Notes under the pieces: generated by a model
The model's database searches: none
What the model was told of the DNA's origin: nothing
The model's input: only the letters and a program-made list of their open reading frames with translations
In this document: positions 1 to 64,000 of the stretch, in pieces
Position numbering within the stretch: the first letter of the stretch is position 1
How the letters are laid out: each line of letters opens with the position of its first letter
Program-made: the position numbers and the translations under genes
Assembly: GCA_009103225.1 (NCBI GenBank)
Contig: RHPI01003753.1
Location: 61,843-125,842, forward strand
Length of the DNA stretch: 64,000 nt
From: Chlorokybus atmophyticus
Lineage: Eukaryota > Plantae > Mesostigma and Chlorokybus algae
Direction: 5' to 3'

Positions 1-293
1 GTTTGTATGTGCGTGTGCAAATGAGTGCGCACACAGCTGCATGCGCATGTGCGCTTGTGTGCCACGCACAATACATGTGCATGGCTGGCAAAGCACGCAT
101 GAATGGGCGTGTATGCTTGTGAATGCGTGTACGCGTTGGCGGGCGCGTACATGTGACGGCGCATGGGCGGGAGGGCGGGGCGGGAATGCATCTGTGCACA
201 AATGTATGCATGTAGGTTTGCATGCACGTCCACTTTTGGTAAACAGCTGCGCATTCAGCCTGGGTGCTGCCCAACTATGCTGCACGCACTCAC

Positions 294-712
294 TGGGTAC
301 TCTCCCAACCCTGAAGATTCCATAGTAGATCTCCATGCTTCTGCTTCTAGCCTGATTGACCCGCACACAAACACCTTGAGAGCACTCAAACTCTTCACAT
401 GCACGCAGTGCATGGACACATAGACGTATACAATGGGCTCACCAGCAGTCCACCTCGCCAGACCAGGGTGGAAGAGGCCAAGGCGGCAACGAGGAGGGCG
501 GCGACGGCGGCGAGGAGGAGGAGGGAGACGCACCGCCGCCGCCACCGCCGCCGCCTCAGCAGCAACCCTTCGTGTAGAAGCTCGCCGCCGCCGCCGCCGC
601 CGCCTGCTCCCCCCTCCTCATCGTCATCCACCCCCCCGCGCCCACCAGCGACGAGCACCTCCTCCTCCGCCGCCTTGTCCTCCTCCCTCTTGCCGCCCTC
701 CTCGCGCCTCAT
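294..712 (-). CDS. 5' exons of a putative type II membrane protein gene, probably continuing off the left edge
   Basis: ATG at 712 opens MRREEGGKREEDKAAEEE...RRRRWRRRCVSLLLLAAVAALLVAALASSTLVW (basic stretch, then TM helix). GTGAG donor at 442, 91-nt intron, in-phase AG acceptor into exon 351-294 (ARSRSMEIYYGIFRVGRVP). No family recognised. Confidence 0.45.
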
Positions 713-734
713 CAAACCAAAGCCCGTGGCCAAC

Positions 735-866
735 CCTGGCCTGGCCCGGCCTGGCTTGGCCTAGCCTAGTGGCAGCACCTTCCCCTACCAGGCCGGTGGG
801 TGCGCTCTCTCAACCTGGACACCGGCTGGCCTGGCCTGGTAGCCTGGCCCGGTAGCCTGGCCTGAC
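735..866. repeat. Imperfect (CCTGG/GGCCT)n pentamer repeat cluster
   Basis: About ten CCTGG/CCTAG-type units, e.g. ccctggcctggcccggcctggcttggcctagcctag and ggctggcctggcctggtagcctggcccggtagcctggcctg. Confidence 0.7.
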
Positions 867-1442
867 ATGAGCCTAAGAGCGACTATGGCCTACGACTGCA
901 GAGTAGCCTGGTCCAGGTCACAGTCACGCGTATCGGAGCGTGAGCTTGGAGTGGTGGACAGCGTACGTACTTGTACGCGCTGCTCTCAGCAGGCCATATC
1001 CGCCACAACTGCAAACTTCGCCCCCGCATGGATGGACATCGCATGTATATATATACTTCAACATGAGGACGTATACTCTCGTTCTCATTTGTCCAAACGT
1101 GCGTATGCACTCGTGACGCGTACCACCCACACCGAGCACTCGCACGCACGCACGCACAGGAGGGCGCGCAAGACGGAAACGACAAGAAAAGTTGCGGTCG
1201 AGTGATTGTTGTCGCAGACAGTGTAGCGTACGCAGGCGTCCACGTGCACGGATTTGTTTGAAACACACCGCCTGCTGGCTGAATGGTGTACGTGGCGTGT
1301 TGCTATGCATCTATTTGTTTGCAGTCCGCAGTTGAGCTAAGGTGACTGCCCAAACATTCGTGCAGTGTCCCGCATACGTCTGATTGAGGGCAATGTCTGC
1401 CTTTGTGTATGTACGCATATGCAGAAGTTGCTACCATAATGA

Positions 1443-2900
1443 TCACCGATGAGTATCAGTGTCAGGGTCATTGGGCATCAATGTTGCCTGTCCTCGCATT
1501 CTCATGAAAGGAGATAACAGCCTCATGCTCCTCATCTTTCGTTGCTGCGCACGCTGATGGTGTTCTTCCATCACACGCCAGTGCGGCGACAGCCACATTG
1601 CAGCCTCCAGCTCACAAGCTTCACGCGGTTGAGATACAAGTGCCTCTATACGGGAAACAAGATGATGATCAGCATGCCTGTGTGCGTGAATTTGCATGTG
1701 CATGCATTCGCGTGTGCATATGCCTACATATGCCTGCCTGTACATGTATGCGCGTTCGCAAGTGAGTGTGTGTGCTCGACACACAGGCTGTGCACTCTGT
1801 CATCAGACAGGCTGGCCAGCTTACTACCAACACTGGTTCCAGCAGCAGCTGCAGCTGTCCATACCAGTGCTGGTGCGGCAGGCTTGTTGCTGCGCTTGTT
1901 GTCGTGCGAGTCCCTTGCGTGGTGGGTGCTCTGTGCATCCCTGCGCCACCCTCCGTTCTGTCACCAGCGCCGACTCCATTGATGTTGTTGTTGCTTGTGT
2001 GTCTATCACTCCTCCTCCTCCACGTCGCAACATCGCAGCAGCAGCTCACTTCAGAAGGGCGGACACACGCCCATACGCACAAACAAACCGCAGGTAGCTA
2101 GGCAGAGGTGACTGTAGGCAAATGCATGCATTCACACCGCTCTCACACACTACCATTGCTAATCAAGCCTTACTTCACCACCCACTCCTCTTATGTACAG
2201 CAGGTACGGCCGCTGCTGCGCTTAAAAGCACGCCGTCACGTGCCGGGACGGACGACCGCATCACATCACATCACATCACATCACACAGGTCATGACATGA
2301 AACGTGTGAGGTGATTGAAAGGTAGGTAACGCCCCGTGTTTCTGGAAAGTTGCCCCGCGAGATCGCACCTGTCATGACAAGCTTAAGCTGTGACACCCAC
2401 ATGATGCCTACAGCCAGTGCACTTTCGAACCGCATCACCCCGCCTTAGCCATAGTCGTGTGGCTTCACGCTAGTGCGTCACATGATGCGACTCGCATCAC
2501 GTGGTGGGCGCTCATCATACCAGATGTGATGCGTCGGTGACCAGGAGCCCCTCCAAGGCAAGGCAGGGTGATGTTGGCTGCCTGGTGGCTCCTTGATGTC
2601 ACTCATCAGGGAGCCACCAAGGCAAGGCATCGTGCACAGAGAGGCAGCGTAGTAGTACATAAACCCACACCCGCACCTTGCTTGCCTCCAGAATGCTGGC
2701 TGCAGCTCTCTCTCGCGTGTGTGCGTGACCCCTCTCCTGCAGGCGGAGTGAGTGTGCACAGATGGCGCAGGCATGTCCGCAACGCCGTGCTGCAGCACAG
2801 CAACAACGACAACAACAACAAGCAGCACCACAGTTAGAGAGCTCTTCTGCCTCAGGTGCCTGTGTCGGTGTGTCACGCAACCGCACCGTGCTCGCAACAC
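1443..2900 (-). CDS. Putative multi-exon gene of unknown function (5' end unresolved, may extend towards ~4 kb)
   Basis: Phase-compatible GT-AG chains: Cys-rich exon (NCGAACCCCRCCCAAARRCGHACAIC...ILEASK) spliced to PTSPCLALEGLLVTDASHL. Later, ...QACRTST splices to a last exon EALVSQPREACELEAAMWLSPHW...THR* (stop 1443-1445). Middle exons not resolved. Confidence 0.35.
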
Positions 2901-4665
2901 CTATACACTTGCACTTTGCTGCCCTGCTCCTCTCTTGTTTGCACAACAGAGGAGTGGGTTACGGCTTTCTGGCAAGACAAGGAGGAGGAAGAAGGAGCGA
3001 TTGCAAGAGATTGCAGTGAGCAGAGCCCGCAGCTGATGACAGTGACAGTGACAATGATGTGAAAAGCTAGTGAGCTGCAGGGTTGGTGGGAGGCGACAGT
3101 AAACGGTAGTGACGATGTGGGCGAGGTGGTTGCGAATGTGGCTAGCATGCCGGAGATGATGCTGGCGTGCTAGCAGTTAGCAGAGTTCAACACAACCAAG
3201 CAGTGTGTATTTCCGTACACAGCGAGTGCGTGTGCACATTTGTGTACACAGCGAGTGCGTTTGCATATAAGCTTTGACTGCGCACATGGGCATGCCATCA
3301 AGCAGGTGTGCACACACGCACGCGTACACTCTCAACATGCGCATACACCCAAGCGACAACCTGCACATAGCAGTAAGACACTCGGCACCCTCAACAAACC
3401 ACACCCCTGCACATGCACGCATGCAGTCACAGCATGTCCATGCATATGCACTGCTGCAAGCAATGTGCGTGCGTGTAATATGCACGCACACATGCACGTG
3501 CACGCACATTGCCACATGCGCACAGGCATGCGGGCACGCATGTACTGCCTGCCAGATCAGGGCGAGCCTTGTCCTGACAACCAACCTGAAACAAAAGAAC
3601 CATTGAAAAACACAAACTGCAGTGCCAGGTGCACAGCCTATTTACTGAGCAAGAGGACAACATCGTCCGCTCGCAGAGATTATGATGCTTGCAAAAAAAT
3701 TTCAAACTCAGAGCGGCTCTGCCTACACACATCTACACAGCAGCCAACATGGCAATTGCATGTTGTGCTCTTTAGGCGTTTCTGAGCACCACCGAGTTTC
3801 CACAAGTGTTGGCCATGCTGCATTGATCAATGCAATCATTACGTGATTGATCACATCAAAAAGCACACCGTGTGCAGCCATTTCAACTGGCTGCAAACGA
3901 TCTGGTAAGGTTCTACCCAGTCTGGCGCATTGGCAACTTGCGTCGCAGCGGTTGCAACCTTCAGCATAATGAATAAATGCACGATACAGCCTTGTCCAAT
4001 CGATCTTTACCTTCCTTTACAATACTAATTAGCCAGTTCGGGATCGGTGCAAAATGTGTACAGCTATACTGGAGAGTTGCAAATGCTGACCGCATTTGGC
4101 AGTGACTTAGAGCCATTTGCCTGCTGGATTGCACTGTTAATAAGCATTGCTACGACAGCTGCCGCGCAGCATGCGCACTACCAGTGTATGCACAACGACT
4201 AGCACTAGGGCTTGGGCTAGCTTATCTGATGTTGCTGCCACTACTGCTCGTTTGATATCCTTGATATCCTGTTTGATCTTACCTACTGCTGCGCTGTTGT
4301 GGTCCCAACCTCACCTAGTACCAACATGCACAATCAGCGCGAGGAAGCTGTCCAAAAGAGTGAAATCAATGCATCCAACTGGAGCACTCATAGATGGATA
4401 TTTTGAGCTCACGTTCAGCAGCAGTCACCGACTTTCTCAAAGGACAACATGCATACTGTAACAAATCGTGGTGCAAAACAAAATCACAACAATGCCTCGT
4501 ACTGCGTCCTTACACGAGCAAACTCACAGCCAGATGTACTGGCAGGTAACGGGGAGTTCACTGGTTTACCACCATGACTAGCGGTCATGCGATGGCAGGT
4601 CTACTTGATCTACAGCCTATGCAGTACAGGCGGCCCGCGACACTACACAAGACACAATACTAAAT

Positions 4666-6741
4666 CTAATCCTTGCCGTCACCCTTGCGGAGGCTGCCAA
4701 GGGCAATTGGGGCCTGTGTGCCAACCACTGTTGATGTTGAAAGCCCAGAAATGTCAGCGCCCGATGCCTTCTCCTTCTCCACCTGAATGAAGTGAACCAG
4801 TCAGGCATTGCTAAGTCCACCTTCACGCCTATGCAACAATGCTATGCACCGCATCACATTCAAGAACATGCAACCAACCTGCTCAGTGATCCAATCGAAG
4901 GTAATCTTCAGGCCATCCTTGAGTGCGGTGGGTGGAGCCCAGCCAAGCTTCTCCTTGATAAGGGTGTTGTCGGAGTTGCGTCCGCGCACACCCTCGGGTC
5001 CCGGGAGATGCTTAATGGGAAGGTTCCTGCCAGTGAAGTCCAGCACCATCTTGGCCATGTCGTTCATGGCGATCATCTCGTCACTGCCAAGGTTCAGGGG
5101 CTCCGTGAAGTCAGACTTGGTCAAGCGCAGCACACCCTCGACACAGTCATCAATGAATGTGAAGCTGCGTGTCTGGTTGCCATCACCCCACATCTCAAAC
5201 TCTGTGGTGGCTGTGATGGCCTTTCGGCAGAAGGCAGCAGGTGCCTTCTCCCGTCCACCTATACAGGATTCCACATTAGAAAATTCACAGATTAGACAAT
5301 GAATACCCATTATTGAACAATTAGTAGAAGCTTGGCATTAGACAGAGCAAAACAACAAGCCTAACACTCTCTCTGCTGTTTGAGGCCCCCTGGCCAGCTG
5401 GCAGTTGCATGCTTTGACAAGTAAGCATAGGGATGCATCGCGAAAGCTCTTACCGCGCCATGTGCCAAAGGGGCCATAGATGTTGTGGAAGCGACCAATG
5501 CGGCACTCAATGGCGAAGTCCTTCTGGTAGTGCTTTGCCAGCTCTTCGGAGGCGAGCTTCTCCAAGCCGTAAGCATCTTGAGGCTGCAAAATGTGACGGT
5601 GAGAACATGCAGACGGTATGTCAGCAGCTTATGCCTAAGTGGTAACTGCTGCAGAACGCAGTTGTACTGCATTGCTTTTAACTTAACAATGGCATGCTCA
5701 TCTCAGACAAACACCAGCAAAATCACACAGCCCAACTTCAATGCAGCATGTCGACGACCAACTCGGACAGGTACTGCCAGTAAACAAACAGGCAGAAATT
5801 GTTTTATCTCACCTCAGCAGGCCATGCGTCTGCCTCCTTGAGGCCAGGGTTCTCAGGGTCAAGCTGCTTGAACTCTGGGTAGATGCAAGCGCTGGAAGCA
5901 TAGAAAAAGCTGCGCAACAAGAAATGGCAAGCGTGAGAACAAGTCTCAAGCCATGGAAACTTGTGCCAGTCTCAACAGCAGAAACCTGCATGCAAGCTAC
6001 AGACAGCATGAGAACGACCACGGGTCAGTGCACTTGGGCAGTGTAGAAGCAAAACCTCACCGCTTGACATTGTTCTGTCGGGCGGCCTCAAGCATGTTGA
6101 AGGAGATCATGGTGTTGTTGTACATAATGACGGAGTGGTTAGACTGGATGAAGCCCATGCCACCCATGTCAGCCGCGAGGTTAAACACATGATCGACACC
6201 AGAGGTGACCTGTAGGCATACACAGCCAGCCATTGTCAGCAAGCTATGCCAGTGGCCAAGCTCACAACGTTATTCTACCATCAAGCTGACATTTCCACAG
6301 TCAACACATTGGACAGCATCCACGCATTGACAGCTGTGCATGCCAGCAACAAACTCAAGTCCCTTGCATTGAAAGGAATGATCCACAGTCACGAGAATGG
6401 TCGTGGACGACAAGTACAGACACAGCACAGCCATACCGCACAATGCCGTGGGCAACAATGCAGGTGGCACTACATCGCACAAAGCCTGGCAAAATCCACA
6501 TAAAACAAGTATGGTTCTGCACCTTGAGGCAGTTCTCAAAGACGCGAAGGTCGACAAGATGGAACTCATGGCAGAACATGTCCTCCGTCATGTGCTCATT
6601 CTTCTTCCAGTCGGCGCCGATGATGTAGTGGCCCTCGGACTTGAGGCGGCGGGCAAGATGGGAGGCAATGAAACCGCCGGCGCCGGTAACGCAGATCTTC
6701 AGCTTCTGGGCGGGCCAGTAGGGCTCCTTCTCCAGCGCCAT
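4666..6741 (-). CDS. GME: GDP-mannose 3',5'-epimerase (ascorbate/cell-wall precursor synthesis), 6 coding exons
   Basis: MALEKEPYW..KICVTGAGGFIASH, FNLAADMGGMGFIQSNHSVIMYNN, FFYASSACIYPE, PQDAYGLEKL (YxxxK), GGREKAPAAFCRK, WGDGNQTRSFTFIDDCVEG, C-terminus VVGTQAPIALGSLRKGDGKD*. GT-AG junctions in phase. Confidence 0.97.
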
Positions 6742-7686
6742 CTTCGCTGATGAGGTGTGTATGCGCCGCCCTGCAGGTGAACGCTGTTTGCCTGATAGCA
6801 AAGAAGTAAGCACTGGGTGCACAGGCAGCGGCAGCTAGCCCAGCAACTCTCCGGACGGCGACAACGACGGCGACTACCTCACCACCAACTGAGCTGTGAC
6901 AGCTTTGTCTGTAAGCTGAAGTCGTCTGCTCACTGCGCACGTCGAACCGTAATCGCGTTACACCCTTCACCACCTCTGAAAGCTTGTCCGCCACCCCTTA
7001 TCTAGTCTATCAATACGGTTACAAAGCAACGCTCTTGACGATACCAGCGAGGCAAACAGCGATGATATCCACCTTATAGTGCTGGGTAGGCATCAGATAT
7101 CTGTATATGGCCTGGTCGTATCATCGACGTTCCGCCGTTACTTTCACCACTCACGTGAGTGTAGGCAAGGCCTAGTCTACAGTCTTCACACTGTGTGTGA
7201 ATCACACCACCGATGTTCGTTACAAAGCTTGCATCGTATTATTCGCAGCACGCTGTCTTTTCCGGAATGACGAGCGCCTGCTAGACGTAAGTTGAGTGTA
7301 CGTAAGCTTGCTGCCGCAATGCGACCATAGCCACGCACGTTATAGGTGCAGTAGTAATATTTTATTCAACGTTAGCGCATGGGGGCGCGCGTGACCGCGG
7401 ACTTCGTGCACACTGACCGCCAGCCTAGCAGTGGACCCATCGCTGGTGCCTGAGGCCCTAATGCATGCCATTGATGCTTGAGAAGCCGTGCCCTCGGCGT
7501 TGGACTGCACCACCGGACAGAAAAAGCTTGGACATCGGTTGAACCGTAACCCGAGGAGCAGGCGTAATCTCGAGGATTCCGTCAGCGGTTACCGCAGTGC
7601 GGTATCGTGAGGCTCAGATACGATTGGTATTTTGCGTTGGGAAGTTTCCGTGTATAAGGAAGTTCCGTGTTTGACTGGGGTTGGTT

Positions 7687-7695
7687 TTAGGGTTT
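7687..7695 (-). promoter_or_regulatory. Telo-box (AAACCCTAA) upstream of the ProRS start codon
   Basis: ttagggttt, ~50 bp before the ATG at 7743. Telo-boxes are known to be enriched in plant translation-machinery genes. Confidence 0.5.
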
Positions 7696-7742
7696 CTGTG
7701 AGATTAGTGGCGTGGGTGTTAGCGGTGTCCATTTTGTCCGCC

Positions 7743-10916
<3,174 letters not shown>

Positions 10917-12160
10917 TTCTCTCGTTATAACTTTGTGAAGTTGTAGGCTGCCAACACTTTTCACTGCAGTCACATGTAAGCAAACATCAAGCTTGGCGCG
11001 CACGCTTTGACTGCATTGCGCACTGTAAAGGATCTGATATTTGTCTGGGATCAGTCCGCACAGCAAGGGGATTGTGGCCCTGTGTGCATATATCTACAAA
11101 GGGCGGTGCGAATCACGGATATGACTGCAAATATATACAGATCACTTGCGGGTTTCTGCAGTAACCCAACACCACATTCAAGTTGTTGCTTCACCCTATC
11201 TATAGCAAAGCTAAGTGTGACAGCGATGTATCGCTGTAACACTTAGCGAAAGCCATGTCACATCCATGTTGTTGCCTCACTTAATTTTAAGCCAAACTAT
11301 GATGCATCCCTGTCTCTTGTTCATTACTCTGTTGCACTTGCTTGTTGTTTTTGGGGGACATCTCTATGTCACCCTATGCGTTACCAAGTGTACTGTGCAA
11401 CTTGGGCGGACATCCCCAACGTTACGTCACTAGAGGTAAAAAGCATATGACGATGCTTATCATGCGGACAAGCATAGCAGTGTACAGCAATAGTAAATCG
11501 ACACAATAACAACGTGCCAGCTGTCTCCTCGGAACTCCTCGGAACTGGCAGATTCACACCCAAACCAGACTTGCATGCTTGCACGGTGCTGGCAGGTGAT
11601 CTACGGCCCACACTTCTGTTGTTCTGCTTCCTTCCCCCTCCACCCTGTTGTCTAATAGCACATATTTACATATTTAGTGTAGCAGGCCCCCCACCTAGGT
11701 ATTTGCTGTGTTGCTGCTGTTGTTTTTATTGCTATTGCCCTTGAGATGCCGGCTGCCTTGCTTATCCTATCCTATTGGCCCACGTGTTATATCTTGTGTG
11801 CTTCCCATACCACGGGACAACTCAAGGACGAGGTTGTGTGCATCCGTGTCACAACTTGGCAACGTGTGACCGTGCCATGACATCGCAAGCAACTTTCAGC
11901 CAACAATGTTGACATCACTGTGCAATGCGAGCTTGCCTGTCTGCAGTAAAACTACAACAGGCAGCAGCTCAGACAGCGTGTGTGTTGATGACAATGTCCA
12001 GCTAGCCCCAGCATTGCTGTTGAGCTCTGATTAGCCCTAATTATTATGGGCTGAATACGGTTGTAGTCACTACGTACGACATATGGCTGACATATGGTCG
12101 GTATCACGTATACCAGAGATGTGTACGTGAAAGCCAGGTAGCAGCGGAGCGGATTGGGGG

Positions 12161-14328
12161 TCACAACTGCGGCGTTACAGGTCGCCGCGTGTAGCGCCTG
12201 TGGTGGCTTGAACTGCACAGCAGCTGTTGCCTGTACTGAGGCAGAGCTCTGCAACCAAAACAAAACCATGTATTAGCCTGTGTTACAGACAGTGTCACAG
12301 ACAATATCAACATATGCACTGGCATGAAGGTTCACACAATAAGTACATATCCCACCTGAACTCCAGCGCTTGCAGTCGGAGCTGTTTGCCTTCATCATTG
12401 TCCATGAGAGGACATTTGCCAACAACGTCAGCGAGGTGCTCAATGGACATATGCGGGAAGCGAATCTGAGCAGAGACACAGACGCGCATGAAGAACTGAA
12501 GTGACACAGAATACACCTTTGTGCAATAATTTTAATAAGGACAACTGTTGGAGGACATCAAATCCAAAGGTAGTAATGCCAATCCATACCTGTCGAGCCA
12601 ACTGCAGAAACACAAACTGCTTGTCTTCGTGCTTATGCTCATCATGCATTGAAGGGGTGGTGGCTGGAAAATTGTGCTCTATCCAGGCAACGACAGCATC
12701 AAACACAGTGTCTTCTGACTGTACGCACAACTCGGGGGAACTCAGCAACAGCTCCAGCACACCAGCTGGCAGCGTAAGATATTCTTGCCATAAGGGGCCT
12801 TTCTTATTGCGAGCGACGAAATCAAAGTCGCCAAAATGCTTCAACAGAATTTTCGTTGCGTTCTCGGCCAAAGCATCAAGACCTTCCAACTGCACAGATG
12901 CACAGACTGTTGGCCTCCTTGCTGCAAACTCTCCTAACACCACAAGCATAGACAGCACGCACATACTTGGCAAAGCGATGGCCGGAGAGAAAGGAGCGAA
13001 ACAGAGTTTTGCAAAGACAAAGACATGTTGGACAGTGCCCTGACGCACGCGCGTGCACACGCCGTGGCATTGTACTTGTCTGCAGAGGCAGCACCCAGGT
13101 CAGCATCAAGCGCTAGACACCACTCTGTACACTCTGATATTCAGGCTGCAAGTACCTGCAACTCGCAACAAGCGCTGTAGAGCGCCGGGATCATTTCTTG
13201 GCAACTTGTCGGTGTAGAAATAGCACAGCAAGTCCATCATGGCTTGCTGCTCTGTAAATAGGATTGGTTGGTTACCAAACCAGCATCCCACAAAAGTGCT
13301 TGCAGTGTTTCGTATACACAATGAAAGTGCTGTCTTACCGTGACAGGGCATCTGTAGACGGATGGATTTTGCTGATCCTTGACCAATGTCGCAAGAAAAC
13401 AAATGCAAAAAGAATGGGGATTTAGCACTGAGGATGACGGAGTTGACCCGTATTTCATGGACTGTGTGCTGATGGCAAGCCAGCGTGCACGATGGGCAAC
13501 CCAAGCAAATGTGCAAGGGTGCATGCCGCGACTCTGACGAGCACGTTCTGGAAGTTGCACGCACGCGTACATAGAGCGCACTTCCCGCAACTCTGAGATC
13601 AGCTGCACCAAGGTAGACCTGAATTAGTGAGTGCTCTACAAAGCAGTGCCTTGTCCATGCAAGCTATGCACATACTGCCGTCACTGGTATCGCTTGTGCT
13701 GGCAGATGCCGAAGGGCTCGCGGCGTCATCATCATAGCTCACACCCTCGCATGCAACAGCCAACATGTAGTCTCCATAGGCCGGGTTGTCATACGCAAAA
13801 GCAAAATTGTCATCAGCGTCCCTCTCTCTGTCAGCCAATCATCCGTTGTCACGAGGTGAACAACAAGGGCTCTGTATGTGGCCGTCTTGCATGTAAACAG
13901 CCCGCACGCCCGCACGCCCACGCCCACGCCCACGCGCACGCGTGGCCCCCCCGCCCAAACTTACTTACCTTTCGTGGTTGCTTGGGGCGCAGTAGGCGAT
14001 GTTGTGTTGCGAAGGGGACCAATCTGCGAGCAACCACACGCAGCCCAGCTTACTTGCATGAAACTAATAAAGCGTGAGTCCAGTCAGCATGCAGAATGAG
14101 ACACTCGGCATTACCTTGATTGCTTGCTGCATCAGCAGCCAGTTGGTGAGGTGAGGCATCCGTCTCTTCCGGGCCTAAGATCCAATTCTCAGCCACAGCA
14201 AGAACTTTACAGGGCAAGCCCCACAGCGCTCCATACGCCCGCCATGTGGCGCGCCAGGGCACAAACAACAGCCTGGTTGGCAGTGACCACACCGCAGATG
14301 GCGACGCCAGCAGCTTTCCTTCACCCAT
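12161..14328 (-). CDS. BTB/POZ-BACK protein, LRB/POB1-like CUL3 adaptor
   Basis: NFAFAYDNPAYGD; IRVNSVILSAKSPFFLHLF; AMMDLLCYFYTD; LELLLSSPELCVQSEDTVFDAVVAWIE; IRFPHM; spliced end QALEFRQQLLCSSSHHRRYTRRPVTPQL* (TGA 12161-12163). The start at 14328 is inferred from phase-compatible upstream exons and is less certain. Confidence 0.85.
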
Positions 14329-15530
14329 TAGCTCCTGCACAAGTGCATGAACTAAACATCACATGCGAGTCTCAAGTAACCAAGCTTGTTGCACTTATGG
14401 GTGACAGGCACATGTGGCCAGCAACTTGTGAACAACCCAGCCCAAGCTTGACTGAAAGGTGAGAACATGTGACCCTAGTCACTCAACAGACTGCTCTACA
14501 CAGATGGCTTTCCCGAACCAGCAGGTGTGCTTGCTGAAACTCTTGAGATCGTCAAGATACTGCCCGTGCAGTGTGACTTAACAACCCATCACACAGTTCT
14601 TGCCTAATTCGCAGGCTCACTGCTTCAACCGCACAATCGCCCTCCTCCTGCTGCTGCTCACTTTCAACTGACCAAACAAGTGCTTGTGCAGCACTAGTTT
14701 GGTCAGGATGGGCACATAACTGCAGTATAACGGCAGTAACAGTGGCTGCAGTACAACGGCAACCTAGAATTGAAGCTCAGTCAGACCGTTGCAAGCCGCA
14801 CGCTGCTAGCATGAAGGCCTACACTTGTGCGGAGAGCAGTAGCTGCTCACAAGGTACAGGGCACTCTCAGAAACAAATTCTGTGCAGAAAAGGATGACTG
14901 CAAGTGACGAGCAACGACTCGGTTTTTGCCGAAGCTTGCTGTGCAGCTGCAGCCACGGAGCATGCCGTAAAGGACGCATTGCACATGAACACCGCAAGCT
15001 GCGAAACAGCATGCTTGCTAAGCATGCTGTGTACGGCTGCAGCAACCGTAAAGCATGGCATAAGTCGCATTGCACGCACACAGCCATCAGAGCATCGCAG
15101 GCAAGCTCTCCGCACCTTTCAGTACGAGCATGCACGAGCATCCTCCTCCTCCCGCAGCTCAGCGCCTTCCTCACCGCCACTCCCGCCGCCGCCGCCTAGA
15201 ATTTGCTCACACAACCCGTCACATTTGTCAACGCAGGAGCCCATATCGAGGTGTCGTGAGGACGATATCAGCCATCTAAACTGTTGACATCGGCAGGCTG
15301 ACGTCAGCTTGTGGTGCGAAACGGAAAAAACTAAGGTTACACCAACCAATCATGTCACAAGTGACATCGACGGACGCGTGCGCCTTGTGGATGGCAGATC
15401 AGAAGGCTGTAATTGGCGCGAAGATTTGTTGCTTGAACTGCGTTATCCGACTTTTGAGCTGTTGACATTTGACGTGGCTGTTCGTTGTGGTCGATGGTCG
15501 GCGGTCGGCAGTCGGCGGACTTGCGCATGG

Positions 15531-15538
15531 AACCCTAG
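15531..15538 (+). promoter_or_regulatory. Telo-box-like motif (AACCCTAG) upstream of the NUA ATG
   Basis: aaccctag ~50 bp before the ATG at 15588, the same relative position as the ProRS telo-box. Confidence 0.3.
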
Positions 15539-15587
15539 ATTTCTTAGGCTAAACCTAACCAGCGGCGTTGGCGCTGGCGTTGGCGCC

Positions 15588-15598
15588 ATGGCGCTAGA

Positions 15599-15634
<36 letters not shown>

Positions 15635-18600
15635 GGGCGACCTCGTCGCCAGAATCAAGCTGCTGCAAACGGAGGTTGAGACTCAAAGAGCTCGCGCGGA
15701 CGCCGCCGCCATCAGTGGAGAGCAGGTGAGAAAGCAAAGCCAGCTAGAGACAATGCACATCAACTGCCATTTGCATGCACTGTTCTTACAACTCTCGCGT
15801 TCATTTGAGAATCTCAGTTTGAGGCTACATCTACTTGGTGAAATGCGTTCTCTATGCATATTGTATTCTCACTTTGCGTGCATGCATGAGTGGAAATTGC
15901 CTGCATGCTGGTTCGCCATGTGGCACATCGTACCGAACCTGCTGTAATATTATCTTGCCAGCAGTGCACTCAGCAATACATAGCGCTGTTCATTACTCAT
16001 GACTATGGGCTTAGCATTGTAAACACGGTTCAAGGTCGGGTCCGTGAGACAGGTCTTGCGGTCAGGCATGATAGTAATTACTTGCATGGAAACTTTCATG
16101 GGTCTTGATGTCTGCATGCATCGGCATTCTTGCGTGTGCATTCTCTTGACGTGCAATTCGCTACGACTACGACGTCTACAAGTCATTGCTGTCACGGCGT
16201 ATCACATGTTTTTGCGTGGCAATTTTGCTCTGCGATTGCCAATGTGCTGCAGCAGTCATCACAGGTGTACCAATATCTGGTAACAGGCATATACACAAGT
16301 TGGTCTGTTGGTTCCTTTACCCAAACACATGTGCGGGCGTGGTGTAGGTGGCAGCAAGCATAGAGCAGCGGTACTTGTCCATCGTTGCGGAGCACCGGGC
16401 ATGCCAGAGAGAATGTGAGACACTTCGCGCCAACCTTGAATCCGCTCGCGCGGATGCTGCCGAGGCCAGGGCCAGCGCTGCGCGCGTGCAAGCCTCGAAT
16501 GTGAGAGACACTGCCGAATACATACTGATACTAATTTGATAACGTCCTTGCTTACACCAATGCTTCTTTAACAGGTCGATGTGGCGACAGCAACAGAGAA
16601 GCTAAAGCAGGAGCTGCATGCCCTGCAGTCATCGCATGCAGAGGTCCTTTCGCAGTTGGCCTTGAAGGAGTCGGAGCGACGCGAGCGCGAGGCTCTCCTG
16701 ACAGCAGCCACAGAGCGGGCTGCTTCCCTTGCAGAGGAGCGTGCGCGCGCGGCCGCTGCCGTCAGGGATGGGGTCAGAGAGGGAGCGCAGGCACGTGCGG
16801 AGGCAGCAAAGCTCTCACAAGAAAGAGATCTGCAGCATCGTCATCAGCAATGGCTTGAAGATGAGCTTCGCGCCAAGCAGGAAGCCCTGTTGGCTGAACG
16901 CCGTGCATCTGGTGAAGCTCAAGCGGATGCACGCACACGCATTGCTGATCTCGAGAGGGCTCAGCGAGAGGATGCTGCGGCCCTCAAGGCTAGCAAAGAC
17001 CGTTGCTCAGAGCTGGAGACAGCCCTTGCTGAGGCCCAACAGGTGCGTCCTGAGCGTCTTGGGATCACGTTGTGAGTGTCTTGCAATCACTTGCAGCTGA
17101 GCTCAAGGTTGGTGGTCCACTGGCTGTGCAGGCTCTCAAGGATGCCAAAGACAGGCTTGCGCAGGAAGAGGAGCAGTTCGAGCGAGAGCTGGCTACGGTA
17201 TGAACATGCTGTGGGTAGATGGGTGCGGGTGTGCATGCACGTGTTTCTTGTGCGCACGTGCCTGCGCGTGTTACATAGGTGAATGGACGGCATAGTCGTC
17301 AACCTCTGTATGTTCCCAATGTGCAGGCCACACGCCTGTCGGACTTGTACAAGGAGAAGTCTGAGGAGCGTGAAGGGAAGTGTGTTGAGCTTGAAGGTGT
17401 CGTTGGCGCCATGCAGGTTCAAACAGCAGAACAGCATGCACTCTCTACCTCGTGTGAATGCACAGTAGGTCAATGTCCTTTGCACGCAGGAACACCTCAA
17501 GACCTTGCTTGCTGAGCATGAGACAGCAGTCCAGGCAGAGAAGGAAGCTCGCGTGGCTGCTGAAAAGGCAAGGGACTTGAGTTGGGCGCTTGTCAAGGCT
17601 GTTCTCTCCTTGATGTGCTCATTGTTAACTCCCTGCAGGAAGCGGCAGACCTAAAAGAGCAGCTCAAGCGCACAATGGATGCCCTGCAATCTGGTGGCAG
17701 TGCAGGCGTTGTCTCTCTGGCCCTCTCCACGCGGTTGGAAGGACGGAGGTATGTTCATGCGAGTCAACATACCACTGCACCATCATGGTAGCTGATGTAC
17801 GTAAGCAGGGATTCCGACAGTGACCCGCGGCAGCTACTGGAGATGTCTCCCGCAGCGGCTGCAGCGGCAATGATGCGGGAGGGCATGACGTTGACTGAGA
17901 CATACGCACGCTATGCTGAGACCGCGGATGCGTGGCGCCACGAAAGGCAGGAGCGGCAACGCCTGCAGACTTACCTTGATCAGGTGCATGTGCGGCAGCA
18001 GGCCATGCCGGGCACGCATGAAGTGTGACCCAAGCGCGCAGTAAGGTCGCACACTTGACTCATTGGCTTGCAGATTCTCGCTGACCTAGAAGAGAAGGCA
18101 CCATTGATACAGGCACAGAGAGGTAAGCCGGTGCCTGAAGCTCTTTGAAATATCTGTTGCTGCATGTGCTTGATGCGAGCATTGTTGTTGCATCACAGAA
18201 GAGTATGACGGCATGGTGCGATCCCATGAAACACTACTTGCCCGCCTGGATGATGCTGCGGAGGACGCTCGTCGCCAGCAAGCCCTTATCAACCAGCTGC
18301 AGGCACGTGTCCATTCTTGTTTTTGGGATCATGTACTTATCTCCATAAGACGTGTAACCTGTACAGGCCACGATCTCACGTGACGCAAGGGAGAAACGAA
18401 ACCTTGAAGCACACGCGCAAGACCTGTCGCGCCAAGTACAGGTACTGCTTCTGGAGGTGCAGGAGGTCAAGAAGGCGCGTGGCAATCGGCCCTCTGCCAA
18501 CACCAACACTGCCCTTGTGATGGTGCAGCCTCACGACTCCACCGACCCCGTTGAAGCCATGGTATTGTAGTTTTCCGTGTGTTAGCAAGTTTCGTGGGGC

Positions 18601-21600
18601 AGCATGCAGCATGCAGCAAATACTGTTTTGGTTCCAGGTGGAGTTCAAGGATGTTGCGGAAATGCAACAACGCAATAAGGAGCTGTTAGAACTCTCACGC
18701 CGTCTCGAGAGTGACCGGAATGCTTTGGAAGCAGATATGAGGGTGAGTTGGCGTTACTGTTGCTGGAATTATTGGGCATGGCAATGTCTGCGTGTGCCCT
18801 GTAGTCACTGCTCATGTGCTCAACATGGCAGCAAGAGTTTGAAGAGCGGCTGCGAGAACGATTGGAAGTGGTTGGTGCTGAGCTCAATGAGTTCAAAGAG
18901 CAGAGGCAGAAGCTGGAAGGCCTTGTCGGACAACTCGTGCGGCAGGTGCAGAACAGAGTCTTGGGGCAGCATCGCTTGTTTGCAAGATTCCCCTTGTTAA
19001 GCTATGGCTTTTTTGCAGCGTGACATGTACCGCACACTAGCAGACACTGCCGCTGCCAATGCATCAGCGAGCGCCGTCGTCGTCAACCAGCAGAGTGCAA
19101 ATATAGCTGGTATGCACACGAGCAGTGTTTTGGGTCGTTCTCCCACCAACTGTTTAAGTTGTCTGGTTCTTAAATGCCAACCTCGTCTCGCAGATTTATC
19201 AACTGCCGAGGCGCTGGCAGACCTTCGCGCAGACCTGGAGCGCATGCGGACGGAGGCAGCGGAGAGTGCAAAGGTCCTGCGCGAGCAGCTCGCCACCTCG
19301 GAGGAGGCTGCAAGGGCTGCAGGGCGTGAGAGAGCCCGCGCTGATTCTGCTGCAGAGTTTGAACGTGCCAGGAGTGCACGAGCAGAGGCGGCCATGCATG
19401 CTCAACGCCAAGTACGTGCAAGAGTGAGCGGCTTGCTTTTACACAATCTATGTATTGATTGCATGTATTGTCTGGCTTGGTAGGAGGTTGAGGCGGTGAC
19501 CAAGAGGAACGTGGAGCTGGTACAGTCGTTGACGGAGCACCAGAGGTTGCTGAGGGAGTCACGGCAGGTATGGCCATGAAGGCGGTGGTGACACTAGTGC
19601 CTAAACAACTTTCAACTGCGGTTCTCACAGTGATGCCACGGTACTGCAGGCCCTCGGAGATGCACAGGATGCCACCAATGCGCTGCGTCAACGCGTGGCC
19701 ATGGCTGAGGCCGAGCGTGACCTCATCAGAAAGGCGGAAGAACGGGCCGGCACAGAGGCTGCAGCTGCAAGTGCAGAGCGTTCGAGGGCACTGGTACACA
19801 CTGTTGTCATCTCGCGTGGGGTGCCTTGTAACGTTGTGCGACAACATGTTGTTGCAACTGTTTCTTGTCCGGCGCCCAGGTCAAGCTGGAAACATTGGAG
19901 GAAATGCATGCAGCACGCCTTAACCAAGAGATATCAGAGCGTGCTCGCCTTGCCAGTGAGGCGCAACGTCTAGGGGGAGAGCTGGATGCATTTCGGCGCC
20001 GATTGGATGATGAGCGCGCCAAAGCACATGAGACGATTGAAGGGTACCGTGTCACGCATGCAAGCAAGGAGGAACGCATAACGTCCCTGGAACACGACCT
20101 TGACAATGCACGAAAGACGGTCTCAGATGCAGTGGCCCGTGCACAGTCAGCTGAGGTACGTGTCCTAGCTTTGTCGAATGTTGAGTATGCCATGGCTGAT
20201 TTGTAACTTGTCAACAATTAGGCTCGTGTGAAAGACCTGGAGTCAGAGCTGGCCAAAGCTAAAGAGAAGCTGAATCTCTTGACCACGGCGTCATCTGATG
20301 CTTCAGCGGCTGCACGTGATGCAGCAGAAATTATCCGCCTCAAGGATGAGCTGGCAAACGCGCGTGAAGCTGCAGCAGCTGCAGCAGGCCACATGAACCA
20401 GTACAAGGCCATTGCCGGGGCCAATGAAGAGGCTCTTGTAGCCATGCGCAATGCCTATGAGAAGTTCAAGGAGGAGAAAGAGCACGCTGAGGAGAATGCA
20501 CGCCATGAGAGTGAGCGATTGCGGGAGCGAATCCAAGAGCTTGAGGAGGAGGTGCGGAAGTTGAGAGAGGTAGCCAGGGAAAGGGAGGAGAAGGCAGGCA
20601 AAGAGGAGGAAGAAAGCAGGACGAAGGTTGCCAAGCTACAGGCACAGGTTGGTAAACCATGCTGCGTGGGTGAAACATGTGCATGGGCTCTTGTTCTTTG
20701 TGTACATTGCTTGGGCCAGAACAAATCTGTTTACTGATGTTTTCCTTTTGGAGGCTTGTTGGAAGGGTATTGCATGTGCATCTGCATTCAACAACTGTTG
20801 CATTTCAGGTTGATGAGCTGGTGGCCGAGAAGAGTGTTGCCAGTGCTCGTGAGGAGGCACTGCAGCAAGATGTTGCTCGTTATGACAGACTTTGGAGAGA
20901 AGCCAAGGGCAACTACGAACGCGAGGTGTGTACCCCATCCCATGTTACTCTGTCTCGGCACGCACACGCACGCACACGCACAACGTGTCCAAACCAGGCA
21001 CGTGCATACATAAAAGATGAGTCAACTATCAACAATATGCCCCTTTGCAGGTCCTTTTGCTGGCAGAAACCATCAAGTCCCTTTCGGCCACCTCTGAAGC
21101 TCGCGATGCAGCCTTGTCTGAAGCTACAGACCTCAGGAGTCGTGCTGCCAATGCTGCTGCAGAAGTGAACGCACTCCAAGGCAAGTATGCCCTTGATACA
21201 GAGGAGCTGCAGCGAAAGGTGACGCAAGCAGAAGGCAAAGCACGAGAACTTGAAACACAGGTAGCACTGACATAAATTGGCGTGAGCTGTTGAGTGCAAT
21301 ATTGTTGACAAGCATGTGAAGACGTTAGTCACTTACTGCTGGTCTGTCATCAGAATCGCTTGCTGCTGAATCAGTTGCAAGCTGAGGAGAGGGCTGTGGT
21401 GGATGGTGCCGTGGACAAGGCTGGTGGCAATGGCAGCGCAGCAGGTGAAAGCGGTATCAAGGAAGTGATTGCGTATCTGCGACGCGAGAAGGAGACACTG
21501 GAGTGCCGCGTGGCCCTTCTTGAACAGGAGTCCCGTCGCCTGCAGCAGAAGGCTGAACAAGCCGTGCGCGCGGCCTCTGATTCTCAGGCGCAACTCCAAG

Positions 21601-24600
21601 CTCAGACACAACGGACTGCCGCCTCTGCGCAGGGGCAAGAAGAACATCGCCAACTCATGGCCCAGGTCAGACTCATACTTGTGCATCAGATGTGTTCACT
21701 TACACACGGCTTAAACGGCTGCCTTACCCCTGCCAGGTGGAGCAACTAAACTTGCTGAGGGAAAGCAATGCTATGCTGAGGGATGAGAATGAGCGCAACC
21801 TTCGCACTGCTGCGGAGTGGCGGGAGAAGGCCGCTGCTGCAGCCGCAGAGGGCGAGCCCTTGAGAGCCCGCATACGCGAAGTGGAGGTGTGATTGTGGCA
21901 AAACCACATGTGTTCATAGTACAACTATGCGGTGATCCTGACCTGTGAGTGTGTGTGTCAAGGCGGATCTGGAGGCAGGCAAGGCGGCACTCAAGTCAGT
22001 GGAGGCCCAAAGGGATCGCTGGCAGGCGCGCGTCGAGCAGCTTATGGACAAGTACAAGGCTGTGGATGTCGACGAGCATCGCCGTGTTGTGGCGGAGTTG
22101 ACAGAGGCCCAAGCCCAGCTGGCTACCTGCCGGGCTGATCTCCAGGCTGCGGCTGCTGCTCAGCAGGTGACCACAACCTCCGAGTTGAGAACTTTGCAGT
22201 TTTCGTGTGTGAGTTCTTATCTTGCCCTTCTACCAGGCTGCTGTGGTCAAGTCAGTGGAGGAGGCTAAGGCTTCAGCATCAGAGTCTTTGTCGCGGTTAG
22301 AGAAGGAGCTGGCACAGGCCAAGGAGACCATCGCTGCCAAGGACACCGAGCAGGCGAACACTGCCAAGGCCCTGGAGGAGCAGAGAGCCAAAAGTCTTAC
22401 GGCTACACGTGCTGCCAACAGATGGAAGGCGATGCTCGATACTGCTAACACTCGCATCAGTGAGTTGCAAGCTGCTGCCGCCTCCGGCTCCTCTGCTGCA
22501 CAGGTACGTGCATATATTGAGTGTTGCATCGCATACCATTCGGGCAGTATGTGAGCTTGTGTGTGTGTGATCCTGTAGGCGAGTCAGGCAGCTGTTGCAT
22601 CAGCCAAAGCGGAGCGCGAAGCATTGGAGAAGAAGCTTGCGACTGCCGAAGAGCAGATCAAGCGCGTCGTGGACCAAAAGCAGAAGGCAGCCGCTGCAGT
22701 CGCAAACATCGCAGAGAAGTCCAAGGCGCAGCAGATCAATTTGCGACAGGTTTGTAAAGCATCTGTATGAGGTGTCTGGATAAGAATGACCACATCACCT
22801 GATACAGCTGTTCTACACTTTCGCAGCAAATTGCCGAACAGCAGACTCGTATTGCCGCACTTGAAGCCGATCTTTTGGCTGCAAGGGGTTCTGCAGCTGG
22901 TACCAAGCCAGCATCAGCACCATCAGAGCCTGCAGCAACCCCGGCACTTGCAGTTGTGGCAGCAACACCCGCGCCAGCAGTCCCAACACCTGCGTCTGCA
23001 CAGCTCGCAGTGGTACCAGCCGCCAAGCCAGCCACACCCGAGCCCCCTTCAGCTCCCGCCACAACCACGTCTGCGCCAGCAGCTGCGGTTTCTGCACTGG
23101 TACCTGTGGTGACAGCATCTGCGCTGGTACCCGTGCCTGAGGTAGCTGTCCCGGCAACTAAGCCAGCAACACCAGAGCCGCCAGCAGTACCGGCTGCAGC
23201 AACAACGTCCGCCCCGACGTTCGCGGTATCAGCGGTTGTGCCAGCCATAACGGCATCAGCGGTATCAGCGCCTACTGCGGCAGTAATGGCAGAGTCGCGA
23301 AAGGATGTTGCAGCTGCGGCCGAAGCAGAGATGCAGCGGATGCGTGCGAGCTTGCTGGAGCGCCAGCTGCTAGTGCGGCGCCAGCATGCGCAGCAGGAAG
23401 CTGACAAGCAGCAGCAGGCAGAGGTATAGTCCGCTTGCATGTGTAGGATCTCCTACATGATGTTGACGTAGAACTCTGTGTGCAGCAGACCGCAAAGGCG
23501 CCTGAGGCACCTGCCAAGCGGCCTCCATCAGCAGCAGGAGCGTCTGGCCGCGTAATTCGCGTGGTTGGGGCCTCTACTGCCACAACCAGTGCGGTTACAA
23601 GCACAACCGCACCAACCATGGTTACGGACATCACAGCAACTCCTGACAATGCAGGTAGGAGGAGGGAAGCACACTGGGCCAGTACTACTGTACATGTGTA
23701 TGTGAGCGTGTGCAGGCGTTTGTAGTGTGCAATCAAATTGCAACAATGTGCATCTGCAGTGCCATCAGCAAAGAGAACCCGGGCAGAGACTGCATCAACA
23801 CCAGCAGAGGCTGTGCCAACAACCACACCTACGCCTGCAGCTGAGCAGGAACAGAAAGAGGCAGAAACTGAGAGCAGAGGGCCGGAAGCTGCGCAGGGTA
23901 TGCCTGTGTGAGCATGCATCTGTGTCGCATACATGTCTGATACATATGTACGTGCAGAGTCGCCACCGGCAAAACGCTCACGGCTTGTGCAAGCACCCGC
24001 TGCGCTGAGTGCTGAAGCGCCGGCTTTTGTGCCCACCGAAGCAAAAGGCGCGGCAGCAGCTGAGACCGCTGCGGCAACTCAGGTTGAGCCGCCGGCTGAA
24101 GCCACTGAGAAGGATGGGGAGGAGCAGGCAGAGGTTGAGAAAGAGCAGCGTGCGCCTCATACTGCCATGGCTGCACCGGAGGCAGGTGATGCAAGCAAAC
24201 CTTCACAGGCTGCGGCCGAAGCAGATACAGAGCAGCCAGCAGTTGATGATGGTGCAAAAGAAGATGAAGCCAAAGGAGCTGAGAAGGCAGAGGAAGTTGG
24301 CAAAGTGGATGAAGATGAAGAAGAAGGAGAAGGAGAAGAAGCTATTGAAGAGCCAGATACAGCCTTGGACAGTACTGTGACAGATCCAAACACACCTGCA
24401 GGTAGCGCATCAGGGCGAAGAACATGTGTGCATGCAGTAGGAGGAGGAATGTAAATGTGTAGCATGGTTGCAGAGGATACAGGTGACGTCATGGCGGACG
24501 ACCTGGAAGAGGGCGAATATGATGACAACATGGAAGGTGCGAAGAACGAGGGCATGGGCGACGAAGACAAAGACCACGGCATGGAGGGTGGTGCTGGCGA

Positions 24601-26028
24601 CAAGACTGAGGAGATGGCTGATGCGGATGCGCCTTCACCTGTAGCGGTAAGTGCACATGCATGCTTGACAGAACTGTGCCAAGCATGAGTCGCGGATGTA
24701 ACTTCAGGATCTGGACATGGATGCACCTCCTGGTGATGAGCAAGATGAGGGCATGGCTGATGTTGACGCCATGATGGCTGAGGCAGCTGAGGCAGGCACC
24801 ACTATCGACGCACCCTCTCCTCCACTAGAGGTACGTTCCCATTGCGGAGCATAGGCACCTTGCGCAAGAGTGGTATAGACCGGCTTGCAGTGCAATACTG
24901 ATACAATTGACTTGTTACAGCCTACTGATGAGCCGCAAGTGGAAGCGCCATCAGCAGAAGTGCCACCAGCAGCTGAAGCTGCGACAGATGTTGTGCCTGA
25001 ACAAAATCAGGAGGAGACGCGCCCTGCTTCCACACAGGATGCGGCTGCTGATGACACGCAATTGCAACAACATACCAGCAAGCAGGCTGAAGCTTCGCCT
25101 GCACAAGGTGAGTCGTGTGTTGTTTTGTTGTGTTGTGTGGAAGCTCACAGCCGAACCTGTTGCCGTGCAGCGACAGGTGAGAAGGCGGCAGCTCAGTCTG
25201 TTGCTGCGGGTGCTGCGGCCGACGTGGACATTGACGAGCTGATTGCCGCGGCCGTGGGGGAGGGTGCGGAGGGGACGGAAGAAGGCGAGTATACTGAGGA
25301 GAAGGTTGCGGACACCAAGGAGGAGGACAAGGATGGTGACAAAGAAGGTGAGAGTGGCAAAGAGGAGGGCGCAATGCCAGGGACGAGACGGCGCACGAAG
25401 GCACTCGCAGCTGCAGCTCAGCGACAAGCGGCACAAGGAGGAGCACAACTGGCACAAGGAGCACAGGGTGAGGGCGCCGGCAAGGATGGCACAGGTTGGT
25501 TCATCCGCTCACTTAAGCTAAGGATGTTGTTGTTGGTCATGTTGCAGCGGGTGTCATGTGTGGTGTGATGGTGCACAGATGGAGGCGGCGAGCGTCCCAT
25601 AGGCAGGGTGATCAACCTCTCGGGCGTGACACGGACGCGCCCAGGGCCTGCACCATCTTCGGGGCCACCAGCTTCGTCACCTGAGGTGCCAGCTGGCAAG
25701 GGACGGACTGTTCGGGCAACCACATCGCAGGCTCGCAGAGCGGCCAATGTCGGCCGCGCCTCCACCCGCGCAGTGCAGGCTGCCATTGGACAGGCTGCAG
25801 GGGAGGCAGGCGGGCCGCAGAGGCGCCAGCCAGCCCCAAGAGGTATGTGTGTCGAAGGGTGTGGTGTGAGTTTGGGAGTTGCTACCACTTACACTCTTGT
25901 TGTGTTCAGGACGGGGCCGTGGTGTCAAAGGTGCTGGGCGTGGTGGTGGAGGGGAGAAAGCTCCTAGCGGGGAGCGGCCTACCACTTCCAATCCCTTTGA
26001 TGCGCTTAAGGATGCCAGCACAGAGTAG
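15588..26028 (+). CDS. NUA: Nuclear pore anchor / TPR-MLP1 family nucleoporin (long coiled coil plus disordered acidic tail), dozens of exons
   Basis: EVETQRARADAAAISGEQ|VAASIEQRYLS resembles the plant NUA N-terminus. VEFKDVAEMQQRNKELL, EAKGNYERE|VLLLAETI, VIAYLRREKETLECR and VEQLNLLRESNAMLRDEN are TPR/MLP hallmarks. RVINLS..RARP and an RG-rich end finishing SNPFDALKDASTE* (TAG 26026-26028). Confidence 0.93.
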
Positions 26029-26601
26029 TCCGTTTCCAATTCACTTTGCAGTGTTTCCTTTGTGGTTATGTTTGGCTTGCTGAGTGCTTGTAACATTTGC
26101 AATAAGCTGATGCATGTAGACTACAGGTAGTAGCAGAGGGCGGGTCTGGTCGAGCACACGGGATAACCATGTGGAAAGGAGTGCAATATCTGTGAACCGA
26201 ATGTTACTGCTGCTTGTAACACACATGTCACTTGTTGCAGTTCCGAGTGACCATACCATGGTCGTTGCTAGTGATGCATAGCACACTGTTAACGCACTCT
26301 TATTGCTATATGTTGCTCACATCTAACAAGCGCTGCGACTCTCAAAGGGATGGGCACCAGCGTTTGTCAGTGACAGCGTTACAGCAACTTCTATTCACAA
26401 TAAAAATGGAACATATTTAAGTTGCAGTGACAAAAGTCAGCAATGGGGTTTAGTTACAGGTGATCAACCTGAATCTTGACACAGAGGCAGGGTGCATCCA
26501 GCAGCGCTGTGCTGGCGGGAAAATATGAAGTGGACTGCGCTCACTGCATTGTGCCACAGCGGTAAGTAACACATCAAGTTTGGTGAGTTGGAACAACTCC
26601 T

Positions 26602-26967
<366 letters not shown>

Positions 26968-27774
26968 CTCTGACGAAGACAAGCCATGATACAGAGCGTG
27001 GCGGAACTTGAGCTTGACAGCAAGAGGGCACTGCGGGTACGGCATTGTCAAGGCGTTGAGCAGTGCCGCAGCAGCCTCGCTTGCAAACAGATTCGCCTGA
27101 CAGACAATCAACCTCAGTTACGTTATATTGACCAATTGCATGAGTTATAGTTGCAGCCATGACACCTCGCATGAGCCAATTGACCTGGTTGTTGCGTGTA
27201 CGCAGGGTTTGTGTCATAGTGCGGTTGCCGTAGAAGTGCCGAATGACGGCCGCGTCCTGCGCAGCGCGGCTTGCAAACGCCGACCACAGTTGCGTGGAGG
27301 GCTTGATGCCGGCGCGGACGGGGTAGTGGCACGTATAGCTTGACGATGTCCAATCAAATGGGGCACAGCCCCGCCGCCCAACGGCTCTTCCATTGGGGGG
27401 ATACTCCGCTCTGGTCATGTAGCAAACAATAAATCCATTAGACATGCAGAGGCAATGCATGTTGCAATGCGGGCTTTGACGTATGGGCTGCATGCTTGCT
27501 TGTTCTCCACGACATGGACGCTGGTAGTTTTGGAGGAGCTCAAGCCGTTCTGCGTGATTGTGATGGTGATGGTCTTGACTCCCGAGGCGCTGTACCGACA
27601 AAATTCCTTTTGGCTCTCCCTGCACGTCACACTTGTGGACTGCAAGCGCTTGCTGATAGCTAATACCAGGAGGCAAGCACCTGTACACTTGTACTGTTGT
27701 GCATGAAGCTGTGCGCGCGCATGCACGCAGCTTCATGCACATTCCCGCATGCACACGCGCGCACGCAGTCAAAC

Positions 27775-28077
<303 letters not shown>

Positions 28078-31000
28078 GCACACGCACGCACCGCAATGGA
28101 GTCTATGCCGCACGCAATGGTCTTAGTGAAGTCATTGCACAGTTTTGCGCTTGTGGGCGCAAAGACGCTAACGGCCTCACCGACGGCCGGGAATCTATTG
28201 CCGGTTGCTTGATCCAAGCCTATAAACGATTTTTGGCCGGGAGTTGGTGAGGGTGAGAGTTGTGCTGAGCACCAGCGGGGCGGAAGGGGCGCCGGGGCAT
28301 GGCGATGCGGACCTAAGTCGGGCGCTGATGGGATACGTGCCTGGGGTCAACCGCAAACTTTGGGTGTCAAGACTAAATCTGGTACTTGCCACGTTGTCGT
28401 TGAAGGCACCGTCATTGTCAAAGTCCCAATCCATCGTTTGCTGGTTGCCGCATGCGTCCACGCCCGTGTCTCCATATAGCGTTATTGTCTGACACGGCTC
28501 AGAGGGGAGCGGATCATCAAGGCTGCGAAAACACAAAGTCTCCCTCTCAGCAAGGGCATGCTAGTGTTGGCCCAGCAATTTTAACTTCATGCCGTTACAT
28601 GCATGCGTCATTGTGACACTCACTAGTTGAATGTGCCAATGGTCGGGTTGCTCGAGTCAAGTACAAACCACCACTTGCCCGCCTGCGCAGGAGCGAACGG
28701 CATGCGCGTGCGTGATGACACGAGGAGCAGATGCTGGCAAACCAACATAGTGCATGCACGCTTGCTCACCTGTCCAGCGTTGGAGTTTTTGTCAAAGGTG
28801 GCGACGGAGAGAGAGCTGGGCAGCCGAAACGAGCGTACGCCATCACCGAGATTGAATCCCGCTTGAACTGCAGCAACATGCACGAAATTGTCAGTATCAC
28901 ATGATGCTGTGATGTGCGACGTGCAAGACATATGTACCATTCTACCAAAGCAGATTGCTCCTCACAGGCGGGAAAGGGGCCCCCGAAGGTCAGCACGGGG
29001 TAGAGCAAGCCCACGAAGACCGTGCGTGTGTTAAAGGCTATCACCGCTTGGAACGTGGTGCGGTTTAACGTGAATTCAGTGCAGCATTCTGACACCTGAA
29101 CAAGAAGTAAGTCAGGAGATTTGTAGCATCCATCACCACAACACACGCACTGCTGATGGCATCTAGACACGCACACAAACACGTACACGCACGCGCGCAA
29201 GTGCACACACGTGTAGGCAGATGCATGCACGCGCGTTCAGCATCAAACACCACACCACACACATGCAACTGCACACGCACACAAACACGTAAGCGCGCAC
29301 GCAATTGCAGACAGATGTGTGCAGACACACACGCGCGCGCTCATGTGCGCATTCGCACTCACATTGTACCATGTCGCGATGAGCGCCGACTCGGCCGTGA
29401 AGCCCGCTGCGAGCGCTTTATCTGGAAAGACACCGTGTATGTCGCTGGTGATGTCGGCCAGGAGCTTGGCATCGTCGACCGCACGGTAGGCCGCAAAGGT
29501 GCAAGCGTTTCCATTACAGTCATTGTCGACGATGGCACTGTAACCGTCATCTGCGTCGCCGATAAAGAGGTTTGCCCCGAACGCTGCCACCATGCTGCAG
29601 TCAAATGCCCCGAGGATGGGGAACGGGCGATCTTGGGGGCGGAAGTCATCTATGTTGCCACTTTGGAAGTGCACGGCGCCTGCAAGAAAGCAAGAAACGT
29701 ATTGGAAGCTGAAACACACTACCGCCAGTATAGCAGCAAAGTGTAAAGCGCCAAGGCAATCAAGAACAAGTAGGCGTCATGGAAGAGCAATCTCAACAAA
29801 TGCACTCCCAACTCCAGAGTGCCATTCTGCAGTTCAAAGCACAAGCAACAGTAGAGCATATGTACTTACGAAACCATCACAACCATTACATTACCGTTCA
29901 CATTGACGAATGCCCCTTTTATACTGGGGGTTCCGAACACGGGCACGGCGTATGGCAGCGGGATCAGGTTGGAACTGACGTCATCGCCCTGCAACAAGAG
30001 CCGGCCTGTGAGTGCCACTGTGTGGTCTGGCATGGTAAGTATGGTAAAGCTCCCTGCACAGAGCGCCGATTGCAATTACACAGTTGCCAGTTGCTGTGCA
30101 TGCGTGCATGGCGAGCTTACGACACAATGATGGTGTCGCCGTTGGCAGGGCCGAAGGGGTACAGGTCGTCGACGGTCAGGGCGCCCACGTAACCACTCAG
30201 CACCACCGCCACCGCCAGCAGCAGCAGCGCCAGCGACTGAGTAAGTTTCTTCTCTCCGAGAGCCGTCTCTCTTACACTGCTGCTCAAGCAATGCTCACGC
30301 TTTGTCAGTGAAAGCTTACTCGCTGCCTCATCCATACAGGCGCACAGGCATAGGCGCACACATGCGCATGCAAACATGCACACACGCACACAGAGCTATG
30401 CACGTACCGGCGGCGATGATGGCTGCCGTTGAAGAGGAGAAAGCATACACCGGCTGGCTTACCGCCAGCAGTTGCAGCTTGCAACACATACACTGTACGC
30501 TAGAGCCATCCCATCACACATGCGGTTGCTTACATAATTGACATCTACCGGCAAAAGGGACACGGATTGTACTGAAAGTCTCCTATCAACAGCTCAGTAA
30601 AGTCTCTGAAGTCATACTACTGACATGCATGTCGTACTGCTGCCATCAGCCTGCCAAGCTGGATGTTTCAGCCGCTGAAATCAGCAAGCACTTTTGAACA
30701 CCAACTATGCCTACATGCTGCATGCCGCTGAACTTTGCGTCCTGAGCGGACCAATCACCTTATGCGGAAGGGGCTGCATTTGGCATGTTGGGTGCAATTT
30801 GCAGCCCAATCCGCCCGCTGCTGGTAACGCAGCACGGAACAAAGCGCCAGTATTGCTGGCGCTTTGTTCCGTGCTGCTTTATCGACACGACCGGACACGT
30901 AAACCGCGGCTAGTAGCAAGCCCTGGTGGCTGCGGTTCATCCTACCCATCTGCCTTGCAACAACAGTCGTGTTGCCTTGTGTGCGTGTGTCGTGAGGTGC

Positions 31001-31599
31001 TGATAGCACTGTCATTGTCACCGTTGCCGGCATTAACGCTGAACTCTTCCTTCTGCTTCCCTGCGTGCCTCGCACGGTAAGCCCGCTAGTCACACCTTTG
31101 CCCTGCCTCTGCTCAGCACGCACTTGCACTTGCATTTGCGTACATATGTTAGCAGCCCCAGTAGGCTATGTGGTAGAGTTGGTGTTGAGAGATTATCATC
31201 GATATCTTCTGAGGTTGAGCATCGTCTACTATTGGATTTCGATACCATATACACACAAACCACACAAACTCGACTAGCCTAAGCTATGGGGGTTGATGCA
31301 AGCAGATCCAAGCAGTGACAGGAGTGCAATATCTGTAAACAGAATGTTACTATTGCTTGTCATACACATGTCACTTGTCGCAGTTCAACGTGACCATACC
31401 ATGGTCGTTGCTAGTGATGCATAGCACACTGTCCACGCACTTGTTTTATTGCTATAGTTCACTCACATCTAACAAGTGCGACTCTCAAGGAAATGGGCAA
31501 TAGCGTTTGTCGGTAACAGCGTTACAGCAACTTTCGCTCACAAACAACTTATTCAAGTTGGAGGGTCAAATTCAGCGATTGGGTTCCCGCTGCAGGTGA

Positions 31600-31740
31600 T
31601 CAACCTGAATTATCTTGACACAGAGGCAGGGTGCATCCTCCAAGAGCGCTGTTCTGGCGGAGAAACGTGTTGTAGACTGAGCGCGCTGCATAGTACCACA
31701 GCGGTAAGTAACACGTCAAGTTTGGAGAGTTGGGTCAACT

Positions 31741-31823
<83 letters not shown>

Positions 31824-31824
31824 N

Positions 31825-31893
<69 letters not shown>

Positions 31894-33432
31894 CACCCTC
31901 TGTGGAAGACAAGCCGCGATGCAGAGCGTGGCGGAACTTGAGCTTGACAGCAAGAGGGCACTGCGGGTACGGCAGTGTCAAGGCGTTGAGCAGTGCCGCA
32001 GCAGCCTCGCTTGCAAACAGATTCGCCTGACAGACAATCAACCTCAGTTACGTCATATTGACCAATTGCATGAGTTATAGTTGCAGCCATGACACCTCGC
32101 ATGAGCCAATTGACCTGGTTGTTGCGTGTACGCAGGGTTTGTGTCATAGTGCGGTTGCCGTAGAAGCGCCGGATGACAGCCGCGTCTTGCGGAGCACGGC
32201 TTGCGAACGCCGCCCACAGTCGCGTGGAGGGCTTGATGCCAGCGGGGTAGTTGCACGTGTAGCTTGGTGATGTCCAGTAATATGGGAGACAGCCCCGCCG
32301 CCCAACGGCTCTTCCATTGGGGGGATACTCCGCTCTGGTCATGTAGCAAACAATGGTTTCATTTAGATTTGCAAAGACAATGCGTGTTGCTATGCGGGCA
32401 TCTTTGACTTACGGGCTGCATGCTTGCTTGTACTCCACGACACGGACGCTGGTAGTGTTGGAGGAGCTCAAGCCGTTCTGCGCGATTGTGATGGTGATGT
32501 TCTTGACTCCCGGGGTGCTGTACCGACAGATCCCTTCGGCCTCACCCTGCACATAACACTTGTTGACTGCGAGCGATTGCTGACAGTTCATACCAGGAGG
32601 CAAGCACACTTCTACAGTTGTACGCGCACATGCACGCACAACTTCATGCACACGCGCGCACGCAGTCAAACACTGTTTGATGGTACGCATGGACACGAGA
32701 GAGAGAGAGAGAGAGAGAGAGNNNNNNNNNNNNNNNNNNNNNNNNNNNNNNNNNNNNNNNNNNNNNNNNNNNNNNNNNNNNNNNNNNNNNNNNNNNNNNN
32801 NNNNNNNNNNNNNNNNNNNNNNNNNNNNNNNNNNNNNNNNNNNNNNNNNNNNNNNNNNNNNNNNNNNNNNNNNNNNNNNNNNNNNNNNNNNNNNNNNNNN
32901 NNNNNNNNNNNNNNNNNNNNNNNNNNNNNNNNNNNNNNNNNNNNNNNNNNNNNNNNNNNNNNNNNNNNNNNNNNNNNNNNNNNNNNNNNNNNNNNNNNNN
33001 NNNNNNNNNNNNNNNNNNNNNNNNNNNNNNNNNNNNNNNNNNNNNNNNNNNNNNNNNNNNNNNNNNNNNNNNNNNNNNNNNNNNNNNNNNNNNNNNNNNN
33101 NNNNNNNNNNNNNNNNNNNNNNNNNNNNNNNNNNNNNNNNNNNNNNNNNNNNNNNNNNNNNNNNNNNNNNNNNNNNNNNNNNNNNNNNNNNNNNNNNNNN
33201 NNNNNNNNNNNNNNNNNNNNNNNNNNNNNNNNNNNNNNNNNNNNNNNNNNNNNNNNNNNNNNNNNNNNNNNNNNNNNNNNNNNNNNNNNNNNNNNNNNNN
33301 NNNNNNNNNNNNNNNNNNNNNNNNNNNNNNNNNNNNNNNNNNNNNNNNNNNNNNNNNNNNNNNNNNNNNNNNNNNNNNNNNNNNNNNNNNNNNNNNNNNN
33401 NNNNNNNNNNNNNNNNNNNNNNNNNNNNNNNN

Positions 33433-33463
<31 letters not shown>

Positions 33464-35587
33464 GCGTGCATGCACGCACGCACCGCAATGGAGTCTGCGC
33501 CGCAGTCGATGGTGGTGCTATAGTCATTGCAGAAGATGACATTTTTGATCAGGATGACGCTAACAGCCTCGTCGACCTGCCGTAAGGTAAACCCGTTAGT
33601 GCTGACGACACATACCACAACTACCGCAGCTGTTCAGTTTCAGATGTCTCTCAGGTCGCCGACCATCGGTGTTGGGGTGCCTCTTGCTGGGTCCAAGCGT
33701 ATGTTGTCGATGCGTGGCGTCATGCCGGTGAGGGTGATAGTTGTGCTGAGCACCACCGGGTTGGAAGCGGTGGGGCATGGCGACACGGGCCTAACTTGAG
33801 CGCTGATTTGATACGTGCCCGGGGTCAACCGCAAGTTCTCGGTGTTAAAGAAAGGTCTGGTGGTATTCACAAAGTCGTTGAAGGCACCGTCATTGTCAAG
33901 GTCCCAAGCCATCGTTTGCTGGTTGCCGCACGCGTCCACGTCCGTGTCTCCATATAGCGTCCTTAATAGACATGCCTCAGAGGGGAGGGGATTATCAAGG
34001 CTGCGAATGCACAAAGTTTCTCTCAGCAAGGGCATGTTGGTGTTGGCCCAGCAATGTAAACTTCATGCCGTTACATGCGAGTGCCATTGTGACACTCACT
34101 AGTTGAATGTGCCGATGGTCGGGTTGCTCGAGTCAAGTCCAAACCACCACTTGCCCGCCTGCCAAAGAGTGAACGAGATGCGTGTGCGCGATGACATGAG
34201 GAGCAGAGCTGGCAAACCAACAGAGCGTATGCATGCTTGCTCACCTGGCCAACGTTGGAGTTCTCATCAAAGGTGGCGACAGAGAAAGAGCTGGGCAGCC
34301 GAAACGAGCGCACGCCATCACCGAGGTTGAATCCCGCTTGAACTGCGGCAACATGCATACAAGTGTCAGCGTCACATGTGTAACGTGATGTGCAACGTGC
34401 AGGACACATGTATTAATCTACCAAAGCAATTTGCTCCTCACCAACGGGCCCCCTGAAGGTCAGCGCGGGGTAGAGCAAGCCCACGAAGACCGTGCGTGTG
34501 TTGAAGGCTATCACCGCTTGGAACGTGTTGCGAGAAGTGGCTTCATTGCAGCATTGTGACACCTGAACATGAAGTAAGTCAGGAGACTTGTAGTTAAATC
34601 ACCACAACACACAAACGCATATGGACAAACACGTAAGCCCTTACGCAAATGCAGGCACACACACGCGCGTTCTCACTCACATTGTACCATGTCGCGATGA
34701 GCGCCGACTCGGCCGTGAAGCCCCCTGCTAGTGCTTTATCTGGGAAGACACCACGTATGTCGCTGGTGATATCAGCCAGGAGATTGGCATCTTTGACGGC
34801 ACGGTAGGCCACGAAGGTGCAAGCGTTTCCATTGCAGTCGTCATCGACTTCGTCACTGTAGCCAACAAAGAGGTCTGCCCAGAACGCTGCCACCATGCTG
34901 TAGCCAGATGCATCAAGAGTGGGGAACGGATGGTCTTCGGGGCGCCAGTCTATATTGTCATTTTGAAAGTGCACAGCGCCTGCAAGAAAGCAAGAAACGT
35001 ATGGTATGAAATACACTACAGCCAGTATAGCCGCAAAGTACCAAAGCATCAACCCAGTCAAGAACAGATAGGCGTCATGAAAGAGCAAAGACAACGAATG
35101 CACTACTGACTCCAGAGTGCCATTCTGCAGTTCAAAACACAAGCAACAGCAGAGCATATGTACAGCATATGTATTGATGAAACCATTACAGCCATTACTT
35201 ACTTACTTACTTACCGTTCAGATTAACGTAAGCCCCTTTCACACTGGGGTTTCCGAACACGGGCACGGCGTATGGCAGCGGGATCACGTTGGAACTGAGG
35301 TCATCGCCCCTGCAACCAGAGCCAGCCTGTGAGTACCATTGTGTGGTCTAGCATGGCAAGTATGGTAAAGCTCCCTGCACAGAGCGCCATATGCCATCGC
35401 ACAGTTGCCAGTTGCTGTGCATGCGTGCATGGCGAGCTTACGACACAATGATGGTGTCGCCGTTGGCAGGGCCGAAGGGGTACAGGTCGTCGACGGTCAG
35501 GGCGCCCACGTAACCACTCAGCACCACCACCACCGCCAGCAGCAGCAACGCCAGCGACTGAGTAAGTTTCTTGTCTCCGAGAGCCAT
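31600..35587 (-). CDS. Secreted NIDO-domain protein with PKD/Ig-like segments and a PDF1-like C-terminal domain (possibly intact copy)
   Basis: Signal peptide MALGDKKLTQSLALLLLAVVVVLSGYVGA; LYPFGPANGD; GDDLSSNVIPLPYAVPVFG..YVNLNG; VAAFWAD; ALIATWYN; NTFQAVIA; QAGFNLGDG..LPSS..NSNVGQAGKWWF (NIDO motifs, all junctions in phase). Then WDLDNDG and YSTPGVKNITITIAQNG (PKD-like). Splicing around 33640 and across the N gap is unresolved. Confidence 0.8.
31744..31891. repeat. (GA)n microsatellite
   Basis: GA run with a single N at 31824, immediately beside a GTGAGT donor on the minus strand. Confidence 0.98.
32697..33453. repeat. (GA)n microsatellite spanning an assembly gap (N 32722-33432)
   Basis: GA repeats on both sides of the N run. 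Confidence 0.9.
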
Positions 35588-36810
35588 CTCTCTTACACTG
35601 CTGCTCAAGCAATGCTCACGCTTTGTCAGTGAAAGCTTACTCGCTGCCTCATCCATACAGGCGCACAGGCATAGGCGCACACATGCGCATGCAAACATGC
35701 ACACACGCACACAGAGCTATGCACGTACCGGCGGCGATGATGGCTGCCGTTGAAGAGGAGAAAGCCTGGACTGCACGTCACCGGCTGGCTTGCCGCTAGC
35801 AGTTGCAGCTTGCAACACTTACACTGTACGCTAGAGCCATCCCATCACACATGCGGTTGCTTACATAATTGACATCTACCGGCAAAGGGGACACGAATTG
35901 TGCTGAAAGTCTCCTGTCAACAGCTCAGTAAAGTCTCTGAAGATGCGGTATGTCATATCGTGAACATGACATGCATGTCGTACTGCCATCAGCCTGCTAA
36001 GCTGGTTGTTTCAGCCGCTAAGTTATCAAGCACTTTGGAACAACAACTAGATGTGCGTACATGCCGCTGAACTCCGCGTCCTATAGTTCAAGTTCAGCGG
36101 CATGCAGCATGTAGGCATAGTTGGTCCGCTTAAAGCGGACCAATTACCTGATGCGGAAGGGGCTGCAAATTGTAGTTGGCATGTTGGGTGCAAATTGCAG
36201 CCCAATCCGCCCGCTGCTGGTAAAGCAGCATGGAACAAAGCGCCAGCCACGCTGGTGCGTGCGCAACGCTTTGTTCCGTGCTGCTTTAACGACATGACGC
36301 TCGTGACGACCGATCACTCCGCCACATCAGCAAGCAAAGTAAATGACATTGCATCATCAGCAATTTGCAAGCTGCATGGCCCGGATGATGTGCACATGCA
36401 CATGCTACAGCGATGCCATCAACAAAAGCGGACATCATGCTACGCACAAACTAGCGGGGCGTGTGATTGGGCCGGCCGGCCGGCCGGCATTAGGGCACAA
36501 GACACATCACACGCGCACCACGCACGACGGCCGTGTGACGGCACCCGCGACTGCCGGGCTGCGCGGCCCGCCTGCCTCTCATTGGCTAGGCGGCAACAAT
36601 TAGCTATCGGCCGTTCGATCTGTTAAATCAAATCTCGACCGTCCAAAGCTCATCCCCAAGTCATGCAACTGCTCAAAATATATGCGAATGATATATACTG
36701 TATTTATGAATAACTGTATGCAATGACGACTACATATAATGATATGCATTGTAATTGATAATGTATATATATATATATGTATCATAAGTACAAACTATAC
36801 GTGATATATA

Positions 36811-39429
36811 CCGTATTTACCCGATCACAGTCCCCCCCTTTTTATAGTGTCCCCCCCCCCCCCAATATGGGGTATTGTATTCGGGGGGGGGATATTATTA
36901 CAAGGGGGGGACTATGTTTGGTAGCAGGGGTTGCCGCCTTTCCCGCCTTTCTCACGCAGAATCTCATCCTTGGGGGCGATCAACTGCGTGGTTGGCGGAG
37001 GTGTGGTTGTGGAGGGCGGTATGGTTGTTGAGGGCGGTGTGGCTGGCGGCGGTGGCAAAATGGCTGGTTGGGCTGCTGCAAGGCAGGCGAGCATGCGCCG
37101 GCTTGAGGAGGAAGCAGCGGCAGCAGCCGCTGCTGCTTCTCGAAGTGGCCTCAGCAGCGGCGGCGGCAGTCGCCGTTGCTACCGCAGCTGCTGCTAAGGC
37201 CAAGGCAGACCAAGCAGCACGTGAGGCGCGCCCAGATGGGGTGGTTGCAAAGCAGCGCGCACGTGAGAGCAGTTGTAAAAAGAATAAGAGGCACCTGCGC
37301 TGTCAATTCACAATAAGTCAAAGATGTGCATTCGGTAATGCTTGCTTGCGTGTGTTGTGTCAGCGCATGTAGTGTCTGCTTGTGCACCTGCTCAACACAT
37401 GCTCCACATTGATAAGCAGCTAATGCAAAGGTTGTGTGTGTTGCTGAAGATGTTGCGTCGGGCACGCCTTATTGGGGTAAAGGTTGCAGCACGTGAGCAT
37501 GATGTCTTTCCAAAAAGCATTCGTGAATGGATCAAGCAGGGCATTAACATCACGGGCAGCTTAAGGTCTGCCTTCCGTTTGCAAGGGGGTACTTGTGCTT
37601 GTACACACATGTAACATACATGTGTATACAAGCAGTGCTTGTTGCTTGTGTGCATGCATGTGTATTTGGTGTTGTTGGTGTTGTGCACGCTAACTGGCTG
37701 ACTGGTTGCGGAGAACGCACACTTGTTTGTGTGCACACTGGCTGGCTCCTTGCTTCCGACTGCTTGTGCGCATGCTGCTTGTGTGCATGCATGCGTACTT
37801 GTGTGTGTGCACACTGACTGACTGGCTGGTTGCCGAGCACGCACACTTGTGCACACACTGGCTGAAATCTGTGCTTCCGACTGCTTGTGTGCATGCATGC
37901 GTACTTGTGTGCATGCATGCGTACGTGTGTGTGTACATGCTGATTTGCTGACTGACTGGCTCCCACGCTTGTTGTGGCTTGTGTGCAGATTTTTGGTAAA
38001 CGAGCTCTGCTTGTATGGGACAGCTGTACGGCCCATTTGTGTGACTCTGTGGGCAAGGCGTTGCAACACATCCGCGTTGACCAAGCTGTCATACCAAGTG
38101 GTATGACAAGTGCCTTGCAGCCCTTGGACATCATGTCTCTCAACTCCAGCGCCAGTTCAGCCGAGGTGGTCGAGCTGCGCGCGCGGTTGCAAGCCGCCGA
38201 AGCCGCTATGCAGACGGCCATCAACGACGCGGCCTCATTGCAAACGGCGTTGCACGAGGCACAGGCGACGATCGCCAAGTGATGACACAATGATTGGCCT
38301 GAATAAACCTCTCAAGGACATGGTTAGAGCAAAGGTGCGTTGTTGACGATAACTATTGTTGTTGACATGGCATGCCTTTGTTATAGCAAGATTCACTTAT
38401 TAAGGTGGTATGCATATGTAGTGGCAAATGTGGATGTCGGATCCAAGCTAGCACACCTTCACTGCTGGCGGCCATCAATGGGCGTGCTCCTTCACAGAGA
38501 TTCGGACGTGGATCATGGAGAGTTGGGAGGCTCTCCCTGCACGCATTGTGCAGAAGTCCTTCAAGAAGGCTGGCATCAGCATTGCTCTTAATGGTAGTGA
38601 GGATGACATGGTCATTGAGGACATTGAGGATAAGGACGATAGTGTTATCCTCGTGGAGGAGCTGCCATTGGAGGAGCAGGAAGCGTTGGAAGATGAGCGT
38701 GAAGCCGCAGCGGCAGGGCATGGTGGTGCGAAAGTTAGTGAGGAGGAGGATGGGGTGGAGGAGGACGTGCATGCCGTAACTGATAGCATTGACATTGCGA
38801 GTGATGATGATAGCATGTAGCAGGTTGCATGTATGTTGACGTAGCATGCATGCTTGGCTCATGTGCCTTGTGTTTATGCATGAACGGCAATGATGTTGGG
38901 GGTGGTTGTTGTTGCACATGGGCTTGGGCTTGGGCTTGGTGCGCCTACAATTCAACTTATCCAACACCACCTTTGCTACCTCCACCTTGCTAAACTGCAC
39001 ATACCCCTAGGAAGCATATTACCCCGCGGGGGGGGGGGGTGGGAATGTTGTGGCAGTGCCAGGAGTCACATAAAGTTGGATACTCAACAACTCTTTGGGG
39101 GTGCGGAAGTTGCTGCGCGACTGGAAGCAAACGTTTAGCAACGCATGACCTTGACCCTGTAAGCATGGCTTCGTATGATTTTACTACGCTTTACACATCT
39201 GCCATGCTGACTTGCTTGCATGCATGTTGGGGTTGATGACATAGTTCGCTTTTGCTGCAACTTTGCACAGAGGCAATGCTGTACTGGTGCTCACTCCAAT
39301 ACTCACTCTACTAATACTCAAGCCAACTATGCTAAATGNCCCACCAGTAGTCGCTGCGCACCATGTTGCCCCCCCCGAAAAAGGGGGGGGTAACTCCATT
39401 AGGGGGGGACAGTGATCGGGTATATACGG
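36811..39429 (+). mobile_element. pogo-type (Tc1/mariner superfamily) DNA transposon, internally deleted
   Basis: 29-bp TIRs CCGTATTTACCCGATCACAGTCCCCCCCT (36811-36839) and 39401-39429 (2 mismatches), TA on both flanks. Transposase fragments: HTH IGVKVAAREHDVFPKSIREWIKQ, ALLVWDSCTAH..AVIPSGMTSALQPLD, IGLNKPLKD, IVQKSFKKAGISIALNGSEDD. Confidence 0.9.
37580..37990. repeat. Low-complexity minisatellite-like tract inside the pogo element
   Basis: Recurrent gcttccgactgcttgtg..catgc and gtgcacactg(g/a)ctg units. Confidence 0.6.
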
Positions 39430-42140
39430 TACGCACCTATATATGAGTAATTTTATTATATATTATACATACACTACATCATATATAAATGAAAGATGTG
39501 CATATATGTCAGTCATAAATAGTTGTATACATATTATATGCATATAATATTATAATATTATAGAGTGTTATATATATAGGTAATTTTGTATGCAATATAT
39601 ATATGATACATACAATCTTTTATACATAATATATAGATAGTTTCACATGGCTTATATGATCTGAACATGTCCCACATGTATTAAGATAATACATCAAGTA
39701 CTAACATTTCTGCCACGTTACGCGGAGAAGTGGTGCGGGCCATCACACGGCACCCGCGACTGCCGGGCTGCGCGGCAGTATGTGCAGCCCGGCTTCTCAT
39801 TGGCTAGGCGGCGAGTACAAGCGTTAAACCGTTAGATCTACGTAAACAATCATGGCCGTCCAAAGCACATCCAATTGTTCAAACGCATGCCAATAAATGT
39901 AGAATTAAGCACAGTTCTGCATACGTGGCCGCTTATGGCTGCATGTTGATCATTTTTATATGTTACAGAAATAATATTGATAAATACAATGATGCATGTT
40001 GATATCTCTGATGTGTTGCAAAATGAAGCACATCTTTTGCAATATGGTGCAATATGGCTAGCAACCTGCATTTCAGCGTTAAAAAACTTAATAAACAACG
40101 TAACGTTTATGCCACGGTACGTGCTAAAATATTTCGTCAGTAATGCCAAGGTTACAACCATTAAAATAATGCTAACCTAAATTACCTTAACGTTAAGATT
40201 CAACCAAACGAAAATGTGCATCGTTAGGCCACCATTTGGTCACGCTTGGATTTGATCAAATGGGATCACAACGGTGACAACAGCCGTTGCTCAAAAAGGG
40301 AGCGAATTGGCCAATCATTGCAGAGATGCATAAAAGATGCTGAAAACCATCTCGGCGGCAACTGCTAGCCAACGGCGACCCAAAATCGATAGCGATTTTG
40401 TGCAATTGCAGCACAGTTAGTGGTAAAATTGGCCGCGACTTTTGCGGTACGAGGTCGTGGCAGGCCCCATACCCCAAAGACATGCCGCCACTACTCACCC
40501 TCGTTCTAACGAATCCTCTCTACCATGTAACGCTAATTAATTACACGCTATAGTTACTACGTCATCAAACATGGTCAACAGCCGAAGCAGTCATAAACCA
40601 TTCTGAGGTACATGCCTGAAAGATAGGCACCCGGCAATGAAAGTTGCGCAATGGGAGGCTAGTGCCAGCACGCCCTTTCAATTGCATGCCGTGTTGGCAC
40701 ACGCAGCAACACATGGTAATGATGATCGCACACCATGCCGTGCACACACCGAAAAATCACTTCACGCGTAAAGCACATTGACACATGTAGGGTAAGTGGA
40801 CCATATTTGGGACACTTTTAGAAGTTTCACTGCTAGCGACGGCTGTGGTTAGTTTTTGGGGATGGTGCTGAAAGGCAAACTTTTACTCGAGTTAAGGAGC
40901 ATGAATTTTGTTTTTGCAGCACATCCAATAGAGCAATACACCGGCCGCTATCATAGCGCCGCTATGGCCGACCAAAGCTTAGGGCGGCACACCCGGGCAG
41001 TTCCCGTACGATTTCCTAACTTCGACGATGTGGTGCCCGCCTGCGGAAACAACTGCCGTAGGCGTGCGCAACGCGCTTATCGACGTCTAAAATGAGCAGT
41101 TCAGTACGGAGGCGCCATTATAGCATCGCGCAGATGTTTGCCAGCGAAACCACAGCCGGGCAGCTATCCGAAGTTAGGGCGAATTCCAAGTTTGGTCCAC
41201 TTACCCTAGCACACGTGTACACACAAACACACAAACTCCCACTCGTGTGGTATGGGGGGCATGATAACAATGTCAATTCAATGACATTCATGCGCACACA
41301 CATAAGCATCAGCAGAGTACATTTTATGTTAAGCTCGTGTGACAAAGTGTATGTATAACGCTAAACTATCAATAAGATAATATTGATCATGTTATATTAA
41401 TCAACGCGGTGCATTGCAGTTCAGTATGACACTGTCAATAGTATGAACCAATGATGTTGAACATCATTAACAAAATCTTAATAAATTTGCGACAAATCAT
41501 AAGGTTGGTACGTGGTTTATAATTTAAACGTGATACATAAATGAGCGTTACTGGTGTGTGAGCGTATCTTTGGCGACCTTTGATGAATCCATATCTTATT
41601 ATTACTTAATGTTAACACTTATAAAGACCGAGCATTTTGCATACGGTGCAAATACAATCAAAGTACTTTGCATAGGTTATGGTGCCACCATAACCTCACA
41701 TAACAACTTTTATTTACGATAAGTAAGAGCTATTCGTAAAAGCTGTGAGCATATTAACCACATGACATAACAGTAATTTACGTATGCACCAACAGCTGTC
41801 ATGTCGCAAAAGCAGTAACCGATTCCGCCAGTCATGTGCGCATTTACATTAAATACATCACAATAAGTATCAAGCATTTTTTGTACCTACGTATGTCATA
41901 AACACGAGCAAATGTTATAAGCGTAGAAGAAAACAGCATATGATGTACACTGCTGACTTATGATGCAATCACTGTATGTGTGTTATTTACTGCAGCACTC
42001 ATAAACAAAATGGTGTATGATTATGCATCGTTGCATATGACAATTGCTTGATGCATGTGTACACCACGTAATAGGGTGAGAAAAATAATTGCGGAAACAA
42101 AGATTACAACATGCATACTGTGTGCAACGATGCATTGTCC

Positions 42141-43323
42141 GTGGCGTGCAAGGAGGCCTCGACTGCGGGGTGTGTCTCGCAGTGGGAGTGTACACCAATG
42201 TGTACAAATGTCAAGAACGAGTGAAGTTACCGGGCAGCCTACAGGAGACTAAGCAGGAGACACCGAAGCTGTAATGTAGCAGCGTGTGCGGGAGACAGTG
42301 AGGAGGAAAAATAACTGTGTAGTCCCCTTAGCTTGATAGAGAGTGGTAGTCACTCAACAAGCTCCCCCCAATTCAACAAGCTCCTGAACAAGGACGCTTG
42401 AAAAATGCACACATCGGTCACGCAATGTATGTATGCAGGGATAGCCAAGTAAGACGAGATCACACACTACAAGCACCGAGTATGCGAATGCAAGCAATCA
42501 CTGTTACAATTGAATTGTGAGTGGGGTGCAGACAAGCACTGCAGCAGTGTAGGGATGATGCAGTGTGCAGGTAGCAAATGCGATGGCCACAAGCATGAGA
42601 ACAAGAGTGTACACTTCAAGGTGTACAGGCAAAAGTAGGTCCGGGGGAAAACACTGTCTGTCGAAATAGCTGGCACGCTAGCAGCGTATATACAACTATC
42701 ACTGAACTACTGGTACCGTGGACTCTACTTCGCTGACCCTCGGGTGCTCGCCGGCTCGGAGGTGGGCCGACTGGTTAGTCTCGGGCCGTGCCACCGCCGC
42801 TTTTGCTCCGGTCCGTCTTCTTGCAACTTACTGCCGACGCTTCTGGCGGGAGTTGCCTAAGTAGGGTGTCAACGCGGCCCGCCGCCACAGGGACTGCGTT
42901 CTTGTCGGTGGAGGCCGGTGCTGGCAGTCGGCTGTCACGCGGCCTGCTGACATAAGGATTGCGTCCTGATTGGCGGGGCTGGGGGCCAGCAGTGTGGACA
43001 CGGATCGATCGATCCGCACGTTATCAGGGCAACACAGGCGGGTGATAAAGTGCGAGGGGGAAGTGCGTGTCGAGGGTCAGCACTGTGACAGCTGTCGTGA
43101 AAGGAGGTCTTGACCGCGGGGTGTGTCTCGCAGTGGGTGTGTGTACACGAAGGTGTACAAGTGTCAAGAACGAGTGAAGTTACCGAGCAGCCTGCAGGAG
43201 ACCAAGCAGAAGACACCGAAGCTGTAATGTAGCAGTGTGTGCGGGAGACACTGAGGAGGAAAAATAACTGTGTAGTCCCCTTAGCATGATAGAGAGTGGT
43301 AGCCACTCAACAAGCTTCCCCCA
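42141..43323. repeat. ~230-bp imperfect direct repeat pair (42141-42370 and 43092-43323)
   Basis: gcggggtgtgtctcgcagtggg...tcaacaagct(c/t)cccc occurs twice ~950 bp apart, roughly 85-90% identical by eye. Confidence 0.85.
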
Positions 43324-43427
43324 TGCCTGGTCATCGGCGTCCTCGCGATGAGCTTGGCACCGGTGACAACGCCATGGCAGCTCCGCGCAGGTGGTGGCAA
43401 TGTCGGGGTTGATTACAGCAGGGGTGA

Positions 43428-46400
43428 TGTGACGGTGCTCGTGCCTTGTCACCTGTGAGTTGGTCCAATCCACAACCCTCTCACCAAGACACGGTATTCA
43501 CACCGGAACCTTGCCCCCTCTGCCAAGCACACACGCGCCCCGCCACTCGCGTACGCACGCGCATGCGCTCGAAGCTACACACCGACTTGTGTAGCGCCTT
43601 GGATCGTCACACAAGCAAGCACACACCGGTGGGCACACGCTAGCCACCCCTGCTAACCACCACCAAGCTTGCACACAAGAAACTAGGGAGCTAAAGGTTG
43701 TATTGCAAGTTGTAGAATGATGAATGTCACCTTTATACCTACCAGTCTGCACATGCTACTGTCTAGACGATTCTAGCGCTAGACGGAACTAGAAGCTAAG
43801 ATACTCTTGCAGAATCTTGTAGTACACTTCTAGACCTTTCCAACGCACCAAAGATCTCCTAATTTGCTGCTCATATGGTCAAGTTATACTACTTGGCGCC
43901 AGGCCCTTCCAGAAATCTGGTCGAGCCCTTCTCGACTGGCCCTCCGTTTTCTGGCACCTTCCGGACTGGTCTTGGGGCCCCGGTCGATATCCGCGGCAGA
44001 CTCATAACTCGCCGATATCCGCCACAAGTCATTAAAAACATGTACCTTACAAATAAGGCCTAAAACGGCCATGAAAATCACAGAATTTGGCCTTGACTGT
44101 TACACTCCTCCCCCCCCAGGTGAGCTTCGTCCTCGAAGCTCGCGAGGGTGTCGTCGAGCAAGATAGGCACGCACAACGTCTTGAGCATTAGTCAAGTGTG
44201 CCTCTGGCTCCCAGGATGCTTCATGCAACGGATAGCCCTTCCATTTCACTAAGAACTTGCGTACGCCATGCACAAACTTCTCACCAAGGATGTCTTCTAC
44301 CTCCCACTCGGGTTCACCGTCCGTGCCAACTTCGGGGGGTGGCCTTTCTGGCGGTTGTCCTCGATATGCTTTCAGAAGGGAGACGTGAAAAACGGGGTGC
44401 ACACGCATGGTGTCGGGTAGCTCCAACTTGTACGCCACGTCCGAGATAACTTTGCTGACCTTAAATGGTCCCAACCAGCGTTCATTCAGCTTGCGAACTC
44501 CCGTACGCACCTGGACGTGCTTCGCGGAGAGTAACACAATGTCGCCTTCCTGAAACGTGAGGTGTCGGCGATGCGCGTCCGCGTACTGCTTCTGCCGATT
44601 TTGTGCCACCAATAACGCATCCCTAGCTGCCTTGTTAATGTCCGCGCACTTTGTAAGGAAGTCATTAGCTGCCTCCACACGCACGTCATGTCGTCGCGGT
44701 GTCCATGCCGTCAACGGTGTCAATGGATGTTGCCCGTAGTTCATAAGGAAGGGAGTGACACCTGTGCTTGCATTGTGGTGGTTGTTGATCGCAAACTCAA
44801 CCAACTCAAGCAGCTCCTCCCAATTGTCTTGTCGCGCGTTAACGTAGCAACGCAGCATGTCCTCGATCACACGGTTGGCCCGCTCCGTTTGCCCATCAGT
44901 TTGCGGGTGGAATGCCGTGCTAAACTTCAGTGTGGTACCCAGTGCACTATGCAGCGCCTCCCAAAACTTACTTGTAAAGCGCGGGTCGCGATCACTCACA
45001 ATGCTTCGTGGTAATCCATGAGAACGAAATACATGCTTCACGAACAAGCGTGCTGCCTCCGGTGCCGTGCAAGACTCACTACACGGTGCCAAGCGTACCA
45101 TTTTGCTGGTTTTATCGACGAACACAAGTATAGCGTCGTACCCTTCTTTTGTCTTTGGTAGCCCCGTGATAAAGTCCATGGTAACTTGCTCCCACTTGGA
45201 CAATGGCACAGGGAGAGGTTGCAGCAACCCACCTGGCTTTTGGTTGCTTGCCTTCACCCTTTGGCATGCGTCGCACAACGCCACGTAGTCGCGCACATCG
45301 CGATGCATCTCTCGCCAGTAAAAACGCTGTTTTAAGCTTGCCAAAGTCCTTTCCAACCCTTGGTGACCAGCAATGGGCACGTCATGAGCTTCCTTCAGCA
45401 ACTTCACACGGATATGCGCGACGTTGGGGATGTACAAGCGCCCATGGTGCCACAGCAGCCCGTCGCGCATTGACCAGTGCCCACTTGTGTCCGTAGCTGT
45501 ATTTTCCAGCTCTTGCAACACTTTCATACCCTCCGTGTCTTCACGAAGCACTTGCCGAATCTGGTCGGTCCACTCGGGCTGCACTTGAGCGAGTGCCTCA
45601 ATTGCATTAAGCCGGCTCAGCGCGTCAGCAACACCATTTGACGTACCGGGCTTGTACTTGATATCGAAGTCAAAAAGTTGAAAGAACTCAAGCCATCGAG
45701 CTTGTCTGCGACTCAGATGAGGTTGTGTTTGTAAGTACCTCAGTGGAGAGTGATCCGTCTCAAGCACGAACTTTTTGCCTTCCAAAAAACAACGCCATTG
45801 TCGTAGCGCCATGACTTGCGCTAAAAGTTCCTTCTCGTGCACGGGGTAATTCAGCTCCGCACCACTCATCTTCTTGCTGAAGAATGCTACTGGTTGAAGG
45901 CCGTTGCCATGGTCTTGCTGCAAAACAGCTCCTACGGCTGTGTCGGACGCGTCGCAAGCCAAAATAAATGTCTTTTCCATGTTGGGGTGAGCCAGGACTG
46001 GTGCCTCCGTCAGCGCCTTCTTCAACGCAGCAAATGCATGTTCCTCTGTTGCTGACCAGCTCCAATGCTTTCCCTTCTTGAGTAGGGCAGTCAAGGGAGC
46101 AGCTATGCGCGAAAACCCCATGATAAACTTGCGATAATACCCCGCAAGGCCTAAAAAGGACATCACCTCCTTTACATTGGTCGGGGCAGCCCACTCGCGC
46201 ACCACCTGCACTTTGTTGGGGTCCGGCTTGATGCCTTCATGCGACACAATGTGGCCTAGGTACTCCACCTCTCGAAGCAAGAATTTGCACTTCTGTAGCT
46301 GGGCGTACAACTTGTGTTCGCGCAAACGCTGCAACACGCGCCGTAGAAGTGCCACGTGCTCCTCCTTTGTTGTCGCGTACACCAAAATGTCGTCGAGGTA

Positions 46401-47612
46401 CACGAGGACTCCCTTACCAATCAAGTCAGCAAAAACGCTGTTCATAAGCGTTTGAAATGTTGCCGGTGCATTCGTAAGTCCGAAGGACATGACCAACCAC
46501 TCGTAGTGCCCATAACGTGTGTTGAAAGCTGTTTTCTCCACATCCTCGGGCGTGATGCGAATTTGGTGATAACCTCCAGCAAGATCAAGTGTTGTGAAGT
46601 ACTGCGCACCTTGCAATTGCTCCAGCAACTCGTCGATACGTGGGAGTGGAAAGCAATTCCTCTTCGTGATGTTGTTGAGAGCTCGGTAGTCGACGCACAT
46701 GCGCAAGCTCCCGTTCTTCTTTCGTACAAACAAAATAGGTGCACCATAGGGGGACTTACTAGGCCTGATGTAGCCTCTTTCCAGCAAGTCNCAGTGCCAA
46801 GATGGCAGCTTGAAGCTCTTCCATGCGAGCATCCTCCATCTCCACTAACACACTACACTCCGCTTCCGAATGAAAAGTGTAAACGCCCACACACTTCCTC
46901 TCTCACCTTCGTAAACCGTGCTCCGATACCAGTTGTGACGGTGCTCGTGCCTTGTCACCTGTGAGTTGGTCCAATCCACAACCCTCTCACCAAGACACGG
47001 TATTCACACCGGAACCTTGCCCCCTCTGCCAAGCACACACACGCGCCCCGCCACTCGCGTACGCACGCGCATGCGCTCGAAGCTACACACCGACTTGTGT
47101 AGCGCCTTGGATTGTCACACAAGCAAGCACACACCGGTGGGCACACGCTAGCAACCCCTGCTAACCACCACCAAGCTTGCACACAAGAAACTAGGGAGCT
47201 AAAGGTTGTATTGCAAGTTGTAGAATGATGAATGTCACTTTTATACCTACCAATCTGCACATGCTACTGTCTAGACGATTCTAGCGCTAGACGGAACTAG
47301 AAGCTAAGATACTCTTGCAGAATCTTGTAGTACACTTCTAGACCTTTCCAACGCACCAAAGATCTCCTAATTTGCTGCTCATATGGTCAAGTTATACTAC
47401 TTGGCGCCAGGCCCTTCCAGAAATCTGGTCGAGCCCTTCTCGACTGGCCCTCCGTTTTCTGGCACCTTCCGGACTGGTCTCGGGGCCCCGGTCGATATCC
47501 GCGGCAGACTCATAACTCGCCGATATCCGCCACAAGTCATTAAAAACATGTACCTTACAAATAAGGCCTAAAACGGCCATGAAAATCACAGAATTTGGCC
47601 TTGACTGTTACA
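43428..47612 (-). mobile_element. Chromovirus (Ty3/Gypsy with chromodomain), recent insertion
   Basis: LTRs 43428-44104 and 46934-47612 (TG...CA, ~99% identical: 5 substitutions and a 2-bp indel seen). 5-bp TSD GGTGA (43423-43427 / 47613-47617). PBS TGGTATCGGAGC (iMet-type) next to the 5' LTR; PPT GGGGGGGAGGAG next to the 3' LTR. Confidence 0.97.
44100..46790 (-). CDS. Chromovirus pol: RT, RNase H, integrase, chromodomain (open to stop)
   Basis: MSFGLTNAPATFQ, YLDDIL, LACDAS, HDVPIAGH..CDAC, MDFITGLP, SDRD, QTERAN, WLGPFKV, WEVEDILGEKFVHGVRKFLVKWKGYPLHEASWEPEAHL. The gag start MEDARMEELQAAILAL lies just before the N at 46791. Confidence 0.95.
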   Translation of the reverse strand, partial: DLLERGYIRPSKSPYGAPILFVRKKNGSLRMCVDYRALNNITKRNCFPLPRIDELLEQLQGAQYFTTLDLAGGYHQIRITPEDVEKTAFNTRYGHYEWLVMSFGLTNAPATFQTLMNSVFADLIGKGVLVYLDDILVYATTKEEHVALLRRVLQRLREHKLYAQLQKCKFLLREVEYLGHIVSHEGIKPDPNKVQVVREWAAPTNVKEVMSFLGLAGYYRKFIMGFSRIAAPLTALLKKGKHWSWSATEEHAFAALKKALTEAPVLAHPNMEKTFILACDASDTAVGAVLQQDHGNGLQPVAFFSKKMSGAELNYPVHEKELLAQVMALRQWRCFLEGKKFVLETDHSPLRYLQTQPHLSRRQARWLEFFQLFDFDIKYKPGTSNGVADALSRLNAIEALAQVQPEWTDQIRQVLREDTEGMKVLQELENTATDTSGHWSMRDGLLWHHGRLYIPNVAHIRVKLLKEAHDVPIAGHQGLERTLASLKQRFYWREMHRDVRDYVALCDACQRVKASNQKPGGLLQPLPVPLSKWEQVTMDFITGLPKTKEGYDAILVFVDKTSKMVRLAPCSESCTAPEAARLFVKHVFRSHGLPRSIVSDRDPRFTSKFWEALHSALGTTLKFSTAFHPQTDGQTERANRVIEDMLRCYVNARQDNWEELLELVEFAINNHHNASTGVTPFLMNYGQHPLTPLTAWTPRRHDVRVEAANDFLTKCADINKAARDALLVAQNRQKQYADAHRRHLTFQEGDIVLLSAKHVQVRTGVRKLNERWLGPFKVSKVISDVAYKLELPDTMRVHPVFHVSLLKAYRGQPPERPPPEVGTDGEPEWEVEDILGEKFVHGVRKFLVKWKGYPLHEASWEPEAHLTNAQDVVRAYLARRHPRELRGRSSPGGGGV

Positions 47613-47986
47613 GGTGACACCGAGGCTGCATGCTGAGTGCCAGCATTCCCAGCAGGTGTCACACAATTTCAGCAGCTAATGGGTGGTGGCGCACCCGGCG
47701 CATCTCATGATACGAACCCGCGGGCGAGGTTTGCCTAGTCCTTCGACGTACGGGAGATGACAGGGAAAACAATTCTCCACGTGGTTGTGAGGGTGCCTGA
47801 GGGGTCACGCAGTGACAGGGTGCCGTAAGCGCGCACCTGTGCCACCTTGTAAACCATGCCGTAGTTGGCTGGGTCCAGGGTGTTGTGTTTTGCTTTTTGC
47901 AGACGTAGTCCCCCCGGTAGAACTTGCGAGTTTGAGGCACGTAGCTGCCGCTGTGCATGTTTTCGTAACGGCGCTTGTCCCTGCGC

Positions 47987-48408
47987 TGCGCAGCCTTGAG
48001 GTTGGCCAAGGCAGAGGGTACCGCGGTCCTGAGCAGGTTGGCGCGGGTCGTCAGTACTTCCATCATGTGGGTGGGTTTATTGATGATGTCCTCAACTGCC
48101 TCTGTAGCATGGCGGATGCGGAAAGGGAGCAGTGGTTCTCTTCCGAACATGAGGAAGTATGGGCTGAAGGAGCGAAGCGCCGCCTGCCGGGTGCAACTGC
48201 GCAGCCTTGAGGTTGGCCAAGGCAGAGGGTACCGCGGTCCTGAGCAGGTTGGCGCGGGTCGTCAGTACTTCCATCATGTGGATGGGTTTATTGATGATGT
48301 CCTCAACTGCCTCTGTAGCATGGCGGATGCGAAAAGGGAGCGGTGGTTCTCTTCCAAATATGAGGAAGTATGGGCTGAAGGAGCGAAGCGCCGCCTGCCG
48401 GGTGCAAC
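47987..48408. repeat. 211-bp tandem duplication within the element 2 integrase
   Basis: 47987-48197 and 48198-48408 are near-identical; 211 is not a multiple of 3. Confidence 0.92.
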
Positions 48409-51400
48409 GGTAGCCGAGGGCAAGCCAAGGCAGGAACTCATCCCATTCCTTCTGCGGATGGGTGACGCAATGGCGCCGGAGGGCCTTCTTAACTGTCTGC
48501 ACTATTCGTTTTGCAAGCCCGTCAGCTTGAGGATGATCGCGGCTGGTGCGGCGGTGGTCAGTAGTGAACGACACTACTGCCCACCATACGCAATGCAAAG
48601 GCGAAATGCATAATAAGGGAGGGTATTCTCCCTGGAATGCAGTGCCCTGGTCGGTGACGAGTTCGGCACAGGCGCCGAACCTGCTGAGTATGTGGTCAAG
48701 GAAGACTTGAGTCACTGTTGAGGCCGACTTGTCAAGCAGGGGGATAAGTTTGACCCACTTGCTAAAGTGTTCAACGGCGACGAGGACGTATACGTTGCCA
48801 CGGCGTGTGATGGGCACTCACCTGCCAGGTCCACGCTCCAGCGGTAACCCAGACCCCGTAATGGGGAGAGGGTGCAGCTGGTGGTGGCGGTGTGAGAGGC
48901 TTGCCCGTATACGATCACAGAACTTACACTACCTAAGCACGTCAACGACGTTACGCGCGAGCCCGTCCCACCAGTAGTCGCTGCGCACCATGTTGGCAGT
49001 GCGCTTCATTCCGAAATGGCCTAGCTGGTGGTGGAGGTTGGCGATGATGCCTGTCGATGAGGCTGGGGCACCTCCATGCGCTGTCCGTCATTCATGACGC
49101 GCCAAAGGATGTCGTTGTCTCAAGTGTGGTTTTTGGCCCGATGCTGTGCGCGATCAACTGCTTTGTGGTCGAGCCCATCGGTTAAAGCTCCTGTCTTTAC
49201 CAGCTGCAGAGTGGGGGCATCTGCCCAAATGTCTCCCTCGGATGCAGGAGGTATGATGGCACGGAGCACGGGGTTGCGTGCTTCATGCGTAGGCCGGCTG
49301 CCACGATTAACATAGCTTGCTAGTGTGGAGTGTCGCCATCGTAGCGCGCGCCGGTGGTGTCCACAGTGTCGGGGTTAGGGTTGCGGCTCAAACCGTCAGC
49401 ATCGGTGTTGATGCTACCAGGTTTATGCATGATGGTGAGATCATACTCCTGCAGCAGCAAGGCCCAGCGAGCATGCTTACCAGTCAACTTGTTGATGGTA
49501 ATGAGCCACTGAAGAGGCTGATGGTTTGTTACCAGTTTAAACTGGTAACCGAAGAGCAATGCCCGGAAGAATTGAATAGCTCAGACAGCTGCAAGTTGCT
49601 CCCCTTCGTAGCTGCTGTAATTGGCTTCAGCAGCATTATTGCTCCGGCTGACATAAGCGATAACTTGTTCTTTGCCCTCATCGTTCTTTTGACACAGCAC
49701 CGCGCCTAGCCCTAGCCGGCTCCAATCTGTATGAAGGATGAAGGGCTTTCTGTTAGTTAGGGTCACCCTAACTGGCACACGGTGTGCCAGTATGGGAGCG
49801 GATTAAGGGTGGCTCTTGAGTGCCTCAAACGCTTGTTGCTCGGCTTCACCCCAATGCCAGGTGATGGCTTTCTTCAGCAGGTCATTGAGAGGCTTGGCTA
49901 TTCTTGAAAAGTTCAGCACGAACCTACGGTAGTAGTTGGCTAAACCAAGGAAGGCACGTAGCTGCGAGATGTCAGTAGGTGGTGGCACCTTCAGTAATGC
50001 GTCCACCTTTGCCCGCTGCACCATCACACGTTGGGGACGATGAGGTGGCCGAGGTAAGGGATCTTGTCGGCGAAGAAGGTGCACTTCTCAAGGTGTGCCA
50101 TGAGGTTGTGTTCCTTCAGTCGCTCCAGCACCTCTTTGATGTGCTGCAGGTGGGCCTCTGCAGTGTGGCTGAAGATGAGGATGTCATCAATATAACACCG
50201 TGAGTAATCCCGCCCGCGTAGGGTTCGGACCATAACGCGTTGGAAGACAGCTGGTGCGTTTTGCAGCCCAAACGGCATAACCTTCCACTGGTAAAGGGTC
50301 CGGTTGCCCCAGAAGGCGGTCTTGCACTTGTGGTCTGTATGCCAATCTGCTGGAAATCAGAGCGCGTTGAGGACTGAGAAATACTTGCAAGTTTCAACGC
50401 TGTCGAAGATCTCGTCTGGCGTGTACATGCCGTTGCGGTAAAGCAGCGTGCGAGTGTTGAGATTGCAGTGATCTCCACACATACGGCACTGTGTCATCTG
50501 CCCGTGCTCGTCCTTCTTCAGTGGCATGACAGTGGCCACTGCATACCGAGTGCTTGGGGCTGCCTCCTCGATGAGGCCGGCGTCCAACAGCTTCTTGCAG
50601 TTGGTTTTGATGAGCTCGGTTTCCACCTTGGCCAGGGGATGCTGCTTGCTGAAGATAGGCCCGGCGGTGACCACCTATATGGTGAAGTCGTGGAAGTTGC
50701 ACTTGTCAAAGTCTTTGAGTGAGTGCGCGAACCGCGACTTGTGACTTTCCAAGAGGGTTTTCAGCCGATCCTCCATGTCTCCACAGGCCATACAACCGAT
50801 CCTCCACCCTTCTTGCGCTGGTTCATCCGTGTGAGGGATATCCAATGCCTCCTCAAGAGCTTCAAGTTCGCTGCCTTGGACCATAAGCCATGAAAACAAA
50901 TGATGGGTCTCCGATTGCTGCGGGNNNNNNNNNNNNNNNNNNNNNNNNNNNNNNNNNNNNNNNNNNNNNNNNNNNNNNNNNNNNNNNNNNNNNNNNNNNN
51001 NNNNNNNNNNNNNNNNNNNNNNNNNNNNNNNNNNNNNNNNNNNNNNNNNNNNNNNNNNNNNNNNNNNNNNNNNNNNNNNNNNNNNNNNNNNNNNNNNNNN
51101 NNNNNNNNNNNNNNNNNNNNNNNNNNNNNNNNNNNNNCCCCCCCCCAACCACCACCACAGCGGACGGCGTAGGGCGGAGACGTGACCAGTAGCCGTGTTG
51201 CAGGGCCAAGCATGTTTCCAGTAGCCGATCCATGATATTCTGGTCCCTAGCACAGCCAAGAAGTGCGCGGCAGTCGTGCTCCTCGAGTTTGGGTGCCTGA
51301 GTGATGGCGCCTGGCCAAGAGCCCATAGCCAACTCGCGCTCCGTGACGAGTGGCTCCCGAAAGCAGTGCAGATTGTTATCCCAAACCGTGCCGATGTTGC

Positions 51401-53717
51401 CGTTGCGGAAGGAGTGAGAGCCATGGAAGGCCACAAAGGTGGGCAAGTCAGCCATTGGCTGACCCATTTTGTTGCTCTGGTGGAAGGATTTGTGGTCCGG
51501 CTTGGGCACCAGTTGCAGGGTGGTGCCAGCAGCCAGGATGTCGGTAATCGAGAGACCTAGAGAACGCACGTACAAGGGCTGCGCAGCGACCAAGTTCTGT
51601 GCGTTGGCGAGGTTGGTCAACTTGCTGCGCAAGCGATGCGCGCGTGAGCCGTGTGCGGCTGCGTCAGTGACCACTGAATCGCGGAGGACTGTACATACGC
51701 GTTCGTAGTCAGCACGAACGTTAGCGCGGTGATCATCCTTTGCACATACGTCCTTCAGCATATATGCGGGCGGACTGTTAGGTTGCTGTTGTAGGAGTGT
51801 GCGGATGACGTGGTCTGGGAATGGATGGCGGTGTTTTACCACGTGCTCCAGGGCGTGGGTTGCTGGGTGCATGCGCAGCAATCGAAACGCCTGCTGCACC
51901 GGAACGCACCCCCTCCCTTGAGGGCGAGTGCGCGGATGCCATCACAGTTTGAAAATAACTATCTACCCTATCTCTTCCCCCCCTTCCCCCCACCCCACAG
52001 CGTAGCACTGACGAATGGTGCGGGCAAAAGCGCGTACCCTTATGGTGTGCCGTAATCCTTTTCGGAAGCACGTGGGTGGCAACGCAGGAGGGTGGCGGTG
52101 TAAGGGACAGGGCTGGCTGTGAGGGGATACCAGTATGAAGTGCGAGTTCCTTCGGAGGCGCAGAATGATAGCAACAGGTGTGCCATCGCCCTGGCGCCAG
52201 CGTGGACGAAAGATGGCGTATTCTGTCCATGTATCGACGGCTGCTCTAATGGGGTGTTTCCATGCCGATGAGGACATCAAACATCTCTGAATTGGAGATG
52301 AGACAGAAGACGTTCAGGATGGTAGTTTCATCCTGTTGATAGCCAGTAAAACGCAGAGATATGCGTTTGCGGGTTTCACCTAGGGTGTTTTCGAGCGCGC
52401 CCAGGGCGGTGTGAATCTCGTGTGACGTCACGTTGAGATCGTGGTCGTTGATGCTCAAGTTCCGCTGCACGTTTTCTAAAGATGACGGGTTGCGCGCCTG
52501 TGTCAAACAAGACGTGACGTGGAACTCAAGGGTGGTCGGCGAAGGTGATGTGCCCTCGCTGGTTGTTGACCATGCTAATGTTGGGTCAATACTAAAGCCT
52601 GTTCCGCGTGCGGGGTGGCCTGTAGAGGTTCGTTAGCAAAGGGAAGGGCATGCCATCCCAGTTGGGGTCGGCAGCAATGTCTTCCAGCAGCGCGACGGAT
52701 ATAGTCCGTCAGCTGTGTACGCCGCCGGGTGATGGTGGTGAACGTGGTGCAGGAGAGGAGGTGCTGGGTTGATTGGGCCCAGGCGCATCAGCACGTGAGA
52801 TGTATTGGGTGGCGGCCTCCATTGCCAGTGGGAGTGCTTCCGCAGTGATAGCGCGTTCCCAGTGATGTTGGCGACGGTATCCGCACGTGGTGACTGGCAA
52901 GATGGGCAACAGCCTGACATAGGCGATTATGAGAGCGGTGTCAGCGTTGGATAGAGGGGTGGGGTATACACATATTGCGCAGTGTGTCTGCCGGTGCTCC
53001 TGTGTCTTCGAGAAGCTGTCCTTCTACCAATTGGCGAAGGTCCCTGGTCTCTTCATCGTCCACATGGTGCTGCGTGGCTCGGTGAAGCTGCTGGTCATCG
53101 CGTTGGTTCTCCCAATGGAAGAGCCTAAACTCATTTGAGAGGTGTTGCTCAGTGGCACCAGTTCGCTGGTGGGCCATCATAGTAGGATCCTAATAATGCG
53201 CGGCCCGGGTGAGCAGGCGTGGCATCTTGACAGTGACCAGGTCCTCGATCCATGCTTCGGGGCTGATGAACAGCCGTGGATCCATGGAGTGGCTGCGATT
53301 GGCCAGCCATAGCATGAGGTCCCTCAGTTCACTTTTGAGGATGCTGCGGCCCAGTGGTGCCAGGTCGTTCCAGGGTCCCTCTCGGCGAAGCAGTCGTCCC
53401 TGAAGCCTTTGCAGGCGGGAACGCACCTCCATGAGAAGTTGTCCGGTCTGCACGGGAATTGTACTCCAGAATGGTGGGGGCAGAGAGGCAGGTGCGAGTT
53501 GCCTGGAACGCCTTTTTTGGTTGAGACGGTGTGGGCTGGGGTTGCTCGACCCTTTGCGTGGGTATCCCATGCGAGGAGTGAGCGTACCGAGCAGGGTGTC
53601 CTATTGCGTGCGCTCCTGCGGGTCGCGAGGGGCGGCGCCTTGGAGCACAAATGGGTTTGACGAAACAGCCACAGTTGACGCCGGATTCGACGTTTTTGCT
53701 GTGCCCAGGTGATTGCT

Positions 53718-54534
53718 TATCATGCCATCTACCCTCGCATGCCAGTCCTTCTCGAGCAGGCCTACACCCAGCCCCATGCCCGGGCTACCGGCATGAAGAC
53801 CGCGCGAGCCCCAGCCTACTGCTAGCTACTGTATCACTCATGTAGCATGTAGCTAGGGCTACTTTATAGACCTGTCTGTAGGGACCGCGCGTAGCTGATC
53901 AGTTGTAAGTCTGTTAAAGACACATGTGCTATATCGAGTCTTATGAGATTTCCGAAATAGCATGAGGCCTCGATGTGACCGTTGGCCTAGTGCCGGCGTG
54001 GCACTGCACGGTCATGATTTAACATGTATAAGTAGAAAGTCACGTCACCAGACTGGCTGGTGACACTGTAAGTGAGTACTGTGAGTACTAGGAGTACTAA
54101 GAAGTAAAGACTCTGTTTCTAAAGAGCTTGTGAAGCGATTCTATCTGGAAGCACGCTGCCCCAGTTGCCAAGAATTCCCTTACTGCGTGAGACACGGTGC
54201 ATGCTCTTGTGCGCTGTGCCTGTCATTGCTGTGAGCTTGTCGGTGGTGTGTTGTTTCAGTAGTCAGGGTGTTGTATCCACGTGTTGCACACTCATTCACC
54301 TCACTTAACAGTGTATCATTCTATCCGCTCATGCAAAAAACTTTGTCTACAGCACTACCTATCGTAGTGGCTTGTTGACTTACAGTGTCACCCTCTTTGC
54401 ACAAGTGAGTGTGTTGCAATCTGCATCAGATAGTGCAGTCTGCACCCAGGGATACATCGCTGGGCATTCGTTATCATTGTCATCACATAGTGCGCACAAG
54501 CACTAGTGTGTTGGGTGGTAACAGCATCATGATA
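53718..54534 (+). repeat. Putative 5' LTR of element 1 (right boundary tentative)
   Basis: Begins TATCATG and the proposed end is CATGATA (7-bp inverted termini). TATAAG at 54027-54032. Only 36 bp of the partner LTR are inside the window. Confidence 0.55.
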
Positions 54535-54581
54535 GACGGTAGAGCACAAGCACTCTACCCTTTCACCTCTGGACCAGCTGT

Positions 54582-56868
54582 ATGAGCAGGCCCACCCCGT
54601 TCTCCCCAATAGACGAGGGTGACCTCAGCAGTTGGAGCCCAACCACCAACCTCACCTACGAGCGGACCAGTGACGGGAGCATCGACCGCAGCAGCAGAGG
54701 CTCGCGCTCCATCTCCAGCTTCACCCCGCTCCACTCTACTCCTCGTCATCAAGCTTCTCCACTATCATCGGACAGCGACGACAACGAGATGGAGTCTTCC
54801 AGTTCAACCACATCCCTGCGCTTCTCCGGACGTGCCGGCACCACCTCGCTGGATGAGTTCATCATCAAGTTCCACTCCAAGATGCGGCAGCAAGCACCGA
54901 AGAACAAAGACTGGTCAGATGAGATTTCTTTCCACATTGCTGCTCAGTATCTTGATCATGAAGCACACGATGTCTGGAAGTCCGTTGCTGAACTGCATCG
55001 AGTAGACGGCTATGGCGAGCTTGCCAACACCATAGCATCTGCATCCCTGCACCGTCCAGCAGGTGTCGTTCCACCTGCCACTTCAGTTGCAGTAACAGGC
55101 TTGACCATAGCTGCAGCTCTCAAGCAGGCAGAGGAGGAGGAACCAGAGTTGGTACTTGTCAACTTGACCCCTGCAGAAGTTGAGTCCAAGGAGGCCACAC
55201 GTCGAGTCCGCATCCTTGACCGTTCTGCCGCTATCATTGAGGAACAAAGAGCTGTACAGCAAGCGGCAGCCGCAGAGTGGGGTACTCCTCTACCTCCAGC
55301 AACACCTGGCTCTCGTGCATGAGGCAGCGCTTTCACCCTCGGGTCAGTAGCACTGCGCGCACCAGCCATCACCGTAGGTGCTGCCATCTCTGAGTCTCCA
55401 CTTAAGGACCTGTACGCTGCCCTGCGCCGTACCTTCCCTCCTCAGACCACCAGCAAGGTTGAGGAGCTGAGACGCTTCCGACGCAAGCCCAGTGAGGATC
55501 CCCTCCGCTTGTACTCCAGACTTGAAGGTCTGTTGAAGGACACTGACTACAAGATTGTCAGTGAGGAGGCTGCTGCAGTGATATACGTCAATGAGTTGGA
55601 TGCTGCTCTGAGCGAGTCGACACGCCTGACTCTGAACTACAGCAGGCCCCTTGGCTACACCCTCAAAGAAGCCTTCGAGACTGCACAAGCCATCCACAAG
55701 CGCTTGGTGTATGAGAAGGCAGTGCTGGACACCAACCGCAGCGCCGTACGACCTGTAGTCAGCACGACAACTGAGCCTCCTCGCCGCGACCGTGGCCGGG
55801 ACGCTCCACCAGCACGCAACAAAGGGAAACGGTCAGCTCATGCTGCACTTGCTGCCACTGTGCTGTGTCATCGCTGTGGACGGCATGGGCACTACCAAAA
55901 GGAGTGCACCGAAGAATACTCAACTTTGGTTTGCGACCACTGTCACAAGACTGGTCATTTGGAGTCAGTCTGCTGGCTCAAGTTCCCAGAGTTGAGGCCC
56001 GCCAACAGCTACAACCACAACTACCTCGGTGGCTACAACAGCAACAACACTGGGGGCCACACTGGCAACAACTTCAGTGGCTACAACAGCAACAACACTG
56101 GGGGCCACACTGGCAACCACTTCAGTGGCTACAATAGCAACATCACTGGGGCCCACTGGAGCCCACAACAGCAACAACGCTGGTGGCAATAACAACAACA
56201 ACAACGCCAGTGTTTGCAAGGAAGAGCAAGGCTACAAGGGGAAGAACAGACCTCCTCAGCGTAAGGGACCAGAGACACGTCCGCGCGCTGCTGCTGTTGC
56301 CGCTAAGGCTTCAGCCAACCCACCAGCTGAGGACCATATGGCAGCCCTCATGGCGCGTATGGCGCGCTTGGAGGAAGACAAGGAGCAGGACTACCGCGCC
56401 TGCTACGCTGCCCGATGGGCGCTGATGGCTGCAAAACGCGAGAGAGACAGGAACACTCCGTCCCGCGTGCAACCATCACGACGAGCACGAGGAGAAGCTG
56501 CAACAACATCAGCAGGCACCTCCTCCGAAGCCACCAGTGGTGCTGCCTCCGCAGCAACAGCCACACCGGCTACAACGTCAACTCCACCAACGTCAGCAGC
56601 ACCCACTCCAGTTGCACCACAACCTGGTACACCGATGGGCACCGTGACGCCGACGCTGGTGAGCACACTGGCAGCAGCCGCCATCTCTACCGAATCTGCA
56701 CTTGTGGGTGGTGCACTTCCCATTGCAGCAGTGCCTCTGTCCGTAGGCGTTGAGACAACTCTCGCACCACCGACCGATACCGTCGCAACTGCCACAATGG
56801 CCATTGTCGAGCCCGCTGTCTCTGCAGCGACGCGCGCAGCCACTCTGCCCGCTCTCGACGTCACTTAG
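54582..56868 (+). pseudogene. Element 1 gag with two zinc knuckles, interrupted by TGA 55320-55322 and a frameshift near 56155
   Basis: LRFSGRAG..LDEFIIKF; LRRFRRKPSEDPLRLYSRL (capsid-like); CHRCGRHGHYQKEC and CDHCHKTGHLESVC (CX2CX4HX4C). Confidence 0.85.
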
Positions 56869-57042
56869 GCTGTCCCAACTGGTCAGCAAGCTGAGCGAGC
56901 ATGGGAAACCATCCTGCGCGGAGCAGACCCCACTACCATCGCCTTCGGTCGGGGGGGGGAGCGCACCACGCGTGTCACTCGCGATGATCGCGTCTTCCCG
57001 CTAGCAGAGGTTCACACCCTTTCAGCACTCAGTTAACACCAG

Positions 57043-59148
57043 TTGGAAGATGAGATCCTTGCTGGCACTGCACCTCCGATGCGTGACAGGGTGTTTTTGA
57101 TCAGCTACAGCCCACCTGTAGTGTTGGAGTTGGCTCTGCAGCTATTCTGGGCGTTGCACAACAGCATGCAGACCGCCCCGCGCCAGCCTGCACGCATGCC
57201 AACCACCACCTTTGAACCCAGCCCGTTGGACACGTATCGGGACCGCCGAGACGCCGTCCAGCAGCGCATCGCCGACGCAGCCGACCTGCCTTTGGGCACT
57301 GATGAAGCACTCGGACCTCCTGAACCCGCTCGTCTTCATCAGCGCTACCACGCACTGGAACAAGCATATTATTGGCGACAGGATCAAGCTGCCGCCATTG
57401 CTGCACGTGAACAAGCTCTTGAAGCTACACGTGCACCAATACCGCAGTCACCAGCTGCTGGTCCATCCTCCAGCACCACTCCTCTCTTCGTCGAGACCAA
57501 CTCTGATCAAGCGAGGGCGTTGGCTCAACAAGCCAGGGGGGTGATCGCCCCGTTGCTGCCTGCGCTGGTGGAGGATCTACCTGAGGACCAAAGGGAGCCA
57601 GGGAGGGGCTACCTTACACCACAAGGGTGTACACAAAGGGATGGAGCAGGATTGGTTGGAGAGCAACAACTATGCACTGCTCTGTTGCGACAAGCAACCA
57701 TGCTGCATCGGCAAGAAGGCATCGGACTTCGGCAGATGCTTGGGATGCGAGACAATGGCAACGCGGCACGCGCACGGTTAGTGACGTGGCTGGTCACCAA
57801 CCATCCCGCAGTCCCGTTGTTCGCTTTCGGCGCCAGAATAGCGTGGGTGGACCCATTCCTTCGCTCCATACGGCAAGCCTATGATGAAGTGGCTTCCGCC
57901 GCCACTGGCACTCTGGAGGGAGCTCTGGAGGCGATACTGAGTTTGCCAGGAGTGGAGGCAGGACGTCAGCGCAGGCGCATCGCCGCTGCTTGCGAGCAGC
58001 ATGTCCAACAGCCAGAGACCCGCCTCACTGTACGCACACGAGCAATAACAGTGCTGGAAGTGGGAGTGGTCAACGGCAGATGGGATGCTTACATGGTAGG
58101 GATCCTCAGGGTGCCTACCGTCACTCACAACATGAGGGCGCGGCTCCTACGCGCAGTGTACCTGCAGCTCATGCCTCAGAACCATCGCTATATACACGTG
58201 GACAACAATGCGACGGCGACATGGGAAGGTACACTAGTCAGAGAGGCAGCCCATGCTGTGCGATGGACCTATGCAGAGAAGCAGGCTGCACGAGAGGCAG
58301 TCCCGCAAACACCAGGTCCTCCAGGGTTCCCGCCACAGCCACTGGCCACTCCTCCTGGCATGACAACAGCTGCACAGAGGGTCAACCCTCCTGCACCTCC
58401 ACTTGGACAGGTTGCAGCAGCACCTCCAGTGCCTAGGCCACCACGCGTGTACCAGCAACCGCGACAAGGACGGTTTGGACAAAGCCGAGGACAAGGAGGC
58501 CCACAAGATCCATCAGGCAGAGGAGCCCTGGCTGCCCTACGGTCAGGCCCCGCAGATGAGAGTAAAGCAACAGTCTCTCCACGCAAGAGGTTCCGTCGCT
58601 GCAAGAGGCTGCGCATCAACGCAAATGCAGCCATGATCGCCAACCAAGGCAAGCACATGACCGTCAATGGGCGGGCACCCAAACGCGTGATGCTGGACAC
58701 TGGAGCACAGCCTGTCATCATTGGGCGCTATCTCGCACGAGATCTCGGCATCACCAGCGCTGAGCTGCTTCCCTGTCCCTACCAGCTGGACACCGCAACC
58801 GGCAACCGCGACAAGGTGCTTGGCCTTACCAAGCAGGCTGTGAGCATTCGCCTCACAGGACCAAACCCTTCCCACAGCACCGAGATTGTACAACGGTGTG
58901 TGGTCACCGATGCCGGGTCTTTTGACCTACTGCTGGGACAGGACTGCAACTTCCCTGTCGGCATGGGGATGGACTGCTGGACTGAGCAGGCATGGTTTCG
59001 ACCGCATTGGGATGAGGACGATGGAGAGGAGCAGGGATTCCTACCTCTCGAACTGGTGGCCAAGGACTGCTCGCAACGAAGATCGGCTGCAGCAGCCACT
59101 TACAGTCTTACAAAAGCTCACGTGTGCCTCGTGCCCGAACGCAGCTGA
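57043..59148 (+). CDS. Element 1 uncharacterised domain plus retropepsin-type aspartic protease
   Basis: 701-aa open frame, in frame with the upstream gag tail across TAG 56866 and TAA 57034. VMLDTGAQPVIIG (DTG ~58696) and FDLLLGQD. Confidence 0.85.
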   Translation: MEDEILAGTAPPMRDRVFLISYSPPVVLELALQLFWALHNSMQTAPRQPARMPTTTFEPSPLDTYRDRRDAVQQRIADAADLPLGTDEALGPPEPARLHQRYHALEQAYYWRQDQAAAIAAREQALEATRAPIPQSPAAGPSSSTTPLFVETNSDQARALAQQARGVIAPLLPALVEDLPEDQREPGRGYLTPQGCTQRDGAGLVGEQQLCTALLRQATMLHRQEGIGLRQMLGMRDNGNAARARLVTWLVTNHPAVPLFAFGARIAWVDPFLRSIRQAYDEVASAATGTLEGALEAILSLPGVEAGRQRRRIAAACEQHVQQPETRLTVRTRAITVLEVGVVNGRWDAYMVGILRVPTVTHNMRARLLRAVYLQLMPQNHRYIHVDNNATATWEGTLVREAAHAVRWTYAEKQAAREAVPQTPGPPGFPPQPLATPPGMTTAAQRVNPPAPPLGQVAAAPPVPRPPRVYQQPRQGRFGQSRGQGGPQDPSGRGALAALRSGPADESKATVSPRKRFRRCKRLRINANAAMIANQGKHMTVNGRAPKRVMLDTGAQPVIIGRYLARDLGITSAELLPCPYQLDTATGNRDKVLGLTKQAVSIRLTGPNPSHSTEIVQRCVVTDAGSFDLLLGQDCNFPVGMGMDCWTEQAWFRPHWDEDDGEEQGFLPLELVAKDCSQRRSAAAATYSLTKAHVCLVPERS

Positions 59149-59420
59149 GGACAACTGCGACGAGCTCGAGCCCGAGCCTAAACGCTGAAGAGGACTCTTC
59201 TACACCATACGATGAGTCTCAGGAGACTGTCACCAAAGAAGTGGCCTTTCAGGAGCCATCCGAGCGTCGCTGGAGCGCACAAGTAGCAGCACACATGCTG
59301 CTGACCAGGCCTCAGCTCACTGCACACTTCCCTGTCTACAAAGACCAGGCTACAGTGCAGGAGCAGTACCACATAGCTACGGGAGTTGTGGAGTTCCACA
59401 TGTTCCGCCGACAACAAGGC

Positions 59421-60345
59421 ATCACCGTGCTGGAGCTGTTCGGAGGCATAGGCAGTGGGCTTGCGGCTGTCCTCAACACAGGAACAACAGTCACCAAGTA
59501 CCTCTACTGTGACCCTGACCCTCATGCACAGGAGGCTCTGAGCCATCATTTACGACAGCTGCACCAGCGCTACCCGCAGCTACCGCTGTCGGCACTGCGA
59601 GGGAGCCAGAAGGCTCTACCGCGGGACATCCGCTGGATTACCAAGGATCACCTGCAGGCAGTCGGCAACGTTGACCTGCTGATAGCAGGATGGGAGTGTC
59701 AAGGGCACTCCAGGGCAGGCAGAGGCCAAGGGCTCTCTGATCCTCGCTCACAGCTGATCTGGGAGCTAATGAGAGTCATCAAACTCCTACAGACCAGTCA
59801 AATCGCTAGGCCCTTGGGGTACATTATCGAGAATGTGCACTCCGAGGATGACAAGCGGCATTACGTCGCTAAGGCCTATCGACAAGTATGCTCCTTGCTA
59901 GGGCATCCTCTCAAAATCAACGCCGCGCGTCATGGATCTCGCGCACACCGCGTCCGCGCCAAGTGGACCAACCTGGCCATTGTGGAGGACCTGTTTCTGG
60001 CAGAATACCTATACAGCAATCGGCCACGAAATCTCGTCGTCGATGACATCCTGGACCCTGGACGCACAGCGCAACCGGTCACACGCCGTGACCGCCACCA
60101 CTTCTAGTGCAACCAGCCTGGTCAGCCGCGCCGCGCACTACCCACGCTTGTATCCTATCCAGGCTCCTACGCGTTCCGCAATGGAGGCGACGGCATGGTG
60201 TTGGACTCCAACACTGGACAGCTGGAAGAACCCAATGCCCGCGAGCACGAGCGTGCTATGGGATTCTTTCCAGGCAACATCACAGGCTCCACGCTGACAA
60301 CCAGTCAACAGTGTCAGTTGTTAGGGCGCGCCATGGATCAGAACA
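59421..60345 (+). CDS. Element 1 DNMT3-like C5 cytosine methyltransferase domain (one in-frame TAG at 60105-60107)
   Basis: Motif I VLELFGGIG, IV LLIAGWECQGHS (Cys 59697-59699), VI YIIENV, VIII AHRVRAKWTNL, IX EHERAMGF, X LLGRAM. Confidence 0.9.
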
Positions 60346-63300
60346 GCATGGTGTGGTACTTGGAAATGTGCTTTGCGCTCCAGGACCGCCATGTGTCCTT
60401 CCAAGAGCTCGAACACCTGGCTGGGGGGTGGATTGATCGCTTTTCAGAGACCCAAGCAGCACACACCGCCCTCGAGACCGCCCACATGGAGGAGCAGGCA
60501 GCAGTCACTGTGGAAGACATTCCAGTGGTCGCCAACGCTACCTCGTGGTCCCACGCCATTGGACCGCTGGCCACAGGCCAGACTCGAGAGCAACTCGAGG
60601 CTCTCCTCAACAAGTGGAGGAGCCAATTCAGCTTTAGCGTGAAGGAGCTGGGCATCTGCTCAGCATACCAGATGGACATTGAACCAGTGGACATCGAACC
60701 GGTGTTCAGAAGACAATACCGCCTCTCCAAGCTAGAAGAAGACTTGGTGGAACAGAGGTACAAGGCGCTGCTAGATGCAGGCCTGATCGAGGAGTCCACA
60801 TCGGACTTTGCGGCCGCGACCGTCATGCCCCTGAAGAAAGTTTCAGCAGGCAATTGGACAGACCGGCGTATGTGTGGCGACTATCGCCCCCTCAACAACA
60901 AGACCAAGCAGGACAGGTATCCAATGCCTACCGCAGAAGGCATCTTTGACGATGTAGGAGAATGCACGGTCTTTAGTATCTTGGATATGCGCCAAGGGTA
61001 CAACCAGATCGCCATCAAGGAGGAGGACAAGCACAAGACTTCCTTTTGGGGAAACCGGCAGCTGTACCAGTGGAAGGTCATGCCCTTCGGGCTGAAGAAC
61101 GCTCCGGCCAAGTTTCAGCGCGCCATGGACAAAGCCCTCAAGGGGTTGGACTTCGCACGCTGCTACATCGATGACATCCTCATCTTCAGTCACAGCAATG
61201 AGGAGCATCTCCAGCACATCGAAGAGGTGCTACAGAGGCTGAAGGAAGTCGGGATGACGGTGCACCCTGACAAGTGCACCTTCTTCACCCACAAGGTACC
61301 CTACCTAGGACACATGATTGTGCCCCATGGTGTGTACGTACAGCAGGCCAAAGTGGAGGCACTGGTGGCTATCCCTGCCCCCACAGACCTCACGCGGCTG
61401 CGGGCCTTCCTCGGCCTTGCCAACTATTACCGCCGGTTTGTCAAGGACTTTGCCAAGATCGCAAGGCCTCTCAACGAACTACTGAAGAAGGACACCGAGT
61501 TCTTGTGGAAGGAGGCACAACAGGAGGCCTTTCAGGAGCTGAAGCTCCGCCTCACCACAGCTCCCATTCTGCAACGCTCTGACTACACCAGGTCGTTCAT
61601 CCTGCACACAGACTGGAGCAAGCTCGGCATGGGGGCCGTGCTCGTACAGCATGACAACAACAAGAAGGAGCGCGTAGTGTCGTACGCCAGCCGCAGCAAC
61701 AACAGTGCTGAGGCCAACTACAGCAGCTACGAAGGGGAGTGTCTCGCCGCAGTGTGGGCCATCTCCTTCTTCCGACCCTTCCTATTTGGACGGCAGTTCC
61801 AATTGGTCACTGACCAACCCCTCAAGTGGCTAATGAACAACCAGCACTTGACAGGAAAGTTAGCACGATGGGCGCTGCTGCTCCAGGAGTACGACTTCGA
61901 GGTGGAACACCGCGCAGGCCTTGCCAACCAGGATGCGGATGGCCTCAGCCGTAACCCCCACCTCAGCACCAACGACGCCACAGGCGCCCGACATGAGTTG
62001 GGTCCTACAGCTGCACCTTCAGGTGTGGCCACCATGTTCGCTGTCGCTGCGCTACGCTCAGGACGCAGGACTCAGATCGCTGAGGCAGCAGCAGACGGGG
62101 ACATGCCCGCTCTTGAGCCCGCCATCACCACCACCGATCCTTTATCAGAAGAAGCAATCGCTGCCGACCCTGAGGTGGATGATGAGGAGCTGGCACCCAC
62201 CGACACACGACAAGACATCTGGCTGGACGAGCCATCCCTCGCACTGCTTCAGACTGGACAACTTCCAGCAGGCATGAGCGCACGCGAGAAGGACCGCGTC
62301 CGACAACGCACTCAGCGTTACCGCTGGGCTAACGACAGGCTGTATCGACGGATACAAGATGCAGATCAGGAGGTCCCCACACCAGCTGCACGTGAAGACA
62401 TCATCTCCTCCCTTCACACCGAGCTCGGGCACTTCGGTGTCAAGCGCACGGTCAGCCTGGTCAGGACCCAGTACTGGTGGTATGGGGTGCACAGACAGGT
62501 GCGGGAGTTCGTCAGCAACTGTCAGCAGTGTGACATGGTTCGCGCCAGCCTCAACACGCGCAATGCCACCTTGCATCCCCTTCCCATTTCCGGGTTGTTC
62601 TACCGCTGGGGACTGGACATCCTCGGAGACCTAGCGCCCTCAGCGCGAGGCAACCGCTACATCCTCGTCATGATCGAGCACTTCTCCAAGTGGGTGGAGC
62701 TGGTGCCCCTGCCCGACAAGAGCAGTGAGGGAGTAGCTCAGGCTTTCCACTCCCATGCACTCGGACGTTTCGGCAGCTGCGCTGAAGTCATCACCGACCA
62801 GGGTACGGAGTTCAGAGGAGCCTTCGACAAGCTTATCTACAGATGCTTCAACGACCACCGTCGCACCTCACGCGACCACCCGCAGGCCGACGGCCTCGCC
62901 GAGCGTACCGTGCAGATCATCAAGAAGGCACTGCGCAAGTACGTCCTTGCCTACGAGAAGAATACCTGGGATGATCACCTCCCATGGGTAGCAATGGGCT
63001 ACCGGCTGTCCAAGCAGGCAGCCCTGCGAGAGTACAGCCCATACTATCTACTGTTCGGAAGGCAGCCATTGCTCCCTTTCCGCGCACAGCAGGAGGTCGA
63101 CAGAGTGGTGGACAATCTCGACAACCCCGACGAGATGTTGTATAATCTGACAGTGCGCAGTGCGCTGTTCGAGCACACAGTCCCCATGGCCTTCAACAAC
63201 CTGCGCATCGCGCAGCACCGCGACACGCTGCGTTACGAGCGTGTGCGCAGTGGTTTCTACAAGGAGCGGGAGCGCCGCTTCGAGTCAGGAGACTTCGTCT

Positions 63301-63677
63301 ACCGTATGGCGTCTACACGCGACACCCTCGATACCTCCGTCGGGCGTGCTGTCTACAAGGTATTGAAGGTGCACCCCACAGGGGTACTGGACCTGTTGGG
63401 ACAACGAGGCGAGCGCATGAAGGACAACATGGTCAACTGTGCGCCCTGTCATCTCCCCTACATTGCTGGCTTCACCAAGATCCAGCACCCGCGTCCGCTG
63501 CGCAGCACCCGATGCGAGAAGTGTGGCAGCGCCGACGACGACCCATTGATGATGTTATGCGACGGCTGTAATCAAGGCATGCACTGCTACTGCCTTGACC
63601 CTCCACTGGACGCAGTACCCTTGTGGGAGTACTGGTGCGATGACTGCCGCATCAACGGTCCCCCACACAGTCGGTAG
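60195..63677 (+). CDS. Element 1 MTase C-terminus fused to RT, RNase H, integrase and a C-terminal PHD finger (1160 aa open)
   Basis: MPFGLKNAPAKFQ, CYIDDIL, LHTDWS, NYSSYEGE, TDQPL..DGLSR, HTELGH..CQQC, LDILG, TDQGTEF, LAERTV, CEKC..LCDGC..HCYC..WCDDC. Confidence 0.96.
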   Translation: MVLDSNTGQLEEPNAREHERAMGFFPGNITGSTLTTSQQCQLLGRAMDQNSMVWYLEMCFALQDRHVSFQELEHLAGGWIDRFSETQAAHTALETAHMEEQAAVTVEDIPVVANATSWSHAIGPLATGQTREQLEALLNKWRSQFSFSVKELGICSAYQMDIEPVDIEPVFRRQYRLSKLEEDLVEQRYKALLDAGLIEESTSDFAAATVMPLKKVSAGNWTDRRMCGDYRPLNNKTKQDRYPMPTAEGIFDDVGECTVFSILDMRQGYNQIAIKEEDKHKTSFWGNRQLYQWKVMPFGLKNAPAKFQRAMDKALKGLDFARCYIDDILIFSHSNEEHLQHIEEVLQRLKEVGMTVHPDKCTFFTHKVPYLGHMIVPHGVYVQQAKVEALVAIPAPTDLTRLRAFLGLANYYRRFVKDFAKIARPLNELLKKDTEFLWKEAQQEAFQELKLRLTTAPILQRSDYTRSFILHTDWSKLGMGAVLVQHDNNKKERVVSYASRSNNSAEANYSSYEGECLAAVWAISFFRPFLFGRQFQLVTDQPLKWLMNNQHLTGKLARWALLLQEYDFEVEHRAGLANQDADGLSRNPHLSTNDATGARHELGPTAAPSGVATMFAVAALRSGRRTQIAEAAADGDMPALEPAITTTDPLSEEAIAADPEVDDEELAPTDTRQDIWLDEPSLALLQTGQLPAGMSAREKDRVRQRTQRYRWANDRLYRRIQDADQEVPTPAAREDIISSLHTELGHFGVKRTVSLVRTQYWWYGVHRQVREFVSNCQQCDMVRASLNTRNATLHPLPISGLFYRWGLDILGDLAPSARGNRYILVMIEHFSKWVELVPLPDKSSEGVAQAFHSHALGRFGSCAEVITDQGTEFRGAFDKLIYRCFNDHRRTSRDHPQADGLAERTVQIIKKALRKYVLAYEKNTWDDHLPWVAMGYRLSKQAALREYSPYYLLFGRQPLLPFRAQQEVDRVVDNLDNPDEMLYNLTVRSALFEHTVPMAFNNLRIAQHRDTLRYERVRSGFYKERERRFESGDFVYRMASTRDTLDTSVGRAVYKVLKVHPTGVLDLLGQRGERMKDNMVNCAPCHLPYIAGFTKIQHPRPLRSTRCEKCGSADDDPLMMLCDGCNQGMHCYCLDPPLDAVPLWEYWCDDCRINGPPHSR

Positions 63678-64000
63678 GAACTGAGTTCTGGAGCAGAGGG
63701 ATGCCCCAGAATCTCAGGGGGGGTGGCTTGTTGACTGTGTGCACTACAACACAGTCTGTACACAAAGGTGGCAAGCGGCATCGGCTCGTCCACTGCACTG
63801 AACACCGCGTGGGCTCATCTTCAAGCCTATGCCCACGATTGGGGGGTTGTCTTTTGCTTGCATGACTCCGATGCAATGCACGGCACTAGCATGCGTGCAG
63901 CACTAGCACTCCTCCGCAGCCTGTCCGAGACAAGGTTGCCCTCGACCATGACAGGCACGACAGCTGTCATGCCATCTACCCTCGCATGCCAGTCCTTCTC

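Follow-up and report, generated by a model that had tools for sequence, protein, structure and literature searches.

In 2018 a Gypsy retrotransposon of Klebsormidium nitens, KnitGypsy-Dnmt3, was described with a DNMT3 in its pol, DIRS-like repeats and a Ka/Ks under 0.2 (PMC5890265). The Klebsormidium DNMT domain did not methylate DNA in yeast, a result which the text of that paper calls inconclusive, and the K. nitens methylome is said there to be plant-like, with no visible reshaping. According to the same text, retrotransposon DNMT3s from Symbiodinium (SymbioDIRS-Dnmt3) do methylate CG in yeast, cDNA methylation is proposed by the authors, and methylation of RNA is suggested for SymbioLINE-Dnmt. 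Where later papers take up Gypsy-DNMT3, their text cites it as a streptophyte or charophyte system only (bioRxiv 10.64898/2026.05.21.726589; PMC12344493), the second of them naming Copia, unlike the 2018 text, which speaks of Gypsy. The text of the former treats the capture of methyltransferases by EpiLTRs and DAM-LTRs as distinct from the streptophyte Gypsy-DNMT3.

We analysed a stretch of 64,000 nucleotides from Chlorokybus atmophyticus (contig RHPI01003753.1), hereafter the window, in which an earlier note had placed an LTR retrotransposon carrying its own methyltransferase, from a family that might not be known. As to novelty, this expectation did not hold: judged by its sequence, the window element belongs with the KnitGypsy-Dnmt3 kind and has a direct homologue in K. 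nitens, GAQ93235.1, where a protease is followed by a DNMT with 36% identity over 330 columns to the window domain (E 2e-54). We infer that GAQ93235.1 is one of the copies described in PMC5890265. That the element is of this kind, and that the copy in the window is dead, we regard as practically certain.

A DNMT3-like domain in the pol of a Gypsy element

At 59421..60345 of the forward strand, on which the whole element lies, we observed a DNMT3-like C5 cytosine methyltransferase domain, recognized by Pfam, by structure matches and by motif reading, with motifs I to X in linear order. The complete motif series reported in the earlier note is indeed present, and chance is ruled out as its origin: motif I ELFGGIG (59433-59453), motif IV GWECQ (59688-59702, with the Cys at 59697-59699), motif VI ENV (59829-59837), motif VIII AHRVR (59943-59957), motif IX E-H-E (60243-60251, where the usual Arg is His in this copy) and motif X LLGRAMD (60318-60338). 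The Pfam profile PF00145, which the note had proposed to run, matches the domain with 41 bits (cut-off 22, E 2e-10). Among solved structures, DNMT3A is the top sequence match (E 7e-7), and DNMT3A, DNMT3C and DNMT3B outrank M.HaeIII and M.HhaI in the 41 matches with E up to 0.01. An AlphaFold2 model based on a 38-row alignment (pLDDT 86.7, pTM 0.88) has the Rossmann-type C5-methyltransferase fold, and in a Foldseek search with this model DNMT3A was again best (E 2e-16, TM 0.63/0.80), all 35 listed rows being DNMT3 entries. Among C5 methyltransferases, DNMT3 is the nearest to the domain by sequence and predicted fold; this affinity is that of the PDB sequence and fold matches, the DNMT trees given below comprising element-borne domains only.

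The domain stands between protease and reverse transcriptase (RT), as the earlier note had it. Upstream, a gag region with stops and a frame break (54543..56868; PF00098 E 6e-4, just below the cut-off) resembles the N-termini of the polyproteins P0003 and P0007 and includes a CCHC zinc knuckle (55866-55913), after which 24-base tandem repeats occur at 56004-56202. The next open reading frame, 57037..59148, encodes an aspartic protease (58657-58944, LDTGA; PF13650 E 1e-7). Downstream of the methyltransferase follow a Ty3/Gypsy RT with YIDD (60867-61319; PF00078 E 4e-34), an RNase H (61506-61892; PF17917 E 8e-33) and a DDE integrase with an H2C2 zinc finger (62382..63080, right limit approximate; PF17921 E 5e-16, PF00665 E 7e-8), in which the D, D and E motifs could be read. 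A PHD finger, absent from the account in the earlier note and present in most relatives, closes pol (63513..63647, stop at 63675-63677; PF00628 E 1e-6). The order protease, RT, RNase H, DDE integrase is that of Ty3/Gypsy elements, and the DNMT3-related domain lies without introns in the pol frame: after a single TAG this frame is open to 63677, so that the methyltransferase shares it with RT, RNase H and integrase, in agreement with the note. The methyltransferase is an integral pol domain of a Ty3/Gypsy element.

The window copy is dead. The TAG (60105..60107) falls between motifs VIII and IX, a frame break at 59111..59112 puts the protease in a different frame from the DNMT, gag contains stops, and four conserved residues of the domain are altered (D257N, R366H in motif IX, T377I and R387Q, in the numbering of P0001), each of them kept in 65-70 of 71 aligned relatives. 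Sibling contigs from the sequencing runs X1-X3, which represent at most two samples and whose depth is not a copy number, revealed many variants of the element with insertions or deletions relative to the window at 59111 and 60105. At the frame break, X1 and X2 contigs differ by one base; at the TAG, X2 and X3 contigs are three bases longer, which indicates a loss of three bases and not a point change. With this origin of the TAG, and with further damage besides it, the window copy is a poor test subject. The family itself is not dead: in P0003, P0007 and P0191, where protease and DNMT share one open reading frame, unlike in the window copy, gag, protease, DNMT, RT, RNase H and integrase form a single open frame.

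A second Gypsy-DNMT3 element, divergent from the first and in a more advanced state of decay, lies on the reverse strand of the window (47613..53717, with RT, RNase H and integrase). Its protease lies at 52576-52258 and the C-terminal half of its DNMT, 43% identical to the first, at 51809-51207. Its 3' repeats (42142..43325) comprise B1 (43325-43093), a junction (43099-43086), A2 and B2 (42370-42142), B2 being 91% identical to B1. In its PHD region sits a Gypsy element of the chromovirus type (43428-47612, reverse strand), which encodes RT, RNase H, integrase, SH3 and chromodomain in one frame of 914 residues, without DNMT. The LTRs of this chromovirus are ordinary (TG..CA, 98-99% identical), it is flanked by a 5-bp duplication, and an assembly gap at 46791 hides its gag region. 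Host genes occupy 4800-21200: a GDP-mannose epimerase (reverse strand, one exon at 4804-5337), a BTB/BACK protein (reverse), nucleoprotein TPR (forward) and a tRNA ligase with an HGTP anticodon domain (forward), which by likeness we take to be of the proline type. Over 124 residues, the epimerase exon has 100% identity to a protein labelled jgi/Chlat1, a label that stands for Chlorokybus atmophyticus, with the following matches at 77-85%. At 26000-36000, some 5 kb with exons for NIDO (nidogen-like) domains and simple repeats are duplicated in tandem.

Split repeats and a palindromic junction

The earlier description of the locus as an LTR retrotransposon was right as to a retrotransposon; in place of two LTRs, the element has split direct repeats. 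Its left end is repeat A1 (53718..54380), which begins with TA where the second copy has TG and whose positions 53720-53753 are identical to 63967-64000. On the right, a polypurine tract (63716-63723) is followed by repeat B1, a block of 240 bases with CA at its end, the two together spanning 63716..63962. A 14-base word at 63723-63736 recurs at the end of A1 (54367-54380). After B1, repeat A2 starts and runs to the window end (63965..64000); the rest of A2, and B2, would fall past it. In the sibling contigs, whose cover starts at A1 with nothing in the bins to its left, a B end stands before 53720 in one contig and a B start after 54380 in others, the latter being an A-to-B joint. The layout A-coding-B-A-B, in place of an ordinary LTR pair with one complete LTR at each end, is thus found in the window element, sibling contigs and relatives. 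The succession B1-A2-B2 was read directly in the second window element and in the loci L029 and L087. L029 and L022, both of them complete, terminate in TG..CA and are flanked by target duplications of 4 bp; the window copy has its right end outside the window and TA at its left.

Two other classifications were considered and rejected. That the element is a normal LTR retrotransposon whose 5' LTR has been truncated is contradicted by the A-to-B joints of the sibling contigs and by the split repeats of complete relatives with target duplications. Ngaro/PAT-type tyrosine-recombinase retrotransposons have split direct repeats, and the window copy with its siblings shows such DIRS-like repeats (B2 of the window copy itself lying outside). 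However, no tyrosine recombinase was found in the six open reading frames of the window that we scanned; the element has an rve integrase and an aspartic protease instead, which excludes the DIRS class.

The joint between B1 and A2 is a palindromic sequence, CACGACA-GC-TGTCA (63956..63969), which we consider a candidate integrase attachment site. The identical 14 bases stand at the corresponding place in the second window element, with 0.0005 expected by chance. We then scanned elements with an integrase or PHD match: the CA-GC-TG palindrome, within GACAGCTGTC, stands at the B|A junction in 12 of 20, while two (L016 and L017, whose left ends are not readable) end in CA right after B and six have less than 450 bases past the last domain. 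The pattern is absent (0 matches) from 503,177 bases of control loci. The 12 include loci L088 and L089, in which the DNMT precedes the integrase (layout B, see below; L089 is cut by a contig end), and L084 and L085, where the junction is present and no DNMT was found in the available stretch. L085:405-4630 reads RT, RNase H, integrase and PHD, without DNMT in the interval between RNase H and integrase and with 404 bases covered upstream of RT; it is possibly a DNMT-free member of the family. In L088:9900-12900 and L089:8450-9500, a long additional coding-looking stretch extends from the PHD finger to the junction. Loci L084-L089 and protein P0111 are algal or plant retroelements in prokaryotic genome bins, one of them annotated as a bacterial DNA cytosine methyltransferase; contamination is likely.

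These observations suggest a route of integration. Reverse transcription primed at the polypurine tract before B would yield B+A blocks, whose ends would become joined into an A|B joint. The DDE integrase would then likely nick each strand of the CA-GC-TG palindrome behind its CA, and the resulting insertion would have the layout A-coding-B-A-B, TG..CA ends and a 4-bp duplication. Two-base overhangs are typical of processed retroviral ends. The junction is a candidate for integrase use because nicks after CA would leave two-base overhangs like those. The integrase likely uses the B|A junction in joined or over-extended cDNA; that integration passes specifically through the palindrome of a joined intermediate is close to an even question, which we place slightly on the doubtful side. 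Copies with A-B-A-coding-B, which a symmetric circle should also produce, were not seen in our small sample.

Range, layouts and history of the family

Among 4809 candidate polyproteins (829-2641 residues, scored with the DNMT part), 75 carry the DNMT domain, and 74 of 2460 shorter proteins (194-620 residues) matched. A profile search gave 556 clusters (50% identity) at E up to 1e-30, of which the best 150 were inspected. Thirty proteins were looked up individually, and among them we found streptophyte members in Closterium, Klebsormidium nitens, Mesostigma viride and the liverwort Calypogeia fissa, and chlorophyte members in Chlamydomonas eustigma, Haematococcus lacustris and Tetradesmus deserticola.

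The domain occupies two positions. In layout A the order is protease, DNMT, RT, RNase H, integrase, with or without PHD (window, Closterium, Klebsormidium and Calypogeia; in the latter two, protease followed by DNMT was read). In layout B, that of all named chlorophytes, it is RT, RNase H, DNMT, integrase, PHD. Among 76 rows, 17 (window included) are A, 57 are B and two have no call; for 125 further representatives the numbers are 12, 68 and 45. The Mesostigma proteins, in which we saw no second domain, group with A in the DNMT tree. The metagenome loci read as A in 31 of 36 cases, five being without call, and do not reflect layout frequencies, as the scan pattern ends in a Gly typical of layout A; 17 of 53 such loci (L037-L053), with weak partial matches, are excluded from all counts. 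One scan of viral contigs pointed to no viral donor: of 56 pattern matches 30 passed, each of them a partial match to the motif I-VI region (in most cases at 29-42% identity), and none was a family member. P0071 (1412 residues) combines a PCIF1_WW-like domain, a family-related PF00145 DNMT on a long branch of the DNMT tree and an RNase H (PF00075); from its domains it looks like a different retroelement, maybe DIRS-like, with two methyltransferase-type domains.

A single branch with an SH-aLRT of 100 parts A from B in the tree of RT and RNase H (43 rows), a quick tree rooted on one long chromovirus branch from which the older layout is not inferable. The same branch has a support of 100 in the DNMT tree (52 rows) and of 82 in a 213-row FastTree. 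RT and DNMT distances are correlated (Mantel rho 0.75 for 40 elements, 0.66 within 32 B elements; none of 999 permutations as high), and of the 23 RT splits with support, 15 are found again in the DNMT tree. Read most simply, this reflects a single capture, a long co-inheritance and one move within pol; two captures of DNMT, or horizontal transfer, could also have produced this pattern.

We also compared copies for selection. Among 19 single-frame copies of the domain (18 loci and the window), five are stop-free. In four stop-free pairs, which are relatives and not Chlorokybus copies, dN/dS is 0.10-0.20 (dS 0.15-1.5); the remaining 15 listed pairs, where at least one copy bears a stop, give 0.37-0.66, which counts against the explanation proposed below. 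These ratios point to purifying selection on the DNMT in stop-free relatives.

The same data bear on whether a retrocopied DNMT3 of the host, or an independent mobile gene, could have landed in the window copy alone. Sibling contigs span the domain and its neighbours without interruption, and the divergent second window element has a DNMT at the same position. Of the outcomes that the earlier note had named as refuting (no PF00145 match, a separate insertion, family copies lacking the domain at this position), none was seen. The domain is in frame in dozens of divergent elements, the RT and DNMT trees are congruent and selection is purifying. With nothing in its favour, we consider such a lone insertion refuted, its probability being practically nil.

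A wider reading would hold that the Gypsy-DNMT3 lineage predates the split between chlorophytes and streptophytes and has kept its captured DNMT3 since, with a single relocation in pol, an integration from joined cDNA opened at the palindrome, and pre-methylated split-repeat copies that LTR-finding programs have missed. The DNMT would then stand after the protease in streptophytes and before the integrase in chlorophytes, and the integration route would be new for DDE retroelements. We advance this reading tentatively and consider it rather unlikely as it stands.

Proposed role and comparison with known systems

Taken as a whole, the locus is probably best explained as the dead copy of a split-repeat Gypsy-DNMT3 element whose working copies would methylate their own new cDNA. 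As in Ty3/Gypsy elements generally, gag-pol would be cut by the protease of the element; the DNMT, packaged in the particle with RT, as the earlier note also supposed, and with integrase, would be the first to meet the cDNA, and the new insertion would arrive pre-methylated, in CG context by analogy with SymbioDIRS-Dnmt3. The PHD finger on the integrase would likely help to choose chromatin. Catalytic methylation of cDNA by the family enzyme seems to us a little better than an even bet. The domain is not generally required, since the DNMT-free chromovirus has transposed in the same genome.

The catalytic residues are well preserved: among 71 aligned relatives, the motif IV Cys is kept in 70, the motif VI Glu in all, the motif VIII Arg residues in 69 and 68 and the motif IX Glu residues in 68 and 70, and the SAM-binding FGG is nearly invariant across highly divergent elements. 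The residue before the motif IV Cys is Glu (ECQ) in 54 and Pro (PCQ) in 46 of 109 readable cases (149 proteins), and it switches at least 12 times in the 213-row FastTree. The ECQ pointed out by the earlier note as a departure is present in the window copy without being unusual; judged by the relatives, it is a normal state of the family, which led us to reject it as a sign of a dead enzyme. Nonetheless, a Glu in about half of the family, in place of the motif IV Pro of other C5 methyltransferases, may weigh against activity. Together with the switching and the inactivity of the Klebsormidium domain in yeast, as given in the text of PMC5890265, it would suit a domain kept for DNA binding or base flipping (as a cDNA shield, in shaping the junction or in blocking the host methyltransferase), with little or no methyl transfer. 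We give this a small chance, as near invariance of Cys, Glu, Arg and FGG among such divergent elements is unexpected for a dead enzyme.

We also looked for CG depletion as a sign of self-methylation, and found none in the window element relative to the host DNA of the window (observed/expected 0.70 and 0.71, respectively; 0.91 in the DNMT-free chromovirus), which weighs against cDNA methylation. It is in line with a DNMT that would act after nuclear entry, either on the chromatin of the insertion site and its surroundings, tethered with integrase and PHD finger, or on other copies, and not on cDNA in the particle. The PHD finger of most relatives fits such an activity, as does layout B, in which the DNMT directly precedes the integrase (57 of 76 rows) and might stay fused to it. 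In layout A, however, RT and RNase H part the two, and the methylome of K. nitens as reported in the text of PMC5890265 is not visibly reshaped, so that we judge action on chromatin improbable, although less so than a non-catalytic role. Packaging with the genomic RNA, and the suggestion made for SymbioLINE-Dnmt in the same text, would be compatible with methylation of element RNA or of an RNA:DNA hybrid in place of double-stranded DNA. Nevertheless, the nearest matches in sequence and predicted fold are to DNMT3, which acts on DNA, and not to DNMT2, and the DIRS-borne DNMT3s methylate DNA (PMC5890265); an RNA substrate is very improbable. Methylation of new cDNA in the particle remains our preferred reading.

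A transposon equipped with the silencing enzyme of its host gives direct access to the question of why a mobile element would methylate itself. In the text of the 2018 paper the Gypsy case was one host without activity; here it is a large family (556 clusters). With stop-free members, two layouts and two states of the catalytic loop, activity, sequence context and role can be compared across the family, and such tests could include chlorophytes amenable to culture and transformation. The conserved B|A junction offers a defined substrate for studying how split-repeat ends are produced by a DDE integrase. Where a survey accepts elements only if a pair of LTRs, TG..CA and a duplication are present (see the text of PMC6317226), split-repeat Gypsy-DNMT3 elements would likely be missed.

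Of the known systems, mammalian DNMT3A/B/C (PDB 2qrv, 8te1, 6f57) share the fold and motif order of the window domain, at about 20% identity; unlike them, the family has no PWWP or ADD and reads GWECQ or GWPCQ in motif IV, versus GSPCN. EpiLTRs and DAM-LTRs also combine, in an LTR-type element, a DNA methyltransferase with a domain that reads chromatin; theirs is DNMT4-related and comes with an adenine methyltransferase and a chromodomain (text of bioRxiv 10.64898/2026.05.21.726589). Ngaro/PAT-type elements, whose split direct repeats are named in the text of PMC8557442, share this feature and differ from the family by its DDE integrase, TG..CA ends and 4-bp target duplications. SymbioDIRS-Dnmt3 has, like the family, a DNMT3 in pol with RT, A-coding-B-A-B repeats and purifying selection; it is of the DIRS class, with a tyrosine recombinase in place of a DDE integrase, and CG activity was seen for it alone (text of PMC5890265).

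KnitGypsy-Dnmt3 is the closest: a Gypsy pol, an unrearranged intronless DNMT3-related domain and DIRS-like split repeats (Fig. 4c legend, PMC5890265), and in our DNMT tree the branch between A and B does not separate the K. nitens protein from the window element. The window element differs by its host, which belongs to the Chlorokybophyceae (Streptophyta), by ECQ versus PCQ in the K. nitens protein and by being dead. The text of PMC5890265, whose figures may show some of these points, mentions no PHD finger, junction palindrome, target duplications, chlorophyte or land-plant relatives or second layout; that of PMC8557442, PMC6317226 and PMC6453930 adds nothing further on the family, and in the text of the REXdb paper (PMC6317226) neither 'methyltransferase' nor 'homeodomain' occurs. 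Within the open-licence literature, a scope that leaves aside subscription journals, Repbase and theses, Gypsy-DNMT3 in Chlorokybus, chlorophytes or land plants and the split-repeat Gypsy ends with their junction are unreported. Within that scope, what goes beyond published work is the relatives in Mesostigma, Closterium, a liverwort and chlorophytes, layout B, the dN/dS values and the conserved junction; the added value lies in the breadth of the family, its second layout and a testable model of the attachment site.
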